Source of the DNA: Fibrobacteria bacterium
Lineage (GTDB): Bacteria > Fibrobacterota > Fibrobacteria > UBA5070
DNA length: 64,000 nucleotides
Reading direction: 5' to 3'
Assembly: GCA_020633825.1 (NCBI GenBank)
Contig: JACKCV010000003.1
Location: 241,167-305,166 of the forward strand
This document shows positions 1 to 64,000 of this stretch, piece by piece (the first letter of the stretch is position 1; each line of letters begins with the position of its first letter). The translations under genes were made by a program, and so were the position numbers. The notes under the pieces were generated by a model. It was not told the origin of the DNA, did not search any database, and saw only the letters and a program-made list of their open reading frames with translations.

Positions 1-569
1 CGATCGAACAGGTCCAGATGGCTCTCGAGGACCGGTGGTTTGAGATGATGGACCTTCCAGCGGCTGAGCAGGAAGGGCCAATCGTTCTTGGATCCCGAAT
101 ACGACACCAGATTGGGCCGTTGCTGGACCATTTCCGTCACCAGGTGCAACCAAGCCTTCTCCTCGGAGTGGTCCCGCGCGAGCGCCTGCCAAAGCCTCCA
201 CTCGGATCCATCGTGGAAGACCGCTCCGAACAGGAATCCGGGTTGCCCCCGGCCACCTTGGGTTTCGATGTCGAACCACATGCGCGAGGGATCGATCGGA
301 GGCAGGGTCGGCATGGGCGACCAGAATTCCTCCAGAGGGCGATCCAGCAGCCACAACGGGCCGAACGGGGTTTGCACCTCGTGCCCCTCGACGATTTCCT
401 CCAGCCGCATGGGCCGATCCTCGGCGAGTTCGAAGAGGACGAAGGTTTCGCGATCCGCTCGGGCGTAGGGGGGCCGGTCGTTTTCGTCGGACTTCCGATC
501 CTTCTCCACCGCACGACGGAGCCCCCAGGGAGCCTTGGATTCCAGAGCGTGGACCAACCGGGCCACCAC
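1..569 (-). CDS. Partial CDS (C-terminus beyond left edge): RNase-H-like / YprB-type 3'-5' exonuclease domain protein
   Basis: Manual translation of the minus frame continuing after the FapA stop gives ...MRLEEIVEGHEVQT...SRMWFDIETQGGRGQPGFLFGAVFHDGSEWRLWQ...LVSYSGSKNDWPFLLSRWKVHHLKPPVLESHLDLFD, with good GC3 bias. The FDIETxG and YxGxxFDxPFL motifs match the RNase_H-like YprB/PolB-exonuclease domain. Not in the ORF track because it runs off the window. Start unclear: ATG at 410 or GTG at 566/569. Confidence 0.45.
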   Translation of the reverse strand, partial: MVARLVHALESKAPWGLRRAVEKDRKSDENDRPPYARADRETFVLFELAEDRPMRLEEIVEGHEVQTPFGPLWLLDRPLEEFWSPMPTLPPIDPSRMWFDIETQGGRGQPGFLFGAVFHDGSEWRLWQALARDHSEEKAWLHLVTEMVQQRPNLVSYSGSKNDWPFLLSRWKVHHLKPPVLESHLDLFD

Positions 570-629
570 CCGCGCCGTGCGCTCCCGGGCGCTGATTTCG
601 TTCTCGTCGACGATGGGACTCTCTCCTGT

Positions 630-2258
630 TCAGGCCCGCCGCGTCTCGATTTCGTCATCCTTGATCGAGAGCCGCACGGGTGGCGATAACTGGTCGATCG
701 GAACGACCTTCCTGAAAATATGCAACTCGGTGCCCATGAAGATCTGCCGACGCACCGTCACCGACCCCTCGCGGACGCGATCGGCCGACAGAAGTTCGTT
801 GCATTCCGCCCGTCGCTTCTCGATCTGGCGAAACCGTTCGGTGATCGCGGCATACTGCTGCAAGGCCTCCTGGGCGTCGTCTCGGGCGCGTCCCAGGAGG
901 CCCCCTCCCGAAGAAACCCTCTGGCGAATCGCCAGGACCTTGGGCTCGAGAATTTCCCGCAGCGGCGCGAGCTTGCGTTCTTCGATGCTCATCTTCTCCA
1001 GCTCGGCCATGGCGTCCTCTTCCTCCGGCACACCGAGTTTCACCTTGGTGGGCGTCCCGGCCGAGGTCCCGAGGACTTCCACCTCGAGTTCCTTGTACAC
1101 GAAAGTCTCCCCCCCCACCAGGACCCCTCCACGGGGGAACTTGAGGATCGGGCAGCGGACGATGCAGTGCTGGAGGTACTTGCCGGGCTCGAGGGTGCCG
1201 CCGCATTCGATGGTGGCCTCGTGCGCGAACCCGAGATGGATGTCCGTGGCGGCCTTGAGTTCGCCACCGAAGACTCCCCCCCGGATCTGGATGAATCCTC
1301 TCTGCGAGCTGATGTTCGCCCCTTCGGCGGTCCCTTGGATCACCACGTCTCCGCCGGCATGGATCTGGAATCCGGAAGGAACGTTGCCCCCGATCTCGAC
1401 GGCCCCGTGGTACTTGATGTTGCCGACGGAGAGGTCGAGATCCCCCTTCACCTGGAAGACATGGCCGACATGGATGCGACCGTCGCGACCTCGATAGAGG
1501 TACCCGTCGCAAGCGGCTTCGGCCACGTCCGGGCAATCCGATCGCAAACGGCATCCGGCGGGCGCCGCCAATCGGGCGTCCTTGCCTTTGCGGGCCTGGA
1601 TGGTCCGTCCGGCGAGATCCCGCCCGTCGACGGCGACGACCCCGGGATGCCGGATGTAGAGGGCGGTCCCCTCCGAGATTTCGGGTAGGCGGCCCCGATC
1701 GTGGAAATCGACCGTCCCGTCCTCCGCGGGCTGCGGCAGGACGAGATCCTCGAATTTCACCAGGCACTCCACGTTGGTGTCGGTTCCATGCACGGGCTCC
1801 AGGCCGTGCGCGACCGCCACGAAGTCCTCGATGGGGTTTTCCAGGATCTGCGCGATCTTCTCGCGATCGACCCCGAAGGACACGTCGTGGCGAAGCAGGA
1901 TCTGGCAGATCTCCTCCACGGTCCCCACGCGGCCCTGCTCGGCCATCAATTCGTACTGGATCAGGACCTTCGCCACCAACCCTTCCTTCTCGACCACCGC
2001 CACGACATTGGGAACGTCGTCCCGGAACTCGAAAGGCTTTCCGACTTCCGTCCACTCCTGGACGTGTTCGCGCAGCACCCCCATGATCGCGGGGATGTTC
2101 GCATTGACGATCCCCGCCGACAGGAATCCGCGGATGAGATCCTGTTCCCCCGGAAGATCCGTGAAATCGACGGAGCGGACCGACGCCCCGTCGGGACGAT
2201 TCTGCCATTGCAAGAACTGACGCAGGTAGGCGAAGCCGAAGCTGGGATCGACACTCAT
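630..2258 (-). CDS. FapA-like (DUF342) protein
   Basis: 542 aa with a central Gly-rich beta-helix repeat region (GGDVVIQG, GGNVPSG, GAVEIGGN) and a C-terminal coiled-coil, the typical FapA/DUF342 architecture. ATG at 2258. Confidence 0.55.
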   Translation of the reverse strand: MSVDPSFGFAYLRQFLQWQNRPDGASVRSVDFTDLPGEQDLIRGFLSAGIVNANIPAIMGVLREHVQEWTEVGKPFEFRDDVPNVVAVVEKEGLVAKVLIQYELMAEQGRVGTVEEICQILLRHDVSFGVDREKIAQILENPIEDFVAVAHGLEPVHGTDTNVECLVKFEDLVLPQPAEDGTVDFHDRGRLPEISEGTALYIRHPGVVAVDGRDLAGRTIQARKGKDARLAAPAGCRLRSDCPDVAEAACDGYLYRGRDGRIHVGHVFQVKGDLDLSVGNIKYHGAVEIGGNVPSGFQIHAGGDVVIQGTAEGANISSQRGFIQIRGGVFGGELKAATDIHLGFAHEATIECGGTLEPGKYLQHCIVRCPILKFPRGGVLVGGETFVYKELEVEVLGTSAGTPTKVKLGVPEEEDAMAELEKMSIEERKLAPLREILEPKVLAIRQRVSSGGGLLGRARDDAQEALQQYAAITERFRQIEKRRAECNELLSADRVREGSVTVRRQIFMGTELHIFRKVVPIDQLSPPVRLSIKDDEIETRRA

Positions 2259-2375
2259 GTGTGCATGATCGCATTTCCCGACCCGGAATGTGAAGAGGAG
2301 GATGGGAAACTCCTCGCTCGCGCCTGGACCGCCGTGCCGGGAGGCCGGATCCGGGTGCCCTCGGACGCCTGGAGC

Positions 2376-3323
2376 TCAGGGGAGGGGGATCGACGCTCCC
2401 TGCAGGCACACCGAAGCGACCAGGAAACCGGCCACCAGGAAAGGTCCGAAGGGGAGGGCCTGGGCGTCGAGGCCGGTCCCCTCGGTCTGGGCACGCGCCA
2501 CGGAGGCCGGACGCAGGAGGTGGACCACCATCCCGAACACCGCGGCGAAGGGAAGCCCCAGGACGATCGCGGGGAAGCCCAACGCCGCACCCGCGGCGAG
2601 GGCCAGGGAGACATCCCCCAGCCCGAGCGCCTCCATGTCCCCGTGGAACCGGGCCCAGCGGAAACCCAGGGGCGCGAGCGGTCCCCGACGCCAGGAGCGG
2701 GGCGAGAGCCTCATCAGGGTCCGGGTCCATCGTCCCATCCATCCCAGGACCACCCGGGATCCGAAGGAGATCAGGTACAGGAGACCGCACGCCAGGAGCG
2801 CGTCGCGCAGGGCGAGGACGAGTTCCGGCATAGGCTGCTCGGCCAGGATGCCGCGGGCCAGGAGGGAGGAGACCAGCGCGAAGACCACCAATCCGTCGGG
2901 GATCTCGAAGGTGTCCCAATCGATCAGGGCGATGGGAACGCCGGACAGCGCGAAGGCCAGCCACCCGCCCGCCGAGGCTGCGTCCGGCCAGTGGCCGCGC
3001 AAGGCGAGCAGCGCCCAGGTCCAGCCGAGGACCCCGCAGAAGAACTCGACCGCCACGTAGCGGAGGGGGATGCGGCAGCCGCACCAGGCGCACTTTCCCC
3101 GCTGGACCAGCCACGTCGCCACCGGGATGTTGCGGTACCACGGGATGGGTGTCCTGCATTTGGGACAGTGCGACCCCGGCCGATTCAGGCTCATGCCCAG
3201 GGGGAGACGCCAGGCGACCACGTTGAAGAAGGAGCCGAAGGCCGCCCCCATGAAGGCCGCCAGGGCCAGGAGGACCCAGGAGGGCAGGGCCAGCCAGGAT
3301 TCCAGGACGGAGGCGATCAGAGC
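2376..3323 (-). CDS. pilD: Type IV prepilin peptidase (A24 family, PilD-like) with N-terminal Cys4 zinc-finger
   Basis: C-terminal 315 aa of ORF 2376..4310: GSFFNVVAWRLP...CPKCRTPI...CAWCGCRI zinc finger followed by multi-TM peptidase (IALIDWDTFEIPD). The upstream part of the listed ORF is an arginine-rich extension. No canonical start near; candidate CTG at 3320 overlapping the GT2 stop (cTGA). Confidence 0.7.
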   Translation of the reverse strand, partial: ALIASVLESWLALPSWVLLALAAFMGAAFGSFFNVVAWRLPLGMSLNRPGSHCPKCRTPIPWYRNIPVATWLVQRGKCAWCGCRIPLRYVAVEFFCGVLGWTWALLALRGHWPDAASAGGWLAFALSGVPIALIDWDTFEIPDGLVVFALVSSLLARGILAEQPMPELVLALRDALLACGLLYLISFGSRVVLGWMGRWTRTLMRLSPRSWRRGPLAPLGFRWARFHGDMEALGLGDVSLALAAGAALGFPAIVLGLPFAAVFGMVVHLLRPASVARAQTEGTGLDAQALPFGPFLVAGFLVASVCLQGASIPLP

Positions 3324-4234
3324 GACTCCGCGATGGGGAGGTCCCCGGAGCGTTCCCGGCTCTGGACCAGCTCGGCGATGAGTCCCAAGGACAGGAATTG
3401 CACCCCGAGGATGATCCCCCCCACCGAGAACAGCAGCAACGGGCGGATGTGGAGCTCCCGGGTGAGGATCCATTGGACCGCGAACCAGGGGATGGGGAGC
3501 GACCCCAGGACGAGGGCGATCAGGCCGATGCCCCCGAACAGGTGCAAGGGGCGCCGCAGATAGCGGTGGAGGAACCACAGGGTGAGGAGGTCGAAGAGCC
3601 CGTGGAAGCCGCGCGACCAACCGTACTTGCTGGAACCGAACTGGCGGGCCCGGTGGTTGACCACCTTCTCGGTGACGCGGAAGCCATCCCAATGGGCCAT
3701 GACGGGAAGCAGCCGGTGCATTTGTCCGTACAACCGCAGATTGGGCAGGACTTCCCGCCGATAGGCCTTGAGGCCGCAATTGAAGTCGTGGAGCTTCAGA
3801 CCCGAGACCCGCTGCACCAACGCGTTGTACACGCGGCTGGGGAGGGTCTTGTCGACGGGGTCGTTGCGTACCTGCTTCCATCCGGAGACCAGGTCCCAAC
3901 CGGATTCGAGCATCCCCACGAGGGGACGGATCTCCGCGGGATCGTCCTGCAGATCGGCATCCATGGTGATCACGAAATCGCCCTGCACGGCGGCGAATCC
4001 CGCGGCCAGGGCCGCGGCCTTGCCGGCATTGCGCCGGAAGCGGACGCCACGGATGCGTGGATCGCGCGCGTGTTCCTCGCGGACCTTGGCGAAGGTGTCG
4101 TCTCCGGATCCGTCGTCGACGACCACGACCTCCCAGGCTCCTTCGAACCCTTCGAGACAGGTCCTGATCTCGGCGAAGAGATGGGGAAGGCTTTCCGCCT
4201 CGTTCCATGCAGGGATGACCAGACTGAGCTTCAC
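3317..4234 (-). CDS. Family 2 glycosyltransferase (polyprenyl-phosphate sugar transferase, DPM1/ArnC/GtrB-like) with C-terminal TM helices
   Basis: C-terminal 305 aa of ORF 3317..5443: LSLVIPAWNEAESL...VVVDDGSGDDT...ITMDADLQDDP (DxD), then 2 TM helices. GTG at 4234 preceded by GGAGAGG SD. GTGA overlap with the upstream gene. Confidence 0.8.
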   Translation of the reverse strand: MKLSLVIPAWNEAESLPHLFAEIRTCLEGFEGAWEVVVVDDGSGDDTFAKVREEHARDPRIRGVRFRRNAGKAAALAAGFAAVQGDFVITMDADLQDDPAEIRPLVGMLESGWDLVSGWKQVRNDPVDKTLPSRVYNALVQRVSGLKLHDFNCGLKAYRREVLPNLRLYGQMHRLLPVMAHWDGFRVTEKVVNHRARQFGSSKYGWSRGFHGLFDLLTLWFLHRYLRRPLHLFGGIGLIALVLGSLPIPWFAVQWILTRELHIRPLLLFSVGGIILGVQFLSLGLIAELVQSRERSGDLPIAESL

Positions 4235-5253
4235 GGATTCCTCTCCGGAGTTCCCGACGGATCGGGTTCTCCTCGCATCGAAATGAAGATCCCGACGATC
4301 GCGCTGACAAGCGCGGGAATGGTCATTCCCACCAGACTCGCCAGCAGGGCCTGGGCGAGTGCGAGGGAGGGGGCCATATCCGCCGAAACCCCGATCATCA
4401 CGCCCGGCAAGGCGAAGAAGGTCTTCTGCGTCCCCTCCCGCAACCCCCAGCCCCCCACCGAAACCGGAAGGATGCTCACCAGGGAGACGATCGGAACGAA
4501 CAGCAGGAACCAGGCGAACTCGATGGACAACCCCAACGCCTGGGCACAGAAGGCGTGGACCACGATGCGTTGGAACTGCACGACGAGGGACAACCCCACC
4601 ACCTGGAGGACGGGGCCGGGATTGGTCCGGTATTCGAGGAAGGCCCCGCGCAGATCCCGTGCCGTGGAAAGCAACCGTCCCTCCCCGACCCAGCGGGTCA
4701 GGGGCGCGAACCAGCCCAGGAATCGTCGGGAGAACAGGATCGCCGCGACGACGCAGAACCCCAGGGAAACCAGGCCGGTCAGCAGAGCCATCCGTTCGAA
4801 CAAGGGATCGTGGTCGCCCGCCACCAGAAGCAGGGATGCGGCGAAGGCGAAGAAGGCGAGGGTGAAGAGCCCGACGAACCGGTCGAGCAGGGTCGCGGCC
4901 ACCCCGCGCGCACCGGATTTGGTGTCGCGCTGGACGGCCACGGCGCGCACGAAATCGCCCCCGACCCCGGTGGGGAGGACGAAATTCAGGAACATGCCCA
5001 GGGAATACGCGCGCAACAGGCGCCTGGCCGACGCCCGCACGCCCTGGACCACCAGCAGTCGTTCCCATTGCCAAGCCCCCAGCAGAACGGAAACGGCCAT
5101 CATCCCCGCGGCGGCGGCCAGCCACCGCAACTCCACCGCACGCAGATGGTCGAGCACCGCCGGAGCGTCGTTGCGAGACAGGACCCACGCCACCAGCGCG
5201 ATGGTCACCACCACCTGGAGCGCCGAGGCCACCAATCGCCGCAGGGCCTTCAC
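4231..5253 (-). CDS. UPF0104 / lysylphosphatidylglycerol-synthase-TM-like (flippase-like) integral membrane protein
   Basis: About 8 TM segments, FLNFVLPTGVGGDFVRA motif typical of the TIGR00374/UPF0104 family often paired with GT2 enzymes. GTG at 5253 overlaps the GT4 stop (GTGA). Confidence 0.6.
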   Translation of the reverse strand: MKALRRLVASALQVVVTIALVAWVLSRNDAPAVLDHLRAVELRWLAAAAGMMAVSVLLGAWQWERLLVVQGVRASARRLLRAYSLGMFLNFVLPTGVGGDFVRAVAVQRDTKSGARGVAATLLDRFVGLFTLAFFAFAASLLLVAGDHDPLFERMALLTGLVSLGFCVVAAILFSRRFLGWFAPLTRWVGEGRLLSTARDLRGAFLEYRTNPGPVLQVVGLSLVVQFQRIVVHAFCAQALGLSIEFAWFLLFVPIVSLVSILPVSVGGWGLREGTQKTFFALPGVMIGVSADMAPSLALAQALLASLVGMTIPALVSAIVGIFISMRGEPDPSGTPERNP

Positions 5254-6362
5254 CTCGAGGCCAACCTTCGGCGCAGCACCTCTTCGGTGCGTTCGGCGAC
5301 CCGGTCCCAAGTGTGTTCGGCGGCCCAGGAAAGGCTCCGCTCCTGCAGGAATTTGGCCAGGGAACCATCTGCCAGGATCCTACCGACCCGCTCGGCCATC
5401 GCCGCATGGTCCCCGAAGGGAACCAGATACCCCGTCTGCCCATCCCGGACGGAATCGCAAAGCCCCGGAACGTCGGAGGCCACCACGGGAGTCCCGCATC
5501 CGTTGGCCTCGATGCTCGTCAGTCCCCATCCCTCCTTGCGCGAGGAGTTGAGGGCGACGGAGGCGCGACGGTACAGGGAGATCTTCTCGTCTTCCGAGAC
5601 GCGCCCGTGGAAATGGACCCTCTCGGCGATTCCCAGGGTCTGGGCGACCGCCCGCAGGCGCGGCACGTCGTCCCCCGACCCCGCGATCTCCAGTCGCACC
5701 CTGGGGTGGTGGGGCACGAGAGCCGCCAAGGTGTGGAGGAGGACATCGAGGCCCTTGTACTTCTTCACACGGCCCAGGTACAGGAGCATGTCGGGATCCC
5801 GTTCGCCAGGTCCGGGAGGCGCGTAGCCACGCAGATCCACGCCTTCCCCCACGTCGACCACGCGCTGGAGACCCAAGCGGAGCAATTCCGCCTGGGCCGA
5901 AGGCGACCCGGTCATGACGGGAACGGACCGGTAGCATCTCGGAACCAGTCGTTCGGCGAGATGGACGTAGAGCGCGGCGGGAGGACTGGCCTCCCGGAAG
6001 ATCGTGGTGCCGAACAGGTGGTGGATCAACCCCACCACCGGAACGGAGGTGCGCCAGGGAGCCAGCAAGGGGATCTTGTTGGAATCATCGACGACAATTT
6101 CCGGCCTCAACTCGGCGACCCACTCGGGCAACCGGTTCCACACCGTGAAATTGAAGGTGTTGCCGCCCCCTTCGCGCCGGACGGAATACCCTGCTTCCCT
6201 GTCGGAGGAGGGTAGCCCCCGAACGGCGTGGCTCACCAGGGTGCAATCCCACCCCCGATCGGCGAGCCTCGCGAGCACCTCGTGGGCGTGGACCTCCGCC
6301 CCTCCCGCGAGGGGATTGCGGAGATCCCGCCAATTCAGCCAGAGAAGCCGGATCGAACTCAC
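5250..6362 (-). CDS. GT4-family (GT-B fold) glycosyltransferase
   Basis: C-terminal 370 aa of ORF 5250..6827: EGWGLTSIEANGCGTPVVASDVPG...DGQTGYLV (E-x7-E-like GT4 motif). GTG at 6362 overlapping the stop of the upstream gene (GTGA). The N-terminal 155 aa of the listed ORF are Arg/Pro junk. Confidence 0.8.
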   Translation of the reverse strand: MSSIRLLWLNWRDLRNPLAGGAEVHAHEVLARLADRGWDCTLVSHAVRGLPSSDREAGYSVRREGGGNTFNFTVWNRLPEWVAELRPEIVVDDSNKIPLLAPWRTSVPVVGLIHHLFGTTIFREASPPAALYVHLAERLVPRCYRSVPVMTGSPSAQAELLRLGLQRVVDVGEGVDLRGYAPPGPGERDPDMLLYLGRVKKYKGLDVLLHTLAALVPHHPRVRLEIAGSGDDVPRLRAVAQTLGIAERVHFHGRVSEDEKISLYRRASVALNSSRKEGWGLTSIEANGCGTPVVASDVPGLCDSVRDGQTGYLVPFGDHAAMAERVGRILADGSLAKFLQERSLSWAAEHTWDRVAERTEEVLRRRLASR

Positions 6363-9349
6363 TGCGCCGGGGTCGTGGCCTGGGCGGAACCCGCTGCGGG
6401 AGCGGCCGGAGCCGGTGGCGCGACGGGGGCCGTCGGAGCGGGAGCCAGGACGGGAGGAGTCGCCTGCTGCTGCATCTGGACGCGATTCTGCAGCATGGAG
6501 ACCACCTGCTGGGTGCGGCCGTCGCCCGGACGCAGGGTGTTGGCGGCCTCGGCGGCCTTGAGGGCCTCGGCATCGCGACCGGCTTCGGCGAGGACCATCG
6601 CCAGATCGAGCTGCAGGGCCGCATCGTTCGGACGAGCCTTCGCGGCGGAATCCATCAGCTTGATTCCCTGTTCCTTGCGGCCGGAACGCTGCATGGCCTC
6701 GACGCGGGCGCGGAGGATCATGGGTTCGTCGGGCATGCGCTTCTGCGCGGCGGCCAGGATGCTGTCGGCCTGCTCGGGACGCCCGATCTGGGTGTACATC
6801 TGGGAGGCGAAGTACGGAGTCCTCCATTCGTCGGGCAGGATGGACTCGCTCTTGCGCAACAGGCGTGTCACGACGGCCAGACGCGCATCGATGGCCTTGC
6901 GGATCCGGGGACCGTCGGTGGAATCCATGCCGGGCAGTTCCAGCGAATCCTTCAGAGCCCGGATTTCGTCCCCTTCGGCCATGGAGGTCTGGATGGCGAT
7001 CGAGGCGTAGTTCATCAGCAACCGACGGGAATCGTCATCGAGGTAGCGGAGCTTGGGAGCCGAAGCGTCCATGCCGCGGTACTTGTAGACGTTCTCGAAG
7101 AGGTCGACGGTCCGGTCGACGTCGACCGGCTGCTTCACGAGGGAGTCGGTGAGGACGTACACCATGCCCTGCATGCGGCAGTAGGGGGCGAACCCGAGCA
7201 TGTTGTCGTCGCCCACGGTCGCGGCGAACACCACCGGTTTGCGCTTGGGAGCCTGCTCGTTGGCCATGATGATGTGCATGATCAACTTGTCCTGGATCTT
7301 CAGGTAGGGCAGGCTCTTGGTCCCGGGGAAATCGATGACCCGCTTGCCGACCGGAAGCTGCATGCCGTTGGGATACGGATTGCGCTCCGGGGAAAGCGCC
7401 TTGATCTCGGCGTCGGTGAGCAGGAGCGGAACCTTCGGCTCGATGTCGCGCATCTGGCGGATGTACCAGTCGGTGTTGATCAGCGAGAGGTTCACCAGAC
7501 GGACGTCGCGACGGACGCCGTAGGTCTCCTGCAGGGCCCACAGGGGGAACGTGTCGTTGTCCCCGTTGGTGAAGAGGATCGCGTCCTGGGGGCAACTCAT
7601 GAGGAGGTTGTAGGCGTAGTCGTAGGGGACGTGGATCCGGGATCGGTCGTGCTCCGTCCAGTTGGACGTCCCGGCGACCACGGGAACCATGGCGCACAGC
7701 AGGACCGCCCCCACGAATTTGGGTTGGCTGGTCCAGTTCGACCCGCTGGGCATCTGCTGGCGCAGGCGCATCAGGAAGATCGCCATGGCCATGCCGTACA
7801 GGATGGAGACCAGCACGTAGGCGGGAGTGAAGAAGTAGTCGCGCTCGCGGACTTCCATGTGGACCGGCGCGGGGTACTGGACGTTCTGGCCGTTGGCGAT
7901 GGCCTGTTTGTACCAGTACACGTCGGAGGTCTCGGGACGGGTCCCGTCGGCGAAGTTCACGTAGCCCAGGATGCCGAAGCTGGAGAAGATGTAGAGACCG
8001 GCCAGCAACCCGGCGAGGGTCTTGTCGCGCTTCCAGCCGAAGGACACGAGCCACCAGAGGGGAAGGTGGGCGAGGATGAACAGCGCCCACTGGGCCAGAC
8101 GCTTCGCGCTTTGCCCGGGAACGGTGACGTAGCGGCCATCCTCGGCGCGTTGCATCCGAACCTGCAGGGCGGCGACCATGGAGGGGATCTTGTAGCCCAG
8201 GAAGGATTCCTCGCGTCCGGGCTTGAAGGGGAGGAACTGGGCGAACAGGTAGCCGCCGTACCCCATGTTCTCGTGGACCAGCAGCTGGTTGAGAGGGTGG
8301 GCACGCCGGGTCATGGCGCGCACCAGGGGATTCTCGGAACCGTACTGCTTGCGTTCGATGTATTCCTGGAACTCGCCCCAGTTCTCCAGGGACAGTGCGT
8401 CCTTCCAGGAGGGGGTCTTGTGGAGGTTGTTCCAGGTGGCGCGATCCTGGAGGACCAGGGGCTCGCGGATTTCCGGATCACCTTCGTCGATGATGGGATC
8501 GAGGGCCGACCGGATGGGGATGAACAGGTAGAGGGACCATGCCATCAGGGCCGACAGGGAGATCATGGCGGAAAGCTTGAAGCCTTCCTTCTGCCCGAGG
8601 ACGGGGAGCTTCCAGAACAGCAGGCAGGCCAGGAAGGTGCCGATCAGGATGAAGGGCGTGTTGCCGGGCATGTAGAGGACGCTCATGACCAGGGGGCCGG
8701 CGATGTAGAGGGGCCACATCGTGCGCAGACGCTTGTCGACGACCACCATCCAGATGGTGATCAGCGGAAGGAACATCACCGTGAACAGGGTGAAATAGGT
8801 TCCCAGATAGCTGATGTACACAGTCACGACGAGGAGGCGATCCCCCCAGACCGTATTGCGCAGGTCGGTCCATTCCAGCATGAGGTACACCCCGAGGAGG
8901 GTGACGAACATGGCGCCGCAGTACACTTCGGCTTCCACCGCGGAAAACCAGAAGGTGTCTCCGAAGGTGGTGAGAAGCCCGGCGAAGATTCCACCGACGG
9001 CAGCGGCCCACAGGTGGTCCTTCTTCTCCTGGCGGGTCTGGAACATCCGGATGGACTTGAACGCGGTGAGGTAGGCGATTCCCGCGGTGAGGGAAGCCAG
9101 GATGCTGGAAGTCCAGTTGACGCGCATGCCCAGGTCGGGGAACCAGACGAAGAACATCACCGCCAGACGGGCCAGGACATGGTGCAACGGTGCACCGGGA
9201 GGATGGGGAACCATCAGGCCCTTGCCTGCCGAGATGAATTCGCCGCAATCCCAGAAACTCACGGTGGGAGCCACGGTCAGGCTATAGACGATCAGCGCGA
9301 ACAGGGTGGCGATGCCGGCCCCGTACCACTTCAGCTTGCGCTCGTTCAC
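6359..9349 (-). CDS. DUF2723 (TMEM260-like) polytopic membrane protein with C-terminal TPR repeats
   Basis: N-terminal SFWDCGEF motif and multi-TM region, C-terminal TPR-like helical repeats and a Pro/Ala tail. True start most likely GTG 9349 (perfect SD AAAGGAGA 6 nt upstream), not the ATG at 9418 that would overlap nusB by 41 nt. Confidence 0.7.
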   Translation of the reverse strand: MNERKLKWYGAGIATLFALIVYSLTVAPTVSFWDCGEFISAGKGLMVPHPPGAPLHHVLARLAVMFFVWFPDLGMRVNWTSSILASLTAGIAYLTAFKSIRMFQTRQEKKDHLWAAAVGGIFAGLLTTFGDTFWFSAVEAEVYCGAMFVTLLGVYLMLEWTDLRNTVWGDRLLVVTVYISYLGTYFTLFTVMFLPLITIWMVVVDKRLRTMWPLYIAGPLVMSVLYMPGNTPFILIGTFLACLLFWKLPVLGQKEGFKLSAMISLSALMAWSLYLFIPIRSALDPIIDEGDPEIREPLVLQDRATWNNLHKTPSWKDALSLENWGEFQEYIERKQYGSENPLVRAMTRRAHPLNQLLVHENMGYGGYLFAQFLPFKPGREESFLGYKIPSMVAALQVRMQRAEDGRYVTVPGQSAKRLAQWALFILAHLPLWWLVSFGWKRDKTLAGLLAGLYIFSSFGILGYVNFADGTRPETSDVYWYKQAIANGQNVQYPAPVHMEVRERDYFFTPAYVLVSILYGMAMAIFLMRLRQQMPSGSNWTSQPKFVGAVLLCAMVPVVAGTSNWTEHDRSRIHVPYDYAYNLLMSCPQDAILFTNGDNDTFPLWALQETYGVRRDVRLVNLSLINTDWYIRQMRDIEPKVPLLLTDAEIKALSPERNPYPNGMQLPVGKRVIDFPGTKSLPYLKIQDKLIMHIIMANEQAPKRKPVVFAATVGDDNMLGFAPYCRMQGMVYVLTDSLVKQPVDVDRTVDLFENVYKYRGMDASAPKLRYLDDDSRRLLMNYASIAIQTSMAEGDEIRALKDSLELPGMDSTDGPRIRKAIDARLAVVTRLLRKSESILPDEWRTPYFASQMYTQIGRPEQADSILAAAQKRMPDEPMILRARVEAMQRSGRKEQGIKLMDSAAKARPNDAALQLDLAMVLAEAGRDAEALKAAEAANTLRPGDGRTQQVVSMLQNRVQMQQQATPPVLAPAPTAPVAPPAPAAPAAGSAQATTPAQ

Positions 9350-9377
9350 GGACTGTCTCCTTTGGGGGTATTTGGGC

Positions 9378-9779
9378 TCAAGCCCTGACTTTTTTGGCGA
9401 TGGGATCGAGAACGCCATTCACGAAGCGTCCGGAACTCTCGGTGGAGTAGGACTTGGCGAGATCGATGAATTGATCGATGACCTGGTTGGTCGGGCTTTC
9501 GGGGAACTTGGAAAGTTCGGCCACGGCCAGACGCAGGACGCATCTGTCGATGAGGGCGAATCGGGAAGGGTCCCAATTGCGGGCGGTCTCCTTGAGCAGC
9601 TCCTCGGCCCGATCCCGCAACTCCAGTGCGTATTCGACCAGCCGCACGGCGAAGGCGCGCGCGGGAGGATCGGGGGTCAGGAAGACCAGCGCTTCGGGAA
9701 GGACCTGGTCGAGGGTCTCGGATCGGACTTCCATCTGGTACAGCAGATGGAGCGCCAATTCGCGTCCGGCGCGGCTCAT
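9378..9779 (-). CDS. nusB: Transcription antitermination factor NusB
   Basis: 133 aa; ELALHLLYQ...FVNGVLD motifs typical of NusB. ATGA overlap with the ribH stop. Confidence 0.85.
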   Translation of the reverse strand: MSRAGRELALHLLYQMEVRSETLDQVLPEALVFLTPDPPARAFAVRLVEYALELRDRAEELLKETARNWDPSRFALIDRCVLRLAVAELSKFPESPTNQVIDQFIDLAKSYSTESSGRFVNGVLDPIAKKVRA

Positions 9780-10246
9780 GCCGACTCGAGCCGACGATAG
9801 AGATCGGCCATTTCGATGGCCGATACGGCGGCTTCGAATCCCTTGTTGCCGGCCTTGCCACCCGAACGCTGTTCGGCCTGTTCGAGATCCTCGGTGGTGA
9901 GGACGGCGAAGACGACGGGAACGTTGGCCTCGTAGCCGAGTTGGCCGAGAGCCCGGGTGGTCCCGTTGACCACCTGCTCGAAATGGGGCGTGTCGCCGCG
10001 GATGACGCAGCCGAGGGCGATCACGGCGGAATACTTGTTGGCGTCCACCAGGCGACGGGCCACGGGACCGATCTCCCAGGCGCCGGGAACCTTGAACAGG
10101 ACGATGTCCTCGTCCTTGACGCCGTGCCGGAGCAATCCGTCGCGCGCGCCCTCGACGAGACGGTCGACAACGAGCGAGTTGAAACGCGAGGCCACAAGGG
10201 CCACCGGACGTGATGGAGGTGCGAAAGCGCCTTCGATGGTCTTCAT
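9776..10246 (-). CDS. ribH: 6,7-dimethyl-8-ribityllumazine synthase
   Basis: MKTIEGAFAPP...VALVASRFN...GCVIRGDTPHFE, classic lumazine synthase. Start at the internal ATG 10246 of ORF 9776..10306. Confidence 0.9.
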   Translation of the reverse strand: MKTIEGAFAPPSRPVALVASRFNSLVVDRLVEGARDGLLRHGVKDEDIVLFKVPGAWEIGPVARRLVDANKYSAVIALGCVIRGDTPHFEQVVNGTTRALGQLGYEANVPVVFAVLTTEDLEQAEQRSGGKAGNKGFEAAVSAIEMADLYRRLESA

Positions 10247-10298
10247 CTCGACTCCTGAGTGGGGCAGACGGGCGAAATTAGCAACTGAAAGAGGTAGT

Positions 10299-11465
10299 TC
10301 ATCCAAAGAGCGAGAGGAATCTGTCCAGAAAATCCCCTTCCCCGTCTCCGGCGTGGCCGAAAGGCTCGTGCCCTTCCACCGTCAGACCGTACCCTTGGAG
10401 GCCGACGATGCGGCGAGGCTTGTTGGTCAGGAGCACGATGCGACGGACTCCGGTCTGCCACAGGATCTGGGCTCCGATCCCCAGGGTCTGCCGGTCGGGA
10501 GTCCAGCGCGGGGACTCCTCGTGCCCGACCCCGATGGGGGGAAGTTCGGGCCGGTCCTCTCCCGGGGCCGGCAGCGCCTGCAAGTAGAGGAACACCCCAC
10601 CCCCCTGCGCCACGCGATCGAGGGCGGCGTGGATGCCCCGCAACTCCACCGCGGCCCGCGCCAGATCCCAACCCGCGTCGGGATTCTCCGCCTGGACGCG
10701 CACGGCGACCGGAGCCTCCGTGGAGATCTCGCCGGAAACCACCGCCGTGTGGGTGAGCCCGCGCACCTGGTCGCGCCATCGAACGATGCGAAGTTGGCGC
10801 CCCTCCCAGGTGACTTCCTCCTGGGAGGCGATCGACACCAGGACTTCGTTGCGACGCCGGTACTCGATCAGGTCGGCGACCGAGCACATCGGCATGTTCC
10901 ACCGATCGGCGAACTCCCGAAGGGCGGGCACCCGCATCATGGTGCCGTCGTCGCCCATGATCTCGCAGATCACCCCCGCCGGTCGATGCCCGGCCAACCG
11001 GGCCAGGTCGACGCTGGCCTCGGTCTGCCCGGAACGGACCAGGACCCCTCCGTCGCGCGCGACCAGCGGGAACATGTGCCCCGGGGTGACGAGATCGTCG
11101 CGGGTGGTCGAGGGATCGACCAGGACCTGGACGGTCCGCGCCCGGTCGGCGGCCGAGATGCCCGTGGTGGTCCCCACCCGCGCTTCCACCGAGACCGTGA
11201 ACGCGGTCTGGAGTGGAGCCGTGTTGTGGCGGGTCATCATGGGCAGCTCCAACTGCCGGGCCCGGTCCTCGGTGAGAGAGCAGCAGATCAGCCCGCGCCC
11301 GTGGGTGGCCATGAAATTGATCATCGCGGCGTCGCAGGACTGCGCGCTGCCGACCAGGTCCCCTTCGTTCTCCCTGTCCTCGTCGTCGCAGACGATGCAC
11401 ATGCGGCCTTCGCGGATGGCTTCGATGGAGCGTTCCACCGGGTCGAAGAAGGAGGATTGGGTCAT
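10299..11465 (-). CDS. ribBA: Bifunctional 3,4-dihydroxy-2-butanone-4-phosphate synthase / GTP cyclohydrolase II
   Basis: MTQSSFFDPVERSIEAIREGRM...VCDDEDRENEGDLV (DHBP synthase) followed by a GTP-cyclohydrolase-II-like domain. ATG at 11465; the listed upstream extension is spurious. Confidence 0.9.
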   Translation of the reverse strand: MTQSSFFDPVERSIEAIREGRMCIVCDDEDRENEGDLVGSAQSCDAAMINFMATHGRGLICCSLTEDRARQLELPMMTRHNTAPLQTAFTVSVEARVGTTTGISAADRARTVQVLVDPSTTRDDLVTPGHMFPLVARDGGVLVRSGQTEASVDLARLAGHRPAGVICEIMGDDGTMMRVPALREFADRWNMPMCSVADLIEYRRRNEVLVSIASQEEVTWEGRQLRIVRWRDQVRGLTHTAVVSGEISTEAPVAVRVQAENPDAGWDLARAAVELRGIHAALDRVAQGGGVFLYLQALPAPGEDRPELPPIGVGHEESPRWTPDRQTLGIGAQILWQTGVRRIVLLTNKPRRIVGLQGYGLTVEGHEPFGHAGDGEGDFLDRFLSLFG

Positions 11466-12055
11466 TTTTTGTCCTTGAGGAGTTTCTCGACGTACTTGGC
11501 CAGGACGTCGACCTCCACGTTCACGCGCCGACCGGCGCGCCAACGGGAAATGGTCGTGGCGGAAGCTGTGTGCGGGATGATGTTGACGGAGATGCGCGAG
11601 GCGGAAACGGATCCCAGCGTCAGGGAGATCCCGTCCAGGCAGATCGAACCGCGATCGATGCAGTACTTCGAAAGACCCGCGGGAAGTCGCAGGATCCATT
11701 CCGTGGAACCTTCGCGGCTCCGCGAGGAGACCACCGAAGCCACGCCGTCGACATGCCCCTGCACCCAATGCCCGCCCATGCGGGTGTGGGGCAGCATGGC
11801 CCGCTCGAGGTTCAGCAGGTCTCCGGGTTTGCGATCGCCCAGGGTGGTGACCTGGAGGGTCTCGGCGACGGCGACCACCTCGAACACGTCGCCTTGGATG
11901 GCCTCCACCGTCAGGCAGACGCCGTCGTGGGCGATCGAATCGCCGATCGCCAACCCGTCCCGGAAGAACGGGGCCTTGACCAGCAGGCGCCGGTTCCCGC
12001 GCTCGGGCTTGATCGCCTCCAGGAGGCCCTGGGTTTCGACGAGACCAGTGAACAT
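11462..12055 (-). CDS. ribE: Riboflavin synthase (alpha subunit)
   Basis: MFTGLVETQG...GDSIAHDGVCLTV...ICLDGISLTL duplicated lumazine-binding repeats. ATGA overlap with ribBA. Confidence 0.9.
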   Translation of the reverse strand: MFTGLVETQGLLEAIKPERGNRRLLVKAPFFRDGLAIGDSIAHDGVCLTVEAIQGDVFEVVAVAETLQVTTLGDRKPGDLLNLERAMLPHTRMGGHWVQGHVDGVASVVSSRSREGSTEWILRLPAGLSKYCIDRGSICLDGISLTLGSVSASRISVNIIPHTASATTISRWRAGRRVNVEVDVLAKYVEKLLKDKK

Positions 12056-12056
12056 G

Positions 12057-14000
12057 TCAGCCTCCGAACGTCCAGACGACGCCCCAACCCGACCGGATCC
12101 CCAGCGGCGTCCAGCCGGGAAGGACCGCCTGCTTGCGATCGCCGAGGTTCTCGATGCGCCAGAAGAGGTCGAAGGTGCGGATGGTGACGCGGTTTTCCAG
12201 GTCGAGATTCCAGGAGGCGGGGAGATTGGTCATGATCGCCCCTTCCCGCCCGACGGGAACGTAGAAGGACGTGGAATTCCAGGTCGACAATTCCAGGGAG
12301 GAGGTGGCGCGGAACCGGCCCGGGAGCAGCTCGTCGCTCCACTGGACCTTGCTCCGGGTCCGCAGGGTGGCCTCCGAAGGATCGTGTTTTCCCGAGAACC
12401 CTCCCCCGGGCAGTCCGGTCCATCCCCAGCCCAGACGGGTGGAGCCTTCGAAGGTCTTCCAGCGGCTGCTGATTCCGGCGTCGAGGGAATAGCCCTGGAC
12501 GGTACCCCGGTCGCGACGGCGCAGCACGAGACTTCGATCGGCGACGTATTCCGGACCTTCTCCCGGCAGGATGGAGGCGCGGGACGCCCCCTCGATCTGG
12601 AGCAACGCCCCTCCGATCTGGACGGAACCCGCTCCGCCGCGAACCCCCAACCTCAAGGTGGCGAGGTCGCGGGTTTCGGTGCCGAGATTCGACTGGTCCA
12701 GGAAAGGCAACGCCGGATCCGGCCTCAATTCCCGATCGAACCCGGGAAGGAGGTTGGAACGGTTCCACCCCAGGGCGGCCTCGAACACCCCCGGAGTCCA
12801 GGAAAGTTCGGAACGGGCATCGAAGGCGTCGTGATCTTGTCCGTCCCAGGCTTCCAGGAGGGTCCATCCGCCCCCCGATTTCAGCAACAGATCCCCCCAG
12901 CGGAGGTTTCCGGAGACCCCCACTCGGGACAGATTTTCGTCCATCGCGTCGTCGAAGTCCCCGTTGGAACGCATCACCTGGGCGCTCCCCTGGCTTTCCC
13001 GACGCCGGGCTTCCAGCCGGAGTTCGGCACCGGGCGTCCCGAGTCCCAGATGGAAATCCCCTTCCCGAACGGATTCGGAGCCGGAGGACAGGACACGCAC
13101 CCCGGTGTCGGACCATGCCGGAAGCTCCCAGCGGAAATCGCCTTCCCGGGCGGCTCCATGCAGGCTCCAAAGGCTGCGGCGGAGGTCCAGCCGTCCGAAG
13201 AATCCCGACCGGGATTCGGCTCCATCGATCTTGGGGCGGAGGGAATCCCAGGTGGAGAGGGGGTCGGGAATCCCGCGTTCCAGATCGACCCAATTCCATC
13301 CCAGGTCGAGACGCCCCCCGGGCAGGGTTCGTGAAACCGAGGTTTCCCAACGCACGTCGTCCTGCCCGGGTCCGTGGCCCTGGTAGGGCAACCCTTGCGG
13401 TTTTCCACGGGGCCCGAACATGTCGTTGACCTGCTGGCGATACTCCCAGAAACGCCCCGGAGCCGAGCGCGTGTTCATCCTCAGATCGAGGCTCCAGGGC
13501 CCGAGCACCGCGCGGGACAGGCCGAACCCGAACCGGTAGGAATTCACCGCCCCGCGCCAGAACTGGACCCCCGTGGAGGGGGTGTCGGTGGCCGCCGGCC
13601 AAGGGTCCAGGAGGCGTTCCGGCTCGCCCCCCAAGCCGGGTCGCGACGTGGGCTCCACCGCGTAGGCGTGCAACGGTCCGGCGCCACCGGCCCCCGCGAG
13701 AAGGTCCGATTCCCCTTGGGCGAACACGGGGCGCTCGGACAGGGGAAGACCGACCCAGGGCAACCAGCGTTCGAACTGGCCATCGAGCTCCGCCGAAAGG
13801 ACCCAGGGAACTCCAGGCCATCCACGGTGGGTGGCATTGGCCAGAGCTCCCGACACCGATCCCGAGCGTTCCGGGACCTTCCAGGAAGTCGGGGCGGGCC
13901 GCCAGGACGTTTCCAGGGAATCGACGCCGGGGGCGAGGGTATCCGTGCGGGAAGCGTGCAGGGCCGTACAGGCCAGGAGGATCAGGACTCCAGGATCCAC
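12057..14000 (-). CDS. Putative outer-membrane beta-barrel protein (signal peptide; function unknown)
   Basis: C-terminal 648 aa of the 1492-aa ORF: signal-peptide-like VDPGVLILLACTALHA, Trp/Gly/Asn-rich alternating strands, C-terminal ...GWGVVWTFGG. GTG at 14000. The upstream 840 aa of the ORF are Arg/Pro junk overlapping the kinase in another frame. Confidence 0.45.
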   Translation of the reverse strand: MDPGVLILLACTALHASRTDTLAPGVDSLETSWRPAPTSWKVPERSGSVSGALANATHRGWPGVPWVLSAELDGQFERWLPWVGLPLSERPVFAQGESDLLAGAGGAGPLHAYAVEPTSRPGLGGEPERLLDPWPAATDTPSTGVQFWRGAVNSYRFGFGLSRAVLGPWSLDLRMNTRSAPGRFWEYRQQVNDMFGPRGKPQGLPYQGHGPGQDDVRWETSVSRTLPGGRLDLGWNWVDLERGIPDPLSTWDSLRPKIDGAESRSGFFGRLDLRRSLWSLHGAAREGDFRWELPAWSDTGVRVLSSGSESVREGDFHLGLGTPGAELRLEARRRESQGSAQVMRSNGDFDDAMDENLSRVGVSGNLRWGDLLLKSGGGWTLLEAWDGQDHDAFDARSELSWTPGVFEAALGWNRSNLLPGFDRELRPDPALPFLDQSNLGTETRDLATLRLGVRGGAGSVQIGGALLQIEGASRASILPGEGPEYVADRSLVLRRRDRGTVQGYSLDAGISSRWKTFEGSTRLGWGWTGLPGGGFSGKHDPSEATLRTRSKVQWSDELLPGRFRATSSLELSTWNSTSFYVPVGREGAIMTNLPASWNLDLENRVTIRTFDLFWRIENLGDRKQAVLPGWTPLGIRSGWGVVWTFGG

Positions 14001-15148
14001 GCGTTCAATCGTCGCTGGAACTCCACCATGGAGACCGGTCGTTGTTCGAGATCCCGGGAGAGGCACTCGAGAAGGAAGGTGCGGAGGTTGTCCCCGTTGC
14101 GGTAGGGGATCCGGGGAACCTGGGGCTCGACTTCGGCCAAGGCGCCCAACCCGCGTTCGTCCTGGTCGATGTCGATGGCCGCACGCGCTTCGAAGGGGTT
14201 GATCCCGGTGAAGGCGTAGCAGGCCAGCACGGCCAGGGAGAAGATGTCGGTGCGTTGGTCGAGCCGGTAGTACTCGCCCCGAAGCTGTTCGTAGCTCATG
14301 TACGACTGGGTCCCGGGAACCTGCATGGCCATGTCGCCGACGGTGTCGGAGACATGCATCCAGCGGGCGGACCCGAAATCCGTCAGGATGGGCTGGTCGC
14401 CCTGCATCAGGATGTTCGTGGGCTTGAGGTCGCAGTGGATGATCCCGCGGAAGTGGAGTTCCCCGACGATCCCCGCGATCTGGTTCACCTGGACCACGCG
14501 CTTGACGAGTTCCTTCTCGTCGGCGGGACGGCGACGCCACCGCACGGCGATGTCCTCCCCCTGCACGTACTGCATGATCATGTACAGGTGGCGCGGCTCT
14601 CCCGCTTTCCGGCCCAGGAAGCCGAAGTCGAACATCTTCACCACATGCGGGGCGTTCTGGCTCGACAAATAGAGGTTGTACCCCATTTCGGTGAGGAACA
14701 GACGGATGTTGGAGTTGTTGACGTCGGGACGCGTGGTTCGATAGATCGTGGGGCGCAACACCCGTAGGACCGCCGAACGCCGCCCCTTCCCGGGAATGTT
14801 GATGTTCGGGACGTAGAAGACGTCGCAGAAGCCTCCGGACCCGAGCCATTTCTCGATCACCAGTTCGGGATCGTAGGCGCGGAAGTCCTTTTCGAGGGTG
14901 CGCACGTAGACTTCGAATTCTTCGCCGCGCTCGGGACAACGGAAGTTCGAAACGTGCAGGGAAGAAGGATCTTCGCGAACGGTCGATTCCGGCGCCGGTG
15001 TGGAGCGGGCGGGAAGGGAAACCGCCGGTGCGGGCTCCTCGTCGCGTCCCAGAAGGGACCGGAAGGGCTTGATGAGCATGTCCATCTTGTGGAAGGAAAG
15101 ATAGACGTCCGAGACCCGATCTTCCTCCCCCGATCCGGGGTTTGGCAA
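13982..15148 (-). CDS. Ser/Thr protein kinase (Hanks type)
   Basis: GSGGFCDVF (G-loop), HCDLKPTNIL (catalytic loop), DFGSA, plus an APE-like region. 388 aa. Confidence 0.8.
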   Translation of the reverse strand: MPNPGSGEEDRVSDVYLSFHKMDMLIKPFRSLLGRDEEPAPAVSLPARSTPAPESTVREDPSSLHVSNFRCPERGEEFEVYVRTLEKDFRAYDPELVIEKWLGSGGFCDVFYVPNINIPGKGRRSAVLRVLRPTIYRTTRPDVNNSNIRLFLTEMGYNLYLSSQNAPHVVKMFDFGFLGRKAGEPRHLYMIMQYVQGEDIAVRWRRRPADEKELVKRVVQVNQIAGIVGELHFRGIIHCDLKPTNILMQGDQPILTDFGSARWMHVSDTVGDMAMQVPGTQSYMSYEQLRGEYYRLDQRTDIFSLAVLACYAFTGINPFEARAAIDIDQDERGLGALAEVEPQVPRIPYRNGDNLRTFLLECLSRDLEQRPVSMVEFQRRLNAWILES

Positions 15149-15320
15149 TTGTGAGGTGCCTCACAGGCGGATCCTCCCTTGGTTGACGACCGCTTTTTCC
15201 CCCAGTACTCTTGAAGTTGTTCTGCTTCTCGTTCTCACTCTTGGCCCAGACTCCGAAGCCCGGAGGGGCCGCATTCCGCCCAAGGGAACCAGGACGTCCC
15301 ACCCAAGGATCGAGCCGACG

Positions 15321-16001
15321 ATGAATCCGAAACACCTTTCCATTCCTCTCGGTCTCCTCCTGGCTGGAATCACCCCTCTCGCGGCGGCCCCTTCCGCCTC
15401 CCCCTCCGAAGGACGCTCCGTTCCGACCGCCGTCCTCCCCTTGGCGGTGGAGGGCGTATCGGAATCGGAAGCCCGCCAGGTCGGAGACGCCTTGGCGACC
15501 GCCCTCCAGAATTCCGGGCGGGTGCGGATGCTGGAACGGTCCCGGATCGACGAGATCCTCGCGGAACAGGGCTTCCAGCAGAGCGGAGCATGCGACCAGG
15601 GGGAGTGCGCGGTCGAGGCGGGACGTTTGCTGGGGGTCGAGCAGCTGGTCGTCGGAACCCTGGGACGGGTCGGGACCAGCGTCCAGATTTCGGCACGGCG
15701 CATCGATGTCGGCACCGGCGAGATCCTGGCGTCCTCCACCCGCAAGGGACCACTTCCGCTGGATCGGGTCCTCTCCCCCCTCGTTGAGTTGGTCGAGCAG
15801 GATCTCCTCGAGGGCGGAGGGCCTGCAGGGGACGCCCGACCGGAGGGCTCGCGCCGCTGGCTCTGGTGGGCGGGTGGAGGAGCCGCGTTGGCGGGTGCGG
15901 CCACGGCCTACGTCCTCCTGCGCGAGGACGAAGCTTCCGGCTCCGGATCGACGCAAACCTCCCCCGTTCCGGATGCGGATCTGCAGGTGGTCCTCCCATG
16001 A
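15321..16001 (+). CDS. Secreted protein with CsgG/LpoB/TolB-N-like domain and C-terminal TM anchor
   Basis: Signal peptide MNPKHLSIPLGLLLAGITPLAAA, then AVLPLAVEG...RVRMLERSRIDEILAEQ...GVEQLVVGTLGRVGTSVQISARRIDVGTGEI (CsgG-like fold pattern), then a hydrophobic C-terminal helix. Start at internal ATG 15321 of ORF 15156..16001. Confidence 0.5.
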   Translation: MNPKHLSIPLGLLLAGITPLAAAPSASPSEGRSVPTAVLPLAVEGVSESEARQVGDALATALQNSGRVRMLERSRIDEILAEQGFQQSGACDQGECAVEAGRLLGVEQLVVGTLGRVGTSVQISARRIDVGTGEILASSTRKGPLPLDRVLSPLVELVEQDLLEGGGPAGDARPEGSRRWLWWAGGGAALAGAATAYVLLREDEASGSGSTQTSPVPDADLQVVLP

Positions 16002-17278
16002 GCCCCGGCAAGCACCTCCTGGGGCTGTCCCTGGCCTGCGCGTTGGCGACGGGCTGCCAGACCGACCTCGGCCCCACGAGTTCGCAACCCTCGGTCGCCT
16101 TGCAGGCGCGCCTCCTGGCCGACGCCCCCGCACCACCGGTCGAGAGCGTCGCCGTGGCCCTCCTGATCGGAGGAGGAGGGATCGACACCTTGGTGCGCCC
16201 CTACCGCAGCGGCGACACCCTGTCCCTCCCTCCCGTCCCCCACGGGTCCGCGTGGCAGGTCGCGCTGGTGGGGTTCGACACCGAGGAATCCTACCGAGGC
16301 CCGGCGACGGGTTTCGTCCAGAAGCGCATCGCGCGCTGGGGATCCACCGCCCAGGGGATCGCCGACGGCACCTCCGGGAAGCAGACCGTGACGCTCCCCC
16401 TGCAGATCCCGGACACCGTCCGGGCGACGGCCAGCGGCCCCTTCGCGGGCGACTCCGTCGTGGTTTCCGACAACACCTGGAGCGCTTCCCGGGCGCATCC
16501 CGCCCTGGAAGCCGACCCCGTCTCCCACGCCGCACCCTTCGCCGTGGACTCGCCCGACACCCTCTACCTGGCGCGACGGGAATTGTCGACCTTCGTCCCC
16601 GCCCCGCTGGGCTCCTCCTGGTCGTCGTTCGCCTGGGTCTGGAGCCCCGCGATCCGGATGGTGTTCGCCTCCCCCACCGGACGATCCACTTCCGGCACCT
16701 TCACCGACCCCCGCGACGGCCGTCTCTACCGGACGACCACGTTCCAGGGTCAGACCTGGATGGCCGAAAACCTATCCTGGGCGGGCTCCGACGGAACCCT
16801 CGGTTCCTGCGTGGGCGGAACTCCCGAGGGATGCTCCACCTGGGGGCGTCTGTACACCTGGATCGAGGCGATGCAGGGAAGCACCGGCTCCGACGCCACC
16901 CCCAGCGGGGTCCAGGGCGTCTGCCCTTCGGGATGGCACCTGCCCAGCGCCGCCGAATGGGACTCCCTCGCCGCGCACCTGGGAGGAGGCCTCCTCGCCG
17001 GAGACTCCCTCAAACGCTCCGGAGCCTGGACGGGTGGATCCCTCGACGGGGGACGCGACGCCATCGGGTTCGACGCCATCCCCTCCGGGCGGCACGACCC
17101 CGACGGAGCCGACTACTACCAGGGGGAATCCGCCTTCTGGTGGACCTCCTCCCGCAACGGGACCGAGGCCATCCGTCGCGATCTCCTGCGCGACCGCTCG
17201 AGCCTCTACCAGGCCGCCACCGACATCTCCGGGAGCTTCGCCTATTCCCACTCGGTCCGTTGCGTGAAGACTCCATGA
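15998..17278 (+). CDS. Lipoprotein with C-terminal Fibrobacter-succinogenes-major-paralogous (FSM, TIGR02145-like) domain
   Basis: Lipobox LACALATGC. C-terminal DPRDGRLYRTTTFQGQTWMAENLSW...CPSGWHLPSAAEWDSL...AFWWTSS...VRCVK matches the FSM domain. ATGA overlap with the upstream gene. Confidence 0.75.
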   Translation: MSPGKHLLGLSLACALATGCQTDLGPTSSQPSVALQARLLADAPAPPVESVAVALLIGGGGIDTLVRPYRSGDTLSLPPVPHGSAWQVALVGFDTEESYRGPATGFVQKRIARWGSTAQGIADGTSGKQTVTLPLQIPDTVRATASGPFAGDSVVVSDNTWSASRAHPALEADPVSHAAPFAVDSPDTLYLARRELSTFVPAPLGSSWSSFAWVWSPAIRMVFASPTGRSTSGTFTDPRDGRLYRTTTFQGQTWMAENLSWAGSDGTLGSCVGGTPEGCSTWGRLYTWIEAMQGSTGSDATPSGVQGVCPSGWHLPSAAEWDSLAAHLGGGLLAGDSLKRSGAWTGGSLDGGRDAIGFDAIPSGRHDPDGADYYQGESAFWWTSSRNGTEAIRRDLLRDRSSLYQAATDISGSFAYSHSVRCVKTP

Positions 17279-17340
17279 TCCCCCCGGATCGCCACCTCCC
17301 CGTTTCCCTCCATCACCGTCCCGAACCGGGAGACGATTCC

Positions 17341-18444
17341 ATGACACCATCCTTGCTTCGCACCTTGGCCCTCGCGCTCGCCGCCGCGGCGTGTTCGTCC
17401 CGGGCGGCGACGATTTCCGGCACCGTGACCGATTTGGCCGGATCGCCCCTCGCCGACATGCGCGTCGCCTTGCTTCCCGCAGGAGGCTCGACCTGGGCCG
17501 ACCAGGAGGGCCGATGGACCCTCGGAGGGGAATCCTCGCTTTCCACCCGGGGCCCCCGGATCGGCGTGCACCCGACGCGGAATCTCGTGCTGGAACGAGG
17601 CGTCCTGCGGTTCTCGCCCCGGGGGATGGATCTGCTCGGACGGCGATCGATCGCCATGGCATCCGGTCGTCGAGGGGAGGAGATCTTCTCCGCGGTCCCC
17701 GCGACGCGTTCTGCCGTCGACACCCCCGACAGCATCTACTTCGTCCACGCGGGAAGGGTCCTGGGACGCTTTCCCGCCCCCCTCCTCGATTCGTCCTTCG
17801 GCGCGATCGCCCTGGACACCGCATCCTCCGGGCGCGGTGCCCCTTGGAATCCGGCGGTGCCGTACGAGTCCGTTCGCGATGGACGCGACGGACGGGTCTA
17901 CCGGACGGTGAAGGTCGGCGATGCCGTCTGGATGGCGGAGAACTTCGACCTGGCCATCCCGGGACGGGACATCCCCTGGGCGGGTGGCGAAGTGGATACC
18001 GGGCTCAAATACGGCCGGCACTACGATTGGGCGACGGTCATGGCTCTTCCCGATTCCTGCCTGGAGGTGTACTGCCAGGACCAGATCTCCATCCCCCATC
18101 GCGGAATCTGTCCGCTGGGATGGCATGTGCCCTCCGCGGCGGAATGGGACAGCCTTTCGATGCGCACGGGGACGTCCTCCATCTCGGGCCGGACGTTGAA
18201 GGCCCTTTCCGGATGGAGCGAGGACAAGGGGGGGAGCGACACCGCGGGTTTCCGCGCCCTGGGCGCGGGGCGGCGCGATCCCGACGGGGCGTTCCGCTAC
18301 ATCGGAAAGGAAGCCTACTGGTGGACCACCAACGAGACGTTCCGGACGGATTCCGAATACCGGAACATCTCCTGGGACCAGAACTGGCTCTTCTACAACA
18401 AGGCGAAGAACGACGGCTTCTCCCTGCGCTGCGTCCAGGACTGA
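17341..18444 (+). CDS. Lipoprotein with FSM (TIGR02145-like) domain, paralog 2
   Basis: Signal MTPSLLRTLALALAAAACSS. C-terminal VRDGRDGRVYRTVKVGDAVWMAENFD...CPLGWHVPSAAEWDSL...YWWTTNE...LRCVQD. Only the last 367 aa of ORF 15706..18444 are real. Confidence 0.75.
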   Translation: MTPSLLRTLALALAAAACSSRAATISGTVTDLAGSPLADMRVALLPAGGSTWADQEGRWTLGGESSLSTRGPRIGVHPTRNLVLERGVLRFSPRGMDLLGRRSIAMASGRRGEEIFSAVPATRSAVDTPDSIYFVHAGRVLGRFPAPLLDSSFGAIALDTASSGRGAPWNPAVPYESVRDGRDGRVYRTVKVGDAVWMAENFDLAIPGRDIPWAGGEVDTGLKYGRHYDWATVMALPDSCLEVYCQDQISIPHRGICPLGWHVPSAAEWDSLSMRTGTSSISGRTLKALSGWSEDKGGSDTAGFRALGAGRRDPDGAFRYIGKEAYWWTTNETFRTDSEYRNISWDQNWLFYNKAKNDGFSLRCVQD

Positions 18445-18509
18445 GTCGCGCGGAGGATTCGCGCCCCGAGGGGGGCGCGACGCCCTTGCCCGAGTAGGTT
18501 GTGGATCCG

Positions 18510-19571
18510 ATGGCGAAGACCACCTTCAACCTGCTTTCCTCCTCCCTGCTCCTGCTTTCGGGCTGCTCCGGCACCCAGGTGGGCGAGAGGATCCGCCATT
18601 CGCCGCAATGGCGCGACGGGAAGTTCCACAACGCCCAACCGATGCGCAACGAGTTCCTGCTGGGGTTGCGCAACTGGTGGAACGCCTCCCCGGAGGCGAC
18701 GCCGAAGGATCCGCTCCCCGTGCAGGAGGTGGACTCGGCGCGGTTCCACACGCCCCCCAGGACGGGATTGCGCGTCACCTGGCTGGGCCATTCCACGTCC
18801 CTCGTGGAGATGGACGGGATCCGCGTCCTGATCGACCCCGTGTGGGGTCCGCGCGCCTCGCTGGTCTCCTGGGCCGGACCCAAGAGGTGGTACCCCCCTC
18901 CCCTGGATCTCCAGGGACTCCCCGAGCTGGATGCCGTGCTGATCTCCCACGACCATTTCGACCACCTCGACGAAGGAACCATCCGGAAGCTGGGAAACCG
19001 GACCGACCGCTTCATCGTACCCCTGGGTGTCGGAAAACGACTCCTCGCCTGGGGGATCGACTCCGGCCGCATCGAGGAACTCGACTGGTGGGATTCCCTG
19101 ATGGTCCGGGAGATCCGGGTCGTTTCCACCCCGGCTCGTCATGCCAGCGGCAGATCCCTGTTCGACCGGGACCGGAGCTTGTGGTGCGGGTTCGCCCTGA
19201 GCGGCCCCACCCGGAGCCTCTACTACTCCGGCGACACCGGCCCGCAGGAGGCGTTCGCGGAAATCGGCCGCCGCCTGGGCCCTTTCGACCTGACACTGCT
19301 CGAGTGCGGCCAGTACGACCCTGCCTGGCCGGATTGGCACATGGCACCGGAATCGACCCTTTCCGCCCATCGCGCCGTGGACGGCAAAGTGCTCATGCCG
19401 GTCCATTGGGGGTTGTTCAAGCTGGCCTTCCACTCCTGGAAGGAGCCGATCGAACGACTGCTCCAAGCCAACGCCGACAGTCTCTCGACGATCGTCGTGC
19501 CCCGACCCGGAGGAAGCTTCGAACCTCCGGAGGAGCAGCCGCACGATCCGTGGTGGGAACCTCTGCGCTGA
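18510..19571 (+). CDS. MBL-fold metallo-hydrolase (NAPE-PLD/YtnP-like), lipoprotein
   Basis: Signal/lipobox LLLLSGCSG; HxHxDH motif ISHDHFDHLD; downstream His/Asp ligands. Confidence 0.75.
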   Translation: MAKTTFNLLSSSLLLLSGCSGTQVGERIRHSPQWRDGKFHNAQPMRNEFLLGLRNWWNASPEATPKDPLPVQEVDSARFHTPPRTGLRVTWLGHSTSLVEMDGIRVLIDPVWGPRASLVSWAGPKRWYPPPLDLQGLPELDAVLISHDHFDHLDEGTIRKLGNRTDRFIVPLGVGKRLLAWGIDSGRIEELDWWDSLMVREIRVVSTPARHASGRSLFDRDRSLWCGFALSGPTRSLYYSGDTGPQEAFAEIGRRLGPFDLTLLECGQYDPAWPDWHMAPESTLSAHRAVDGKVLMPVHWGLFKLAFHSWKEPIERLLQANADSLSTIVVPRPGGSFEPPEEQPHDPWWEPLR

Positions 19572-19593
19572 GACGGGGGCGCTCCGGAAGCCT

Positions 19594-21150
19594 TCAGGGA
19601 ACGAGGAGCCGCAATCCTTCCGGCGTCCCGGGGAGCCGCCTTCCCAGAAGGTCGTGGACGCGAATCGCCTCCGATCCGGCCCGCGGGGATCGGTAGAGCA
19701 CCGCGTCGGTGGGAAGGAATTCGAAGGCTCCCACGTCCACGGATCTCCCCAGCGGGAGAGCCGTGCCATCGGGATCGGTGGCACCTTCCAGGGCACCGAC
19801 CGGAAGCCCCGCGTCCACCAACGGGGACGACGAACGGGAGATCCTGAAATCCCCTCCCGCGGGATCCTTCAACCCCAACGTGTCGGGACGACGGGAACCG
19901 ACATTTCCCTTCATGCCCGCCAGATGGGCGTCCCGCTGGGACCTGGTGTTGAAGTCCATGTAGGTCTCCGGATCCTTCTTCCAGAAGTTCTGGGACGCGT
20001 AGTCCACGACCGGCGACAACACGAGATTGTTCAGGGCCACATACGGGGTCTTCGGCTGTTCCTTCCCGACGAGGGTCGTGTCGAGGGCCTCCGTCACCCC
20101 ATCGTTGTAGAAGATCCCCGACCGCACGGGATAGGCCACGGTGTTGTTGGCGACCAGATAGCCCCGGGAGGGATCGTCGAACGGATTGCGCGCATGCATG
20201 AAGATCCCGTACCCCCCGCTCCAGGCGAAGACGTTGTGGGTGAGGCTGCATCCGCTGGCCCCGTTGATCAGCTGGATCCCGGAAGCGGTCTGGGGTCCCC
20301 AGGAGGAATCGTTCGTGACCAGGTTGGCGTGGATCGAGTAGATCCCCCCTCCCACGCTCATCCCGAAATTCTGCTGGGGCTCCTTGGCGAGACCGTAGTT
20401 GTGGATCGTGTTGTGGTGGATCGATCCATCGCGGCGCACCAGGTTCACCTGGATCCCGTCCCAACCGGCCCTTTCCACCCGGTTGTGGTCCACCTCCACG
20501 TTCTCCAGCCAGTGCCCGAAGGCGTAGGTCCCGTCGCAGATCTGCTTGGACTTCACGAGATATCCGCCGGTGTACCCGATGTACATGCCTTCGCCGTGGG
20601 TGTCGTGGATGTAGTTGTGGTGGATCCGGAGGTTCCTCAAGACGAATCCATTGCGCCGCCAGGTGGCCGAATCGGAGCAGTTGGGATCGGTCTTGGCCAT
20701 GATTCCCGCGAATCCGGTGCGGCGGATTTCCAGGTGGTGGATCTCGAAATCGGTGCTGAGGTCCCCCACGGCGACCCCGACGCCTCCGGACACGACCGTG
20801 TCGACCACGATCCCGTATTCCAACGACGGATCCCCATCGCCGGCCAGGACGACATGGCTGGACCTCTGGAAGGCGATCCCGTGGTATTTGGGAGCTTGGA
20901 TGAGCACGCGCCCCCCTTGGTTGCGGATCACGATCGGACGCAGGCTGTCGCCATGGAGATCGATGAAACGGAGCCCGGCCGCGTACTCCCCGGCGGGAAT
21001 CGCGATGGTGTCGCCAGGACCGGTCCCGAGATCGGCCCCTTTGCGGATGTTCACCACAGTGGAAGTCAACCCCTCCAGAACGATGGTCCGAGAGGAAGCG
21101 AGGGTGGACAAGGCGCAAACGGCGGACGAAACAAGGGCGACGACCTTCAT
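19594..21150 (-). CDS. Secreted right-handed parallel beta-helix (pectate-lyase-like fold) protein
   Basis: Signal MKVVALVSSAVCALSTLAS. Repeated NxxxHHN / IHHNTIHN beta-helix rungs. ATG at 21150. Confidence 0.65.
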   Translation of the reverse strand: MKVVALVSSAVCALSTLASSRTIVLEGLTSTVVNIRKGADLGTGPGDTIAIPAGEYAAGLRFIDLHGDSLRPIVIRNQGGRVLIQAPKYHGIAFQRSSHVVLAGDGDPSLEYGIVVDTVVSGGVGVAVGDLSTDFEIHHLEIRRTGFAGIMAKTDPNCSDSATWRRNGFVLRNLRIHHNYIHDTHGEGMYIGYTGGYLVKSKQICDGTYAFGHWLENVEVDHNRVERAGWDGIQVNLVRRDGSIHHNTIHNYGLAKEPQQNFGMSVGGGIYSIHANLVTNDSSWGPQTASGIQLINGASGCSLTHNVFAWSGGYGIFMHARNPFDDPSRGYLVANNTVAYPVRSGIFYNDGVTEALDTTLVGKEQPKTPYVALNNLVLSPVVDYASQNFWKKDPETYMDFNTRSQRDAHLAGMKGNVGSRRPDTLGLKDPAGGDFRISRSSSPLVDAGLPVGALEGATDPDGTALPLGRSVDVGAFEFLPTDAVLYRSPRAGSEAIRVHDLLGRRLPGTPEGLRLLVP

Positions 21151-21283
21151 GACCGATCTCCTGGAACGGGAGCTTGGAGCACTCGTTGGGGATGGCGGGC
21201 CGGACCCGAGGTACGGCATCCCTTCCATCCCCTGTATTGTACCGCTTCGAGGGCCGGTGCGGAGGTCCGATCCGGAGGCTTTT

Positions 21284-21985
21284 TCAGGTGCCGGAGTTGA
21301 TGCCCCGGTCGGTCATCGAGAGGGCCTGCCGGAAACGGGTCTTCAAGCGCCACAGTTGGGCCGGACGGTGGGCGCCGGACCGTTGCATCTCGCCTTCCAC
21401 CGGCTCCAGGAAGTCGAGTTCCGCCATCTTGCGCCGGAAGCTGACCTTGTTCACGGGTTCCCCGAGGAGCGATTCGTAGACCGACTGGAGTTCCGGCAGG
21501 GTGAACGGGGGCTGGCAAAGGTGGACCGGCAGGCTCGAATAGGAACTCTTGGAGCGCACCCGATCGGAGGCGGCCCGAACGATGTCGGCATGGTCGAACG
21601 GCAAACCGCCGAGGTCGTGGACCTTGCGCAGGCCAAGCCCCTTGCCGACGGCTTCTTCGAGGGACGACTCGGGGACCAACGTCACCCAGGCGATGGAAAC
21701 GCTCCATCCGCGAGGATCCCGGGCTCGTCCCGAGAACACCGACAACTGTTCGAGGTAGGGCCCGGAAACCCCCGCCTTCTCCCGAAGGACCCGCAGGGCG
21801 CATTCGCGGGCGTCGGCATCCTCCTGGGGATGGACGAACCCTCCCGGCAGGGCTTGCACACCTCGGAAGGGATCGGCGTCCCGTGCCACCACGGCGAAGT
21901 GGAGTTCGCCCAGGTGGAGGGTCAGGAGCACCACATCGACCGTGCACAGAACGGGATCCGGAAGGATCTCGGGAGCGATGGCCAT
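21284..21985 (-). CDS. nrtR: NrtR-type regulator (Nudix ADP-ribose sensor domain + C-terminal winged helix) of NAD metabolism
   Basis: Nudix-like box ALPGGFVHPQEDADARECALRVLREKAGV and a C-terminal wHTH. Divergent from pncA-pncB-nadE-nadM. Start probably the ATG at 21985 (second Met), leaving the repeat motif in the leader. Confidence 0.7.
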   Translation of the reverse strand: MAIAPEILPDPVLCTVDVVLLTLHLGELHFAVVARDADPFRGVQALPGGFVHPQEDADARECALRVLREKAGVSGPYLEQLSVFSGRARDPRGWSVSIAWVTLVPESSLEEAVGKGLGLRKVHDLGGLPFDHADIVRAASDRVRSKSSYSSLPVHLCQPPFTLPELQSVYESLLGEPVNKVSFRRKMAELDFLEPVEGEMQRSGAHRPAQLWRLKTRFRQALSMTDRGINSGT

Positions 21986-21986
21986 G

Positions 21987-22170
21987 TTCTTTGCTTTTTG
22001 CATCTATGTCAAACCTAACATTCCTCGCCACGGAATCGGAGGAATGATCACCTTTGAGGTCCTGAATGTCGAACCTCTGCAGCAACCCTCGGCACGAGGG
22101 CGGAATGGGCCCCAGAATACTTTGTTGCTTTTTGCATCTTTTGCAGTTAGATTATCTATGTAACTAACAA
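21987..22170. promoter_or_regulatory. Candidate NrtR operator/promoter region with a duplicated 15-mer TTGCTTTTTGCATCT
   Basis: AT-rich 180-bp divergent intergenic region in a 68% GC genome. Exact 15-mer at 21991-22005 and 22125-22139, each followed by ATCTATGT..CTAACA; the second copy contains dyad GTTAG-N13-CTAAC. Confidence 0.35.
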
Positions 22171-22187
22171 CGACAGGAGACCCCAGC

Positions 22188-23024
22188 ATGCAGCCCCTCC
22201 ATCTTCTCGTCATCGATCCCCAGAACGACTTCTGCGACCTACCCGATCCCCTGCTCCCCATCCAGGGGGCGGGAGGCCGGATGCGCCCCGCCCTGCCCGT
22301 CCCCGGCGCCCACCAGGACATGGTCCGGCTGGCCCGCTGGATCCGCGGTCATGTGGACGCCCTCGACGCGGTGACCCTCACCCTCGACCAGCATCACCGC
22401 CTGGACATCGCCCATCCGCCGTTCTGGCGCCGGGCCGACGGCGGCCCCGTGCAACCCTTCACCCCCATCCTGGCCCGGCAGGTCGAGGCAGGGGAATTCC
22501 AGCCCGCCACCGGACTGGACCGCCAACGCGCCTTGACCTACCTCAAGGACCTCGAGAGCCAGGCGCGCACCACCCACATGGTGTGGCCCATCCATTGCCA
22601 GATCGGGACCTGGGGGGCCGCCGTGCACGCCGGATTGCAGGATGCCCTCGATCTCTGGGAGGACACGACGGGCCGGCAGGTCGCACACGTCGCGAAAGGC
22701 ACCCACCCTTGGACCGAACACTACAGCGCCATCCAGGCCGAAATCCCCGATCCCGACGAACCTGCCACGCTTCCCAACCAGGATCTGCTGCGAATGCTCG
22801 CGGACTCGCGAACCCTGGTGATCGCCGGCGAGGCCGGAAGCCACTGCGTGCGCGCCACGGTGGAGCACATCGTCGCCAGTTGGCCGCACGCTCCGGAACG
22901 GATCGTCCTGGCCGTCGACGCCATGAGCCCGGTTCCTGGATTCGAAACCGTCCAGGACCGATTCCTCGAAACCATGGCGAACCGTGGGGTGCGCACCCTC
23001 CCCCTCGACGCCATCCCCCACTGA
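22188..23024 (+). CDS. pncA: Isochorismatase-family cysteine hydrolase, putative nicotinamidase
   Basis: LVIDPQNDFCD and cysteine-hydrolase core (..AGEAGSHCVRAT..); position as first gene of an NrtR-linked NAD salvage operon. Longer than canonical PncA, so function is inferred. Confidence 0.6.
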   Translation: MQPLHLLVIDPQNDFCDLPDPLLPIQGAGGRMRPALPVPGAHQDMVRLARWIRGHVDALDAVTLTLDQHHRLDIAHPPFWRRADGGPVQPFTPILARQVEAGEFQPATGLDRQRALTYLKDLESQARTTHMVWPIHCQIGTWGAAVHAGLQDALDLWEDTTGRQVAHVAKGTHPWTEHYSAIQAEIPDPDEPATLPNQDLLRMLADSRTLVIAGEAGSHCVRATVEHIVASWPHAPERIVLAVDAMSPVPGFETVQDRFLETMANRGVRTLPLDAIPH

Positions 23025-23042
23025 CCTCGAAGGACCCCCGAC

Positions 23043-24245
23043 ATGCCCATCGTGCGAAGCCTCCTCGAAACGGATCTCTACAAGTTCACCATGTGGCAGG
23101 CCTTCCTGCACAGCCACCCCGGAGCCGAGGCGGAATACGCGTTCGTGTGCCGCAGTCGCACCGAGTTCCCCCTCGCCGAATTGCGGGACGAGGTGCAGTC
23201 CGAACTCGAACACCTCTGCACCTTGCACTTCCTTCCGGAGGAACTGCAGTACCTCCGGGGACTCCGCTACCTCAAGGACGACTACGTCGATTTCCTCTCC
23301 GTCTTCCGGTTCCAGATGCGGTTCCTCGAAATCGGAACCGACGGGGAGAACCTGGTGGTGAAGGCGCGCGGCCCGATCGCCCACGTGATGGGCTTCGAGA
23401 TCTTCGTGCTCTACATCGTGAACGAACTGTATTTCCGACGGCTCGGCCGCACCGAGGAAGCCCTGGCCGAAGCCCGTGAACGCCTCGAGCGGAAGATCCG
23501 GCTGGTTTCGGAAGCGACCCTCCCCGGCGAGGCCGAAGGGGACTTTCCGTTCACGTTCTTCGAATTCGGCCTGCGTCGACGGTTTTCGGCCGCCTGGCAG
23601 GACGAGATGCTGCAACGCCTGGTCGCGGAGCTGCCCGGGAGACTGGGAGGAACCTCCAACGTCTACCTGGCGTACAAGCACGGCCTCAAGCCCATCGGCA
23701 CCATGGCCCACGAATTCCTCCAGGCCTACCAGGCCTTCGGCTTCCGCCTGCGCGACTTCCAGAAGGCGGCCCTCGAGGGATGGGTCCAGGAATTCCGTGG
23801 AGATCTGGGAATCGCCCTCACCGACGTGGTCGGGATGGACGCCTTCCTGGGCGATTTCGACCTCTATTTCGCCAAGCTCTTCGATGGATTGCGGCACGAT
23901 TCGGGAGATCCCGTGGAATGGGGAGAGAAGGCCATCGCCCACTACCGGAAACTCCACATCGATCCCCGGACCAAGCGCCTGGTCTTCTCGGACGGCCTGG
24001 ACATCCCGGGGGCCTTGCGCTTGCACGAACACTTCCGCACCCGCATCCCCACCGCCTTCGGCATCGGCACCAACCTTTCCAACGACACCATCCACCGACC
24101 GCTCAACATCGTGATGAAGATCCTGACCTGCAACGGACAACCCGTGGCGAAGCTCTCCGACAGCCCGGGCAAGACCCTGTGCCAGGACCAGGCGTTCCTG
24201 GCATATCTGCGCCAGGTGTTCGGCATCGCGACGGTGGCCCCATGA
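23043..24245 (+). CDS. pncB: Nicotinate phosphoribosyltransferase
   Basis: [15 protein letters not shown]-terminus and full-length similarity to the PncB pattern; 400 aa. Confidence 0.9.
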
Positions 24246-25945
24246 TCCGCCTCGCCCTGGCCCAGATCAATCCCACCATCGGCGACCTCGAGGGGAATCT
24301 CGCGCTCCTGCGCGAACAAGCCGCGAAGGCCGCCCTCGGCGGCGCGGACCTCGTCGTGTTTCCCGAGCTGGCCCTGTCGGGGTATTATCCCGGGGACCTC
24401 CTCGACGAACCCGCCTTCCTGGAACGGCTCGACCAGGCCCTGGGGCGTCTCCGGGAAGCCACGAAGGAGACCCCCGGACTGCTCTGGGTGGTCGGCGCCC
24501 CACGCCGTCGCTACGGTCCGGGCAAGAAGCTCGAGAACTCGTTGCTGGCCATCCGCGACGGGGAGATCCTCCAGGACTACGCCAAGCAATTGCTTCCCAC
24601 CTACGGGGTCTTCGACGAACGTCGCCATTTCGAACCCGGACAGGAGCAGGCGAAGGTCCTGCGGGTGAAGGACGTGCGGCTGGGATTCCTGGTCTGCGAG
24701 GACGCCTGGAACGATTCCGGAATGGAATACGCGACCAATCCCTGGATCCGCATGGCGGGAGCCGCCCCCGACCTCGTGGTGACGATCAACGCCAGCCCTT
24801 CGCACCTGGGCAAGCGGGAGGAGCGCCACGAACTGATCCGGCGGGCCAGCCATCGCCACCGGCTTCCCGTGGTGTACCTGAACCAGGTGGGAGGACACGA
24901 CCAGATCGTGTTCGACGGCGCCTCCTTCGCGGTGGATCCCGTCAAGGGAGTGGTCGACGAAGCCGCCTGGTTCGGCGAGGAGCTGCGTTTCCTCGACTTC
25001 GCTCCCGAGGGCTTCCGCACCCTGCAGGGTGCTCCCCTGGACACCCTCGACATCCCACCGGTCCCCGACGAGGAATTCCAGCGCCGGCAGATCGTCCTGG
25101 GGATCCGCGACTACGCCCGTCGCTGCGGATTCCGGAAGGCCGTCGTGGGGTCGTCGGGCGGCATCGACAGCGCGCTCGTGCTCGCCCTGGCCGTCGACGC
25201 GCTGGGGGCGGAGAACGTGGAGGCGATCACCATGCCGTCGCGCCTCTCGAGCGAGGGAAGCGTGACGGATTCCGTCGAACTGTGCCGCAACCTGGGCGTC
25301 CGCCTGCACACCTACCCCATCGCCGATCTGGTCCAGGCCGGACGGCTCCAGTTCGACGCGTCCTTCCAGGCCCCCTTGGCAGGACTCGCGGAGGAGAACA
25401 TCCAGGCGCGATTGCGCGGAACCATCCTGATGGCCTTCTCCAACCAGTTCGGCCATCTCCTGCTCACCACCGGCAACAAGAGCGAGATCTCGGTGGGCTA
25501 TTGCACGCTCTACGGCGACACCAACGGAGGCCTGGGACCCATCGGGGACCTCTACAAGACCGAGGTCTTCGCCCTCTCGAGGTACCTGAACCAACGCGCA
25601 GGACGGGAATTGGTTCCTTCGTCGATCCTGGAGAAGGAGCCGTCGGCGGAACTCGCCCCCGGACAGCGGGACGCCGACAGCCTCCCCCCGTATCCGGTGC
25701 TCGACACGATCCTCAAGGACCTCCTGGAAGGGGAACGCCTGCGTCCCGCCGAAGGCGACCAGACGCGCCGCGCCTTGCAGATGCTCCGTTTCCAACCCGG
25801 CGGCCGGGAGATCGTCGAACGGGTGAAGCATCTTCTGGCCAGGAGCGAATACAAGCGCCGCCAGGCTCCCCCCATCCTGAGGTTGCGCAGCCGCGCCTTC
25901 GGGCAAGGCCGCCAATTCCCCATCGCCGCCCACATCGTCCTCTGA
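24242..25945 (+). CDS. nadE: Glutamine-dependent NAD+ synthetase (CN-hydrolase + NAD synthase domains)
   Basis: N-terminal nitrilase-like domain ([17 protein letters not shown]...[17 protein letters not shown]) and C-terminal [11 protein letters not shown]-loop. ATGA overlap with pncB. Confidence 0.9.
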
Positions 25946-25961
25946 CCCCGGATCCTCCACC

Positions 25962-26960
25962 ATGCACCACGACACCGCCGTCCTGATCGGACGCTTCCAG
26001 CCCTTCCACGCCGGCCACGCCGGACTCCTCGAACGCGCCTTGGCCACGGGGCGATCCGTGGTGGTGGTCCTCGGATCGGCCTTCGCCGCCCCGTCGCCGC
26101 GCAATCCGTTTCCCGCCGAACTCCGGGAACGCATGATCCGGGCCACCCTTCGACCGGAAGACGACGCACGGGTGAGGTTCCACTACCAGCGCGACGTCTG
26201 GGACGGCCCCCGGTGGGCCTCCGAGGTCCGCCGGGCGGTGGAGTCCCTCGCCCCGGGGCGCACCGCCCTGGTGGGATTCCACAAGGATGCCTCGAGCGCC
26301 TACCTCGACACGTTCCCCGGCTGGGATCTCGTCGAGGCCGGACGCCAGGGACCTCTGGACGCGACGCCGCTGCGGGAGAAGATCCTGTCCGGGAATCCGT
26401 GGGAGGCGGTCGCCTCGGACCTTTCCCCCGACATCCCCGCCCCCGCCCTGGCGATCCTATCCGACTGGGCCGGCGGCCCGGATAGACAGGAATTGACATC
26501 CGATCTCGAGGCCATCCGGAGCTACCGCGCCAGGTGGGGGGAAGGCCCGTTCCTCACCGTCGACGCGGTGGTGGCCGCCCTGGACCACGTCCTGCTGGTC
26601 CGCCGCGGCGATCGCCCCGGGAAGGGTCTCCTCGCCCTCCCCGGCGGATTCCTGGACGCCTACGAGACCTTCGAGAACGGCGCCCGCCGCGAACTCCTGG
26701 AGGAGACCGGCCTGGACCTCGGCTCCCTGCATCCCACCAGGACGGAAACCTTCGCCCACCCCGGCCGCTCCAGCCGGGCGCGCATCGTCACCCAGGCATC
26801 CTTGTTCACCCCGACCTGGGAATTCCTCCCCCCGGTCCAGGGCCAGGACGACGCCGTCGACGCCCGGTGGGTCCCGATCCGGGACCTGCCGGGGCTGGAA
26901 GCGGGATTCTTCGGGGACCATTTCCACATCCTCGACCGGATGCTCGGCCTGCTTCCCTGA
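25962..26960 (+). CDS. nadM: Bifunctional NMN adenylyltransferase / Nudix ADP-ribose pyrophosphatase (NadM-type)
   Basis: IGRFQPFHAGH nucleotidyltransferase motif; C-terminal Nudix box GGFLDAYETFENGARRELLEETG. Confidence 0.8.
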   Translation: MHHDTAVLIGRFQPFHAGHAGLLERALATGRSVVVVLGSAFAAPSPRNPFPAELRERMIRATLRPEDDARVRFHYQRDVWDGPRWASEVRRAVESLAPGRTALVGFHKDASSAYLDTFPGWDLVEAGRQGPLDATPLREKILSGNPWEAVASDLSPDIPAPALAILSDWAGGPDRQELTSDLEAIRSYRARWGEGPFLTVDAVVAALDHVLLVRRGDRPGKGLLALPGGFLDAYETFENGARRELLEETGLDLGSLHPTRTETFAHPGRSSRARIVTQASLFTPTWEFLPPVQGQDDAVDARWVPIRDLPGLEAGFFGDHFHILDRMLGLLP

Positions 26961-26967
26961 GCTGGTG

Positions 26968-26995
26968 TGCGGGAGGATGGCGAAGCACCTCCCGC
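26968..26995. terminator. Possible bidirectional stem-loop between convergent nadM and phr
   Basis: GCGGGAGG-atggcgaagca-CCTCCCGC, an 8-bp GC stem; no U-tract. Confidence 0.25.
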
Positions 26996-26999
26996 CGCA

Positions 27000-28517
27000 T
27001 CAGCAGCGACCGAACCGTTCCAGGGCCACACCTCGCTCCCGGGCGTGGTCCACGACGGGGAGCGGCCAGGTTTCCCCCAGGACGACGCCGGCTTGCCGGA
27101 GGATTTCGGCAGGCGCCATCCACGGCGCGTGGATCCAGCGTGCGGGGAGTCTTCCCAGTTCGGGACACCAGCGTCGCGTCCAATCACCCTGGGCGTCCCA
27201 TCGTCGTCCCTGCTCCACGGGATTGAAGATCCGGAACCAGGGTTGGCCATCCGCTCCGGTGGAAGCCGCCCACTGCCATCCCCCCACGTTGGAGGCCAAT
27301 TCGATGTCCAGGAGATGTCGCGCGAACCATCGCTCCCCGCGTTTCCAATGGATGTGCAGGTCCTTGGTGAGGAAGGACGCGACCACCATGCGACACCGAT
27401 TGTGCATGCGCCCCGTGGTGGCGAGTTCCCGCATCGCCGCGTCGACGAAGGGGTACCCCGTGCGCCCCTCCTTCCAGGCCTCCCAACGAAGCGAGGCCTC
27501 GGGTTGATCCTCGGGATCGTCCCACGCCACCCGTTCCATCCGCTCCTGGAAGGCGTGCTCCACCGTGCCGGGCCATCGATGCAGGATGTCCTGGTAGAAG
27601 TCGCGCCAGGCGAGTTCGGAGATCCACTTGGCCGCTCCCGGGGATTCGCTCTCCCGGGCCGCGCGGACCAGGGAGCGAGCCGAGATCGTCCCGAAACGCA
27701 GATCGACCGACAAGCCGCTGGTTCCCTGCAAGGAAGGCTGGTCGCGATCCTCCGGGTAGGAATCGAGGCGACGGAGGAATTCCTGGAACCTCCCCCTGGC
27801 GGCATCCTCCCCGACCTGCGGAACCGGGGAATCCGGCCAGGCGAATCCCAGGGATTCCAGAAGTTCCCGAGGAGGCGGTACGGGCTTGGCGACTCGGGCC
27901 ATCTCGCCCCGGCGAGGCACCGAGCCCCGATCCCCCAGGCGGACTTCCGGGGAGCGTTCCAGCCAAAGCGTCCAAGTGCGGTGGTAGGGCGTGAACACCC
28001 GGAAGGACGAACCCGTCGAGGTCTTCAAGGTTCCCGCCGGAACCACCTCGACCTCCGACACCACGTGCAGGGACGAGCCGAAGGACTCGAGCGCCGTGCG
28101 AACCTCCCGATCCCGGGCGAGGCCGAACGGTTCGTGGTCCCCCCCGGCGAACACGGGAACCCTTCCCAGGGATCGCACCATCCGGGGGATCTCCATCCGA
28201 GCGGATCCGAAACCGACGAGCAGTCCCCCCGCGCGTTCCCGCAGGGAGGCCTCCAACGCCTGGACGCATCCGGCGATGAAGGCCACCCGCCGATCCTCCC
28301 GATCGGGCAGGGATCCCAGGATGTCGGCATCGAAGACGAACACCGCCAGGACCTTGCCTCCGACCGCGCGGGCATGCTCGAGGGCCGCGGCCAAGGCCGG
28401 ATTGTCGGCCAGGCGCAGGTCGCGACGAACCCACCAGATGGCCGCCACCTGGTCGGGGGAGTCCGTCAGAAGCTGTACCGGGTGGTCGGCGAATCGAAGG
28501 GAATTCCCAGCGCTCAT
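27000..28517 (-). CDS. phr: Deoxyribodipyrimidine photolyase / cryptochrome family protein
   Basis: 505 aa; WWVRRDLRLADNPAL N-terminus, FAD-binding C-terminal domain (...WISELAWRDFY...SNVGGWQW...). ATG at 28517. The remaining 420 aa of ORF 27000..29783 are spurious. Confidence 0.85.
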   Translation of the reverse strand: MSAGNSLRFADHPVQLLTDSPDQVAAIWWVRRDLRLADNPALAAALEHARAVGGKVLAVFVFDADILGSLPDREDRRVAFIAGCVQALEASLRERAGGLLVGFGSARMEIPRMVRSLGRVPVFAGGDHEPFGLARDREVRTALESFGSSLHVVSEVEVVPAGTLKTSTGSSFRVFTPYHRTWTLWLERSPEVRLGDRGSVPRRGEMARVAKPVPPPRELLESLGFAWPDSPVPQVGEDAARGRFQEFLRRLDSYPEDRDQPSLQGTSGLSVDLRFGTISARSLVRAARESESPGAAKWISELAWRDFYQDILHRWPGTVEHAFQERMERVAWDDPEDQPEASLRWEAWKEGRTGYPFVDAAMRELATTGRMHNRCRMVVASFLTKDLHIHWKRGERWFARHLLDIELASNVGGWQWAASTGADGQPWFRIFNPVEQGRRWDAQGDWTRRWCPELGRLPARWIHAPWMAPAEILRQAGVVLGETWPLPVVDHARERGVALERFGRC

Positions 28518-28705
28518 GAGGCGGCGTTTCCTTTGTGGTGACCGTTCAACCTGATCGGGAGGAAGCTCCAAATTCGTCCCGCGCAAGCCCAACCCCCGGG
28601 TGCAGGCGCATTCCCCTCCCCATCGGCGACCTCCCCGTTGGGGAGGGCGGAAACCCCTCGAGGAGACCGGAGTCGTCCCTCGGAGGACGGGGAGGTGGTT
28701 CGGGT

Positions 28706-30136
28706 TCAGGCTCCGCCGAGCAGGGCGCGGGGCCGGACCAGGCCTTCCGGGGAGAGGATCTCCTGCAGTTGCTCCTCGGTCAGCCAACCGCGCTCCAGGA
28801 CCAGCTCCCGGACCGGTCTGCGCGTGGCGTGGGCCTCGCGCGCGATCTCGGAGGCCCGGGCGTAGCCGATCCAGGGATTGAGGGCCGTGGCGACCCCGGC
28901 GGACTGGTCGACGAACTCCTGCATGCGCTCGCGTTCGGCGGTGATCCCCACCACGCAGCGATCGCGCAGGACCCGGCAACCCGTGGACAGGTAGGTGAGG
29001 CTCTGGAAGAGCGAGCGGGCCATGATGGGCTCGAAGGCGTTCAACTGGAGTTGACCGGATTCGGCGGCGAAGGAGACCGTCACGTCGTTGCCGATGACGA
29101 CGAAACTGATCTGGTTCACCACCTCGGGGATGATGGGATTCACCTTCCCGGGCATGATGGACGACCCCGCCGCCATGGGTGGCAGGCGGATCTCGCCCAG
29201 TCCCGCGCGCGGTCCGCTGGAGAGCAGTCGGAGATCGTTGCAGATCTTGGAGAGTTTCACGGCGACCCGTTTGAGGACGCCGGAAAGCTGCACGAAGGAG
29301 CCCGCATCCTGGGTGGCCTCGATGAGGTCGGTGGCCACGGCCAGATCGATTCCCGAGATATCCGACAGGCGGGCGCAGATGGTGGCCGCGTAGTCGGGAT
29401 GGGAGTTGATTCCGGTCCCGATGGCGGTGGCACCCATGTTGATCTCGCGCACCAGTCCCTGCGCCTCGCGGAGGCGCCTTCCATCCTCCTCCAGCATGGA
29501 GGCCCAGGCGTTGAATTCCTGGCCCAGGGTCATCGGAACCGCGTCCTGCAGCTGGGTGCGCCCCATCTTCAGGTGGTCGTGGAACTCCACCGCCTTCGCG
29601 GCGAAGGCGCCCCGCAAGGCGTCGAGCTCGACCAGAAGGCGATCGACCAGGAAGTGGAGGGCGATCTTCAACGCCGTCGGATAGGCGTCGTTCGTGCTCT
29701 GGCTGGCGTTCACATGGTCGAGAGGATGGAGATGCAGGTACTCGCCCTTGGAGTGCCCGAGGATCTCCAGGGCCCGGTTGCACACCACCTCGTTGGCGTT
29801 CATGTTCGTGCTGGTTCCGGCTCCGCCTTGGATCACGTCCACCACGAAGTGGTCGTGCAAGGCTCCTCCACGGATCTCGACGCAGGCCTGGGTGATGGCA
29901 TCGGCCTTCTCGTGGGAGATCACCCCCAACTCCCGATTGGCCTCGGCGGCCGCCTGCTTGACGCAGGCGAGGGCGTCGACAAGTTCCGGATAGAGGGAGA
30001 TGGGAACCCCGGAGATGGGGAAGTTCTCCAGGGCGCGCAAGGTGTGGATGCCCCAGTAGGCGTCCGAAGGGACCGCGCGTTCCCCCAGGAGGTCGTGTTC
30101 GATGCGGACGGGACGGCGAAGGAGAGAGTCGCTCAT
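28706..30136 (-). CDS. aspA: Aspartate ammonia-lyase (fumarate-lyase superfamily)
   Basis: GSSIMPGKVNPIIPEVVNQ signature; AspA-like N-terminus IEHDLLGERAVPSDAYWGIHTLRALENF. ATG at 30136. Confidence 0.8.
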   Translation of the reverse strand: MSDSLLRRPVRIEHDLLGERAVPSDAYWGIHTLRALENFPISGVPISLYPELVDALACVKQAAAEANRELGVISHEKADAITQACVEIRGGALHDHFVVDVIQGGAGTSTNMNANEVVCNRALEILGHSKGEYLHLHPLDHVNASQSTNDAYPTALKIALHFLVDRLLVELDALRGAFAAKAVEFHDHLKMGRTQLQDAVPMTLGQEFNAWASMLEEDGRRLREAQGLVREINMGATAIGTGINSHPDYAATICARLSDISGIDLAVATDLIEATQDAGSFVQLSGVLKRVAVKLSKICNDLRLLSSGPRAGLGEIRLPPMAAGSSIMPGKVNPIIPEVVNQISFVVIGNDVTVSFAAESGQLQLNAFEPIMARSLFQSLTYLSTGCRVLRDRCVVGITAERERMQEFVDQSAGVATALNPWIGYARASEIAREAHATRRPVRELVLERGWLTEEQLQEILSPEGLVRPRALLGGA

Positions 30137-30332
30137 GGGACCATTATCGCAAAATCGCCGCCCGCTCGGGAACCGGGCGCCCCCCCCTCCGGGAGACGGA
30201 CAATCATTGACCATCCCCTCCGGGATATTGTAGAGTTTCGGCTTCCGGAGGCACCGTGCCATTTCCCCCACTCGCGCACCATCCAATCCCCAGCATCCCC
30301 CCGAGGCGTGACGTCGGCCGGAGGATCCTTCC

Positions 30333-30920
30333 ATGGAACTGCTGACCGCGGCCTTCTCCCTGTCGGGTCTTCCCGCCACGGCTCTTCTTCTGCTGGTCCT
30401 CCTCTACTGGGCGGGCGTGATCGCCGGGTTGCAGGATTCCGACACCCTCGACGGGATCCTGGAATGGGACGGGCTGCTGGCCTGGCTGGGATGGCGTGGC
30501 GTACCCACCGCGGTCGGTCTTTCGGTGCATGCGCTGCTGTGGTGGACCTCCACCATGTTGGCCTGGCACTTTTTCCCCACCAAGGCCACGGGCACCGTCC
30601 TGTGGGTCTCCCTGGCCCTGTTCCCGGCGACCCTGATGGTCTCCCGGATCTTCGTTCGTCCCTTCGCTTGGCTGTTCCGGCAGTTGTCCGGAGAGGAGCG
30701 AGGGTTTTCCCGTCTGGTCACCGAGGCCGTCCTGGTGACCCCTCTCAAGGTGGGCACGATCGGTCAGGCGGAAATCGCCACCGACGGTTCCCCTCTCCTG
30801 GTGCATGTCGTGCTTGAACAAGGTTCCGACCTTCCCCGTGGCTCCCGCGTCGTCGTGGTGGCCCGGAGGCAGGACGGAGTCCACGTGGTCGTCCCCTCAT
30901 CCCTTCCGGAGATCCCCTGA
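30333..30920 (+). CDS. yqiJ: NfeD-like membrane protein (YqiJ/DUF1449-like), partner of flotillin
   Basis: 3-4 TM helices then a C-terminal OB-fold-like segment (VTPLKVGTIGQAEIATDGSPLLVHVV...RVVVVA). SD GGAGGA 8 nt upstream. 1-nt TGATG overlap with the flotillin gene. Confidence 0.6.
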   Translation: MELLTAAFSLSGLPATALLLLVLLYWAGVIAGLQDSDTLDGILEWDGLLAWLGWRGVPTAVGLSVHALLWWTSTMLAWHFFPTKATGTVLWVSLALFPATLMVSRIFVRPFAWLFRQLSGEERGFSRLVTEAVLVTPLKVGTIGQAEIATDGSPLLVHVVLEQGSDLPRGSRVVVVARRQDGVHVVVPSSLPEIP

Positions 30921-33082
30921 TGCCCGAACTCGGCTTCGTGAACCAACTCGTGGTTGCCCTCGTCCTCCTGGGACTGGTCTTCTTCACCGGCCTGGCGATC
31001 CTGATCGTCCGCTGCTACCGCAAGCCCGAGCAGGGCACCGCGATGGTGCGCAACGGGTTCGGCGGATCCAAGGTCTCCTTCTCGGGAGTCCTGGTGCTTC
31101 CCGTGCTTCACCGCATCGAGGAGATGGACATCTCCGTCAAGCGCGTCGAGATCCACCGGGCCGGGAAGGAAGGCCTCATCTGCAAGGACAACCTCCGCGC
31201 CGACATCAAGGTCGCGTTCTTCGTGCGGGTCAACAAGACTCCCGAGGACGTCCTCAAGGTGGCCCAGTCCCTGGGTTGCCAGCGCGGCTCGAGTTCGGAC
31301 GCCCTGGTGGAACTGTTCGACGCCAAGTTTTCCGAGGCCCTCAAGACCGTGGGCAAGCAGTTCAACTTCGTCGACCTCTACAACTCCCGGGAATCGTTCA
31401 AGCACGAGATCCTCCAGATCATCGGCACCGACCTCAACGGCTACGTCCTGGACGACGCCGCCATCGACTACCTCGAGCAGACCTCCCTCGACCTGCTCAA
31501 CCCCCAGAACATCCTCGACTCCGAGGGCATCAAGAAGATCACCGAGCTGACCGCGGCCCAACTCGTGCTGGCCAACCACATCCAGCGGGACAAGGAGAAG
31601 ACAATCACCCGTCAGAACGTGGAGGCCCGCGAGGCGGTGCTCGAACTGGAGAAGCAGCTCGCCGAGAAGGAAGCGCGCCAGAAGCGCGAAGTGGAGGTGA
31701 TCCAGGTCCGCGAACAGGCCGAAACCGCCCGCACCCGCGAGGAGGAGAGGTTGCGCGTGGAATCCGTGACCATCCGCACCAACGAGGAGATCGCGGTCGC
31801 CAACGAGAACATGGAGCGACAGATCCTGGTCGCCCGCAAGAACCGCGAACGGACCGAGGCGGTGGAGACCGAACGGGTGGAGAAGGATCGCCTGCTCGAG
31901 GCCAACGAACGGGAGAGGGTGGTTTCCCTGGCGCAGATCGAGAAGGAGAAGGCGCTGGAGGAGGAGAAGCGCAAGATCCAGGACGCCATCCGCCAACGCG
32001 TGGTGGTGGAACGGGCCGTTGTCGAGGAGGAGGAGAAGATCAAGGACACGCGGGTGCTGGCCGAGTCGGAACGCGTGCGCAAGGCCGCGGTCATCGACGC
32101 CGAGAAGGTCGCGCAGGTCGTGGCCGTGAAGGAAGTGCAATCGGCCAAGGCCTCGCGGGACGCGGCCACCATGGTGTCGGAGCAGATGCTCATCGAAGCC
32201 GAAGCGAGCCTTGCGGCCTCGGAGAAGCAGGCCGAGGCCAAGCGACGCCTCGCCGAGGGACAGAAAGCGGAACTTTCGGTGGCCGGACTCTCGGAAGCCC
32301 TGGTGATCGAGGCGCGCAGCCAGGCACTCGAGAAGCAAGGGGTCGCCGAGGCCGTGGTCCTGGAACGCAAGGCCGTCGCCGAAGCCAAGGGGCTCGTGGA
32401 GAAGTCCACCGCGCTCAAGGCCCAGGGGGAAGCGGAAGCCGAGGTCCTGCAGCGTAAGGCCGTCGCCGAGGCCAAGGGCCAGATGGAACTTTCCAGCGCC
32501 ACGCGGGCCCAGGGCGACGCCGAAGCCGAGGTCATGCTGAAGAAGGCCTCCGCCGAGGCCAAGGGCATCGCGCAGAAGGCGGAATCGATGAAGTCCTTCG
32601 ATCTCGCGACCCGCGACCACGAGGAATTCCGCCTTCGCCTGGAGAAGGAAAAGGCCGTCGACCTCGCCGGGATGGAGATCCAGAAGGACATCGCCCGCTC
32701 CCAGGCCGAAGTGCTCCGCGAAGGGCTCAAGTCGGCCCGCATCGAGATCATCGGCGGGGAGACGGTGTTCTTCGACAAGCTGCTCGGGGCCATGACCCAG
32801 GGCAAGGCGATCGATCGGATGGTCGCGGGGAGCGCCGTGCTCTCCGACGTCAAGGACACCTTCTTCCAGAAGGACGGCAAGCCGTTCAAGGAGAAGCTGG
32901 CGCAATTCGTCGACCAGTTCGGAATCGGCTCGGAGGACCTTCGGAACCTGTCGGTTTCGGGTCTCCTGCTGAAGATGATCGCCAAGACCGACAACCCGGG
33001 GCTGCAGAACACGCTGTCGGCCCTGCTGCAGCAGGCGGAATCCGCCAAGATCGCCGAAAAGCCCGTCCAGAAGTTCCTCTGA
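30920..33082 (+). CDS. yqiK: Flotillin-family SPFH/band-7 protein (YqiK/FloT-like)
   Basis: N-terminal TM anchor, SPFH domain, then a long Glu/Ala/Lys-rich coiled-coil with AEAKG repeats; 720 aa. Confidence 0.85.
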   Translation: MPELGFVNQLVVALVLLGLVFFTGLAILIVRCYRKPEQGTAMVRNGFGGSKVSFSGVLVLPVLHRIEEMDISVKRVEIHRAGKEGLICKDNLRADIKVAFFVRVNKTPEDVLKVAQSLGCQRGSSSDALVELFDAKFSEALKTVGKQFNFVDLYNSRESFKHEILQIIGTDLNGYVLDDAAIDYLEQTSLDLLNPQNILDSEGIKKITELTAAQLVLANHIQRDKEKTITRQNVEAREAVLELEKQLAEKEARQKREVEVIQVREQAETARTREEERLRVESVTIRTNEEIAVANENMERQILVARKNRERTEAVETERVEKDRLLEANERERVVSLAQIEKEKALEEEKRKIQDAIRQRVVVERAVVEEEEKIKDTRVLAESERVRKAAVIDAEKVAQVVAVKEVQSAKASRDAATMVSEQMLIEAEASLAASEKQAEAKRRLAEGQKAELSVAGLSEALVIEARSQALEKQGVAEAVVLERKAVAEAKGLVEKSTALKAQGEAEAEVLQRKAVAEAKGQMELSSATRAQGDAEAEVMLKKASAEAKGIAQKAESMKSFDLATRDHEEFRLRLEKEKAVDLAGMEIQKDIARSQAEVLREGLKSARIEIIGGETVFFDKLLGAMTQGKAIDRMVAGSAVLSDVKDTFFQKDGKPFKEKLAQFVDQFGIGSEDLRNLSVSGLLLKMIAKTDNPGLQNTLSALLQQAESAKIAEKPVQKFL

Positions 33083-33086
33083 GACG

Positions 33087-36000
33087 ATGGACACCTCGAC
33101 GGAGACGGTTCCCGCCCAGGGGCCGTCAGGCGGGAACTGGGATGTTCTGAAGGTTCGTCTGGGACGCCAGAGGACCGAACTCGAGGAATGGCTCGCCGGA
33201 TTCGACCGACGGCGCAAGAAGGTTTTCGGGGCCGCCGAGTGGAAGCTCGACCGGACCCTCCACGTGGCCACGGAAAGCCGATGCGTGCCCCGGGATCTCA
33301 CCCAGGTGGGCGAGACCCTCCTGCTGGGGTACAACGTCCAGTTCGGGCTCAAGACCGAGACGGTCCTCTCCGACGTCTTCTCCCTCTACGCCCGGGACGA
33401 GGAAGGCGGATACCGCGAACAACCCCTGGACCTCCTCTCCGAGCCCCGCTTCCACGAGGATTTCCGCAACCTCTACCGGTACTACCGCCAATCGCAATTC
33501 GCGCGATTCGTCCGGCAGGGGAATTTCCTGTTCATGGTGTTCCGCGTCGGATCGCTCCTCGACGATCTCAAGGCCTTCAAATGGCGCATCGGCCGGGACG
33601 GGTTGGGCTACGAAGGAGACCGCGCGGTCTCGGAGATCCAGATCCCTCCCCGGCATGGATTCGAATGGACCCGAACCCGCCGAGAACACCATCGCGAAGG
33701 CAAGCATCCGCACATTTCCATCGAGGACAAGGTCTTCGTCGAGACCATCGGCGGCGATCTGACGATCAAGGTCGAGAACAACACGGAATCGGGCCGAGGC
33801 ATCCTCAGCGAACCGGTGGAGCACCGGGACCAGACCCTCGACGACGCCGAGATCCACTATGCGGTCCTGGGCGACATCGTCACGTTGCGCATCCGCCCCT
33901 TCCAGGAAAAGGATCCGCGCCACTTCCTGTATTTCTGCAAGACCAAGCAGGCGTTCCGGGTCGACTCCCTCGCCCATTCCAGCGCCCTCCTGCCCCAGCA
34001 GCACGGCCTTCTCCTCCCCGACGGATGGGCCCTGCAATCGGGCGATCTGAGACGTTTCCAGACCGTGCGTCCCGACCTGTTCTTCGACGGACGCATGGAA
34101 TCGGGCACGGGCGAGGACCACCTGTACTCCTTCCACGACCCCGCCACGGGGGAATACACCCTCCTCTCCTACCGGCTCACCGAGCAGAGGACGGAAACCC
34201 CGATCTCCTGCCACGGCTGGTGCCTCGTCCCGTCGGGCGAATTGCTGGTCTTCCGGGCCCAGAGCGAGCCCCAGTCGAGCCACGCCCTCCAACTTTGGAA
34301 GACCCCCTTCGGAGGCCAGACGGAAAAGCCCCTGGAGGCGGACCCTTGGCTGGAGAAGATCGGGAACCAGGACCTGGTGCGGTTCCTGGCCCAAGGGCAT
34401 CGCCTGCGCAACCTGATGGGCCGCGACCCGGACTTCGCCGGTCTGTTCGGCGATCTGACGCGCGAGGCCCGCAATCTCGCCGACGCCCATTTCTGGATCA
34501 AGGACGAGGAGGCCGGCGACATCGACCGGATCCTCCGGGAGATCGGGGAGACCGCCGAAGCGGCCATCGGCGAGTACGAGAAGGTCGAGCGCAGCCGGCT
34601 TGCCGCCACCTCGACCCGACAGGAATTGGAATCACGGCTCGCCCCGGACCTCGCGGAAGCCCCGCTGTTCCCGGGACTTGCCGATTGCCTGGAGAGCCTC
34701 CACCGCCTCCGCGAAGGTCGCGGACAGACCCTGGAAGCGGCGGAGATGCCCTTCGCCGATCGCGAGGCCTGCCAACTCCTGGAAGAGCGAATCTCCGCGG
34801 CGCAGGATCGGGTGGGAGCCGCCTGCACCGGCTTGCTGCTCTCCGAGAACGCCCTCGAACCCTGGCGCCAGGGATCCGTCGCGGTTTCCGCGGCCCTCCC
34901 CGGACTGCGCATGGCCCGCGAGGCGGCCGAGCTCGACGCCCGGCTCGACCTGCAGGCTCGCCAGCTCGAACTCCTCCTGGAAACCATCGGAAGCCTCAAG
35001 GAGGTCGACGCCGTCCAATCGACGGCGATTTCCGATCGCGTCTCCCAACTGCTCGCGGAACAGAACCAGGTGCGCAGCGCCCTGCGCCAGCGTCGCACCG
35101 AGTTGGGAAGACTCGAGGGACAGGCCGAATTCGCAGCCCAGGGAAGGCTGGTCGCGCAGGCCCTCGCGAGCGCGCTCGACCTCGCCGCGACCCCAGAGGA
35201 TTGCCAATCCTCGCTGGTGCGTCTGCTGGCCCGTCTGGAGGAACTCGAGGCCCGTTTCGGGGAGGTCCCGGAATTCCTGGAGAAGCTCGCCGATCTTCGC
35301 GAGGAGATGGTCGCCTCGCTCGACGCCCGACGCGTGCAACTCCTGGAGACGCGCGGCCGTCGGTGCGCCCAGGTGACCGAATCCGGGGAACGCATCCTCA
35401 AGGGGCTCGCCCAGCGCGCCGAATCCCTCGCCGACGCGGCCGCGGTCCGCTCCTTCTTCGCCTCCGACCCGCTGGTCGACAAGGTGCGCACCCTGGCCGG
35501 CCAGCTTCGTTCCCTCGGGGATGCCGCCGCCGCCGAGGAGCTCTCCGGGAAACTCCAGACCTTGCAGGAGGATTCCCTTCGCAAGGTCCGGGACCGTGCC
35601 GAACTCCTGGTGGAGGGCGGACAGGGACTCAAGCTCGGGCGCCACGTGTTCGCGATCCAGAAGACCCGCCCCGAACTGGCGGTCTTCCCCGGCCAGGATG
35701 GCCTGGAACTCCACATCTCCGGTACCGGTTTCCGTCAGCGGATCCAGGACTCCGAAGTGGACGCCCTCCGGGACGTTTGGGATCTGGAAGGAACGGGAGA
35801 ATCCCCCCGGGCCCAACGAGGGGAAGTGCTCGCCTGGCGTCTCCTCGACCTGGCCGAACGCGAGATCCCCGGAGGCTGGAAGGCCCTGTCCCGCGAGGAC
35901 GATTCCGCCCTTTCGGCGCGGCTGCGCGTCCTCATGGAGTCCTCCGCCGTGGAGGGCTGGCAGAGGGGCGTCCACGACGAGGACGCTCTGCAGATCCTGC

Positions 36001-37961
36001 GCGCCTCCCTCGATGCCTGCTCCACCTTGGGGGCCATGCGCCATCCCGCCCCGGCCCGGGCCGCCGCGCTGGAATTCTGGAAGGCGGTCGTCGACCCGGC
36101 CTGGAAGGAACGCATCAGGACCCTCTTCGGAGCGACCGCGGATCTCCAGGGTTCCTTCCCCGTGCCTCCCCGGAAGATCGCCTCGCGCATGGCGGCACTC
36201 CTCGCCTGCGAGGGCGCCATCGGCCATTTCCTGAAATCCACCGATCACGACCCCGGCGTCTCGGCGACGGAAATCGCCGACTTCCTGGGAGACGCATTGG
36301 AATCCGCGGTGTTCCCTTGCCTGTCGGCGCGATCCCGGGAGACCTACGAAACCTGGCTGGGGCGCATGCAGGCGGCCGACGCCTTGGAGGGATTCCGCAG
36401 GAGCCTCCGCGCCCTGGATGGGCAGACGGGCCAGCAACGCCGATTGGCCCTGGACTGGTTGCGAGCCTCCTTCCCCGAAGGAGATCCGACCATCGACGAG
36501 GTGGCCGCCTACCTGTGCGTCGGGGAACCCGACGACATCCGCTGGCTCCCCGCCGAATCCCCCCGCGACATCGCGTTGCGCTCCCCCCATCCGCTCTCGC
36601 CTTCGGGAACCTTCCGTTTCCTCCACGGCGATTTCCACCGCCGCCTGCGCCAGCACCACATGGAGGTGGCCCCACGCGTCCAGGCCTACCGCCGCCGACG
36701 GCACCTGCTCCTGGAAAAGGCCCGGGAAGACCTCCCTCTGGACGGATTCCGTCCCAAGGTGCTCGCCTCGTTCGTGCGCAACCGCCTGGCCGACGAGGTG
36801 TACCTGCCGCTCGTCGGCGACAACCTCGCCAAGCAGATCGGAGCCATGGGCGGAGACAAGCGATCCGACCGCATGGGGCTCCTTCTGCTGATCTCGCCCC
36901 CGGGATACGGGAAGACCACCTTGGTGGAATACCTGTGCGACGCGCTGGGGATGCTGTTCGTCAAGATCAACGGCCCGTCCCTCGGGCGATCCACCACGGG
37001 GATCGATCCCGCCCAGGCGCGCGACGGCGCTGCTCGACAGGAATTGGAACGCCTGTCCCTGGCGCTGGAGATGGGCGACAACGTCCTGATCCTGATCGAC
37101 GACATCCAGCATTGCCATCCCGAATTCCTCCAGAAATTCATCTCGCTGTGCGACGGCCAGAGACGCATGGACGGCACCTACAAGGGCAAGGCTCGCACCT
37201 GGGACCTCCGCGGCAGGCGGGTGGCGGTGGTGATGGCGGGAAATCCCTACACCGAAAGCGGCGAAGCCTTCCGCGTTCCCGACATGCTGGCCAACCGCGC
37301 CGACACGTTCAATCTGGGCGATCTGGCGGGAACCCACGCGGGGGCCTTCCGGGACAGCTACCTGGAGAATTGCCTGATGGTCAATTCCCTGCTCGCCCGC
37401 CTGTTCGGCCGCCACCGCAAGGATTTCGCCCTCTTCCTGCGCAACCTGGCCTCCCCCGGCGAGACGGAGGAAGCCTACGAAGGGAACCATTCCGCCACGG
37501 ATCTCGAGGAAGCCGAACGGGTGGTCCGCCACCTCATGCGCATCCGCGACGCGGTGCTGGCCGTGAATCGCGCCTACATCGCCTCCGCCTCGGCTCCCGA
37601 GGAGTACCGCACCGAGCCGCCGTTCAAGCTCCAGGGGTCGTACCGCAACATGAACAAACTCGCCGAGAAGGTCTCCTCGATCATGACCGACGAGGAAGTG
37701 ACCACCCTGCTCCTCGACCACTACCAGTCCGAAGCGCAATCCCTGGCCCGCGAATCCGAGATCAGCCTCCTGCAGGTTCGTCGACTGCTCGGATCCCCTC
37801 TACCCGGCGACGAGGCCCGCTGGGGGGAGATCATGGAAACATGGAGTCGGCGCAAAGGTGGGAAAGGCGGAGCCGGAGCCCAGGCCCTGGCCGAGATCTC
37901 CGGCTTGCGGAAGGCCGTGGAGAAGGTGGGTTCGATGCTGGTCCGTCCCCCTTCCGTTTGA
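33087..37961 (+). CDS. Giant (1624 aa) AAA+ ATPase: uncharacterised N-terminal ~1260 aa plus MoxR/AAA_5-like ATPase core near the C-terminus
   Basis: Walker A LLLISPPGYGKTTL (aa ~1270), Walker B VLILIDDIQH, sensor region AGNPYTES...RADTF. Starts 4 nt after the flotillin stop. Resembles large bacterial proteins annotated as DNA-repair ATPase (DUF3686-like); this is from memory, not searched. Confidence 0.75.
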   Translation: MDTSTETVPAQGPSGGNWDVLKVRLGRQRTELEEWLAGFDRRRKKVFGAAEWKLDRTLHVATESRCVPRDLTQVGETLLLGYNVQFGLKTETVLSDVFSLYARDEEGGYREQPLDLLSEPRFHEDFRNLYRYYRQSQFARFVRQGNFLFMVFRVGSLLDDLKAFKWRIGRDGLGYEGDRAVSEIQIPPRHGFEWTRTRREHHREGKHPHISIEDKVFVETIGGDLTIKVENNTESGRGILSEPVEHRDQTLDDAEIHYAVLGDIVTLRIRPFQEKDPRHFLYFCKTKQAFRVDSLAHSSALLPQQHGLLLPDGWALQSGDLRRFQTVRPDLFFDGRMESGTGEDHLYSFHDPATGEYTLLSYRLTEQRTETPISCHGWCLVPSGELLVFRAQSEPQSSHALQLWKTPFGGQTEKPLEADPWLEKIGNQDLVRFLAQGHRLRNLMGRDPDFAGLFGDLTREARNLADAHFWIKDEEAGDIDRILREIGETAEAAIGEYEKVERSRLAATSTRQELESRLAPDLAEAPLFPGLADCLESLHRLREGRGQTLEAAEMPFADREACQLLEERISAAQDRVGAACTGLLLSENALEPWRQGSVAVSAALPGLRMAREAAELDARLDLQARQLELLLETIGSLKEVDAVQSTAISDRVSQLLAEQNQVRSALRQRRTELGRLEGQAEFAAQGRLVAQALASALDLAATPEDCQSSLVRLLARLEELEARFGEVPEFLEKLADLREEMVASLDARRVQLLETRGRRCAQVTESGERILKGLAQRAESLADAAAVRSFFASDPLVDKVRTLAGQLRSLGDAAAAEELSGKLQTLQEDSLRKVRDRAELLVEGGQGLKLGRHVFAIQKTRPELAVFPGQDGLELHISGTGFRQRIQDSEVDALRDVWDLEGTGESPRAQRGEVLAWRLLDLAEREIPGGWKALSREDDSALSARLRVLMESSAVEGWQRGVHDEDALQILRASLDACSTLGAMRHPAPARAAALEFWKAVVDPAWKERIRTLFGATADLQGSFPVPPRKIASRMAALLACEGAIGHFLKSTDHDPGVSATEIADFLGDALESAVFPCLSARSRETYETWLGRMQAADALEGFRRSLRALDGQTGQQRRLALDWLRASFPEGDPTIDEVAAYLCVGEPDDIRWLPAESPRDIALRSPHPLSPSGTFRFLHGDFHRRLRQHHMEVAPRVQAYRRRRHLLLEKAREDLPLDGFRPKVLASFVRNRLADEVYLPLVGDNLAKQIGAMGGDKRSDRMGLLLLISPPGYGKTTLVEYLCDALGMLFVKINGPSLGRSTTGIDPAQARDGAARQELERLSLALEMGDNVLILIDDIQHCHPEFLQKFISLCDGQRRMDGTYKGKARTWDLRGRRVAVVMAGNPYTESGEAFRVPDMLANRADTFNLGDLAGTHAGAFRDSYLENCLMVNSLLARLFGRHRKDFALFLRNLASPGETEEAYEGNHSATDLEEAERVVRHLMRIRDAVLAVNRAYIASASAPEEYRTEPPFKLQGSYRNMNKLAEKVSSIMTDEEVTTLLLDHYQSEAQSLARESEISLLQVRRLLGSPLPGDEARWGEIMETWSRRKGGKGGAGAQALAEISGLRKAVEKVGSMLVRPPSV

Positions 37962-38004
37962 GGAATCCCACCTCCCCGGGCTGCTCGGCCGGTGAGGTGG
38001 TGCC

Positions 38005-38526
38005 CTACCAGGGTCCGAAGCTGCGTCGCAGGGAATCGGATTGGATCACGGACGCCTGGAGGATCCTCGGATCGACCCGAGGAGAATCCGTGTTCTTCCA
38101 GACCACGTGCCCGTCGCGCCCGTAGAATACGGCCTTCCGGCGCTCCGCACCGGGGATGTCCCCCGTCTCCAGGTACTTCACCACGGCCCCTTCCCGGAAG
38201 TAGTAGGTGAAGACGCTCGTCCAGGTCTCGTGACCGACGAGGATCCGGATCCGGGCGAGCGTGGTCCCCCGGAAACAGCTTTCGAGGCGAGGCGGGACGC
38301 CTTCGGAGAGCCCCGACTCCTCGGTGGTCGTGCAACGCAATTCCTCCCCTCGGGCCAGGCTGTCCACTCCGGCGGCGAATTCGTTGATCGCCGCCAGGGA
38401 ATCTCCCTGGGACGCATCCACCGGCTGCGAAACGACCGGGCAGGCGCACGTCAGGGCCGAAGCGAAGAGTAGCGGTTTCGGGATGGACCTTCCCCCTCCG
38501 GACCGGAGGGTGCCGAGGGACGTCAC
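38005..38526 (-). CDS. Hypothetical protein with a hydrophobic N-terminal segment
   Basis: C-terminal 170 aa of ORF 38005..38934 have normal composition (..AAINEFAAGVDSLARGEEL...VKYLETGD...). Start uncertain: GTG 38526, or a non-canonical codon after the GGAGGGGGAAGG SD. Confidence 0.35.
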   Translation of the reverse strand: MTSLGTLRSGGGRSIPKPLLFASALTCACPVVSQPVDASQGDSLAAINEFAAGVDSLARGEELRCTTTEESGLSEGVPPRLESCFRGTTLARIRILVGHETWTSVFTYYFREGAVVKYLETGDIPGAERRKAVFYGRDGHVVWKNTDSPRVDPRILQASVIQSDSLRRSFGPW

Positions 38527-38533
38527 GTTCCGG

Positions 38534-39088
38534 TCAGCGTGCCGCCAAGGAACGCATCCTGAGGATTTCGGCGCCGCGGAAATTCGCACCCGCGTACAGA
38601 CTGTCCCCCATGCGCAACGAATCGACCATGCTGGCATCCTTGCTCGCCAGGACCAACCCGGCGGAGTCCAGGGCCACCAGCTGGAACTCCGCGCTCTCCG
38701 GCAAGGGGCGTTTTCCGACTCCGGAGATCGCGAGATTGATGCGGAACTCGCCCTTGAAGAAATCCGGCAGACCGATGGAGGCCCCGCCAAAGGAGACGGG
38801 GAGCGAATCTTCGCTGGCACCCACGGGAAGCGGGAGACGTTTCCCCTTGCCTCCGAGGAGCACCAGCATGCGCGCCTTGGCCGAATCGACGATGGCGACC
38901 TCCTGCTTCCCCAACTCCACGGCCTCCGCCGCATCGGTGGCGGAGGCTTTCTTCGCGGACGTCTCGGCCAGCTCCTTCTCGGCTTGGACCCCGATCGAGA
39001 GCAACTGCTCCACAGGCCCCTTCGGGGCTTCCTTTTCGCATCCGGTCAGCACGACGAGAGCTCCGAGAACGACGATGATTCTGCGCAT
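38534..39088 (-). CDS. Putative lipoprotein, unknown function
   Basis: MRRIIVVLGALVVLTGC lipobox. Ala/Lys/Glu-rich mature part, not Arg/Pro-biased like the overlapping 371-aa ORF. Confidence 0.5.
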   Translation of the reverse strand: MRRIIVVLGALVVLTGCEKEAPKGPVEQLLSIGVQAEKELAETSAKKASATDAAEAVELGKQEVAIVDSAKARMLVLLGGKGKRLPLPVGASEDSLPVSFGGASIGLPDFFKGEFRINLAISGVGKRPLPESAEFQLVALDSAGLVLASKDASMVDSLRMGDSLYAGANFRGAEILRMRSLAAR

Positions 39089-39183
39089 GGGGATTCTCCA
39101 GGTCGCCACGGCACGGGTGGCGGACACGATGGGTCAAATCTGCATTCCCCTGGCGCGGTCCACAGCCGGGTGTTGCACCGCGA

Positions 39184-42108
39184 CTACCGGACCAACGGGG
39201 CGAAAGCGCGCACGCGATCCCGTACCAAACCGTCCCCGACCCAACGGGCCTCCAGGAAACCCACTCCCGACGCGGACGGGGCCCGGATCGTCCGCGCACG
39301 CGAAGCGTCGGCCGTCCCCGACGAAAGCACCCGCCCGTCCGCGGAGCGCACGACCCACTCCAGCCGATCCCCTGGTTCGACCATCCCTCCGACGGAAAGG
39401 AGGAATCCGTCGGAGGTGGACACGACACCCAGGCGAGCCTTCGAGCGCACCGGACCGCGAGCGGCCAGGGGAGAGCTCGCATCGCCCTTGGCCACCTCGT
39501 ACCAGAGGGTTCCTCCCGGGAGCGTGAAGCGAAGGGTGTCGCCGGACCAGAATACCGGAATCGCCTCCTTGCGTCGTCCGGTCGGATCGAGAGGATAGAC
39601 GCTCGTGGAGTCCGTCCCTCCGGGGACCATCCAGACATGTCCCGTGACGGGCTCGCAGATCATCGTATCGGCCTCCGTGTACATGCGCGTGGTGTGGGAG
39701 AAGTCGGTCGACCAGGTGGTATGAGGATTCTCCATGCGCGCCGAGGTGAGCAGAAGAAGTCGACGGGAGGCGCTCAACGGAAGGCTGTCGGAGGGAACCA
39801 GGTGGATCGCGGCGAAGTCGAGTCCTCCCGTGGTCGCCATTCCCTGCAGCCCGAAACCCTCCACGGAAGGATCTGCGGACAGGAATCCCACGAGCCCCTT
39901 CCAGGAGGGATTGTCCACACGCAGGATGCCCGAAGCACGATCCCAGTCGAATTCCCCCGTGGAGGTCGTGGTGCGAGATCCGGGATCGGGGAAATCCGTG
40001 GGAGAGCTGGTCGCCGCGTCGAATCGTCCCCAGCGGGTCGGAGTGCGCAATCCAGAAAGGAGCGATCCGTCGAAGGGCGACCCGTCGCGTCGGAGGGCGG
40101 AAGCATGCAGATCGGAATCCGTCACGTCGAGGGTGTTCCAGACGGGGGTGGGGGTGATCGCACCCATGCGGAACAAGCGGGCGAGATGCTGCTGGGTGAG
40201 GAGGAGAGGATCCATCCCCGCGTTGAAGAACATCCGGTACGCACCCGACTTGAAACCCGCTTCACCGTCGTGGAAGGCGTGCAGGAGGGCGCCATCGGCA
40301 TCCAGGAAGCCGAGGTATCCGTAGTAGAAGGCCGGAGCCTCGCACTGGTACCGATTGGGCCAGGGGTGGTTGTATTCGCTGCCCACGAGGGGCTTTCCGG
40401 CAACACGGCTGGCGGCGAACATCGCCACTGTCCCGCCGGCCGGATCGGACACCATGGGTTTCTGGTTCTGCGTGAAGTCGGTCGCCGACCAACCGTCGGG
40501 GAAGGAGGGATGGTCCCAGTACCAGTGGGCATCCATGTAGTCGGCCTGGGCCTGGCTCGCGATGGAGGGTAGACCGTACCAGTTGTTGGTGAACGTGACG
40601 GGAACCCGGATGCCGAGGGAATCCTTCAGGAACCCGCCGAGGGCGGAGACGTACGTCGACTCCACGTGGGCGTAGAAGCGCGCCTCGTCCGAGACCCGAC
40701 CGACCGACAGTCCGGTCAGGGTGCTGCGCGAGGAGCGTCGGATCGATCGATCCTGGAGGCTCTCTCCCGCGCGCAGGCCCTCTCCCGCCCATTCCTGGAA
40801 GGTGGTGGAATCGACGAGGATCAGGCCTTGCGACAGTCCCACGTCGATCTGGAGCCGGAAGGATCCATCGAGCGAGACGGGAGGGACCACGGAAGTGACG
40901 CATTCCGTCCAAACCGTGTCCACCGCGCAGGTGCCCTCCCCGAACCAGGTCCAGACGGCGTCCTCGAGGAACTCGACACGCACGGAGGTGCGCTCGCTCC
41001 CCTTGGCCCAGAACCGGAACCGGTAGCTCTTCCCCGATTCCACCACGATCCCTTTGCGACTGACGTTGGCGTCGAAATCGTGGGCTCCCTGCCCGAGGAC
41101 CTCGACGGCGAGCGCCTTGCCTCCCTCGATCCCGCCATCGGCCCGGGTCACCGAGATGTCCGCACCCGTAGCTCCGTCGGCCCACCAGTTCCATCCCAGG
41201 GGCCCGGCCTCGAAGGAGGGGTTCGCCAACTTGTTCTCCGCCGCCGCCGAGGTGTCGCGCCAGGCCGCTTCCACGACGGAATCCGAGGTGTAGCGATCCG
41301 CCAGCCACGCGTTCCACATGGAATCGAGCTCGCGCACGTAGTAGGGATGGAGACCGTTGGGTCGGGTCGCACTGATGGAATCCCACTGGTTCCAGGATCC
41401 CCAGGAGAGCCACGCCATGAACAGCTGATTCTCGTTGGTCAGCTCCCAGGTCGCCACCGCCGGATCGTCCTTGTAGGCGACCCCGGTGTAGGGATTCACG
41501 TGCTCGGCGAACATCCTGGCCCACTCCTGCTGCAACCGGACCAGGCGGGGATCGAAGATCGTCGCGATCTTGGCCTGGTCGTTGGGCAGTGGCGCCGGAA
41601 TCGAATCGCCCACCCTGAAGACGTGTCCCGACTGGACGCAGAAGTTGACGTAGATGCCCTGGTCGCGCAGGCATTTCAGGAACCAGTCCAATCGACGCAA
41701 ACGCTGGGGATCGAACAACATGGTGCGATCGCCGTCGGGATAGATCGCCGCCCCCCAATCGTTGTCGAGCAGATGCACCCTCAGGAGATTCGTCCCGAGC
41801 TTGCGAAGGCGGGCCGCGATCAGGGGGGCATCGACGCTGTCCGGAAAGTTGGAGGTGCTCGTCTGGACGAAGCCGGAAAACCGAACCCGGCCAGGGTCGT
41901 TCTCGAAGCGGAACCGCCCCTGGGGATCGACCTGCAGGAATCCGTGCTTGCCGGCGGGAGCCTCCACCGACCACGATTGGTCGACCACGGTTCGAGCCGT
42001 GTCGTTCCAGGGCATCAGGAAGGGAAACCACCCGGTGTGGTCGAGGGTCGCCCCGGAGACGACCCCGGAGGCGGCCAGCAGGATTCCCGGACAAGATATG
42101 CGTTTCAT
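39184..42108 (-). CDS. Secreted glycoside hydrolase (clan GH-A TIM-barrel-like catalytic region with a NEN motif) plus carbohydrate-binding and Ig-like domains
   Basis: Signal MKRISCPGILLAASGVVSGA. Catalytic-like VATWELTNENQ. Galactose-binding-like region (NPSFEAG...WNWWADG). 974 aa. Family not assignable without a search. Confidence 0.65.
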   Translation of the reverse strand: MKRISCPGILLAASGVVSGATLDHTGWFPFLMPWNDTARTVVDQSWSVEAPAGKHGFLQVDPQGRFRFENDPGRVRFSGFVQTSTSNFPDSVDAPLIAARLRKLGTNLLRVHLLDNDWGAAIYPDGDRTMLFDPQRLRRLDWFLKCLRDQGIYVNFCVQSGHVFRVGDSIPAPLPNDQAKIATIFDPRLVRLQQEWARMFAEHVNPYTGVAYKDDPAVATWELTNENQLFMAWLSWGSWNQWDSISATRPNGLHPYYVRELDSMWNAWLADRYTSDSVVEAAWRDTSAAAENKLANPSFEAGPLGWNWWADGATGADISVTRADGGIEGGKALAVEVLGQGAHDFDANVSRKGIVVESGKSYRFRFWAKGSERTSVRVEFLEDAVWTWFGEGTCAVDTVWTECVTSVVPPVSLDGSFRLQIDVGLSQGLILVDSTTFQEWAGEGLRAGESLQDRSIRRSSRSTLTGLSVGRVSDEARFYAHVESTYVSALGGFLKDSLGIRVPVTFTNNWYGLPSIASQAQADYMDAHWYWDHPSFPDGWSATDFTQNQKPMVSDPAGGTVAMFAASRVAGKPLVGSEYNHPWPNRYQCEAPAFYYGYLGFLDADGALLHAFHDGEAGFKSGAYRMFFNAGMDPLLLTQQHLARLFRMGAITPTPVWNTLDVTDSDLHASALRRDGSPFDGSLLSGLRTPTRWGRFDAATSSPTDFPDPGSRTTTSTGEFDWDRASGILRVDNPSWKGLVGFLSADPSVEGFGLQGMATTGGLDFAAIHLVPSDSLPLSASRRLLLLTSARMENPHTTWSTDFSHTTRMYTEADTMICEPVTGHVWMVPGGTDSTSVYPLDPTGRRKEAIPVFWSGDTLRFTLPGGTLWYEVAKGDASSPLAARGPVRSKARLGVVSTSDGFLLSVGGMVEPGDRLEWVVRSADGRVLSSGTADASRARTIRAPSASGVGFLEARWVGDGLVRDRVRAFAPLVR

Positions 42109-42524
42109 GGACGGATCTCCATTCTCCGCGAAGCGCGGATGGCGGGTTCCTCTTTTCCGTCGCAAAAAGCCGATTCCAGGATCACGAAATTCCTGTTTCA
42201 TTTCCAATACATCCACGGGAATCCCCGGATTTGGAGGAATTCGCCCCTCGGGGGGGATGGATCCCAATCCTGGTCGGGCGACGACCACCCCCTCCCCAAC
42301 GCGCAAGACCTTGTCGCCAGGAGACCTCCCCCGGCGGGGAAAATGACCCTGTTCCCTACGAGACCCGATGGAACCGTGACATGCTTGGCCGCATCGCCCC
42401 CTGGCCCCGGGCGCCAACGACATTTACTGACGCTTGGCGACATTTATCGGCAATTCTGATCATTCATACCAATAGTCAATCCTTGTCGAAGCGAGCCGTC
42501 GCCACCTTCCGGGAATTGTCGTTC

Positions 42525-42541
42525 TGGCACGATCGATGCTC
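42525..42541 (+). promoter_or_regulatory. Candidate sigma54 (-24/-12) promoter upstream of amt
   Basis: TGGCACG-atcg-aTGCT fits the TGGCACG-N4-TTGCW consensus with GG/GC 12 nt apart; about 17 nt upstream of the amt ATG. Confidence 0.25.
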
Positions 42542-42556
42542 CACCCGACCGCGCCT

Positions 42557-43765
42557 ATGAACCAGTCCGATACGGCCTCCCTGTGGCTCCTCGTGTCCAC
42601 GGGATTCGTCCTATTCATGCAAGCGGGATTTCTCTGCCTCGAAGCGGGATCCGTGCGGCGCAAGAACAGCGTGAACGTCGCCATGAAGAACTTCGTGGTG
42701 GAGATCCTCACCACCTGCACGTTCTTCACCATCGGATACGCCATCATGTTCGGCGGCACCTGGAAAGGGATCTTCGGGGTTTCCGCTCCCGCCCTTGGCG
42801 GGATCCCGAAGGAGGAGCTCTTCCAATTCCTGTTCCAGGCGGTCTTCTGCTCCACCTCCGCCACCATCGTCTCCGGAGCGGTCGCGGAACGCCTGCGATT
42901 CCTTCCCTTCCTGCTCCAGACGGCCTTGCTCTCCGCCTTCCTCTATCCCTTGTTCGGGCATTGGGTGTGGGGGCAGGGGTGGCTCTCCTCCATGGGATAC
43001 CACGACTTCGCGGGCTCTTCCGTGGTCCACTTGATGGGCGCGGGAGCCGGTCTTTCCGGGATCGTCCTCCTGGGTCCTCGCCGGGGACGATTCGTCGACG
43101 GGAAGGTCCGCAACCTCGGGGGGAGCAATCTGATCATCGCCGCCCTGGGGACGTTCATCCTGATCGTCGGGTGGATCGGGTTCAACGGTGGAAGCGCTCC
43201 GTTCGGGATGCAGACCGCCTCCATCGTGGCCAACACCCTCCTGGCCGGCTGTTTCGCCGGACTGACCGCGATGTCCAGCACCTGGATCACCCGGGGCATC
43301 GCCGATCCCATCCTCATGATGAACGGCACCCTCGGAGGGCTGGTGGCCATCACCGCCTGCGCCGACATCGTCCCCCTGCAGGCCGCGCCTCTCCTGGGTG
43401 TGGCCGCCGGACTCGCCACCCACGGGGCCACGTGGGCCCTCGAGCGGCTCCAACTCGACGACGCCGTCGGCGCCATCCCGGTCCATGGAGCCTGCGGAAT
43501 CCTGGGAATCCTGGCCACTCCTCTCCTGGCCAGCGGGGAGACGCTCGCATCGCACCTGGCCGCTCATCCCCTGACCTCCCGACTCGACTGGTTCGGGATC
43601 CAATGCGTCGGGGTGGTGGCGTGCCTGGCCGTGTCCGTGGGAGGGGGATTCCTGGCATGGATCGCGATCGGTCGGTTCGCGCCCCTGCGGGTGAGTCCCG
43701 ACGCGGAGCAGCTCGGCATGAACTTCAGCGAGCATCGCCTCGAGGAGGAGGAGGGAACCGCATGA
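42557..43765 (+). CDS. amt: Ammonium transporter (Amt family)
   Basis: DTASLWLLVSTGFVLFMQAGFLCLEAG N-terminus; 11 TM; conserved His/Phe gate region. Confidence 0.9.
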   Translation: MNQSDTASLWLLVSTGFVLFMQAGFLCLEAGSVRRKNSVNVAMKNFVVEILTTCTFFTIGYAIMFGGTWKGIFGVSAPALGGIPKEELFQFLFQAVFCSTSATIVSGAVAERLRFLPFLLQTALLSAFLYPLFGHWVWGQGWLSSMGYHDFAGSSVVHLMGAGAGLSGIVLLGPRRGRFVDGKVRNLGGSNLIIAALGTFILIVGWIGFNGGSAPFGMQTASIVANTLLAGCFAGLTAMSSTWITRGIADPILMMNGTLGGLVAITACADIVPLQAAPLLGVAAGLATHGATWALERLQLDDAVGAIPVHGACGILGILATPLLASGETLASHLAAHPLTSRLDWFGIQCVGVVACLAVSVGGGFLAWIAIGRFAPLRVSPDAEQLGMNFSEHRLEEEEGTA

Positions 43766-44802
43766 CGGATTTCGTCGAAGGCTCCCTGGTCGGACAGGCG
43801 CGTTTGATCGCCCCCCTCGGCAGGGGTTCCATGGGAGTGGTCTGGAAGGCGCGCCACCTGGCCCTGGACATGGAGGTCGCCGTCAAGGTGCTGCGTTCCT
43901 TCGATCTCGCCGACGCCGGGAGGTTCCGGGAACGCCTGCGCCGCGAGGCCCGCCTGACCGCGCGCATCGACCATCCGGGCATCGTGAGGGTCTACGACCT
44001 GGTCGACCACCCCGAGCACCCCAGCCTGGTGATGGAGCTCGTCGACGGACCGAACTTCGACAGTTTCCTCCGCTCCCGCGGCCCGATTCCCGAGCGCACC
44101 TCCCTGATGGTCGCCTGGCACCTTTCCGCGGCCCTGGGTGCGGCCCACGAAGCCGGAATCCTGCACCGCGACATCAAGCCTTCCAACATCCTCGTCTCCT
44201 CCAAGGGCGTCCTCAAGATCAGCGATCTGGGCTTGGCCCGGCCATTGTCGGCCTCCTCGCTCACCGACCATCGCAACATCATGGGGACCCCCCTGTTCAT
44301 GGCCCCGGAACTGTTCACCCAGTCCAGCGAACCGGACGTCCGCACCGATCTCTATTCCCTCGGGGTGGTCCTCTACCAGGCCATGGCCGGAGTCCCTCCC
44401 TTCCCGGGCACCACCGCCCAGGTGATCCATGGCCATCTCCACAAGCCCCCCGATCTGTCCCCCATCCCTCCCGGCTCGCGTGACATCCTCTCGCGCCTTT
44501 TGGAGAAGGACCCCGACCGCCGCCCCTCCACCGCCTCGGAAATCCGGGAAATGGTCTGCCAGCGCATCCAGGAAATCGATGGCAAATCACCACCCCCCAC
44601 GCCCCCCGCATCCACCACCACGGAGGTCCGCATCGGCGGCTCCTCCTCCCGCCTGATGGAACGCCTCGAGCGCCACCTGGAAACCACCTCCGTCTCCTCC
44701 GGCAAACGCATCCTCCACTCCTCCGCCCGCGAGCGGATCCTCGTCACGATCCTCCTCTCGGCCCTCCTCACCCTCGCCCTCCTCGGGTGGCTCCTTTCCT
44801 GA
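43762..44802 (+). CDS. Ser/Thr protein kinase with C-terminal TM helix
   Basis: GRGSMGVVWKA...AVKVL (G-loop plus Lys), HRDIKPSNIL, DLG, APE. ATGA overlap with the amt stop. Only the last 347 aa of ORF 42583..44802 are real. Confidence 0.85.
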   Translation: MTDFVEGSLVGQARLIAPLGRGSMGVVWKARHLALDMEVAVKVLRSFDLADAGRFRERLRREARLTARIDHPGIVRVYDLVDHPEHPSLVMELVDGPNFDSFLRSRGPIPERTSLMVAWHLSAALGAAHEAGILHRDIKPSNILVSSKGVLKISDLGLARPLSASSLTDHRNIMGTPLFMAPELFTQSSEPDVRTDLYSLGVVLYQAMAGVPPFPGTTAQVIHGHLHKPPDLSPIPPGSRDILSRLLEKDPDRRPSTASEIREMVCQRIQEIDGKSPPPTPPASTTTEVRIGGSSSRLMERLERHLETTSVSSGKRILHSSARERILVTILLSALLTLALLGWLLS

Positions 44803-45131
44803 GGGTTTCCTGCGGGGAGAGGGGGGCGACATCGGGCACTGCGACGGGGGAACCGCGAATCCTTCCGTCCCGGCCTTCTCGGGAGCGACTCTCCCGCTCC
44901 TACCCGGCTTCCCCGTCCGGACCCGAACACGCCTGCTGCCGATCGACCTCGTGGAATGCTCCTCGTCGGATGCGAAGACCATCCCGTTCACCTCTCCATA
45001 CGGCATTCAAGTCTTCCACTCCCGGTAGCCCCTCAGGATACGGGATTCGCAGGCGCCCCGGATCCATGCCCTGCCGGAGACCGGAGGGTCGCCATAATTT
45101 GTCCACCCGTCTCGCTCCGATGGCCGGGGTG

Positions 45132-46595
45132 TCAGTCCTGGCGGCAGCGAACGGAAAAACCGAGAATCTTGACGTTGTTCAACCGCGCCACGTTCGTGAG
45201 GCCATATGAGACGTCTCGATCCCAGACGAGGTTCGAATCGTACTCGGAGGTCGTCCAGAAATACGCTTCGAACCCCGATCCATTGAACATCTCCCCGAAG
45301 ACGCCTCCGGCAGGAAGAGCTCGAAACCCGTAGGTGTCCGTTCCCGTATTGCTTCTCCATCCCAATTTGGACTTCAGCATGGTTCCCTCCGTCGTCCCTC
45401 GGACCCCTGCAGTGGCGGCCGTGGAGGGATCCATTCCCAGAGCCACTTCCAAGGACTGCCATTCCGCATCGCTCGGAACATGCCATCCGTCCGGACAGAC
45501 TCCCTGGACCCCGCTGGGGATTGCATTGCTCGGGCTGGCACCCTGCATCGTCTCGGCCCACATGTACAGGCGTCCATACTTGGAGCAACTGTCGACGCTC
45601 CCTTCGACGATCGATCCATCTGCACTGGGACAGACACCCGCCCTTCCGTAGTTCAGGTTTTCGGCCATCCAAGTCTGTGTTCCAATCTGGATCGTGCGAT
45701 AGGATCGGCCATCGCGGGAATCGACCAACCTCCCGTAGGAGACAGAATCGTTCCAAGGGATCCCAAAGTCCGGATGGGATGAGGAAACCGCCGTGTCCTG
45801 GTAGGCGACGTCGATCGTGACCTGACCAACGGTTCCGAGAGTGACCGACAACCTCGCGCGACCTGGGGGTGGCGAATTCGGCCCGACCCACTTGAGAACC
45901 AAGGATCGCCCAACACTACTCCCAGAAACGATGGACAGGGTGGTATCGAGGCTGTAGAGGAGGGTATCGACATCCCAGGGCCGTCCGTATGCGCGCAATC
46001 CGAAGGAGTGAACGACACCTGCCGAGGATGCGGTGAGGTAGTCCCGGTCCATCAGCACGGTGTCTCCGACCCTTGTCTGCTTGGTGAACGACGAATCCCC
46101 CCAGGACCTGCCGTCGACCAACAGAACGAACCGAGTGAGGCTGTCGCGGACGGGGAACCGAACCTTCATGGAGCTGTACCTAGCTTCCAGAGACAGCGCA
46201 ACTCCCGTTGTCCTTCCGGCAAGCACAGGAAACGACTCGCGACCGCTGTAGAGCACCGAGTCACGCTGGTCCAGCCCGGTCGCCTGCAACGTCCAACGTT
46301 GTTGGGAGGGAAGGGTGAAGGTCTTTGCCATCGTGCCACTTCCCGATAGAAGGACGGTGTCGAGGATGGTCGCGGACTGAGGCGAAGAAAACGCCAGGAC
46401 CAACCTTTTCGGCTCCATCGTGGCCGCTCGGGCGAGCACTCCAATGGGACCGAGATCCACAGAGAGCGCGACCTGACCGTTGGTTTCTGCCCCCGCGGAG
46501 GGTGCCTCCAGAGTGGATGGATCGCGAGGATCGCAACTGGATAGGATGCTGGCGAGCCCAAGAGCAAAACTCGTACGCACATGACGTCGAAGCAT
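45132..46595 (-). CDS. Lipoprotein with FSM (TIGR02145-like) domain, paralog 3
   Basis: Start MLRRHVRTSFALGLASILSSC (ATG 46595, SD GAGGAA). C-terminal RDGRSYRTIQIGTQTWMAENLNY...CPDGWHVPSDAEWQSL...YFWTTSE...VRCRQD. The N-terminal 156 aa of the listed ORF are a translation of the tandem repeats. Confidence 0.75.
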   Translation of the reverse strand: MLRRHVRTSFALGLASILSSCDPRDPSTLEAPSAGAETNGQVALSVDLGPIGVLARAATMEPKRLVLAFSSPQSATILDTVLLSGSGTMAKTFTLPSQQRWTLQATGLDQRDSVLYSGRESFPVLAGRTTGVALSLEARYSSMKVRFPVRDSLTRFVLLVDGRSWGDSSFTKQTRVGDTVLMDRDYLTASSAGVVHSFGLRAYGRPWDVDTLLYSLDTTLSIVSGSSVGRSLVLKWVGPNSPPPGRARLSVTLGTVGQVTIDVAYQDTAVSSSHPDFGIPWNDSVSYGRLVDSRDGRSYRTIQIGTQTWMAENLNYGRAGVCPSADGSIVEGSVDSCSKYGRLYMWAETMQGASPSNAIPSGVQGVCPDGWHVPSDAEWQSLEVALGMDPSTAATAGVRGTTEGTMLKSKLGWRSNTGTDTYGFRALPAGGVFGEMFNGSGFEAYFWTTSEYDSNLVWDRDVSYGLTNVARLNNVKILGFSVRCRQD

Positions 46596-46774
46596 GAAGG
46601 ATTCCTCAGGTGGGGAGTGAAACAAGGCCGAGGTGGATGTGACCAATCCGAGCCATTCTTGGAACTGGAACTCGAATTGCAGAGTGGGTGAGGGAATTTT
46701 GGCCCGTGCGGAAACCATCCCACAGCGATCAGGGATGCTTCCACCGACAAAAATAGACCCACAAGTTGTTTTTC

Positions 46775-47175
46775 TCGGCCGCGAGCCGCCACCCTCACCC
46801 CCCACCGCGCGACCTCCCGCTCCCCGCCAACCGCCCTCAAGGTCGCGAGCCCTCCGCCCCCGCGCGGCCAGCGAAGCGTCGCCGCCAAATCCGCGCGACC
46901 TCCCGCCCTCCGCCAACTGCCCTCGAGGTCGCGAGCCTACCGCTTCCGCGCGACCTCCCGCTCCCCGCCAACCGCATTCAAGGTCGCGAGCCCTCCGCTC
47001 TCTCGCGGCCAGCGAAGCGCCGCCGCCAAATCCGCGCGACCTCCCGCCCTCCGCCAACCGCATTCAAGGTCGCGAGCCTACCGCTCCCGCGCGACCTCTC
47101 CGGCCTGCCACCAACCTACCGGTCGCGAACCCACGCCCTGACTCCCCCCTCCGCAGGTCGCGAGCCACCGACTGC
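46775..47175. repeat. Tandem hairpin-repeat array, 142-bp higher-order period
   Basis: Sub-units CCGCGCGACCTCCCGC...CCGCCAAC.GC..TC.AGGTCGCGAGCC recur at 46806, 46891, 46948, 47033 and 47088. The 46806 to 46948 and 46891 to 47033 offsets are both 142 bp. Each unit has a CGCGCGACCT / AGGTCGCGAG inverted repeat. Confidence 0.6.
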
Positions 47176-47312
47176 ATGTCTTCCCCCCAAGCCAGTGCTT
47201 TTCGTGCCCCTATCGGGGATGCAGACGACTCGACAGGACCCCGAAGGCGTATCGGTGCATACGTCGAGGGGTCCTGGAGGGAAGTATGCGCCCCGAGAGG
47301 GGTGCGAAAAGT

Positions 47313-47667
47313 GGAGGCGGCGGGAATCGAACCCGCGTCCAAAGAAAGTCAAATGCCAGCTTCTACATGCTTAGTCGGCCATTTGATCTCGTCCCCCTCC
47401 CCGTCGGTCGACGGACTGAGAGAGGAACCAGCCTAGTGAATCTCGGTCATGCACCCCAGACATGTGCAAGACCCAGCCCCCTGATCTTCGAATCCCGGGC
47501 CCGGAGACATGGCCTGTTCATCGCGGCTTTGTAAGTGTTAGTTACGCAGCCAGAGCGTAAGAGTAGGTCTCTTCGCCTGATATTGGTTTCCAGGTTTTTT
47601 AGAGGCCACCTGGATCCTCTGCATGCCACCGACACCGTTCCAACTCTGTCGAAACCTGTGCGCCCCC
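47313..47667 (-). ncRNA. ssrA: tmRNA (ssrA), standard one-piece; tag peptide (G)EETYSYALAA
   Basis: Minus strand reads 5'-GGGGGCGCACAGGUUUCGAC... and ends ...GGACGCGGGUUCGAUUCCCGCCGCCUCCAC (tRNA-Ala-like acceptor/T-arm). Internal ORF GGC GAA GAG ACC TAC TCT TAC GCT CTG GCT GCG TAA. CCA is not encoded. Confidence 0.85.
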
Positions 47668-47853
47668 TTTTTGGTTTCCGGCGTTTCTAGGCGCCGAATT
47701 CCGGGCTGAGATCGCCCTTTCTCCCAGAATACTTCCCCCGAGGTCGCCCAGCAAGTGTAAAACGACTTGACTTGATCCGGGTCGGTGATATACTTCCGAC
47801 TCGACAGAATTTTGGGCGGCCCTGCCCTCCGTCCGATCCAGAAGGAGAGAGAC

Positions 47854-48087
47854 ATGAAATCCGATTTGACTTCCTGGCAGTTCGCGCGTCGCCCCAAGGG
47901 GCAGGATGATTTCGAGGACATCGAGGGTGGATTCGGCTCGGGCTTCGAAGACGGCGAGGACGGTGATTCCCTCGACGGTGCCGACGACGACGAGGAAAGC
48001 CAGGAAATCGACTTCGACGACCCCAATTTCGCCCGTGGCGAAGGGATCTGGAAGAACTACGCGGAAGACCTCGACATTGAGGAATAG
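47854..48087 (+). CDS. Small (77 aa) highly acidic protein
   Basis: Strong SD AAGGAGAGAGAC before ATG 47854. About 35% Asp/Glu (DDFEDIEGGFGSGFEDGEDGDSLDGADDDEE). Confidence 0.5.
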   Translation: MKSDLTSWQFARRPKGQDDFEDIEGGFGSGFEDGEDGDSLDGADDDEESQEIDFDDPNFARGEGIWKNYAEDLDIEE

Positions 48088-48088
48088 G

Positions 48089-50464
48089 ATCGGCTTCGAT
48101 CGCCTCCTGTCCCCCTTGGCAGGAGCCGCTTTCGTCGCGATCCTCTCCGGGTGCGCGGTCCGTCCCGCGCCCCCTTCCCTCCCCGTCGTCCCTTATCTCA
48201 CCATCCGGCCGGCCCCCACCCTCGAACTCGCGCAGGCGCACTTCGATTCCGCGCAGGCGTTGCAGGGGCAGTCCAAGTATCTCAAGGCCCAGACGCAGCT
48301 GGAACGATCCCTGGCCGTGGTGTCACGCCTGGATGCTCCCGACAGCGCGTCCTTCGAGCTGGCGCGTTCGGTGTTGGGGGCCATGCGGTACAACCTTCCC
48401 TACTCGCTGGCCGCCGGCGCACCGGCCGAGTTCGAATTCGACGGCAATGCCCTCCTGGATTCCCTCGACCGGATCGACCTCGCCGCGGGGAGTGACTCGA
48501 TGGACAGCGCGAGTCTGTCCAAATACCGCATGGAGGCCATGCTCGACACCAACCTGTCCTTCGATCTCCCGGTGGAGATCAACGATCGGGTTCTCACCCA
48601 GCTGCGCACCTTCAAGGAACGGGTCCCCTCCCACTTCCAACGGTGGTTGGAGCGCAAGGGTCGCTGGGAAGCCGAGTTCTCGCGCCGCCTGGCCGAACGA
48701 GGCATGCCGCAGGACCTGGTGTACCTGGCGATGATCGAGAGCGGGTTCAATTCTCGGGCCACCTCCCCTGCCGCAGCCGCCGGCATCTGGCAGTTCATCC
48801 CCTCGACGGGACGACGCTACGGGCTTCGCATCGATCGTTTCGTCGACGAACGCCGCGATCCTTGGCGCGCCACCGACGCCGCCTTGGACTTCCTGGAAAC
48901 CCTCTACAAGCGCTTCGGGGACTGGAAGCTCGCCATGGCCGCCTACAACTGCGGCGAGGGCTGCGTCGATCGGGCCATCCGGAAGGCGGGCCACAAGGAC
49001 TACTGGACCATCCCCATCCCCCAGGAAACCCGCAACTACGTCCCTCGCGTCTTCGCGGCCGCGATCCTGGGGAAGCGCCCCCAGATCCACGGCTTCCAGT
49101 ACACCCCCTGGGAACCTCTCGTCTCCGACACGTTCACGGTCGAGGGGGGGATTCCCCTGGCCAAGATCGCCGAGGTCGTCGGGGCTCCGGCGGAATCCCT
49201 CTCGCTCCTCAATCCATCCCTGATCAAGGCGACCACGCCACCCGTGAAATCGACCTGGGTGGTCCGTCTGCCTCCGGGCACCCGTCCCCTTCTCGACAGC
49301 GCCTACGACTCCCTGGAGCGATCCTTCGAGGCCCCCGAGCCCATCCGCATCACCCATCGGGTCCGACGCGGCGAAACCCTCGCCCGCATCGCCGACCGCT
49401 ATGGCGTGAGCGTGTCCTCGTTGAAGTCCTGGAACCGGATCCGTGGCAAGCGCGTCCGCACCGGCAAGCGCCTGGTGGTGTACACCGACGACTTGTCCAA
49501 CACCACCCTCCCGGCCTGGCAGGAACCTCCGATGTCGCAACGTCGCGAGATCCTGGCCCGCAGCTCCACCACTCTCCCTCCGATCAAGAGGCACCGGGTG
49601 CGCCGCGGAGAGACGCTCTCCGAAATCGCCCGCAAGTACGGCGTCGGCACCGAAGACCTGATGAGCTGGAACGCCCTTTCCAGCAAGCGGGTGAAGGCTG
49701 GCCGTTCCATCGTGGTCTCCGAACCTGTCATCGACCCCTCCCTGGCCTCCATTCCACGCACCCAAGCCATCCGCGTGGCTGGAGCCGAGGAGGAGGACGA
49801 ATCGTCCCAGGAGAAGGTCTCTTCCACGCCCGACCCCAAGCGCAAGATCCCCGACGGCCCCGCCAGCGAGCACGAGATCGCCCGCGGGGAGACCCTCGAT
49901 GCCATCGCGCAACAGTACTCCGTGTCCGTATCCGACCTGATGGATTGGAACGACCTCTCCTCTTCCCGGATCCGGGCCGGAGACAAGCTGACCATCCACG
50001 GCGCGGGGAAGAAATCCGCTTCGCAGGTCGCGCAAGCCTCCGTTCCGAAGTCCGTGCCCCCCCTTGCGGGAGGATTCCATCGAGTGCGACACGGGGAAAC
50101 CCTTTCCGAAATCGCCCAGAAGTACGGCATCTCCGAGCAGAAGATCCGTTCGGCCAACGACCTCACCGGCGACCACATCCGCATGGGACAGAAACTGACC
50201 ATCCCCGGGGCTGCGCCCCAACCCAAGGTCGACATGGCCAAGGCCCCCGCGTCCCGGATCGAACCTCGCAAGGAATCCGCCTCCGTCCCACCGGTTTCCC
50301 TGGCCAACATCAAGACCGTCACCTACACCGTGCGCCCCGGGGACACCCTCTACTCCATCGCCCGAGCCCGCTCCACCACCGTGGACACCCTCAAGCAGAT
50401 CAACGGAATGTCCAAGCCCGATCTTCGGGTGGGACAGGTCATCAAGGTCCCCCACGCCAGCTGA
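48089..50464 (+). CDS. mltD: Membrane-bound lytic murein transglycosylase D-like (SLT domain + 4 LysM domains), lipoprotein
   Basis: Lipobox AILSGC; SLT motif LAMIESGFNSRATSPAAAAGIWQF; four LysM repeats (HRVRRGETLARIADRYGVSVSSLKSWN etc.). No canonical start after the upstream stop: candidates ATC 48089 or TTG 48116. Confidence 0.8.
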   Translation: MGFDRLLSPLAGAAFVAILSGCAVRPAPPSLPVVPYLTIRPAPTLELAQAHFDSAQALQGQSKYLKAQTQLERSLAVVSRLDAPDSASFELARSVLGAMRYNLPYSLAAGAPAEFEFDGNALLDSLDRIDLAAGSDSMDSASLSKYRMEAMLDTNLSFDLPVEINDRVLTQLRTFKERVPSHFQRWLERKGRWEAEFSRRLAERGMPQDLVYLAMIESGFNSRATSPAAAAGIWQFIPSTGRRYGLRIDRFVDERRDPWRATDAALDFLETLYKRFGDWKLAMAAYNCGEGCVDRAIRKAGHKDYWTIPIPQETRNYVPRVFAAAILGKRPQIHGFQYTPWEPLVSDTFTVEGGIPLAKIAEVVGAPAESLSLLNPSLIKATTPPVKSTWVVRLPPGTRPLLDSAYDSLERSFEAPEPIRITHRVRRGETLARIADRYGVSVSSLKSWNRIRGKRVRTGKRLVVYTDDLSNTTLPAWQEPPMSQRREILARSSTTLPPIKRHRVRRGETLSEIARKYGVGTEDLMSWNALSSKRVKAGRSIVVSEPVIDPSLASIPRTQAIRVAGAEEEDESSQEKVSSTPDPKRKIPDGPASEHEIARGETLDAIAQQYSVSVSDLMDWNDLSSSRIRAGDKLTIHGAGKKSASQVAQASVPKSVPPLAGGFHRVRHGETLSEIAQKYGISEQKIRSANDLTGDHIRMGQKLTIPGAAPQPKVDMAKAPASRIEPRKESASVPPVSLANIKTVTYTVRPGDTLYSIARARSTTVDTLKQINGMSKPDLRVGQVIKVPHAS

Positions 50465-50489
50465 CCCGGCGATCCTCCAAAGGTTTTCC

Positions 50490-51365
50490 ATGAAGACGTT
50501 CCTCGCGGTTCTCGGTTTCGTTGTCGCCCTCGTCGCCTCCTGCACCGTCGGCATCGGAATCGGCGGGGCCACCTCCAACGGATTCGACACCCCCGCTTCG
50601 GTTTCCGGCCCCCGGGTGCGGGTGATCCGCCTGGAAGGAACCATCATGGATCCCCGCAAGGTGGTGCAGCGTCTGGAGGAGGCGGGCGAAGAGGAGGACG
50701 TGAAAGCCGTCGTGCTGAGGATCGAGACCCCAGGTGGAGCCGTCGGCGCCTCCCAGGAGATCTACCAGGCCGTTCGCGACCTCGATGGCCGCAAACCCGT
50801 CGTGGCGAGCATCGTCAACCTGGGGGCCTCGGGAGGCTACTACGCGGCGGTCGGGGCACGGACCATCTGGGCGAATCCCGGCAGCCTGACCGGCAGCATC
50901 GGGGTGATCACGCAGTCCCTCGACGCCCACGCCCTCCTGGAAAAGATCGGGGTCGCCCAAGCCACCATCAAGAGCGGTGAATTCAAGGACGCGGGCTCTC
51001 CCTTCCGGCCGATGACCGATCGCGAGAAGGCTCTCTTCCAATCGATGATCGACGACGTCTACGGACAATTCCGGTCCGTGGTCGCCGAGCGTCGCGGCCT
51101 GGGCGCGGCCGCCCTCGACACCCTCGCCGACGGTCGCATCCTCTCCGGACGCCAGGCCTTCCTGTCGGGCCTCGTGGACTCCCTGGGCACCTATTCCCAG
51201 GCCATCGCCTGCGCCCGCACCCTGGCCGACCTTCCCGCCGACGCCCCCGTCGAGACGGACGAACCGCGCATCCCCCTGTTGCGCCGTCTGGTCGACCCCG
51301 AAGGAGAAGCCCTCTCCCGTCTGGTGCCCTTCAACACGGCGCCGATCCTCTTCCGCGTTCCCTGA
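50490..51365 (+). CDS. sppA: Signal peptide peptidase SppA (S49, 36K type)
   Basis: VVLRIETPGGAVGASQEIY...GASGGYYAA...GSIGV catalytic Ser/Lys context. Confidence 0.85.
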   Translation: MKTFLAVLGFVVALVASCTVGIGIGGATSNGFDTPASVSGPRVRVIRLEGTIMDPRKVVQRLEEAGEEEDVKAVVLRIETPGGAVGASQEIYQAVRDLDGRKPVVASIVNLGASGGYYAAVGARTIWANPGSLTGSIGVITQSLDAHALLEKIGVAQATIKSGEFKDAGSPFRPMTDREKALFQSMIDDVYGQFRSVVAERRGLGAAALDTLADGRILSGRQAFLSGLVDSLGTYSQAIACARTLADLPADAPVETDEPRIPLLRRLVDPEGEALSRLVPFNTAPILFRVP

Positions 51366-51579
51366 GCCCTTCCCCGCGCCTCGGCTCGAGTCGTGGGCCC
51401 TGCGGACCGGTCCGCACACCTTTCGCGAGGCCGAGGGATTTCTACTTGATGGAGGAGCTCCGCCCTCGGTCCGTGTGGCCTCGCGCGATCCGTCCGTGGA
51501 CGGCTTGGCGGGAGACACCCCACCACCGGGCTCGGAAGTCCAGAATCCGCCACGCAACCCGCCAGGAACCTCGCCGGCA

Positions 51580-52659
51580 ATGATCAATTTCGCCGATTTC
51601 GCACTCGACCGCCGCATCGTCCCCGGCACCGCCCCCGATGGCACCCCGATCCTCTCGCTCCTGGCCAAGGCGTCGTTCATCCTCGAACCGGGGGAGATCC
51701 TCTCCAAGGAACCCCCGGTCCCGGCAGCCCTGACGGAAAACGACACCGATGTCGAATCCGACCTCGTGGCCTGGAAACCCCTGGTCGACGTCGTCGTGGT
51801 GGGACGGGCGCACGCCCCGCGGGGGAAACGCGCGCGTTTCTTCGACGCGGGAATCGTGGTCGCCGGTCGCGAGACCTCCCTGCGGGTCTTCGGCGAGCGT
51901 TCCGTCGACCTTTCGCGCGGCTCCGTGCGCTTCACCGACCCGACGCCCTTCGATGCGATGCCGCTGGACCGCAAGCTCGCCTACGGGGGGATCGATGCGG
52001 TCTCCGATCCGGAATCCGTCCACGTCTACCCCGCCAATCCCGACGGGATGGGTTACCGCATGCTCCTCCATCCCCAGAGCATGCACGGGTTCCGGCTGCC
52101 CTGCCTGGAGAACCCCTCCCATCTGCTCCAACCGGACACCCTGGTCGTGGACTCCCCCGACCGCTGGACGCGCATGCCTCCACCCCGCCACCTGGGGTGC
52201 ACCTCCCGGTCGTCCTTCCCGCGCATCGACCTCGCGGGACTGCCGCCCGACGCGGCCATGGACGCCAAGATCGCGAGCCAACTCTCCCTCGCCGCATCGC
52301 CCACCGTGGGGGCCGGCGGCGATCCTCCCCCGCCCCCGCCGCGCCGGATGGACCCCAGATTCTTCAACAGCGCGCCCGAATCCCTCCAGTTCCCGCACCT
52401 GGCGGGCACCGAGACCATCGTGCTGAAATACATGGATCCGGACCACCCCCAGATGGAGTTCGCGCTGCCCGGCGTCCAGCCCGAAGGATGGCTCGATGTC
52501 GGCGAAGGCCCGGCCAACATGCCGATGGTCCTCCAGAACGTCGAAATCCGTCCGGACGACCGGCTCGTCCACCTGGTGTGGAGGGGCTCGTGCGCGTGGG
52601 CCGGTCCCGATTCCGCCCCCGCCTTCACCCGGTTCGAACACGGACTGGTCCTGGCCTGA
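51580..52659 (+). CDS. DUF2169 domain protein (T6SS/eCIS adaptor-like), paralog 1
   Basis: VAWKPLVDVVVVGRAHAP...SLRVFGERSVD core resembles the DUF2169 signature (..KP.TDVvv.G.A......RVFGdR.W). Start at ATG 51580 (alternative 51475). Confidence 0.6.
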   Translation: MINFADFALDRRIVPGTAPDGTPILSLLAKASFILEPGEILSKEPPVPAALTENDTDVESDLVAWKPLVDVVVVGRAHAPRGKRARFFDAGIVVAGRETSLRVFGERSVDLSRGSVRFTDPTPFDAMPLDRKLAYGGIDAVSDPESVHVYPANPDGMGYRMLLHPQSMHGFRLPCLENPSHLLQPDTLVVDSPDRWTRMPPPRHLGCTSRSSFPRIDLAGLPPDAAMDAKIASQLSLAASPTVGAGGDPPPPPPRRMDPRFFNSAPESLQFPHLAGTETIVLKYMDPDHPQMEFALPGVQPEGWLDVGEGPANMPMVLQNVEIRPDDRLVHLVWRGSCAWAGPDSAPAFTRFEHGLVLA

Positions 52660-52681
52660 AATCGATCGAGGAGATCCCCCC

Positions 52682-53767
52682 ATGTGGACTTGCACGGTGC
52701 AACCAGGAACGGGACCCGAGGGTCGGAGCGTGCTTTCGGTGCTGGGGAAACGGACCTACCGGCTCCTTCCCGAAGGCGGAACCGAGGTCGACGAGGATTC
52801 CCCCATCGAGCTCCACCTGGAGCGGAAACTCTCCGGCCTGGAAGACCCCGACCGCGATCCGGTGGTTCGCGAAAGCGACCTGGTTGCCTGGAAACCCTTG
52901 ATCGACGTCGTGGTCCACGGTCCCGCCTGCAGCCCGTCCGGCAAGATCGCGCGGTTCTTCGACGCGGGCATCTCCATCTCGGGACGTTCCCGCATGGTCC
53001 GCGTCTTCGGCGACCGGAAGATCGACCTCTCCTCGGGACGGATCCGCTTCAGCGACCCCATCCCCTTCGAAACCATGCCCCTGCATTGGGGACTGGCCTA
53101 CGGAGGAACGGCCCCTTCCGCCCCGGGTGGGTTGCGTCTGGTGTACCCGCGCAATCCCGTCGGCAGAGGATTCCTCGTGGCCACTCCCTTGGAGCTGCTC
53201 CACGGGCTGGCCCTTCCCAATCTGGAGAACCCCGCCCAACCGCTCCAACCCGACGCCGTCGTCCTCAAGCGGTACGACCTATGGAAACGCATGCCGGTTC
53301 CCCTCGCCTTGGGCTGGACGTCCCCGCACTTCTCCGACCGTGTCGTGGAAGGTCCGGTTCCCGCCTCCGGCAGGATTCCCCTGCCTCCGCCCACACCGAA
53401 CGCGGCTCCGTCCTTCCTGCGCCTGGCCTCGCTGTCGGCCGGCGAGACCATCACTCTCGTGCACATGGACGCATCGAACCCGGCTTGGGAGTTCACGGTC
53501 CCGGACGACGCCCCCCGCGCCTTCCTCGATCTGGGTCAAGGTGCCATGGCCCTGGAGACGACCCTCCAGACCGTGGAGATCCATCCGGCGACGCGCCAGT
53601 TCACCATGCTGTGGCGTGGCATGCACCCCATCTCCCCGGAGGACTTCCAGGAAGTCTCCCGAATGGAGGGCTGGATGGAATCCGGACCGGCCAAGACGAT
53701 CGAACGGGAGGAGCGCAAGCCCCCCAAGCGCGCCCCTCCACCCGAAGCAACCGCACCGTCCGTCTAG
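52682..53767 (+). CDS. DUF2169 domain protein, paralog 2
   Basis: VAWKPLIDVVVHGPACSP...MVRVFGDRKIDL, same architecture as the upstream gene at roughly 45% identity by eye. ATG 52682 with GGAG 8 nt upstream. Confidence 0.6.
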   Translation: MWTCTVQPGTGPEGRSVLSVLGKRTYRLLPEGGTEVDEDSPIELHLERKLSGLEDPDRDPVVRESDLVAWKPLIDVVVHGPACSPSGKIARFFDAGISISGRSRMVRVFGDRKIDLSSGRIRFSDPIPFETMPLHWGLAYGGTAPSAPGGLRLVYPRNPVGRGFLVATPLELLHGLALPNLENPAQPLQPDAVVLKRYDLWKRMPVPLALGWTSPHFSDRVVEGPVPASGRIPLPPPTPNAAPSFLRLASLSAGETITLVHMDASNPAWEFTVPDDAPRAFLDLGQGAMALETTLQTVEIHPATRQFTMLWRGMHPISPEDFQEVSRMEGWMESGPAKTIEREERKPPKRAPPPEATAPSV

Positions 53768-53795
53768 GGCTCGGCCGGGCGCTCCGGCGAGCCGA

Positions 53796-55061
53796 TCAGG
53801 GCTTCGCGGCCTTGGGGACCCCGGGCTCGGATTCCCAGGGAAGCACATGGCCCTGCAGGGGTTCGTCGACGTATTCGTAGACGATCGCCCCCGGGGCGCG
53901 ACGCACGTTCTCGAACGTGCACTCCTCGAAGGTGGCGGCATCCTCGGGCTTGAGGGACACCGCGATCTCCTGGGTGATCTCGAGATCCTTGAAACGGCTG
54001 CGTTTGCCGTGGAATCCATCGAAGGTCATGGCCCGCACCTGGATGTCCTCGAAGACGGCGTCCTCGGCTTCTCCCGTGAGGATGAAATTCTTCGCACGGA
54101 TCCCGTGGATCCGCAGGCCCTGGTTCGATCCGCGCACGTGCAGGGTCCCTTCCTGCAATCCCTCGAAGTCGAGGTTGCGCGTGTCCTCGACGATGGCGCC
54201 GTCCTTGAAGCCCTTCGCGACGATGTCGCGCCCCCCCGAAATCGAGAAACCTTCTGCCTGACCTTCGCTCTCGAAGCGGCAATCGCGGATGTCGCCCGAG
54301 AGGTCCATTCCGCGCAGGACCCGCAATCGGGAATCGCTCATGTTCCCCTCGAAGGAGCCGAAGTCGTCCCCGTCCATTTCGCACTGGCGGATGGTGCCGG
54401 TTCCGAGGGTGCCGCGCCAGTTGTTCCCCTTGAAGGAGCATCGTTCGAACGTCGCGCCCACGATCGCCGTGGCCTTCCCCTCGAGATCCTGCCGGAAATC
54501 GTCCCAGGGTTCGCCGAAGTCGTTGTTCTCGATGCGCGAGTCGGTGAAGACGCAGTCCTCCCAGGCGGCCGCGTCGTCGCCGGGATGGTTGTCGTGGAGA
54601 TGGAAACTGTCGAATCTGTTGCGGGCCCAGGTTCCCGAGCGCCGGAACCCGATCTCGTTCCGGGAATCGAATCCGTGGAGCTCCCCTCCCTGGAACCGGT
54701 TTCCCACCCATTTTCCGCCGCGCATCAGGATGCCTCCCAACTTGCAGTTGCGGAATTCGACGTTGGTCAGCTCGGCCGCGCGGAATTCGCATCCCTCGAA
54801 CACGGCATCCTCGAAGACCACGCTGTCGAACTTCGTCCCCTCGAACACCACGTTCTGGAACTTCCATCCCTTCAGGACCAGACCGTGCCACGAACTGTCG
54901 GGGAACGTGACGCTGGCCAGGGTCTGGGGCTCGTCCCCGAACTCCCGCTGGAAGGCGGGCGCGTCGTCCAGCACCTGGTGCATCTTCTCGAATTGCAACG
55001 GACTCATGCAGGCTCCTAGAAGGAGGGACAGAAGGAAGAGCGGAAGGATCCTCGGGAGCAT
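53796..55061 (-). CDS. Pentapeptide-repeat lipoprotein
   Basis: Lipobox LLLGACMSP. Tandem A(D/N)LxF-type pentapeptides (NVVFEGTKFDSVVFEDAVFEGCEFRAAELTNVEFRNCKL...). Start overlaps the stop of the 995-aa gene (TGATG). Confidence 0.75.
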   Translation of the reverse strand: MLPRILPLFLLSLLLGACMSPLQFEKMHQVLDDAPAFQREFGDEPQTLASVTFPDSSWHGLVLKGWKFQNVVFEGTKFDSVVFEDAVFEGCEFRAAELTNVEFRNCKLGGILMRGGKWVGNRFQGGELHGFDSRNEIGFRRSGTWARNRFDSFHLHDNHPGDDAAAWEDCVFTDSRIENNDFGEPWDDFRQDLEGKATAIVGATFERCSFKGNNWRGTLGTGTIRQCEMDGDDFGSFEGNMSDSRLRVLRGMDLSGDIRDCRFESEGQAEGFSISGGRDIVAKGFKDGAIVEDTRNLDFEGLQEGTLHVRGSNQGLRIHGIRAKNFILTGEAEDAVFEDIQVRAMTFDGFHGKRSRFKDLEITQEIAVSLKPEDAATFEECTFENVRRAPGAIVYEYVDEPLQGHVLPWESEPGVPKAAKP

Positions 55062-58048
55062 CACGACTTGTGGTAGGCGTCCAGATCCGGCCGCTCGTTG
55101 GGCGTCAGGTCCCTGCGGATCCAGATCTGGGGGCAATCGTTGGCGGTGAAGCTCCCTCCGACGGCCCAGAGCAGCCAGGGCGTGTCGGTGGAATAGCCTC
55201 CCTGGCCTGAGAACTCGAAGCGGAGCCAGATCTTGGCCGGCTTCTTCTTGCGGTTGGTCGCCCAGTCCATCAGCATCTTCACATCCGCGCGGGAGGTGTC
55301 CGAAGCGCCCGCCGGCAGCCTGAAGCACGCGTTCCGGCCCGGGACGTACTCCAGATGGATCCGGGAGATGACGCCGTTTTCCGTCTTCTGCCAAAGGAGG
55401 TCCAGGCCGGCGAAGGAGAGTCCGGCGGGGAGCGGCATCGCATGGCTGTTGAAGAAGAAGCGCAGCCCCGGCGATCTGCGACGGAAGCACCTGATGGCGT
55501 CGATCGGTTCGGAGATCAGGGCCGAGAAGAGGTTGGTGTGGTAGCGATCCTCCTCGGCATCGAAGGCGCGGATGCACTCGCGATCCCAGGTCTGGAGATT
55601 CGCCCGCTGGTACCGTTGCACCTGCCACAACGGCTTGCCGGTGAATCGCCGGCGAGGCGGCACGCGGTCGTGGGTGGCGTGGGAGCGCGCCGGAGGCGGG
55701 GTCTCCTCGGGATCGCCGGCATGGAACACCTCCATGTAGTCCAGCATCACCCCCAGCCGGGGCTTGTTCTTCGGGTTGCGCGCGTACACCGAACGGATGT
55801 CCTCGACCTGTCCCGAGGCGTCGAAGCGAACCCGGGTCCAGGAAGGGGGACGACTCCCCCACTCCCCCTTGTAGTTCTTGCTCTTGAGGCCCTTGGCCCC
55901 CGGGGGAGCCGCCAGATCCCCTCGGTTCTCGCGCGGAATGGGCCCCGCCGAATCGGACACCACGAACAAGGCCTTGTCGCGGTGCGCCGCCAGGGGGAAC
56001 TGGTCGAAATGCCAACCGGTGATCCAGACCATGTCGGATCCGTCGTAGCCGGGATGATCCTCCCCCTCCTTGTCCCGTCCTCCGGTCATGGCGTACACGC
56101 CGGCCCGATGGGCGTGCCCGGAGATGGCCAGTTGGATCTTCCTGTCCCAGAACAGCTTGTACATGTGGTCCCGCTCTTCCTCGCAGGTCCCGACGTTGTA
56201 CTTGGTCACATCCGATTCGATCCCGAACAGGTGCGTCTTGGTTCCGAAACATCCCACGGTGCCGTGGGCGGAGATGGGCACGGTCTCCTTGTAGCACGCC
56301 CAGGTGTAGTGGGAGAACGTGTTCACCGGACGGCCTTGTTCCGTCGCCCAGTCCACCACGGGCAACTCCGATTCCAGGAGCGCATCGGTGGCGTGCGGGA
56401 GGTGCCCGAGGCGGTCAGCCCCTTCCTCGGTCCAGAACATCCCCTCGTCGTCCCCCCAATCCAGGCACAGGGGTTGACGCTGTCCCCACTTCACGGTCCA
56501 GGTGCGCAGGGGCGAGTACAGGAGGTAGAAGAGCTCGAGGGTGTAGGGATCGAAGTTCTGGCCGTCGAGCCAGGTCTCGTAGCTGGAGCCGAAGGCGAGG
56601 CACGCCTCGAGGATGGTGAGGTTGGAGTCGGCGGGGATGCCGCCGTTGGCCTTGGTCAGTTCCAGGGCGGGGATCCCGAGGAGATCGAACCGCGGGGAGA
56701 TCCCGTAGGGCTTGCGGTAGGAGTCGTGGTTTCCCGCCAGGACGAACACCGGTTTGTTGGATCCCTCGGCGGCGACGAATTCCGCCACCATGTTGTAGAA
56801 GCCCAGCGCGCTCGTCCCCTCCTGGTAGCACTTGTCGCGGTTGGACTTGCGGTAGGCGATTTCGCAGGCCTTCCAGATCTCCGGAAAGCGTTTTTCGTCG
56901 GTGGTGACGGAGTCGCGCCCCATCCAGCCGCGCACCTTGGCGTCGGAGGGGAGGAGATCGGCGAAGAAGTCGACCAGATCGCCTCCGATGACCACCATGT
57001 CGGTTCCTGGCTCGGCCAGCCTCCGGAAGTGTTCCCCCAGCGTCTCGACGGTGTCGACCACCATCGTGCCGATGCTGGGAACCAGGTCTTCCGGGAGGTC
57101 CCCCTTGCGCGTCTCCCAGTGGGGAATGGCCCGGATGTCCGTGTGCCGGAGCAGACGGAATTTGGTCACCAGGTGCAGGTCGGACAGGAAGCCGATGTCC
57201 GCGTGCTTCGGGGGGGCGAGGTAGAAGGGATGGTAGGTGGTGAGCGGGGTCGCGTTGGTGGGCGTCATCGTGGCCAGGTTCCAGCCGGGCAGCTGGGGGC
57301 CCTTGCGCTCCTCCTCCAGGATCCCCCGCAGGCGATCCCCCATGAACCAGCGATCCTCCTTGAACATCGAGACGTCGATCTTCGAGGTCAGGATCCTCTC
57401 CAGGGTCGCGTCCTGGCACTCCTGGCGCAAGGGTGCGTCGGGATTGCCCATCCAGTGCAGGAAGAACCTCCTGTCGGGCGCGTTCCCCCCGAGGTGTTCC
57501 AATCCCCCCGTGCGCCACTTCGGAGCGAGGCGTCGGAGGTCGAGACGGACGACGTGGACGTGGGTGTAGCGCTTCTTGTCGGCTTCCCGGTGGGCCTTCC
57601 GCGAGGGCGTCCCTTTCGCGTCCTTCTCGTTGACCGCCTCGGAATAGTGCTCCAGCACCGATTTGGCCAGGAATCCGCTGAACCCGGCGCTCTCGATCGT
57701 GATGGGCTTCTCGTCGTCGTAGCCATCGACGGCGCGCTTCTCCAGAAGCTCCACGCAATCGGGCGATTCGAACAACGGTCCCCCGACATCCGCCACCGGC
57801 ACGCATTCCTTGAGGGATCGGATGGGTGCGAATTCCGGGAAGATCCGGAGGCATCGGTCGACGTGTTCGGGCAGCAGGTCTTCCCGTCCCAGGAGGATCA
57901 GATGCAACTGCCCCTCCTCGTTCACCGAGGCCGGGGCTCCCAGGGATGGATAGAGGATCGCGGCGGGGACGCGCTGCCAGTAGGTCTTCTGCTGCCAGCT
58001 TCCCACGTTGTCCAGGAGCTTGGTCTTCGTCTTCTTCTTCCGGGGCAT
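55061..58048 (-). CDS. Large (995 aa) protein with calcineurin-like metallophosphoesterase domain
   Basis: MPP motifs VVIGGDLVDF (GDxxD), VLAGNHDS (GNHD/E), ISGHAHRAG (GHxH). Lys-rich N-terminus MPRKKKTKTK, no signal peptide. Confidence 0.7.
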   Translation of the reverse strand: MPRKKKTKTKLLDNVGSWQQKTYWQRVPAAILYPSLGAPASVNEEGQLHLILLGREDLLPEHVDRCLRIFPEFAPIRSLKECVPVADVGGPLFESPDCVELLEKRAVDGYDDEKPITIESAGFSGFLAKSVLEHYSEAVNEKDAKGTPSRKAHREADKKRYTHVHVVRLDLRRLAPKWRTGGLEHLGGNAPDRRFFLHWMGNPDAPLRQECQDATLERILTSKIDVSMFKEDRWFMGDRLRGILEEERKGPQLPGWNLATMTPTNATPLTTYHPFYLAPPKHADIGFLSDLHLVTKFRLLRHTDIRAIPHWETRKGDLPEDLVPSIGTMVVDTVETLGEHFRRLAEPGTDMVVIGGDLVDFFADLLPSDAKVRGWMGRDSVTTDEKRFPEIWKACEIAYRKSNRDKCYQEGTSALGFYNMVAEFVAAEGSNKPVFVLAGNHDSYRKPYGISPRFDLLGIPALELTKANGGIPADSNLTILEACLAFGSSYETWLDGQNFDPYTLELFYLLYSPLRTWTVKWGQRQPLCLDWGDDEGMFWTEEGADRLGHLPHATDALLESELPVVDWATEQGRPVNTFSHYTWACYKETVPISAHGTVGCFGTKTHLFGIESDVTKYNVGTCEEERDHMYKLFWDRKIQLAISGHAHRAGVYAMTGGRDKEGEDHPGYDGSDMVWITGWHFDQFPLAAHRDKALFVVSDSAGPIPRENRGDLAAPPGAKGLKSKNYKGEWGSRPPSWTRVRFDASGQVEDIRSVYARNPKNKPRLGVMLDYMEVFHAGDPEETPPPARSHATHDRVPPRRRFTGKPLWQVQRYQRANLQTWDRECIRAFDAEEDRYHTNLFSALISEPIDAIRCFRRRSPGLRFFFNSHAMPLPAGLSFAGLDLLWQKTENGVISRIHLEYVPGRNACFRLPAGASDTSRADVKMLMDWATNRKKKPAKIWLRFEFSGQGGYSTDTPWLLWAVGGSFTANDCPQIWIRRDLTPNERPDLDAYHKS

Positions 58049-58055
58049 GCGGGCC

Positions 58056-58997
58056 TCAGATCAGTTCGGCGACATCGGTGAGGTCGACCGTGTAGATGCC
58101 GGGGATGGAAACCTCGACCACGACGACCCCGTCCTGCGGGATGGTCTCCGTGGCGGCGGCTCCGTCGGGCGCGGTGATGGGAATGCTCTTCCCCTCGAAG
58201 GGACCGGCGAAATTCTCGCGGCTCCAGAACCGGAGGACCATCTTCTGCCGGATGGCGATGCTCGGCGCGTCGGCCTCGACTCCCAGGCATCCCACCGTGG
58301 CGTACACCATGGGGTTGCGGTAGGTCATCTGGAGCCGCTGGGCTTCCTCGGCCGACGGGATGCCCGCCGACCGGGGACCGAAGTCGAGTCGGAACTTGGC
58401 CTCGGCGACTCCGTTCTGGACCGTGCAACGCCCCTTCTGGACCCGGTGCACGCGTCCCTTCTCGTCCTGCTCGCACAGGGTCCACACGACGTGCCGCCGC
58501 GGGGGGATGTTCGCCACCTTGGCCTGGATCCGGTATTCCATCCCGTCGTCGAGAAGTTCGGGGACGGTGTCCTCGGTGGCGGACAGGATCTTCGCTTCGG
58601 TGATCCGCGGGGGTGTCTCGACACGCAGAACCGCCGATCTCGCCGACAGTCCGTGATCGGGGAGTTCGACCTCGAACGAGAGGGGCCCCTCGATGTCCGC
58701 GGGGACCAGGAAGGTCTGTCGGTGCATTCCCTGCACGATGCGGCCCTGGGATTTGCCGACCGTCGATCCCCCGCCGTCGCGGAAGGTGAACCGGATGTCG
58801 GACTGGTCCCGGACGAATTGCGTCTGGACGGTGAAGGTGACCGGTTTTCCCGGATGGGCCAACGCCGAATCCCAGAAAACCGAAGCGATCCGGGAATCGA
58901 GGGAAATTTCCAAGGTCTGGCCGGTTTTTCCCGAGAATTTGGTATTCACTGGAAGCGATCCTGGTCGGTGGAGGGCGGGAGGATGTCGGAATCGCAC
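58056..58997 (-). CDS. Hypothetical protein (313 aa), first gene of the MPP operon
   Basis: Normal amino-acid composition; ends 8 nt before the MPP gene start. GTG start at 58997 or the internal GTG at about 58946. Confidence 0.45.
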   Translation of the reverse strand: MRFRHPPALHRPGSLPVNTKFSGKTGQTLEISLDSRIASVFWDSALAHPGKPVTFTVQTQFVRDQSDIRFTFRDGGGSTVGKSQGRIVQGMHRQTFLVPADIEGPLSFEVELPDHGLSARSAVLRVETPPRITEAKILSATEDTVPELLDDGMEYRIQAKVANIPPRRHVVWTLCEQDEKGRVHRVQKGRCTVQNGVAEAKFRLDFGPRSAGIPSAEEAQRLQMTYRNPMVYATVGCLGVEADAPSIAIRQKMVLRFWSRENFAGPFEGKSIPITAPDGAAATETIPQDGVVVVEVSIPGIYTVDLTDVAELI

Positions 58998-59089
58998 GAC
59001 GTCGGTCGGAATCCGGTACCTGGAAACCTACTTTCTCCCACGTTCCCTTTCCGCGCAGAACATGGTCGGCGGTCCTTGGAGGAGTCAGG

Positions 59090-60064
59090 ATGGCAGGAAA
59101 ACCAGCAGCGAGGCTCGGCGACCCCACCGCCCACGGAGGTGCGATCACCGGTCCGGGCATTCCCACCGTGATGATCGGGAAGATGCCCGCGGCGACCATG
59201 GGGGACATGCATGTCTGTCCGATGGTGACTCCCGGCACTCCTCCCATCCCCCACGTCGGCGGCCCCATCACCCTGGGCTCCACCGGCGTGCTCATCGGCA
59301 AGAAACCCGCCGCCCGCATGGGCGACATGGCGGTGTGCGTCGGACCTCCGTCGTCGGTCATCATGGGCTGCCCCACCGTGATGATCGGGGAGGCCGGAAG
59401 CGGATCGCAGGCCGGAAGCGCGGGATCGGCTGCCGCGGCGGCTTCGGCATCCGTGAAGAGTCCCAAGACCCTCAGCCCGATCGAACCTCCTCCCCGGCGA
59501 GAGGCCGAAGTCCTGGACATCAGCGACATCGTCGTGATCGTCAAGGACTCCTCCGGCAAACCCTTCGCCGGTGCCGATTTCCTCCTGGAGGATCCCGACG
59601 GCGTCCGCCACCTGGTCGCGACCGGAAGCGACGGATCGTTCCGCCGCACGGGCCCCTGGAAGGCGGGGAAGGGCTTCAAGGCCAATTTCCGTTCGCTCTC
59701 CGAAGCCAAGTTCGGGAAGACGGAACTGGCCGACGGCGAGGAGACCCCGCTGCAGGCCAAGGCCGACGGGTTCGCGGCCGGCGCGGACGCGTCCTTCCGT
59801 CTGACCGTGCAATCCCTGTCGGGAAGGACCGACCTCGCGTCCATCCCCGCCAACGTCCAAGGCGACAAGCTCGAAGGACGCTGGACCTACCGGCAGGAGC
59901 AGATGATCGAGATCCTCGGCCGGGAGAACGTCCCGCTCGACACCGACATCGAGATCGGCCTGACCGTCGTCTGCGGGTTCGAAGCCTGCGTGGCCCCGAC
60001 TCCCTGCGTGGTCAAGGTCGCTCCTCCCGAGCCGGTCGAGGTCCGCAAGATCCGGTCGGCCTGA
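59090..60064 (+). CDS. PAAR-domain protein with ~220-aa C-terminal extension
   Basis: KPAARLGDPTAHGGAI...GKMPAATMGDMHVCP...GKKPAARMGDMAVC, three PAAR motifs. The C-terminal 220 aa have no recognisable motif. Confidence 0.8.
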   Translation: MAGKPAARLGDPTAHGGAITGPGIPTVMIGKMPAATMGDMHVCPMVTPGTPPIPHVGGPITLGSTGVLIGKKPAARMGDMAVCVGPPSSVIMGCPTVMIGEAGSGSQAGSAGSAAAAASASVKSPKTLSPIEPPPRREAEVLDISDIVVIVKDSSGKPFAGADFLLEDPDGVRHLVATGSDGSFRRTGPWKAGKGFKANFRSLSEAKFGKTELADGEETPLQAKADGFAAGADASFRLTVQSLSGRTDLASIPANVQGDKLEGRWTYRQEQMIEILGRENVPLDTDIEIGLTVVCGFEACVAPTPCVVKVAPPEPVEVRKIRSA

Positions 60065-60220
60065 GGCCCGAGCCGGCGCCCCCTCCCTGATCGGAAGTGG
60101 TCCTCGGAGTCCTTTTCCGCCCTCATCGCGGTCCTCGCCTCCGGATGTTCCCAGGGGAGGGCGTGTCATTTCTGCGTCACCGCGCGGGCGCCCGCATTCG
60201 CCTCCGGTATTTTCCTTCCC

Positions 60221-63200
60221 GTGCACCCCATCACATTCCTCCTCACGGCACTCCTTCCGTCCCTCCCGGCCTTTTCCGCTCTCGAGATCGAGGAGGATTC
60301 GCCCTCCCGTTGGGCGGCCCGCTTCTCCCTTGGCCAATGGACCTGCGACTCCTCCTCGAACGAACGGCGGATCGACTCGAGATCCCATCCCACCCATGCT
60401 CAACCTGGTGGGCTGGTGGTCCCCGTCGCCGCGGCCACGCTGGCCCTGCCTCCCCGGGGAAATTGGAAGATCCGGGTGCGCAGGGACTCGATCATCCTCG
60501 TTCCCGGATCGCAATGGCAGCGCTTGCGTGGATTCCAGGGGGATTTCGGGGACCCGGTCCAAGTTCCGTCACGCGAGATCACCCCATGGACGGAGGTCGC
60601 GACCGCGCAAGGAAAGGAGTTGCGACTCTCGATCCCGTGGGCGGTTCCCGGAAGCATGGGCCTGGATCTCGCCACCTTCCTCTTCGTGGAGGTGGAATTC
60701 GACGGAACGGGAACGGCTCCCCTGGCCCCCTCGGTGAAACGCCGCGTGGAAAACCCCTCGGGGGCCGCGGGCTTCGGAGTTTCGGGAACGATCGGTGGAG
60801 GAAGGACCTCCGGCTCCGAGGCCTCTCTCCTGCCGGAGGGGAACCAGGTGCTGGTCGTGGAGGTCACGACACCGGAGCCGGGAGACATCAGCCACGATGG
60901 AACGGTTCGGCTTACCGGGGCCCGGATTCGATCCATCCTGGGATCCTTCAACGGGGTGGACTTTTCACGGGTGGCGGTGGCGGCGGGATTCTCCGGCCCG
61001 ATACCCCTGGAAATGGGGCCCGAACTTCCCCTCGCAGGCCCTCGTCCCATCCCCATCCGTCGCATCGATCGAAACCGCGACGGCGCCTTCGACGACGAGG
61101 ATGCCATCGAATTCCATGCCCACGGCTCCACGACCTGGACGGACGACTCCCTTCTCTCTCCCGGTGTGTTCTCGCTGTCCGTCCATCCCTGGGATCGGAC
61201 GCGACGTTATCTGGTCCGGTTGGACGCCGCCGAGCCATCCCCGGAGATGGGAGTCGGATCGATACCCGTGGCACCGGTCCCCCAGGCATCGACCCGACGT
61301 CCGGTCTGGGCGGGGCGGCACAAGCTGTTGCACGAGCAAGCCTTCAAGCTGGAATCCATGGACCTGGAATCGGGAGTTTCCTGGATGTGGCATTGGGTGG
61401 ATTCCAAACCACTCGGCCCGGCGGACCTGCGCCACCCGGCAAGCACCGATCTGCCAGGACTCGCCGACTCCATCGGCCGGGTCGTCGTGCGCACCGTCTC
61501 GACGCCCCCCTCCGACGACGCCCCCATCACCGCCAACGGACGTGCATCGTCCTTCGAGGCTTCCCGGGAATTCCGATCCCTCTGGCACGTCGGCGGCCTG
61601 CGCGCGAAGGACAATTCCTGGACGTGGCACCACCGAGCCGGAGAGACAGGGTTCGAAAGCTACACCATCCACTACGCATTCCGCCCTTCGCCCGGATCCG
61701 AGATCGCCTTCCCGGCCCCCGGGCCCGGGGCATTCTCCATGAAGATCGGCGGAGCCTCCTCCGCAGATTCGTTTCTGGTCACCGAAGACGGGATCGGACG
61801 CCGGGTGGTCGGGCTGCACGAAGGCTTCCTGGTGGATTCCGCCCGGATGCGCAATACCTGGTACCATCCGCTCGGGAGACTCGCCCAGGCCAAGGTCTCC
61901 AAATGGACTCCCCCGACGGGGAAGCGGGTGCTCGCTCCTTCCCGCTTCCGCGAAGCCCTGCACGTCGAAATGCTCGTGGTCTCACCGGATTCGTTCCTGG
62001 ACCTCGCCACCACCTATGCGGAATTCCGCTCGGATCCCCGCCGGATCCGGCCCATGGAGACCATGGTGGTCCGGGCCGACGACGTGTGGGAACTCCTGGG
62101 AGGCGGCAGCCAGGACCCGCTCGCGCTCCGGGATCTGTTCCGGCTGGCTCGGGCCCGTTGGGGCACGTCCCACGCGCTTCTGCTCGGCGGAGGGCACTTC
62201 GACCCTCGAGGACTGTCGGGAGCCCCTCCCGCGCCCTTGCCGGTGTGGGAGGACGGGAACGTCTCGACGGATGCCGTCCTCTCCTACCTCGACCCGGGGG
62301 AGATCGCACGCGATCGGAGGAAGACCTCCGACATCGCACTCGGCCGCATTCCCGCCCGTTCCCGCAAGGAGGTCACCGCATGGCTTGACAAGATCCGTCG
62401 CTGGGAGGATCCGGAGATCGCGGTGGGCGGCCCTTGGCGGAACACCTTCCTGGCCACGGCCGACGACCAGGAGCGTCCCACCAACGGAGGAAGCACGGAG
62501 TCCTCGGAGCACACCCGGCATACGGAGGAGATCCTGCGGGCTGCCGCCGGCACGCGCGCCTGGCTGCAATCGAAGAAGGTCTACGAGGTCGAGTATCCGA
62601 TGAACGCCATCCGGGAAAAGCCGGACGCGCAGCGCGCCTTGCTCGATCAACTCAACCGGGGGGTCGCGGCCATGATCTACCTGGGACATGGCGGATACGA
62701 TGTTCTTTCCGATGAACGCCTCCTCGACACGCGCTCCGCGCTCCTGGGTCTGAACAACACGGCCTTTCCTTTCCTGTTCTTCGCGGGCTCCTGCACCGTC
62801 GGTCGCAACGACCTCGGACGTCAACGCGGACTGTCGGAATCCCTGGTCACCGCCGAGGGCAAGGGAGCTGTCGCAGCCGTCTCGGGGACCCGCGCGACCT
62901 TTTCCGAGGGGAATGTCCTGTTCGGGCAAGCGTTCTGGAGGTACGCTCTGCGATCCACGCCGACCGGAGGCCCCAGGACGCTGGGGGAGGCCTTCCAGGA
63001 CGCCCTGAACAACTCCGCGAGCGACGTCCTCTATTCCAACAACGCCATGTACAACCTCCTGGGCGACCCGGGCATGATCCCGTTTCCGGCGGGGAACCCG
63101 CTGGACCTCCGGACTCCCCTCGACACGTTGGCCGCATTGGATGTCCGCGTCCTCTCCGGCCACACCCGCGGACAGGTGCGATTGGACCTCCGGACCAGAC

Positions 63201-64000
63201 CCATCCCTCGATTCTCCACCTACACCATCGGATCCACGCCCCATGTCATCCCCTACACGCTCCCGGGAAGATCCATCGTCTCCCTGAGTGCCCAGGGCCG
63301 CGACGGCAAATACGAGGCTCGTCTGCTCACCCCGGCCCGAATCCCCTTCGGGGATACCGTGGAACTCCACGTGTATGCCTGGGATCCCCGGACGTTGAGG
63401 GACAGCGCCGTGATGGTTTCGAACGTGATCCTCGCCGGTGTGGGAGGCCGGGCTCCGAACGATCACGAGGGCCCTTCGATCCGCATCCTTCCCTGCGACT
63501 CCTCCTGGTCCGGGGGAATCCCTTTCGGGAAGGCCGCGGAAATTCCGGTGCCGTTCTGCCTGAGCATCGTCATGGAAGACTCCTCCGGAATCAGCGTTTC
63601 GGATGATCCCGACGATGGCGTACTTCTTTCCGTACCCGGATCGATTCAACCCTGGCACCCGGCCGGGATCGAGCAAGGAGGAAATTTCTCCCGGGCAGTC
63701 ACGCAATTCTCCCTCGACCCTCGCACCTTCAAACCTGGGCGAACCTACCCATTGAGGGTCTTCGCCCGGGATCTCATGGGGAACGCTTCCTCGGCTTCCC
63801 TGGAACTGCACACCCGCGCTCCCGGGGAGATCGGTCTCTACGAGGTCTTCAACCGGCCCAATCCGGTGAAGGGGGACCTCACCACATTCCATTTCAAGCT
63901 GCTCGCGGAAAGCGATTCCAACGGAATCGTTCCCCAGACCCTCCAAGCCTCCATCCGGATCCACACATTGTCGGGCAAGCTCGTGAGAACCCTGCGGACC
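60221..64000 (+). CDS. Partial (3' end beyond window) large secreted peptidase C25 family protein (gingipain/PorU-like) with T9SS C-terminal sorting domain
   Basis: Not in the ORF track. Frame with codon starts congruent to 2 mod 3 is open from at least 60077 to the window end, with good GC3. GTG 60221 gives signal HPITFLLTALLPSLPAFSA. C25-like region EMLVVSPDSFLDLATTYAEFR...ALLLGGGHFDP...IYLGHGGYDV...FLFFAGSCTVG. Final 60 aa NRPNPVKGDLTTFHFKLL...ASIRIHTLSGKLVRTL match the T9SS type-A CTD. Confidence 0.75.
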   Translation, partial: MHPITFLLTALLPSLPAFSALEIEEDSPSRWAARFSLGQWTCDSSSNERRIDSRSHPTHAQPGGLVVPVAAATLALPPRGNWKIRVRRDSIILVPGSQWQRLRGFQGDFGDPVQVPSREITPWTEVATAQGKELRLSIPWAVPGSMGLDLATFLFVEVEFDGTGTAPLAPSVKRRVENPSGAAGFGVSGTIGGGRTSGSEASLLPEGNQVLVVEVTTPEPGDISHDGTVRLTGARIRSILGSFNGVDFSRVAVAAGFSGPIPLEMGPELPLAGPRPIPIRRIDRNRDGAFDDEDAIEFHAHGSTTWTDDSLLSPGVFSLSVHPWDRTRRYLVRLDAAEPSPEMGVGSIPVAPVPQASTRRPVWAGRHKLLHEQAFKLESMDLESGVSWMWHWVDSKPLGPADLRHPASTDLPGLADSIGRVVVRTVSTPPSDDAPITANGRASSFEASREFRSLWHVGGLRAKDNSWTWHHRAGETGFESYTIHYAFRPSPGSEIAFPAPGPGAFSMKIGGASSADSFLVTEDGIGRRVVGLHEGFLVDSARMRNTWYHPLGRLAQAKVSKWTPPTGKRVLAPSRFREALHVEMLVVSPDSFLDLATTYAEFRSDPRRIRPMETMVVRADDVWELLGGGSQDPLALRDLFRLARARWGTSHALLLGGGHFDPRGLSGAPPAPLPVWEDGNVSTDAVLSYLDPGEIARDRRKTSDIALGRIPARSRKEVTAWLDKIRRWEDPEIAVGGPWRNTFLATADDQERPTNGGSTESSEHTRHTEEILRAAAGTRAWLQSKKVYEVEYPMNAIREKPDAQRALLDQLNRGVAAMIYLGHGGYDVLSDERLLDTRSALLGLNNTAFPFLFFAGSCTVGRNDLGRQRGLSESLVTAEGKGAVAAVSGTRATFSEGNVLFGQAFWRYALRSTPTGGPRTLGEAFQDALNNSASDVLYSNNAMYNLLGDPGMIPFPAGNPLDLRTPLDTLAALDVRVLSGHTRGQVRLDLRTRPIPRFSTYTIGSTPHVIPYTLPGRSIVSLSAQGRDGKYEARLLTPARIPFGDTVELHVYAWDPRTLRDSAVMVSNVILAGVGGRAPNDHEGPSIRILPCDSSWSGGIPFGKAAEIPVPFCLSIVMEDSSGISVSDDPDDGVLLSVPGSIQPWHPAGIEQGGNFSRAVTQFSLDPRTFKPGRTYPLRVFARDLMGNASSASLELHTRAPGEIGLYEVFNRPNPVKGDLTTFHFKLLAESDSNGIVPQTLQASIRIHTLSGKLVRTLRT

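Follow-up and report, generated by a model that had tools for sequence, protein, structure and literature searches.

A YqiJ-like protein, a YqiK-type flotillin and a 1624-aa AAA+ ATPase encoded together in a Fibrobacteria bacterium: a candidate membrane-remodelling module in its abbreviated form

When a 64,000-nucleotide stretch of DNA from a Fibrobacteria bacterium (the window) was analyzed, three co-directional genes on the + strand were found to encode a YqiJ/NfeD-like membrane protein, a YqiK-type flotillin and a very large AAA+ ATPase, an arrangement that recurs across at least seven phyla. On balance, we favour the view that this trio is a membrane-stress or membrane-remodelling module and corresponds to the YqiJ-flotillin-AAA+ operon known in association with PspA, in its "abbreviated" form. 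We infer that its ATPase may act as an ATP-driven remodeller of flotillin and PspA membrane assemblies.

Organization of the locus and its gene products

The three genes (ORF1, ORF2 and ORF3) are located at 30333-30920, 30920-33082 and 33087-37961 and encode proteins of 195, 720 and 1624 aa, respectively. ORF1 and ORF2 overlap by 1 nt (TGATG, 30918-30922), and ORF3 starts after a gap of 4 nt (TGA-gacg-ATG, 33080-33089). All three ORFs carry the coding signature of a 66 % GC genome (GC3 of 0.81, 0.90 and 0.84, respectively; GC2 of 0.35-0.48). Since genes on the opposite strand flank the trio on both sides, a fumarase/aspartase-type lyase gene (28706-30379) and a lipoprotein gene (38534-39127), the trio forms a self-contained unit. 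Its co-transcription is likely, given these flanks, the overlap and the short gap; with the shared strand, this spacing agrees with the three-gene operon described in an earlier note on this DNA. The only promoter-like site between 29900 and 38600 is a candidate sigma-70-like promoter (TTGACC-18 nt-TAGAGT; 30207..30236, + strand), a consensus match located about 100 nt upstream of ORF1.

No Pfam model matched the window proteins ORF1 and ORF2 up to an E-value of 10, and searches of NCBIfam and PADLOC with the two proteins also returned no matches. They were therefore identified from alignments of their families and by comparing them directly with YqiJ and YqiK of E. coli. ORF1 (30333..30920, + strand) is a polytopic membrane protein of the YqiJ/YuaF type (short NfeD-like) with hydrophobic segments at aa 3-36 and 85-108 and a C-terminal soluble domain. 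Among 60 members of its family, 17 match YqiJ_N (PF21001), the N-terminal membrane domain of this type, and 2 match NfeD (PF01957). The family profile aligned with E. coli YqiJ over 186 columns (hhalign probability 96.3 %; E-value 1.7e-9) and also, weakly, with the soluble domain of B. subtilis YuaF (2k14; E-value 0.034). An NfeD-type OB fold in the C-terminal part, to which the NfeD and YuaF matches relate, is a candidate assignment.

ORF2 (30920..33082, + strand) consists of an N-terminal transmembrane (TM) segment (hydrophobic, aa 1-34), an SPFH domain, a coiled-coil region of about 345 aa (aa 216-560, of which 61 % are E, K, R, A or Q) and a C-terminal flotillin region (aa 560-720). It is 30 % identical to E. 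coli YqiK over 448 aa (BLASTP E-value 6e-46), through the TM, SPFH and coiled-coil regions, and the family profile matched YqiK with an hhalign probability of 100 % in an alignment that runs through aa 434. YqiK has 553 aa and is shorter than ORF2 (720 aa) by about 170 aa. Band_7 (PF01145) was matched by 7 of 63 family members (best E-value 7e-14), and relatives of ORF2 are named "flotillin family protein / YqiK" by NCBI and JGI. The identities that the earlier note had assigned to the first two products, a YqiJ/NfeD-like protein and a YqiK-type flotillin, were thus confirmed.

ORF3 (33087..37961, + strand), named "DNA repair ATPase" by NCBI, is a cytosolic protein composed of a beta-propeller, coiled coils and an AAA+ module; no TM segment was found in it by hydrophobicity. 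The profile search proposed for this protein yielded DUF3686 (E-value 1.7e-148), DUF7902 and AAA/AAA_5 in Pfam, in agreement with its reading as an AAA+ ATPase, and more than 3200 homologs were found at E-values below 1e-10. AlphaFold models were obtained for aa 1-1200 and aa 1160-1624, each with a mean pLDDT of 84. In the DSSP strand pattern of the model, aa 53-405 (DUF3686; 33243..34301, + strand) form a beta-propeller of about seven four-stranded blades, and its best Foldseek matches were of the WD40 type (DCAF1, E-value 8e-6; EED; clathrin terminal domain; IFT-A). Long alpha-helical and coiled-coil arrays follow at aa 420-838 (34344..35600, + strand), including DUF7902 (aa 588-672). DSSP then places a small beta domain (aa 847-885) and a helical domain (aa 911-1144) within aa 847-1144 (35625..36518, + strand); neither was matched to a known family, and this stretch has no Pfam matches.

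The AAA+ core and lid are located at aa 1233-1501 (36783..37589, + strand) and have a MoxR/dynein-like fold, nearest to the MoxR chaperones CbbQ and NorQ. The pre-sensor-1 beta-hairpin of the AAA_5 (helix-2-insert) clade is present, which places the module with the MoxR type and outside the classical AAA clade (Vps4, p97 and FtsH), whose members lack this hairpin and carry an aromatic pore loop. The nucleotide-binding residues are intact, with invariant Walker A, sensor-1 and arginine residues. In ORF3, K1276 belongs to Walker A and D1338/D1339 to Walker B. Walker B is DD instead of the canonical DE, so ATP hydrolysis could, judging from these residues, be slow or regulatory.

AAA+ proteins of the MoxR type act on specific partner complexes, which they remodel, and normally work with a VWA/MIDAS partner. 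Neither the three proteins nor their recurrent neighbours were found to contain a VWA domain. The MoxR family members CbbQ, NorQ and RavA are proteins of about 300 aa with such a partner, whereas the AAA+ module of ORF3 is the C-terminal quarter of a chain that also carries a propeller and coiled coils, has the DD variant of Walker B and has no VWA protein encoded nearby.

Conservation of the trio and its neighbourhoods

Homologous loci were collected from 80 GTDB species belonging to Planctomycetota, Verrucomicrobiota, Bacteroidota, Desulfobacterota, Firmicutes, Kiritimatiellota and Omnitrophota, and flotillin genes were counted in the 66 loci with enough upstream DNA. A flotillin gene lies immediately 5' of the ATPase gene on the same strand in 63 of these 66 loci (reference genomes from at least seven phyla), with flotillin identities of 39-61 %, and a YqiJ-like gene is present upstream in 57 of 64 loci. 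The SPFH gene directly follows the YqiJ-like gene at a median gap of 18.5 nt (58 loci). This gene order also appears in annotated records of Streptomyces, Pseudomonas and Hymenobacter. The earlier note would have abandoned the system if homologs of the ATPase never adjoined SPFH or NfeD genes; these counts show that they almost always do.

No flotillin gene accompanies the ATPase in three loci (L036, L047 and L061; fetched span up to 10 kb on each side), and the ATPase can thus occur without an adjacent partner. These loci are what could be cited for the view that an ordinary yqiJK pair and an ATPase gene unrelated to it were brought together by chance. However, because the same order and strand were observed in nearly all loci, across so many phyla and at such flotillin divergence, the linkage is not attributable to chance, and we give this explanation practically no weight.

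In some loci, 0.7-1.7 kb separate the flotillin and ATPase genes. A conserved fourth gene in these gaps was considered and rejected, as the ORFs found there are mutually unrelated (lipoproteins, IS200-like transposases and TA-like genes).

PspA/IM30 was the only extra neighbour that recurred (20 of 64 loci), in Bacteroidota in the order CesT/Tir-PspA-YqiJ-flotillin-ATPase. These Bacteroidota loci reproduce the full published form of the operon (see below), including a divergent cHTH+protease regulator that has a CI/LexA-like HTH and a weak S24 match and is annotated as LexA-family. A separate linkage to PspA was observed in Pseudomonas pQBR103, where the trio is fused to a PspA-DUF2491-DUF350-DUF1190-GSP-synthase operon. 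Homologs of PspA, CesT or the regulator were not found in the 64-kb window by tblastn, and the window therefore carries the abbreviated form.

The same neighbourhoods bear on the name of ORF3. If the protein were a true DNA-repair ATPase, its location beside membrane genes would be incidental. This is suggested by database names (Pfam DUF3686, "ATPase involved in DNA repair"; NCBI, "DNA repair ATPase"), by a marginal RuvB_N/RuvB match confined to the P-loop (Walker A) region (RuvB_N E-value 0.003, below the cutoff) and by the LexA-family annotation of the Bacteroidota regulator. The near-constant partners of the ATPase are membrane proteins, however, and Pfam detected no DNA-binding, nuclease or helicase domain in ORF3, whose fold resembles propellers and AAA+ proteins of the MoxR/dynein type. 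As literature in support of a repair function was also not found, we regard it as very improbable. The probable origin of the name is a resemblance of the coiled coils to proteins of the SMC/SbcC type; thousands of database entries carry the name, and the present evidence does not support it.

Relationship to described systems

The operon has been described from comparative genomics by Ravi et al. (mSystems 2024, PMC11237479; bioRxiv 2020) as a module connected with the PspA membrane-stress system, in which a YqiJ/YuaF gene is followed by a band-7/flotillin gene and a gene for a beta-propeller/coiled-coil/AAA+ protein. Thus, the expectation that the window holds an undescribed system was not upheld. 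Two forms were reported in that study, one with a CesT/Tir-PspA dyad and an "abbreviated" one of three genes. The three proteins of the window locus and their order agree with that description, the propeller, coiled-coil and AAA+ protein being encoded downstream of the flotillin, and the locus differs from the full form in lacking the dyad and the regulator. The published example of the PspA-associated operon is from Dokdonia donghaensis (ANH61663.1), and its ATPase would belong to the same family as ORF3, considering the identical architecture in other Flavobacteriia. PMC11237479 names no AAA+ clade; here, the AAA+ module was found to be structurally MoxR/dynein-like. The same functional prediction was made there from gene neighbourhoods, with a chaperone-like role in membrane-complex assembly. 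In the literature searched, we found no experimental work on any member of the trio, including the ATPase.

The order of a small membrane protein gene followed by a flotillin gene is shared with E. coli yqiJ-yqiK and B. subtilis yuaF-floT (NfeD2-FloT). In contrast to the window, the E. coli K-12 pair has no downstream ATPase gene and is followed by sibD/ibsD, so the giant ATPase does lie outside the canonical yqiJK locus, as had been stated.

Short NfeD proteins pair with SPFH proteins, and SPFH proteins such as QmcA and HflK/C, the latter around the AAA+ protease FtsH, build large membrane cages. The entry of the QmcA structure (PDB 8z5g) contains 26 chains. HflK/C-FtsH and the prohibitin-m-AAA protease pair, in which an AAA+ machine works at the membrane in functional coupling with an SPFH scaffold, serve here as a working analogy. 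ORF3 differs from FtsH, a membrane-anchored classical AAA+ protease, in its cytosolic location, its MoxR/dynein-like fold and the lack of a protease domain. A second likeness is to ESCRT-III and Vps4, PspA/Vipp1 being the bacterial ESCRT-III: the shared logic is that of a membrane-bound polymer with a dedicated cytosolic AAA+ remodeller, and PspA recurs as an operon partner of the trio.

Proposed function and alternative readings

For a remodelling module, we infer as follows how the ATPase docks, in which oligomeric state and on what substrate it works, and which stress triggers it. Together, the YqiJ/NfeD-like protein and the YqiK-type flotillin would build an SPFH scaffold, either a cage or a microdomain, that is anchored in the inner membrane on its cytoplasmic face. 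Probably a hexamer as in MoxR-type AAA+ proteins, the cytosolic ATPase may dock onto this scaffold via its beta-propeller and long helical arms, and ATP hydrolysis would drive the assembly, remodelling or dismantling of the lattice that the flotillin forms. If a PspA/ESCRT-III homolog is also encoded, whether next to the trio or at another site, the ATPase may act on its polymer as well. The trigger would be envelope damage.

A remodelling module is supported by the likely co-transcription and conserved linkage of the three genes, by the recurrence of PspA, by the precedents of SPFH cages, NfeD-SPFH pairs and MoxR-type remodellers, by the matching prediction of PMC11237479, and by an ATPase that has no TM segment and joins protein-interaction modules (propeller and coiled coils) to a MoxR/dynein-like AAA+ module with invariant nucleotide-binding residues. 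The window locus without PspA and CesT, the missing VWA partner, the DD variant of Walker B and the three flotillin-less loci count against it. Membrane remodelling, as suggested in the earlier note, is consistent with the evidence as a whole and is retained as a prediction. A more specific version, which we put forward tentatively, is that the trio needs no further components and works as an ATP-powered membrane-scaffold machine, in which a MoxR/dynein-like motor on a propeller and long coiled-coil stalk mechanically opens, closes or recycles the flotillin cage, as well as PspA/ESCRT-III polymers where these are present.

The ATPase might instead act on clients and not on the scaffold. Membrane proteins that are damaged or have failed to assemble would then be corralled by the flotillin/YqiJ cage and extracted or remodelled by the ATPase, by analogy with HflK/C-FtsH or with MoxR chaperones that mature a specific complex. 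SPFH-AAA+ partnerships of the HflK/C-FtsH type are established and provide a precedent, the nearest folds to the AAA+ module are those of CbbQ and NorQ, propellers and coiled coils typically serve as modules for substrates or adaptors, and the chaperone-like role proposed in PMC11237479 points in the same direction. On the other hand, the operon encodes neither a protease domain nor a VWA adaptor, and no conserved candidate client gene lies nearby, PspA being the only recurrent neighbour. By eye, an aromatic pore-loop motif was not seen after Walker A, which would argue against threading. Client quality control is therefore considered a rather unlikely role.

The earlier note had also raised anti-phage defence. 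In such a role, or in abortive infection, an SPFH scaffold and an NTPase would sense infection at the membrane and trigger membrane remodelling or cell death. The spread of the trio is patchy across phyla, copies occur on megaplasmids, and the flotillin-ATPase spacer of some loci contains the TA-like and transposase insertions mentioned above. Defence genes are found near a few homologous loci (e.g. SspH, mad2/mad8 and WGR/HEAT-ARM type XIII), and the CI/LexA-like HTH and weak S24 match of the Bacteroidota regulator would also fit. However, PADLOC-DB 2.0 matched none of the three proteins, no copy was found among 50,697 phage records, no effector domain (nuclease, TIR or pore-former) was detected, and literature linking flotillin operons to defence was not found. 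The neighbours of the trio in the window are housekeeping genes (NAD-synthesis genes, the lyase, the lipoprotein, a CBM protein and an ammonium transporter), and all PADLOC families matched in 140 flanking ORFs (73 loci) were singletons, only PspA being recurrent. Location in defence islands was accordingly rejected as a general feature, and the defence suggestion received no support; we consider this role improbable. A membrane-scaffold machine that serves as an abortive-infection or envelope-breach sensor is likewise the less likely variant.

The window copy adds only a Fibrobacteria example to an arrangement already known from comparative genomics. Carriers of the trio include Proteus (P. 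mirabilis), Vibrio (V. campbellii), Pseudomonas pQBR103, Streptomyces, Deinococcus, Hymenobacter and Flavobacteriia, and since these are culturable and genetically tractable, the remodelling hypothesis is directly testable. For the question of how bacteria build, open and recycle their flotillin assemblies, the trio offers a candidate answer, and its ATPase is a candidate for a Vps4-like enzyme dedicated to disassembling bacterial PspA/ESCRT-III polymers. If the proposal is true, ORF3 and its relatives would be the first ATPases dedicated to the remodelling of bacterial flotillin, and a bacterial functional counterpart of Vps4 acting on ESCRT-III.

The three-gene operon and its surroundings

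The + strand of the window carries ORF1 (30333-30920, 195 aa), ORF2 (30920-33082, 720 aa) and the ATPase gene ORF3 (33087-37961, 1624 aa). The ORF1/ORF2 junction (TGATG) is a 1-nt overlap and the ORF2/ORF3 junction (TGA-gacg-ATG) a 4-nt gap, in exact agreement with the earlier note on this DNA. Because spurious ORFs are plentiful in GC-rich genomes, coding status was judged by codon-position GC in this window (~66 % GC). All three ORFs showed a GC3 of 0.81-0.90 and low GC2, the pattern seen in the window's other genuine genes. Both neighbours, a fumarase/aspartase-type lyase (28706-30379) and a lipoprotein (38534-39127), lie on the opposite strand, and NAD-biosynthesis genes, a CBM protein and an ammonium transporter are found farther away. 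Thus, the trio is a self-contained unit within housekeeping surroundings. One sigma-70-like candidate site was observed ~100 nt upstream of ORF1. An inverted repeat without a T-run (ccacctc...gaggtgg; 37966-38000, +), spotted by eye a few bases past the ATPase stop, may be a transcript-end hairpin; the terminator scan of the window made no call there.

The NAD biosynthesis/salvage genes form a compact cluster (23043-26960, +) of NAPRTase, glutamine-dependent NAD synthase and a cytidylyltransferase-NUDIX fusion. The longest NAD synthase ORF (23780-25945) overlaps NAPRTase and has no Pfam domain before aa 157, so its true start probably lies farther downstream. Two other + strand ORFs, 22188-23024 (278 aa) and 26967-28541 (524 aa), had no Pfam match; the latter did not clear the filter for coding GC3 and is perhaps no genuine gene.

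ORF1 and ORF2 of the window matched no Pfam, NCBIfam or PADLOC model up to E=10, and ORF2 had no match among PDB sequences. Independent support was therefore sought for their earlier labels, YqiJ/NfeD-like membrane protein and YqiK-type flotillin, using family alignments of 63 flotillins and 60 ORF1-like proteins from 80 related loci. Both labels were upheld. E. coli YqiK aligned directly with ORF2 over 448 aa (30 % identity, E-value 6e-46) and matched its family profile with an hhalign probability of 100 %; E. coli QmcA matched the profile weakly. Band_7 was matched by 7/63 family members (best E-value 7e-14), and NCBI and JGI name the relatives "flotillin family protein / YqiK". Almost full-length E. 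coli YqiJ matched the ORF1 family profile (hhalign 96.3 %, E-value 1.7e-9), as did, weakly, the soluble domain of B. subtilis YuaF (E-value 0.034), while YqiJ_N and NfeD were matched by 17 and 2 of the 60 members, respectively. By hydropathy, ORF1 contains hydrophobic segments, and ORF2 has a single N-terminal anchor and then a stretch of 345 aa, of which 61 % are E/K/R/A/Q.

Anatomy of the giant ATPase

Pfam domains DUF3686 (aa 31-469, E-value 1.7e-148), DUF7902 (aa 588-672) and AAA/AAA_5 (aa 1266-1389) were identified in ORF3, and hydropathy revealed no TM segment. Mean pLDDT was 84 in both AlphaFold models, which span aa 1-1200 and aa 1160-1624 and each drew on a 42-sequence alignment. In the first model, an N-terminal helix precedes an all-beta domain (aa 53-405) with strands arranged consistently with some seven four-stranded blades. 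Long arrays of helices (aa 420-838) come next, followed by a small beta domain (aa 847-885) and a helical domain (aa 911-1144). In Foldseek, the beta domain was matched by WD40-type propellers, including DCAF1 (E-value 8e-6), EED, the clathrin terminal domain and IFT-A. The propeller defines a compact family of 593 representatives (50 % identity; E ≤ 0.001; out of 1.84 billion), in which almost every full-length member measures 1600-1900 aa.

The modelled structure assigns the AAA+ module as MoxR/dynein-like and not classical AAA. This assignment stands despite a top Pfam match to PF00004 and PDB sequence matches to p97 and Rix7, since those matches are confined to the Walker A region. Walker A residues G1273, K1276 and T1277, sensor-1 N1386 and R1404 are invariant, and Walker B is an invariant DD (D1338-D1339) in place of DE.

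A genuine role in DNA repair has the database names in its favour ("DNA repair ATPase" at NCBI; "ATPase involved in DNA repair" for DUF3686 in Pfam) and nothing else. Domain content, fold matches and gene context all fail to support it, and we consider it highly improbable. The name looks like a propagated misannotation, widespread in databases.

Conservation and neighbours of the operon

Scanning one genome per GTDB species yielded at least 600 pattern matches; of the first 600, 587 proved to be relatives. Eighty loci were kept (Planctomycetota, Verrucomicrobiota, Bacteroidota, Desulfobacterota, Firmicutes, Kiritimatiellota and Omnitrophota), and their neighbour genes were analyzed by tblastn and unsupervised clustering of all nearby ORFs. 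A flotillin gene (39-61 % identical) lies immediately upstream of the ATPase on the same strand in 63/66 loci whose upstream DNA spans 2.5 kb or more, and a YqiJ-like gene precedes the flotillin in 57/64, with a median ORF1-ORF2 spacing of 18.5 nt. Annotated Streptomyces plasmid, Pseudomonas fluorescens pQBR103 and Hymenobacter plasmid records show the same order. The trio is a strongly conserved module; chance juxtaposition, in which ATPase homologs would never adjoin SPFH/NfeD genes elsewhere, is refuted by this adjacency.

Three loci (L036, L047 and L061) have the ATPase without flotillin, and four (L051 and L064-L066) have both without a YqiJ-like gene. At L036, tblastn matched a full-length ATPase (10001-14833), but clustering placed no single long ORF in the family, and the 10 kb upstream contained neither flotillin nor YqiJ; this may be a frameshifted or degraded gene, or an orphan copy.

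In some loci the flotillin-ATPase gap reaches 0.7-1.7 kb. A conserved fourth gene was rejected, as the contents are unrelated insertions. Inserted ORFs in the spacer (L010 8477-9947, L048 8297-9965, L051 7955-9443, L059 6833-8240, L022 6671-7420, L039 5455-6371 and L014 9385-9989) include lipoproteins, IS200/Y1-transposase-like genes (L022, L039) and, judged by eye, ORFs of toxin-antitoxin- or nucleotidyltransferase-like appearance (L014, L051). The spacer seems to accept insertions while operon order is kept.

PspA/IM30 is the sole recurrent extra neighbour, with 22 PspA_IM30 matches among 140 flanking ORFs from 73 loci; neither a PspA nor a CesT gene lies in the 64-kb window. About 20 Bacteroidota loci have the order CesT/Tir-like, PspA, YqiJ-like, flotillin and ATPase. 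Upstream of the Bacteroidota operons is a divergent HTH-XRE regulator (L033 4313-5065, L077 4917-5633 and L084 1568-2353, all -) with a weak S24-peptidase match and the NCBI annotation "LexA family", a hint that an autocleaving, CI/LexA-like repressor may control them. On the 425-kb megaplasmid pQBR103 of P. fluorescens SBW25 (record 85112-97641), the trio is fused 3' of a yjf-type PspA-rhomboid-DUF2491-DUF350-DUF1190-glutathionylspermidine-synthase cluster, and an MvaT/MvaU-family gene directly follows it.

The earlier note had also suggested a link to defence systems. No positive evidence for an anti-phage function was found: every PADLOC family was a singleton among the same 140 flanking ORFs, and no ATPase copy was found in 50,697 phage records. 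We regard it as improbable. In the plasmid collection the ATPase occurs in 13 records, among them several megaplasmids or chromosomes.

Prior description and proposed function

As the earlier note stated, canonical yqiJK has no ATPase as third gene; the E. coli pair has none downstream, unlike the window trio. The system is not undescribed, since CesT/Tir-PspA operons combining the three proteins have been reported (Ravi et al., mSystems 2024, PMC11237479; bioRxiv 2020). The Dokdonia donghaensis architecture string in the supplementary table of PMC11237479 is the layout that our own loci from other Flavobacteriia had independently shown, down to the divergent cHTH+protease regulator, and the Dokdonia ATPase probably belongs to the ORF3 family, the architecture being identical within the same bacterial class. 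The window trio represents, in a Fibrobacteria metagenome-assembled genome, the abbreviated form of the YqiJ-flotillin-AAA+ operon published in 2024, which lacks the CesT/Tir-PspA dyad. To that description our analysis adds a negative defence-context result, evidence that the "DNA repair ATPase" annotation is unsupported, the structure-based assignment of the AAA+ module and quantified linkage (63/66 and 57/64). The literature searched reports no experiments on the ATPase.

SPFH proteins, which are partnered by short NfeD proteins, assemble into large membrane cages (HflK/C around FtsH, QmcA and flotillin-1/2), and hexamers of MoxR-type AAA+ proteins act as remodellers of specific partner complexes. 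Given this background and the anatomy of the trio, we infer a scaffold-remodelling mechanism, including docking, oligomeric state, substrate and trigger. The YqiJ-like protein and flotillin would build a membrane-anchored scaffold, on which the cytosolic ATPase would dock via its propeller and helical arms. During envelope stress, ATP hydrolysis would drive the assembly, remodelling or disassembly of the flotillin lattice, and PspA polymers, where present, might likewise be acted on. Client-directed quality control is an unlikely role for the trio. On balance we lean slightly towards the trio being an ATP-driven remodeller of flotillin assemblies, and of PspA assemblies where present, in envelope stress.

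Follow-up and report, generated by a model that had tools for sequence, protein, structure and literature searches.

In the described Tvp systems (Sachar et al. 2025, PMC11883445; Monlezun et al. 2026, PMC13373197), a DUF2169 protein (TvpA), to which both studies assign a chaperone role, is paired with a DUF4150 protein, and a pentapeptide-repeat protein (TvpB) serves as a cytoplasmic chaperone; DUF2169, in turn, rarely neighbors true PAAR genes (PMC11883445). Another point of reference is the cargo complex of the Bacteroidota subtype iii T6SS, outlined for the B. fragilis BtpeA-BtaeB-BtapC assembly on VgrG (PDB codes 9jg8/9jdh; Li et al. 2025, cited in PMC13402684). With these systems we compare a six-gene module from the metagenome-assembled genome (MAG) of an uncultured member of the Fibrobacteria, situated in a 64-kb stretch of DNA (here, the window). 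Genes were called from codon-position GC, and their products were then scanned against Pfam (Table 1).

Table 1. Genes of the module, with positions in the window and supporting domain matches.
Gene	Coordinates	Strand	Length	Evidence
DUF2169_A	51580..52659	+	359 aa	PF09937, E=1.8e-53, 182 bits vs cutoff 25
DUF2169_B	52682..53767	+	361 aa	PF09937, E=1.4e-45
PRP, pentapeptide-repeat beta-helix lipoprotein	53796..55061	-	421 aa	PF13599, 56.7 bits vs cutoff 38; also PF00805
MPP, calcineurin-like metallophosphoesterase	55061..58048	-	995 aa	PF00149, 31.3 bits vs cutoff 21.5
HYP	58056..58949	-	297 aa	ORF open to 58997; Pfam scan without match
PAAR spike-tip protein	59090..60064	+	324 aa	PF05488, E=4.6e-21

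All six ORFs are intact, and their layout is that given in a preliminary description of this DNA, namely, a DUF2169 pair on the forward strand, a convergent three-gene operon (PRP/MPP/HYP) on the reverse strand, and a divergent PAAR gene on the forward strand. The identities proposed there for the tandem DUF2169 genes, the pentapeptide lipoprotein, the large metallophosphoesterase, and the PAAR protein were all borne out by Pfam matches or by the lipobox (see below), including the DUF2169 and PAAR assignments for which it had suggested HMM confirmation. Its remark that no sheath, tube, or baseplate genes were in view holds for the entire window, across which Pfam scans of ~40 genes recovered none of these and neither VgrG nor ClpV; at E<=0.01, no module protein matched DUF3540, DUF6484, or DUF4150. 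Upstream of the DUF2169 pair lie MltD-like and SppA housekeeping genes, and the gene from position 60221 onward, previously termed a T9SS substrate, is more precisely a PorU-like C25 peptidase (NF033707, 4.5e-86, under its curated cutoff). In combining a spike tip, chaperone/adaptor genes, a large signal-less enzyme, and an adjacent small exported protein, and in its location among housekeeping genes off a core cluster, the module resembles orphan or auxiliary T6SS effector modules, from which it differs in having no vgrG in the island.

DUF2169_A is a single-domain, TvpA-like DUF2169 protein whose ATG at 51580 agrees with an independent 359-aa gene call in the homologous locus L001 (loci with homologs are hereafter designated by such numbers). 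DUF2169_B starts 22 bp past it, and the two are paralogs with 41% identity. The former is 70% identical to its L012 ortholog and 54% identical to L009_D2169b, while the latter, with 60% identity to L012_D2169x and 39% to L009_D2169a, represents a separate, conserved paralog lineage. As in the Tvp systems, DUF2169 genes here lie beside a gene for a PAAR-superfamily tip, those of Fibrobacterota relatives are directly downstream of vgrG (L024 and L006), and a pentapeptide-repeat gene lies within the locus, as in Tvp class III/synteny type C. Unlike in those systems, however, the tip is a canonical PAAR protein (a PF05488 match that has the PAAR motifs as well as conserved His/Cys) rather than DUF4150/PIPY; each PAAR is accompanied by two stand-alone DUF2169 paralogs, where the Tvp ratio is 1:1; no pentapeptide domain is fused to either DUF2169 protein; DUF3540/DUF6484 (TvpC) and TvpD are lacking; and the host phylum, Fibrobacterota, is missing from the DUF2169 phyla listed in the Tvp work. 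The pentapeptide protein also departs from TvpB, being an exported lipoprotein genetically tied to the effector. Thus, the recurrent DUF2169/pentapeptide/PAAR trio invoked in the preliminary description is present superficially, but its tip protein is a true PAAR, and its pentapeptide gene comes after MPP, not DUF2169. By analogy, both DUF2169 proteins may act as TvpA-like chaperones of the PAAR tip, although the rarity of DUF2169 beside true PAAR genes (PMC11883445) means that this chaperone-client pair is proposed without experimental precedent. DUF2169 genes are missing from the neighborhood of MPP homologs in, among others, Ignavibacteriales and Cytophagia, indicating that DUF2169 is not generally required for MPP delivery.

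The PAAR protein comprises a canonical PAAR domain (residues 1-100) with three PAAR motifs, a Gly/Ala/Ser linker, and a beta-sandwich extension paralogous to HYP; Pfam additionally matched a CarboxypepD_reg-like stretch in it and no DUF4150, and 11/11 of its orthologs match PF05488, with 0/11 matching DUF4150. It shares 37-40% identity with PAAR genes of Zixibacteria T6SS clusters. HYP, earlier recorded as a hypothetical gene of the operon, can now be refined to a conserved T6SS-cluster component: it is widespread in FCB-type T6SS clusters (at least 354 proteins), was a T6SS-cluster gene in 5/5 sampled contexts, and is homologous to the C-terminal extension of the PAAR protein. A structure model shows three macroglobulin/Ig-like beta-sandwich domains. 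One HYP paralog forms a fusion with an SLT lytic transglycosylase, suggesting that the HYP module can serve as an effector carrier, and we consider HYP a candidate cargo adaptor or spike-dock subunit. At the sequence level, the module is not homologous to BtaeB, BtapC, or Ate3, and its fold match with the Bacteroidota subtype iii complexes is generic for MG/Ig-like sandwiches; in these complexes, as described, the tip is DUF4280 rather than PAAR, and DUF2169 does not figure among the components.

MPP lacks a signal peptide, retains intact and conserved catalytic motifs, and has an Icc/GpdQ/PAP/ASMase-like fold; it shares the catalytic fold and the full dimetal-site motif set with Icc/Rv0805, Lmo2642, GpdQ, and acid-sphingomyelinase-like phosphodiesterases, but is just 14-16% identical to them and 3-4 times larger. 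Beyond the catalytic core, there are a C-terminal domain and a family-specific N-terminal domain (residues 25-282) that, in a search of 1.84 billion representatives, was confined to MPP relatives. The family is rare (18 proteins) and patchily distributed in Fibrobacterota, Ignavibacteriales, Cytophagia, Gemmatimonadota, Myxococcota, Desulfobacterota, and Gammaproteobacteria MAGs. Peptidoglycan (PG)-binding proteins or domains adjoin MPP homologs in L008, L010, L030, and L034-L036, and the L006 PAAR itself carries a PG-binding domain, which suggests that MPP acts at the envelope. MPP is probably a T6SS cargo toxin with phosphodiesterase activity.

The N terminus of PRP, MLPRILPLFLLSLLLGAC, contains a lipobox (LLLGAC|M) that is kept as LFLGAC|M in the 57% identical L012 ortholog. 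The ATG of PRP and the stop codon of MPP have one base in common (TGATG), and a PRP gene adjoins MPP in ~17/22 genome loci, at times as tandem arrays of two to three beside single MPP genes (L004/L023, L018, and L025). This arrangement is consistent with PRP being the periplasmic immunity protein of MPP. A signal peptide or lipobox is found in ~17/27 PRP homologs; its absence from those of L008, L009, L030, L033, L034, and L004a is a poor fit with a uniformly periplasmic immunity function.

The gene neighborhoods of the homologs link the module to T6SSs. VgrG, PAAR, DUF2169, or TssB/C lies within 10 kb in 14/24 informative MPP loci, HYP is the sole T6SS-linked neighbor in five further ones, and five (L010, L021, L023, L030, and L036) have no T6SS-linked gene within that distance. 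The check proposed in the preliminary description, whether MPP homologs occur after vgrG/PAAR genes elsewhere, gave a positive result: VgrG, PAAR, or DUF2169 genes lie beside them in many genomes (L006, L008, L019, L024, and L035). The gene order is VgrG-SLFN-DUF2169-MPP-PRP-HYP-DUF2169-PAAR in L006 and ClpV...PAAR-MPP-PRP-HYP-VgrG-DUF2169-DUF2169 in L024 (a Fibrobacteria MAG; VgrG and DUF2169 confirmed by Pfam), and related gene sets occur in L019, L018, L016, L012, and L009. The joint occurrence of the same six families in L006, L009, L012, L018, and L024 exceeds what chance would give. L026 (an Ignavibacteriales MAG) has a complete cluster, PAAR...HYP-MPP-PRP-ClpV-TssB-TssC-TssD-VgrG-TssE-TssF, and in L037-L040 the HYP-MPP-PRP slot directly upstream of ClpV is occupied by other genes (a Zn-dependent phospholipase C in L037), a variability that resembles that of a cargo site. 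Of the two machines to which the preliminary description had tentatively assigned the cargo, the T6SS is thus favored, and an eCIS disfavored, by the ClpV and TssB/C genes in these clusters.

We therefore read the module, with a probability of roughly 65%, as an orphan spike-tip and cargo set of the FCB-group T6SS type, with neither core genes nor vgrG nearby. The same absence of vgrG and core genes from 64 kb could mark a stranded relic of a T6SS island whose functional T6SS is gone, its genes decaying or kept only for the immunity lipoprotein against MPP toxins of neighbors, and the DUF2169 pair does follow MltD/SppA housekeeping genes here, whereas in relatives it comes directly after vgrG (L024) or, in L012 and L009, after other large genes. 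This is unlikely, given the intact ORFs, the preserved catalytic residues, PAAR motifs, and lipobox, and the retention in L012 of the same six genes in the same vgrG-less arrangement at 57-70% identity; orphan vgrG/PAAR-effector islands distant from the core cluster are, moreover, common in T6SS-positive bacteria. The lack of any T6SS gene in the window would also suit a cargo/tip module of an Afp/PVC-like eCIS, and the best PDB sequence match of the PAAR domain is indeed the eCIS tip SalCis10 (1.9e-21), ahead of the B. fragilis T6SS Paar (1.3e-7). Nevertheless, we regard this as very improbable, as orthologs of PAAR (37-47% identity) and HYP reside in clusters with ClpV, TssB (PF05591), TssC (PF17541), TssD (PF17642), VgrG, and TssE/F, among which ClpV and TssB/C are T6SS markers; a periplasmic immunity lipoprotein suits contact-dependent intoxication between sister cells, and the published DUF2169 evidence all points to T6SSs (PMC11883445, PMC13373197).

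Two further readings concern PRP and MPP. The combination of DUF2169, a pentapeptide protein, an ~300-aa protein, and a PAAR-like gene is superficially that of a Tvp class III-like accessory complex (PMC13373197), in which PRP would take the part of the TvpB "seat belt" and HYP that of a VgrG mimic resembling TvpC, both as cytoplasmic chaperones assembling the VgrG-PAAR spike with DUF2169, and the immunity gene of the MPP effector would be elsewhere or absent. The PRP homologs without a signal peptide would fit such a role, but the conserved lipoprotein signal should take PRP out of the cytoplasm, the tandem PRP arrays speak against it, and PRP accompanies MPP, the pair occurring without DUF2169 or PAAR in L015, L021, L023, L025, and L028. 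With the missing fusion and TvpC-type and DUF4150 matches, and a HYP model of three beta-sandwiches in place of an OB-fold plus beta-prism, we find this reading quite unlikely. No more plausible is a T6SS-independent envelope enzyme system (MPP-PRP, with or without HYP) that merely tends to lie near T6SS genes, e.g., a phosphodiesterase that, with its lipoprotein partner, takes part in the turnover of cell wall or lipids. The five loci with no T6SS-linked gene and the frequent adjacency of peptidoglycan hydrolases or PG-binding genes favor it; against it stand the split topology, with a signal on PRP but not on MPP, which suits a secreted toxin and its immunity protein rather than a single-compartment complex, the rarity and patchy distribution typical of mobile toxins, the variable T6SS-cluster slot of the cassette, and the consistent T6SS context of HYP.

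As an orphan T6SS spike-tip and cargo set, the module would function as follows. The DUF2169 pair, TvpA-like, would hold the PAAR tip in a shielded, assembly-competent state in the cytoplasm, and the PAAR protein would cap a VgrG trimer encoded, presumably along with a T6SS core, elsewhere in the genome. Its beta-sandwich extension and the stand-alone paralog HYP would form a cargo-carrying dock, onto which MPP would be loaded as the effector. Once fired, MPP would be a metal-dependent phosphodiesterase, its target most likely an envelope or periplasm-accessible phosphodiester. PRP, translationally coupled to MPP and exported to the periplasm of the producer, would neutralize MPP arriving from sister cells. 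The literature searched contained neither a calcineurin-like metallophosphoesterase as a T6SS effector nor a pentapeptide beta-helix lipoprotein as an immunity fold, and the MPP effector family is previously undescribed.

Sequence comparisons support the interpretation of six genes in the window (see the table) as an orphan T6SS module for a spike tip and its cargo, one that is real, intact, and conserved. Its new components would be an effector-immunity pair and an accessory protein family, both undescribed, whose roles we infer from sequence. Genes were called by codon-position GC (G+C content of the window, 65%), and Pfam searches recovered, in place, every domain named in the preliminary description, with both DUF2169 proteins above the gathering score and the PAAR protein likewise clearing its cutoff. 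These scans, which extended to the ~30 remaining genes of the window, detected only housekeeping and envelope functions among the latter; the T6SS core genes (TssB, TssC, Hcp, VgrG, and TssE/F/G/K), ClpV, and any other sheath, tube, or baseplate gene are missing from the 64 kb, in agreement with the absence of sheath, tube, and baseplate genes that had been described. The module is flanked upstream by MltD-like and SppA genes and downstream by PorU-like C25 peptidases; proteins with the Fib_succ_major domain elsewhere in the window are consistent with Fibrobacterota. The metallophosphoesterase (MPP) is 100% identical to the NCBI entry "MAG: metallophosphoesterase [Fibrobacteria bacterium]," and its gene is separated by 7 bp from the end of HYP (locus tag H6686_08505).

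Genes of the spike-tip and cargo module, with window coordinates and Pfam results
Gene	Coordinates	Strand	Features
DUF2169_A	51580-52659	+	359 aa, single domain; PF09937, E = 1.8e-53, 182.2 bits (cutoff 25), full-length profile covered
DUF2169_B	52682-53767	+	361 aa, single domain; PF09937, E = 1.4e-45, 156.3 bits (cutoff 25), full-length profile covered
PRP (pentapeptide-repeat lipoprotein)	53796-55061	-	PF13599, 56.7 bits
MPP (metallophosphoesterase)	55061-58048	-	995 aa; PF00149, 31.3 bits (cutoff 21.5)
HYP (beta-sandwich protein)	58056-58949/58997	-	no Pfam match
PAAR (spike-tip protein)	59090-60064	+	PF05488, E = 4.6e-21, 75.2 bits (cutoff 27)

Several other genes of the window were also noted. 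The C25-family peptidase at positions 60221 to 64000 (~1250 aa) continues past the window and has a second tandem paralog in an overlapping record (L001, 1-3430). In that record the window gene (3872-7633) encodes 1253 aa, and its best NCBIfam match is the T9SS sortase PorU (NF033707, 4.5e-86), whose curated cutoff of 420 bits the match does not reach (289 bits); by appearance, its C terminus resembles a putative T9SS sorting domain. An apparent operon on the + strand (30333-37961) encodes proteins of 195 and 720 aa, both without a Pfam match, and a 1624-aa DUF3686 + DUF7902 + AAA ATPase, and it has no match in PADLOC. At 9957-13334, where gene calls are uncertain, a 1125-aa + strand ORF without a Pfam match shows atypical codon-position GC and overlapping - strand ORFs.

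The PAAR protein contains the motifs KPAARLGD, MPAATMGD, and KPAARMGD, and its residues H15, H41, C43, H55, C83, and C94, invariant in 11 orthologs, would form the metal site of the tip by analogy with PDB code 4JIV. The preliminary description had considered both a T6SS and an eCIS encoded elsewhere in the genome. The sole pointer to the latter is the best PDB sequence match of the PAAR domain (window 59090-59390), the eCIS tip SalCis10 of Salmonella enterica subsp. salamae (PDB code 9rce; 1.9e-21), behind which comes the Paar protein of the B. fragilis T6SS (1.3e-7). No Afp-type sheath, tube, or baseplate genes were found in the window, and the clusters of other genomes with orthologous PAAR and HYP genes carry ClpV and TssB/C/D; because of this ClpV/TssB/TssC linkage, a T6SS appears much more likely than an eCIS.

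Support for the T6SS reading also comes from the contexts of MPP homologs, which were collected through contig look-ups, a local tblastn map, and a scan of GTDB representative genomes (22 loci, none of them from the window's own MAG) that used a trimmed MPP alignment, the full 18-sequence alignment being too diverse. Of the 24 informative loci, 14 have VgrG, PAAR, DUF2169, or TssC no more than 10 kb from MPP, and the expectation that MPP homologs would occur beside vgrG or PAAR genes elsewhere was borne out. Another five contain HYP alone, and the other five lack all of these families; among the 22 genome loci, at least 10 have HYP in the same locus as MPP. Homologs have VgrG, PAAR, or TssB/C as neighbors in, for example, L006 (VgrG-SLFN-DUF2169-MPP-PRP-HYP-DUF2169-PAAR), the Fibrobacteria MAG locus L024 (ClpV...PAAR-MPP-PRP-HYP-VgrG-DUF2169-DUF2169; Pfam verified both DUF2169 genes as well as VgrG, the latter at 3e-69), and the Ignavibacteriales MAG locus L026 (PAAR-...-DcrB-HYP-MPP-PRP-ClpV-TssB-TssC-TssD-VgrG-TssE-TssF). 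The six-family set is complete in L006, L024, L009, L012, and L018, and L019 also has vgrG. Pairwise BLAST comparisons showed all six window proteins to be homologous to their counterparts along the full length or the greater part of it and the two DUF2169 genes to represent two conserved paralog lineages. In Fibrobacterota relatives (L012, 17856-20894; L009, 11946-18788; also L016 and L018), the DUF2169 pair is preceded by genes for a 1650-1730-aa protein and a 705-741-aa protein (1654 and 705 aa in L012, 1732 and 741 aa in L009), both absent from the window. They are not VgrG. The larger has no Pfam or NCBIfam match and the smaller contains a SagB-like glucosaminidase domain (NF052642, 1e-28), and they could represent an additional effector or an unusual part of the spike.

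Searching with a profile of 15 HYP proteins yielded no fewer than 354 proteins (~290-300 aa; E-values as low as 1e-98), many of which belong to MAGs of Zixibacteria, Latescibacteria, and other FCB lineages. All four contexts sampled (L037-L040) present the same cluster, namely PAAR (346-367 aa), two variable genes, a DcrB-like gene, HYP, at least one variable gene, a split ClpV, TssB (PF05591), TssC (PF17541), TssD (PF17642), VgrG, and TssE. We take PF17541 and PF17642 to be markers of the Bacteroidota-type (iii) T6SS, which does not thereby assign a subtype to Fibrobacterota. The gene order, with TssF following TssE, is fixed across these four loci and L026; ClpV is called as two genes in the former (~486 and 365 aa), and the ClpV matches of L026 likewise fall in two pieces. 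Judging from these contexts, HYP is a T6SS-cluster gene. What follows it differs between loci: MPP-PRP in L026, FG-GAP and Zn-dependent phospholipase C genes in L037, and genes unrelated to these in L038-L040. By this variable content the position appears to behave as a cargo slot. On a Fibrobacteria chromosome (L032, OY970309.1), three HYP paralogs (8228-9814, 14028-14924, and 17091-17963) surround one MPP-PRP pair. They hardly differ in the first ~110 residues but diverge in their C-terminal parts, and one carries a fused SLT lytic transglycosylase domain (3e-12), a pattern that resembles polymorphic-toxin or adaptor diversification. Ser/Thr protein kinase genes occur in the window (13982-15148 and 43762-44802) and also border several FCB-type T6SS clusters directly on their PAAR side (L037, 1-1144; L040, 3826-5610; L008, 15103-16821), which could be a coincidence or a PpkA-like regulatory link.

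The MPP family is rare, with 18 proteins in an index of 5.8 billion. All five signature motifs of PF00149 (DxH, GDxxD, GNH[DE], H, and GHxH) are conserved in the 18 homologs, with the motif residues D290/H292, G356-D357...D360, G439-N440-H441-D442, H580, and G644-H645-x-H647 invariant or nearly so. An AF2 model (pLDDT 73, pTM 0.83) predicts the alpha/beta sandwich fold of calcineurin-like metallophosphoesterases, and the glycerophosphodiesterase GpdQ is among the closest structures (20.0). The N terminus is hydrophilic and without a Sec signal, and the neighboring HYP, PAAR, and DUF2169 genes fit an effector encoded beside spike and adaptor genes. The idea that the N-terminal domain is a widely shared trafficking domain of the MIX/FIX type was rejected, since a search of 1.84 billion representatives recovered MPP relatives only; an anti-phage defense role for MPP and PRP was similarly dropped, as neither has a match in PADLOC. 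No meaningful match to PDB sequences emerged for MPP, HYP, or DUF2169_A, NCBIfam placed DUF2169, MPP, and HYP in no specific family, and literature searches on T6SS metallophosphoesterase effectors and on T6SS in Fibrobacterota yielded nothing relevant.

PRP begins with a lipoprotein signal (MLPRILPLFLLSLLLGAC), and its ATG overlaps the MPP stop codon by one base (TGATG). Its pentapeptide matches (PF13599, cutoff 38; PF00805, 39 versus 20.2 bits; PF13576, 32.9 versus 27 bits) are confined to residues 53-130, the remainder being degenerate. The lipobox is kept in the L012 ortholog (57% identical), and ~17 of 27 homologs have a signal peptide, often with Cys followed by Met; the ~10 without one come chiefly from Gemmatimonadota and deltaproteobacterial loci. 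PRP adjoins MPP in ~17 of the 22 genome loci and accompanies it also in loci that lack DUF2169 and PAAR; in L004/L023, L018, and L025, two or three copies of PRP lie in tandem. Export, translational coupling to MPP, co-occurrence with it, and tandem arrays together fit a putative immunity protein; the same features do not appear to fit a cytoplasmic TvpB chaperone of the class III Tvp systems, the published DUF2169-based accessory systems of the T6SS spike.

In these systems, divided into classes I-III, TvpA is DUF2169, TvpB a pentapeptide-repeat protein, TvpC DUF3540 or DUF6484, and TvpD PRK06147 (Monlezun et al., PMC13373197). DUF2169 co-occurs at ~1:1 with VgrG and DUF4150/PIPY, and a true PAAR is rarely nearby (Sachar et al., PMC11883445). 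The module proteins share the full-length PF09937 profile with TvpA, whereas the tip is a PF05488 PAAR and not DUF4150/PIPY: the window protein and 10 orthologs all match PF05488, and none matches DUF4150 at E <= 0.01. This DUF2169-PAAR pairing is unusual, as is the presence of two DUF2169 genes per PAAR in place of the ~1:1 ratio. The linkage of DUF2169 to vgrG is absent from the 64-kb window but present in relatives (vgrG-DUF2169-DUF2169 in L024; also L006 and L019). Class III TvpAB is a fusion of DUF2169 to a C-terminal pentapeptide region, while the module DUF2169 proteins are single-domain; class III TvpB is cytoplasmic, stand-alone, and part of a spike pre-complex, whereas PRP has a conserved lipoprotein signal, and its occurrence tracks that of MPP and not that of DUF2169. 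TvpC and TvpD are absent, with no module protein matching DUF3540 or DUF6484 in Pfam, and HYP, modeled as three beta-sandwich domains, contrasts with TvpC, an OB-fold plus beta-prism mimic of VgrG. The host phylum, Fibrobacterota, falls outside those given for DUF2169, namely Pseudomonadota, Acidobacteriota, Myxococcota, Planctomycetota, and Thermodesulfobacteriota (PMC13373197). Since MPP loci of Ignavibacteriales and Cytophagia lack DUF2169, this family appears to have been added to the tip in particular lineages and not to be something that MPP requires.

A more far-reaching reading is tentative (probability of about 0.4): the module may represent a fourth type of DUF2169-assisted spike, that of the FCB lineage, in which two TvpA paralogs would service a true PAAR tip, and the macroglobulin-like PAAR extension, to which HYP is paralogous, would together with HYP provide a new cargo dock. 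The cargo would be a new class of T6SS toxin, an Icc/GpdQ-like phosphodiesterase of ~1000 aa with an envelope phosphodiester as its target, and immunity would be conferred by a new fold, a periplasmic pentapeptide-repeat beta-helix lipoprotein. Physical interactions within the module, the toxicity and substrate of MPP, immunity through PRP, and a cognate T6SS core elsewhere in the genome are what we infer here. The module would extend the biology of T6SS cargo loading to the barely studied phyla Fibrobacterota, Zixibacteria, and Ignavibacteriales and would be a concrete case against the reported rule that only DUF4150 tips are served by DUF2169. It supplies three new candidate parts, namely an effector family of metallophosphoesterases, an immunity family of pentapeptide-repeat lipoproteins, and HYP as a widespread accessory protein. 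If MPP cleaves a conserved envelope phosphodiester, its antibacterial mode of action would be new, and if PRP inhibits MPP, the pentapeptide beta-helix would have been put to a new use outside DNA mimicry.
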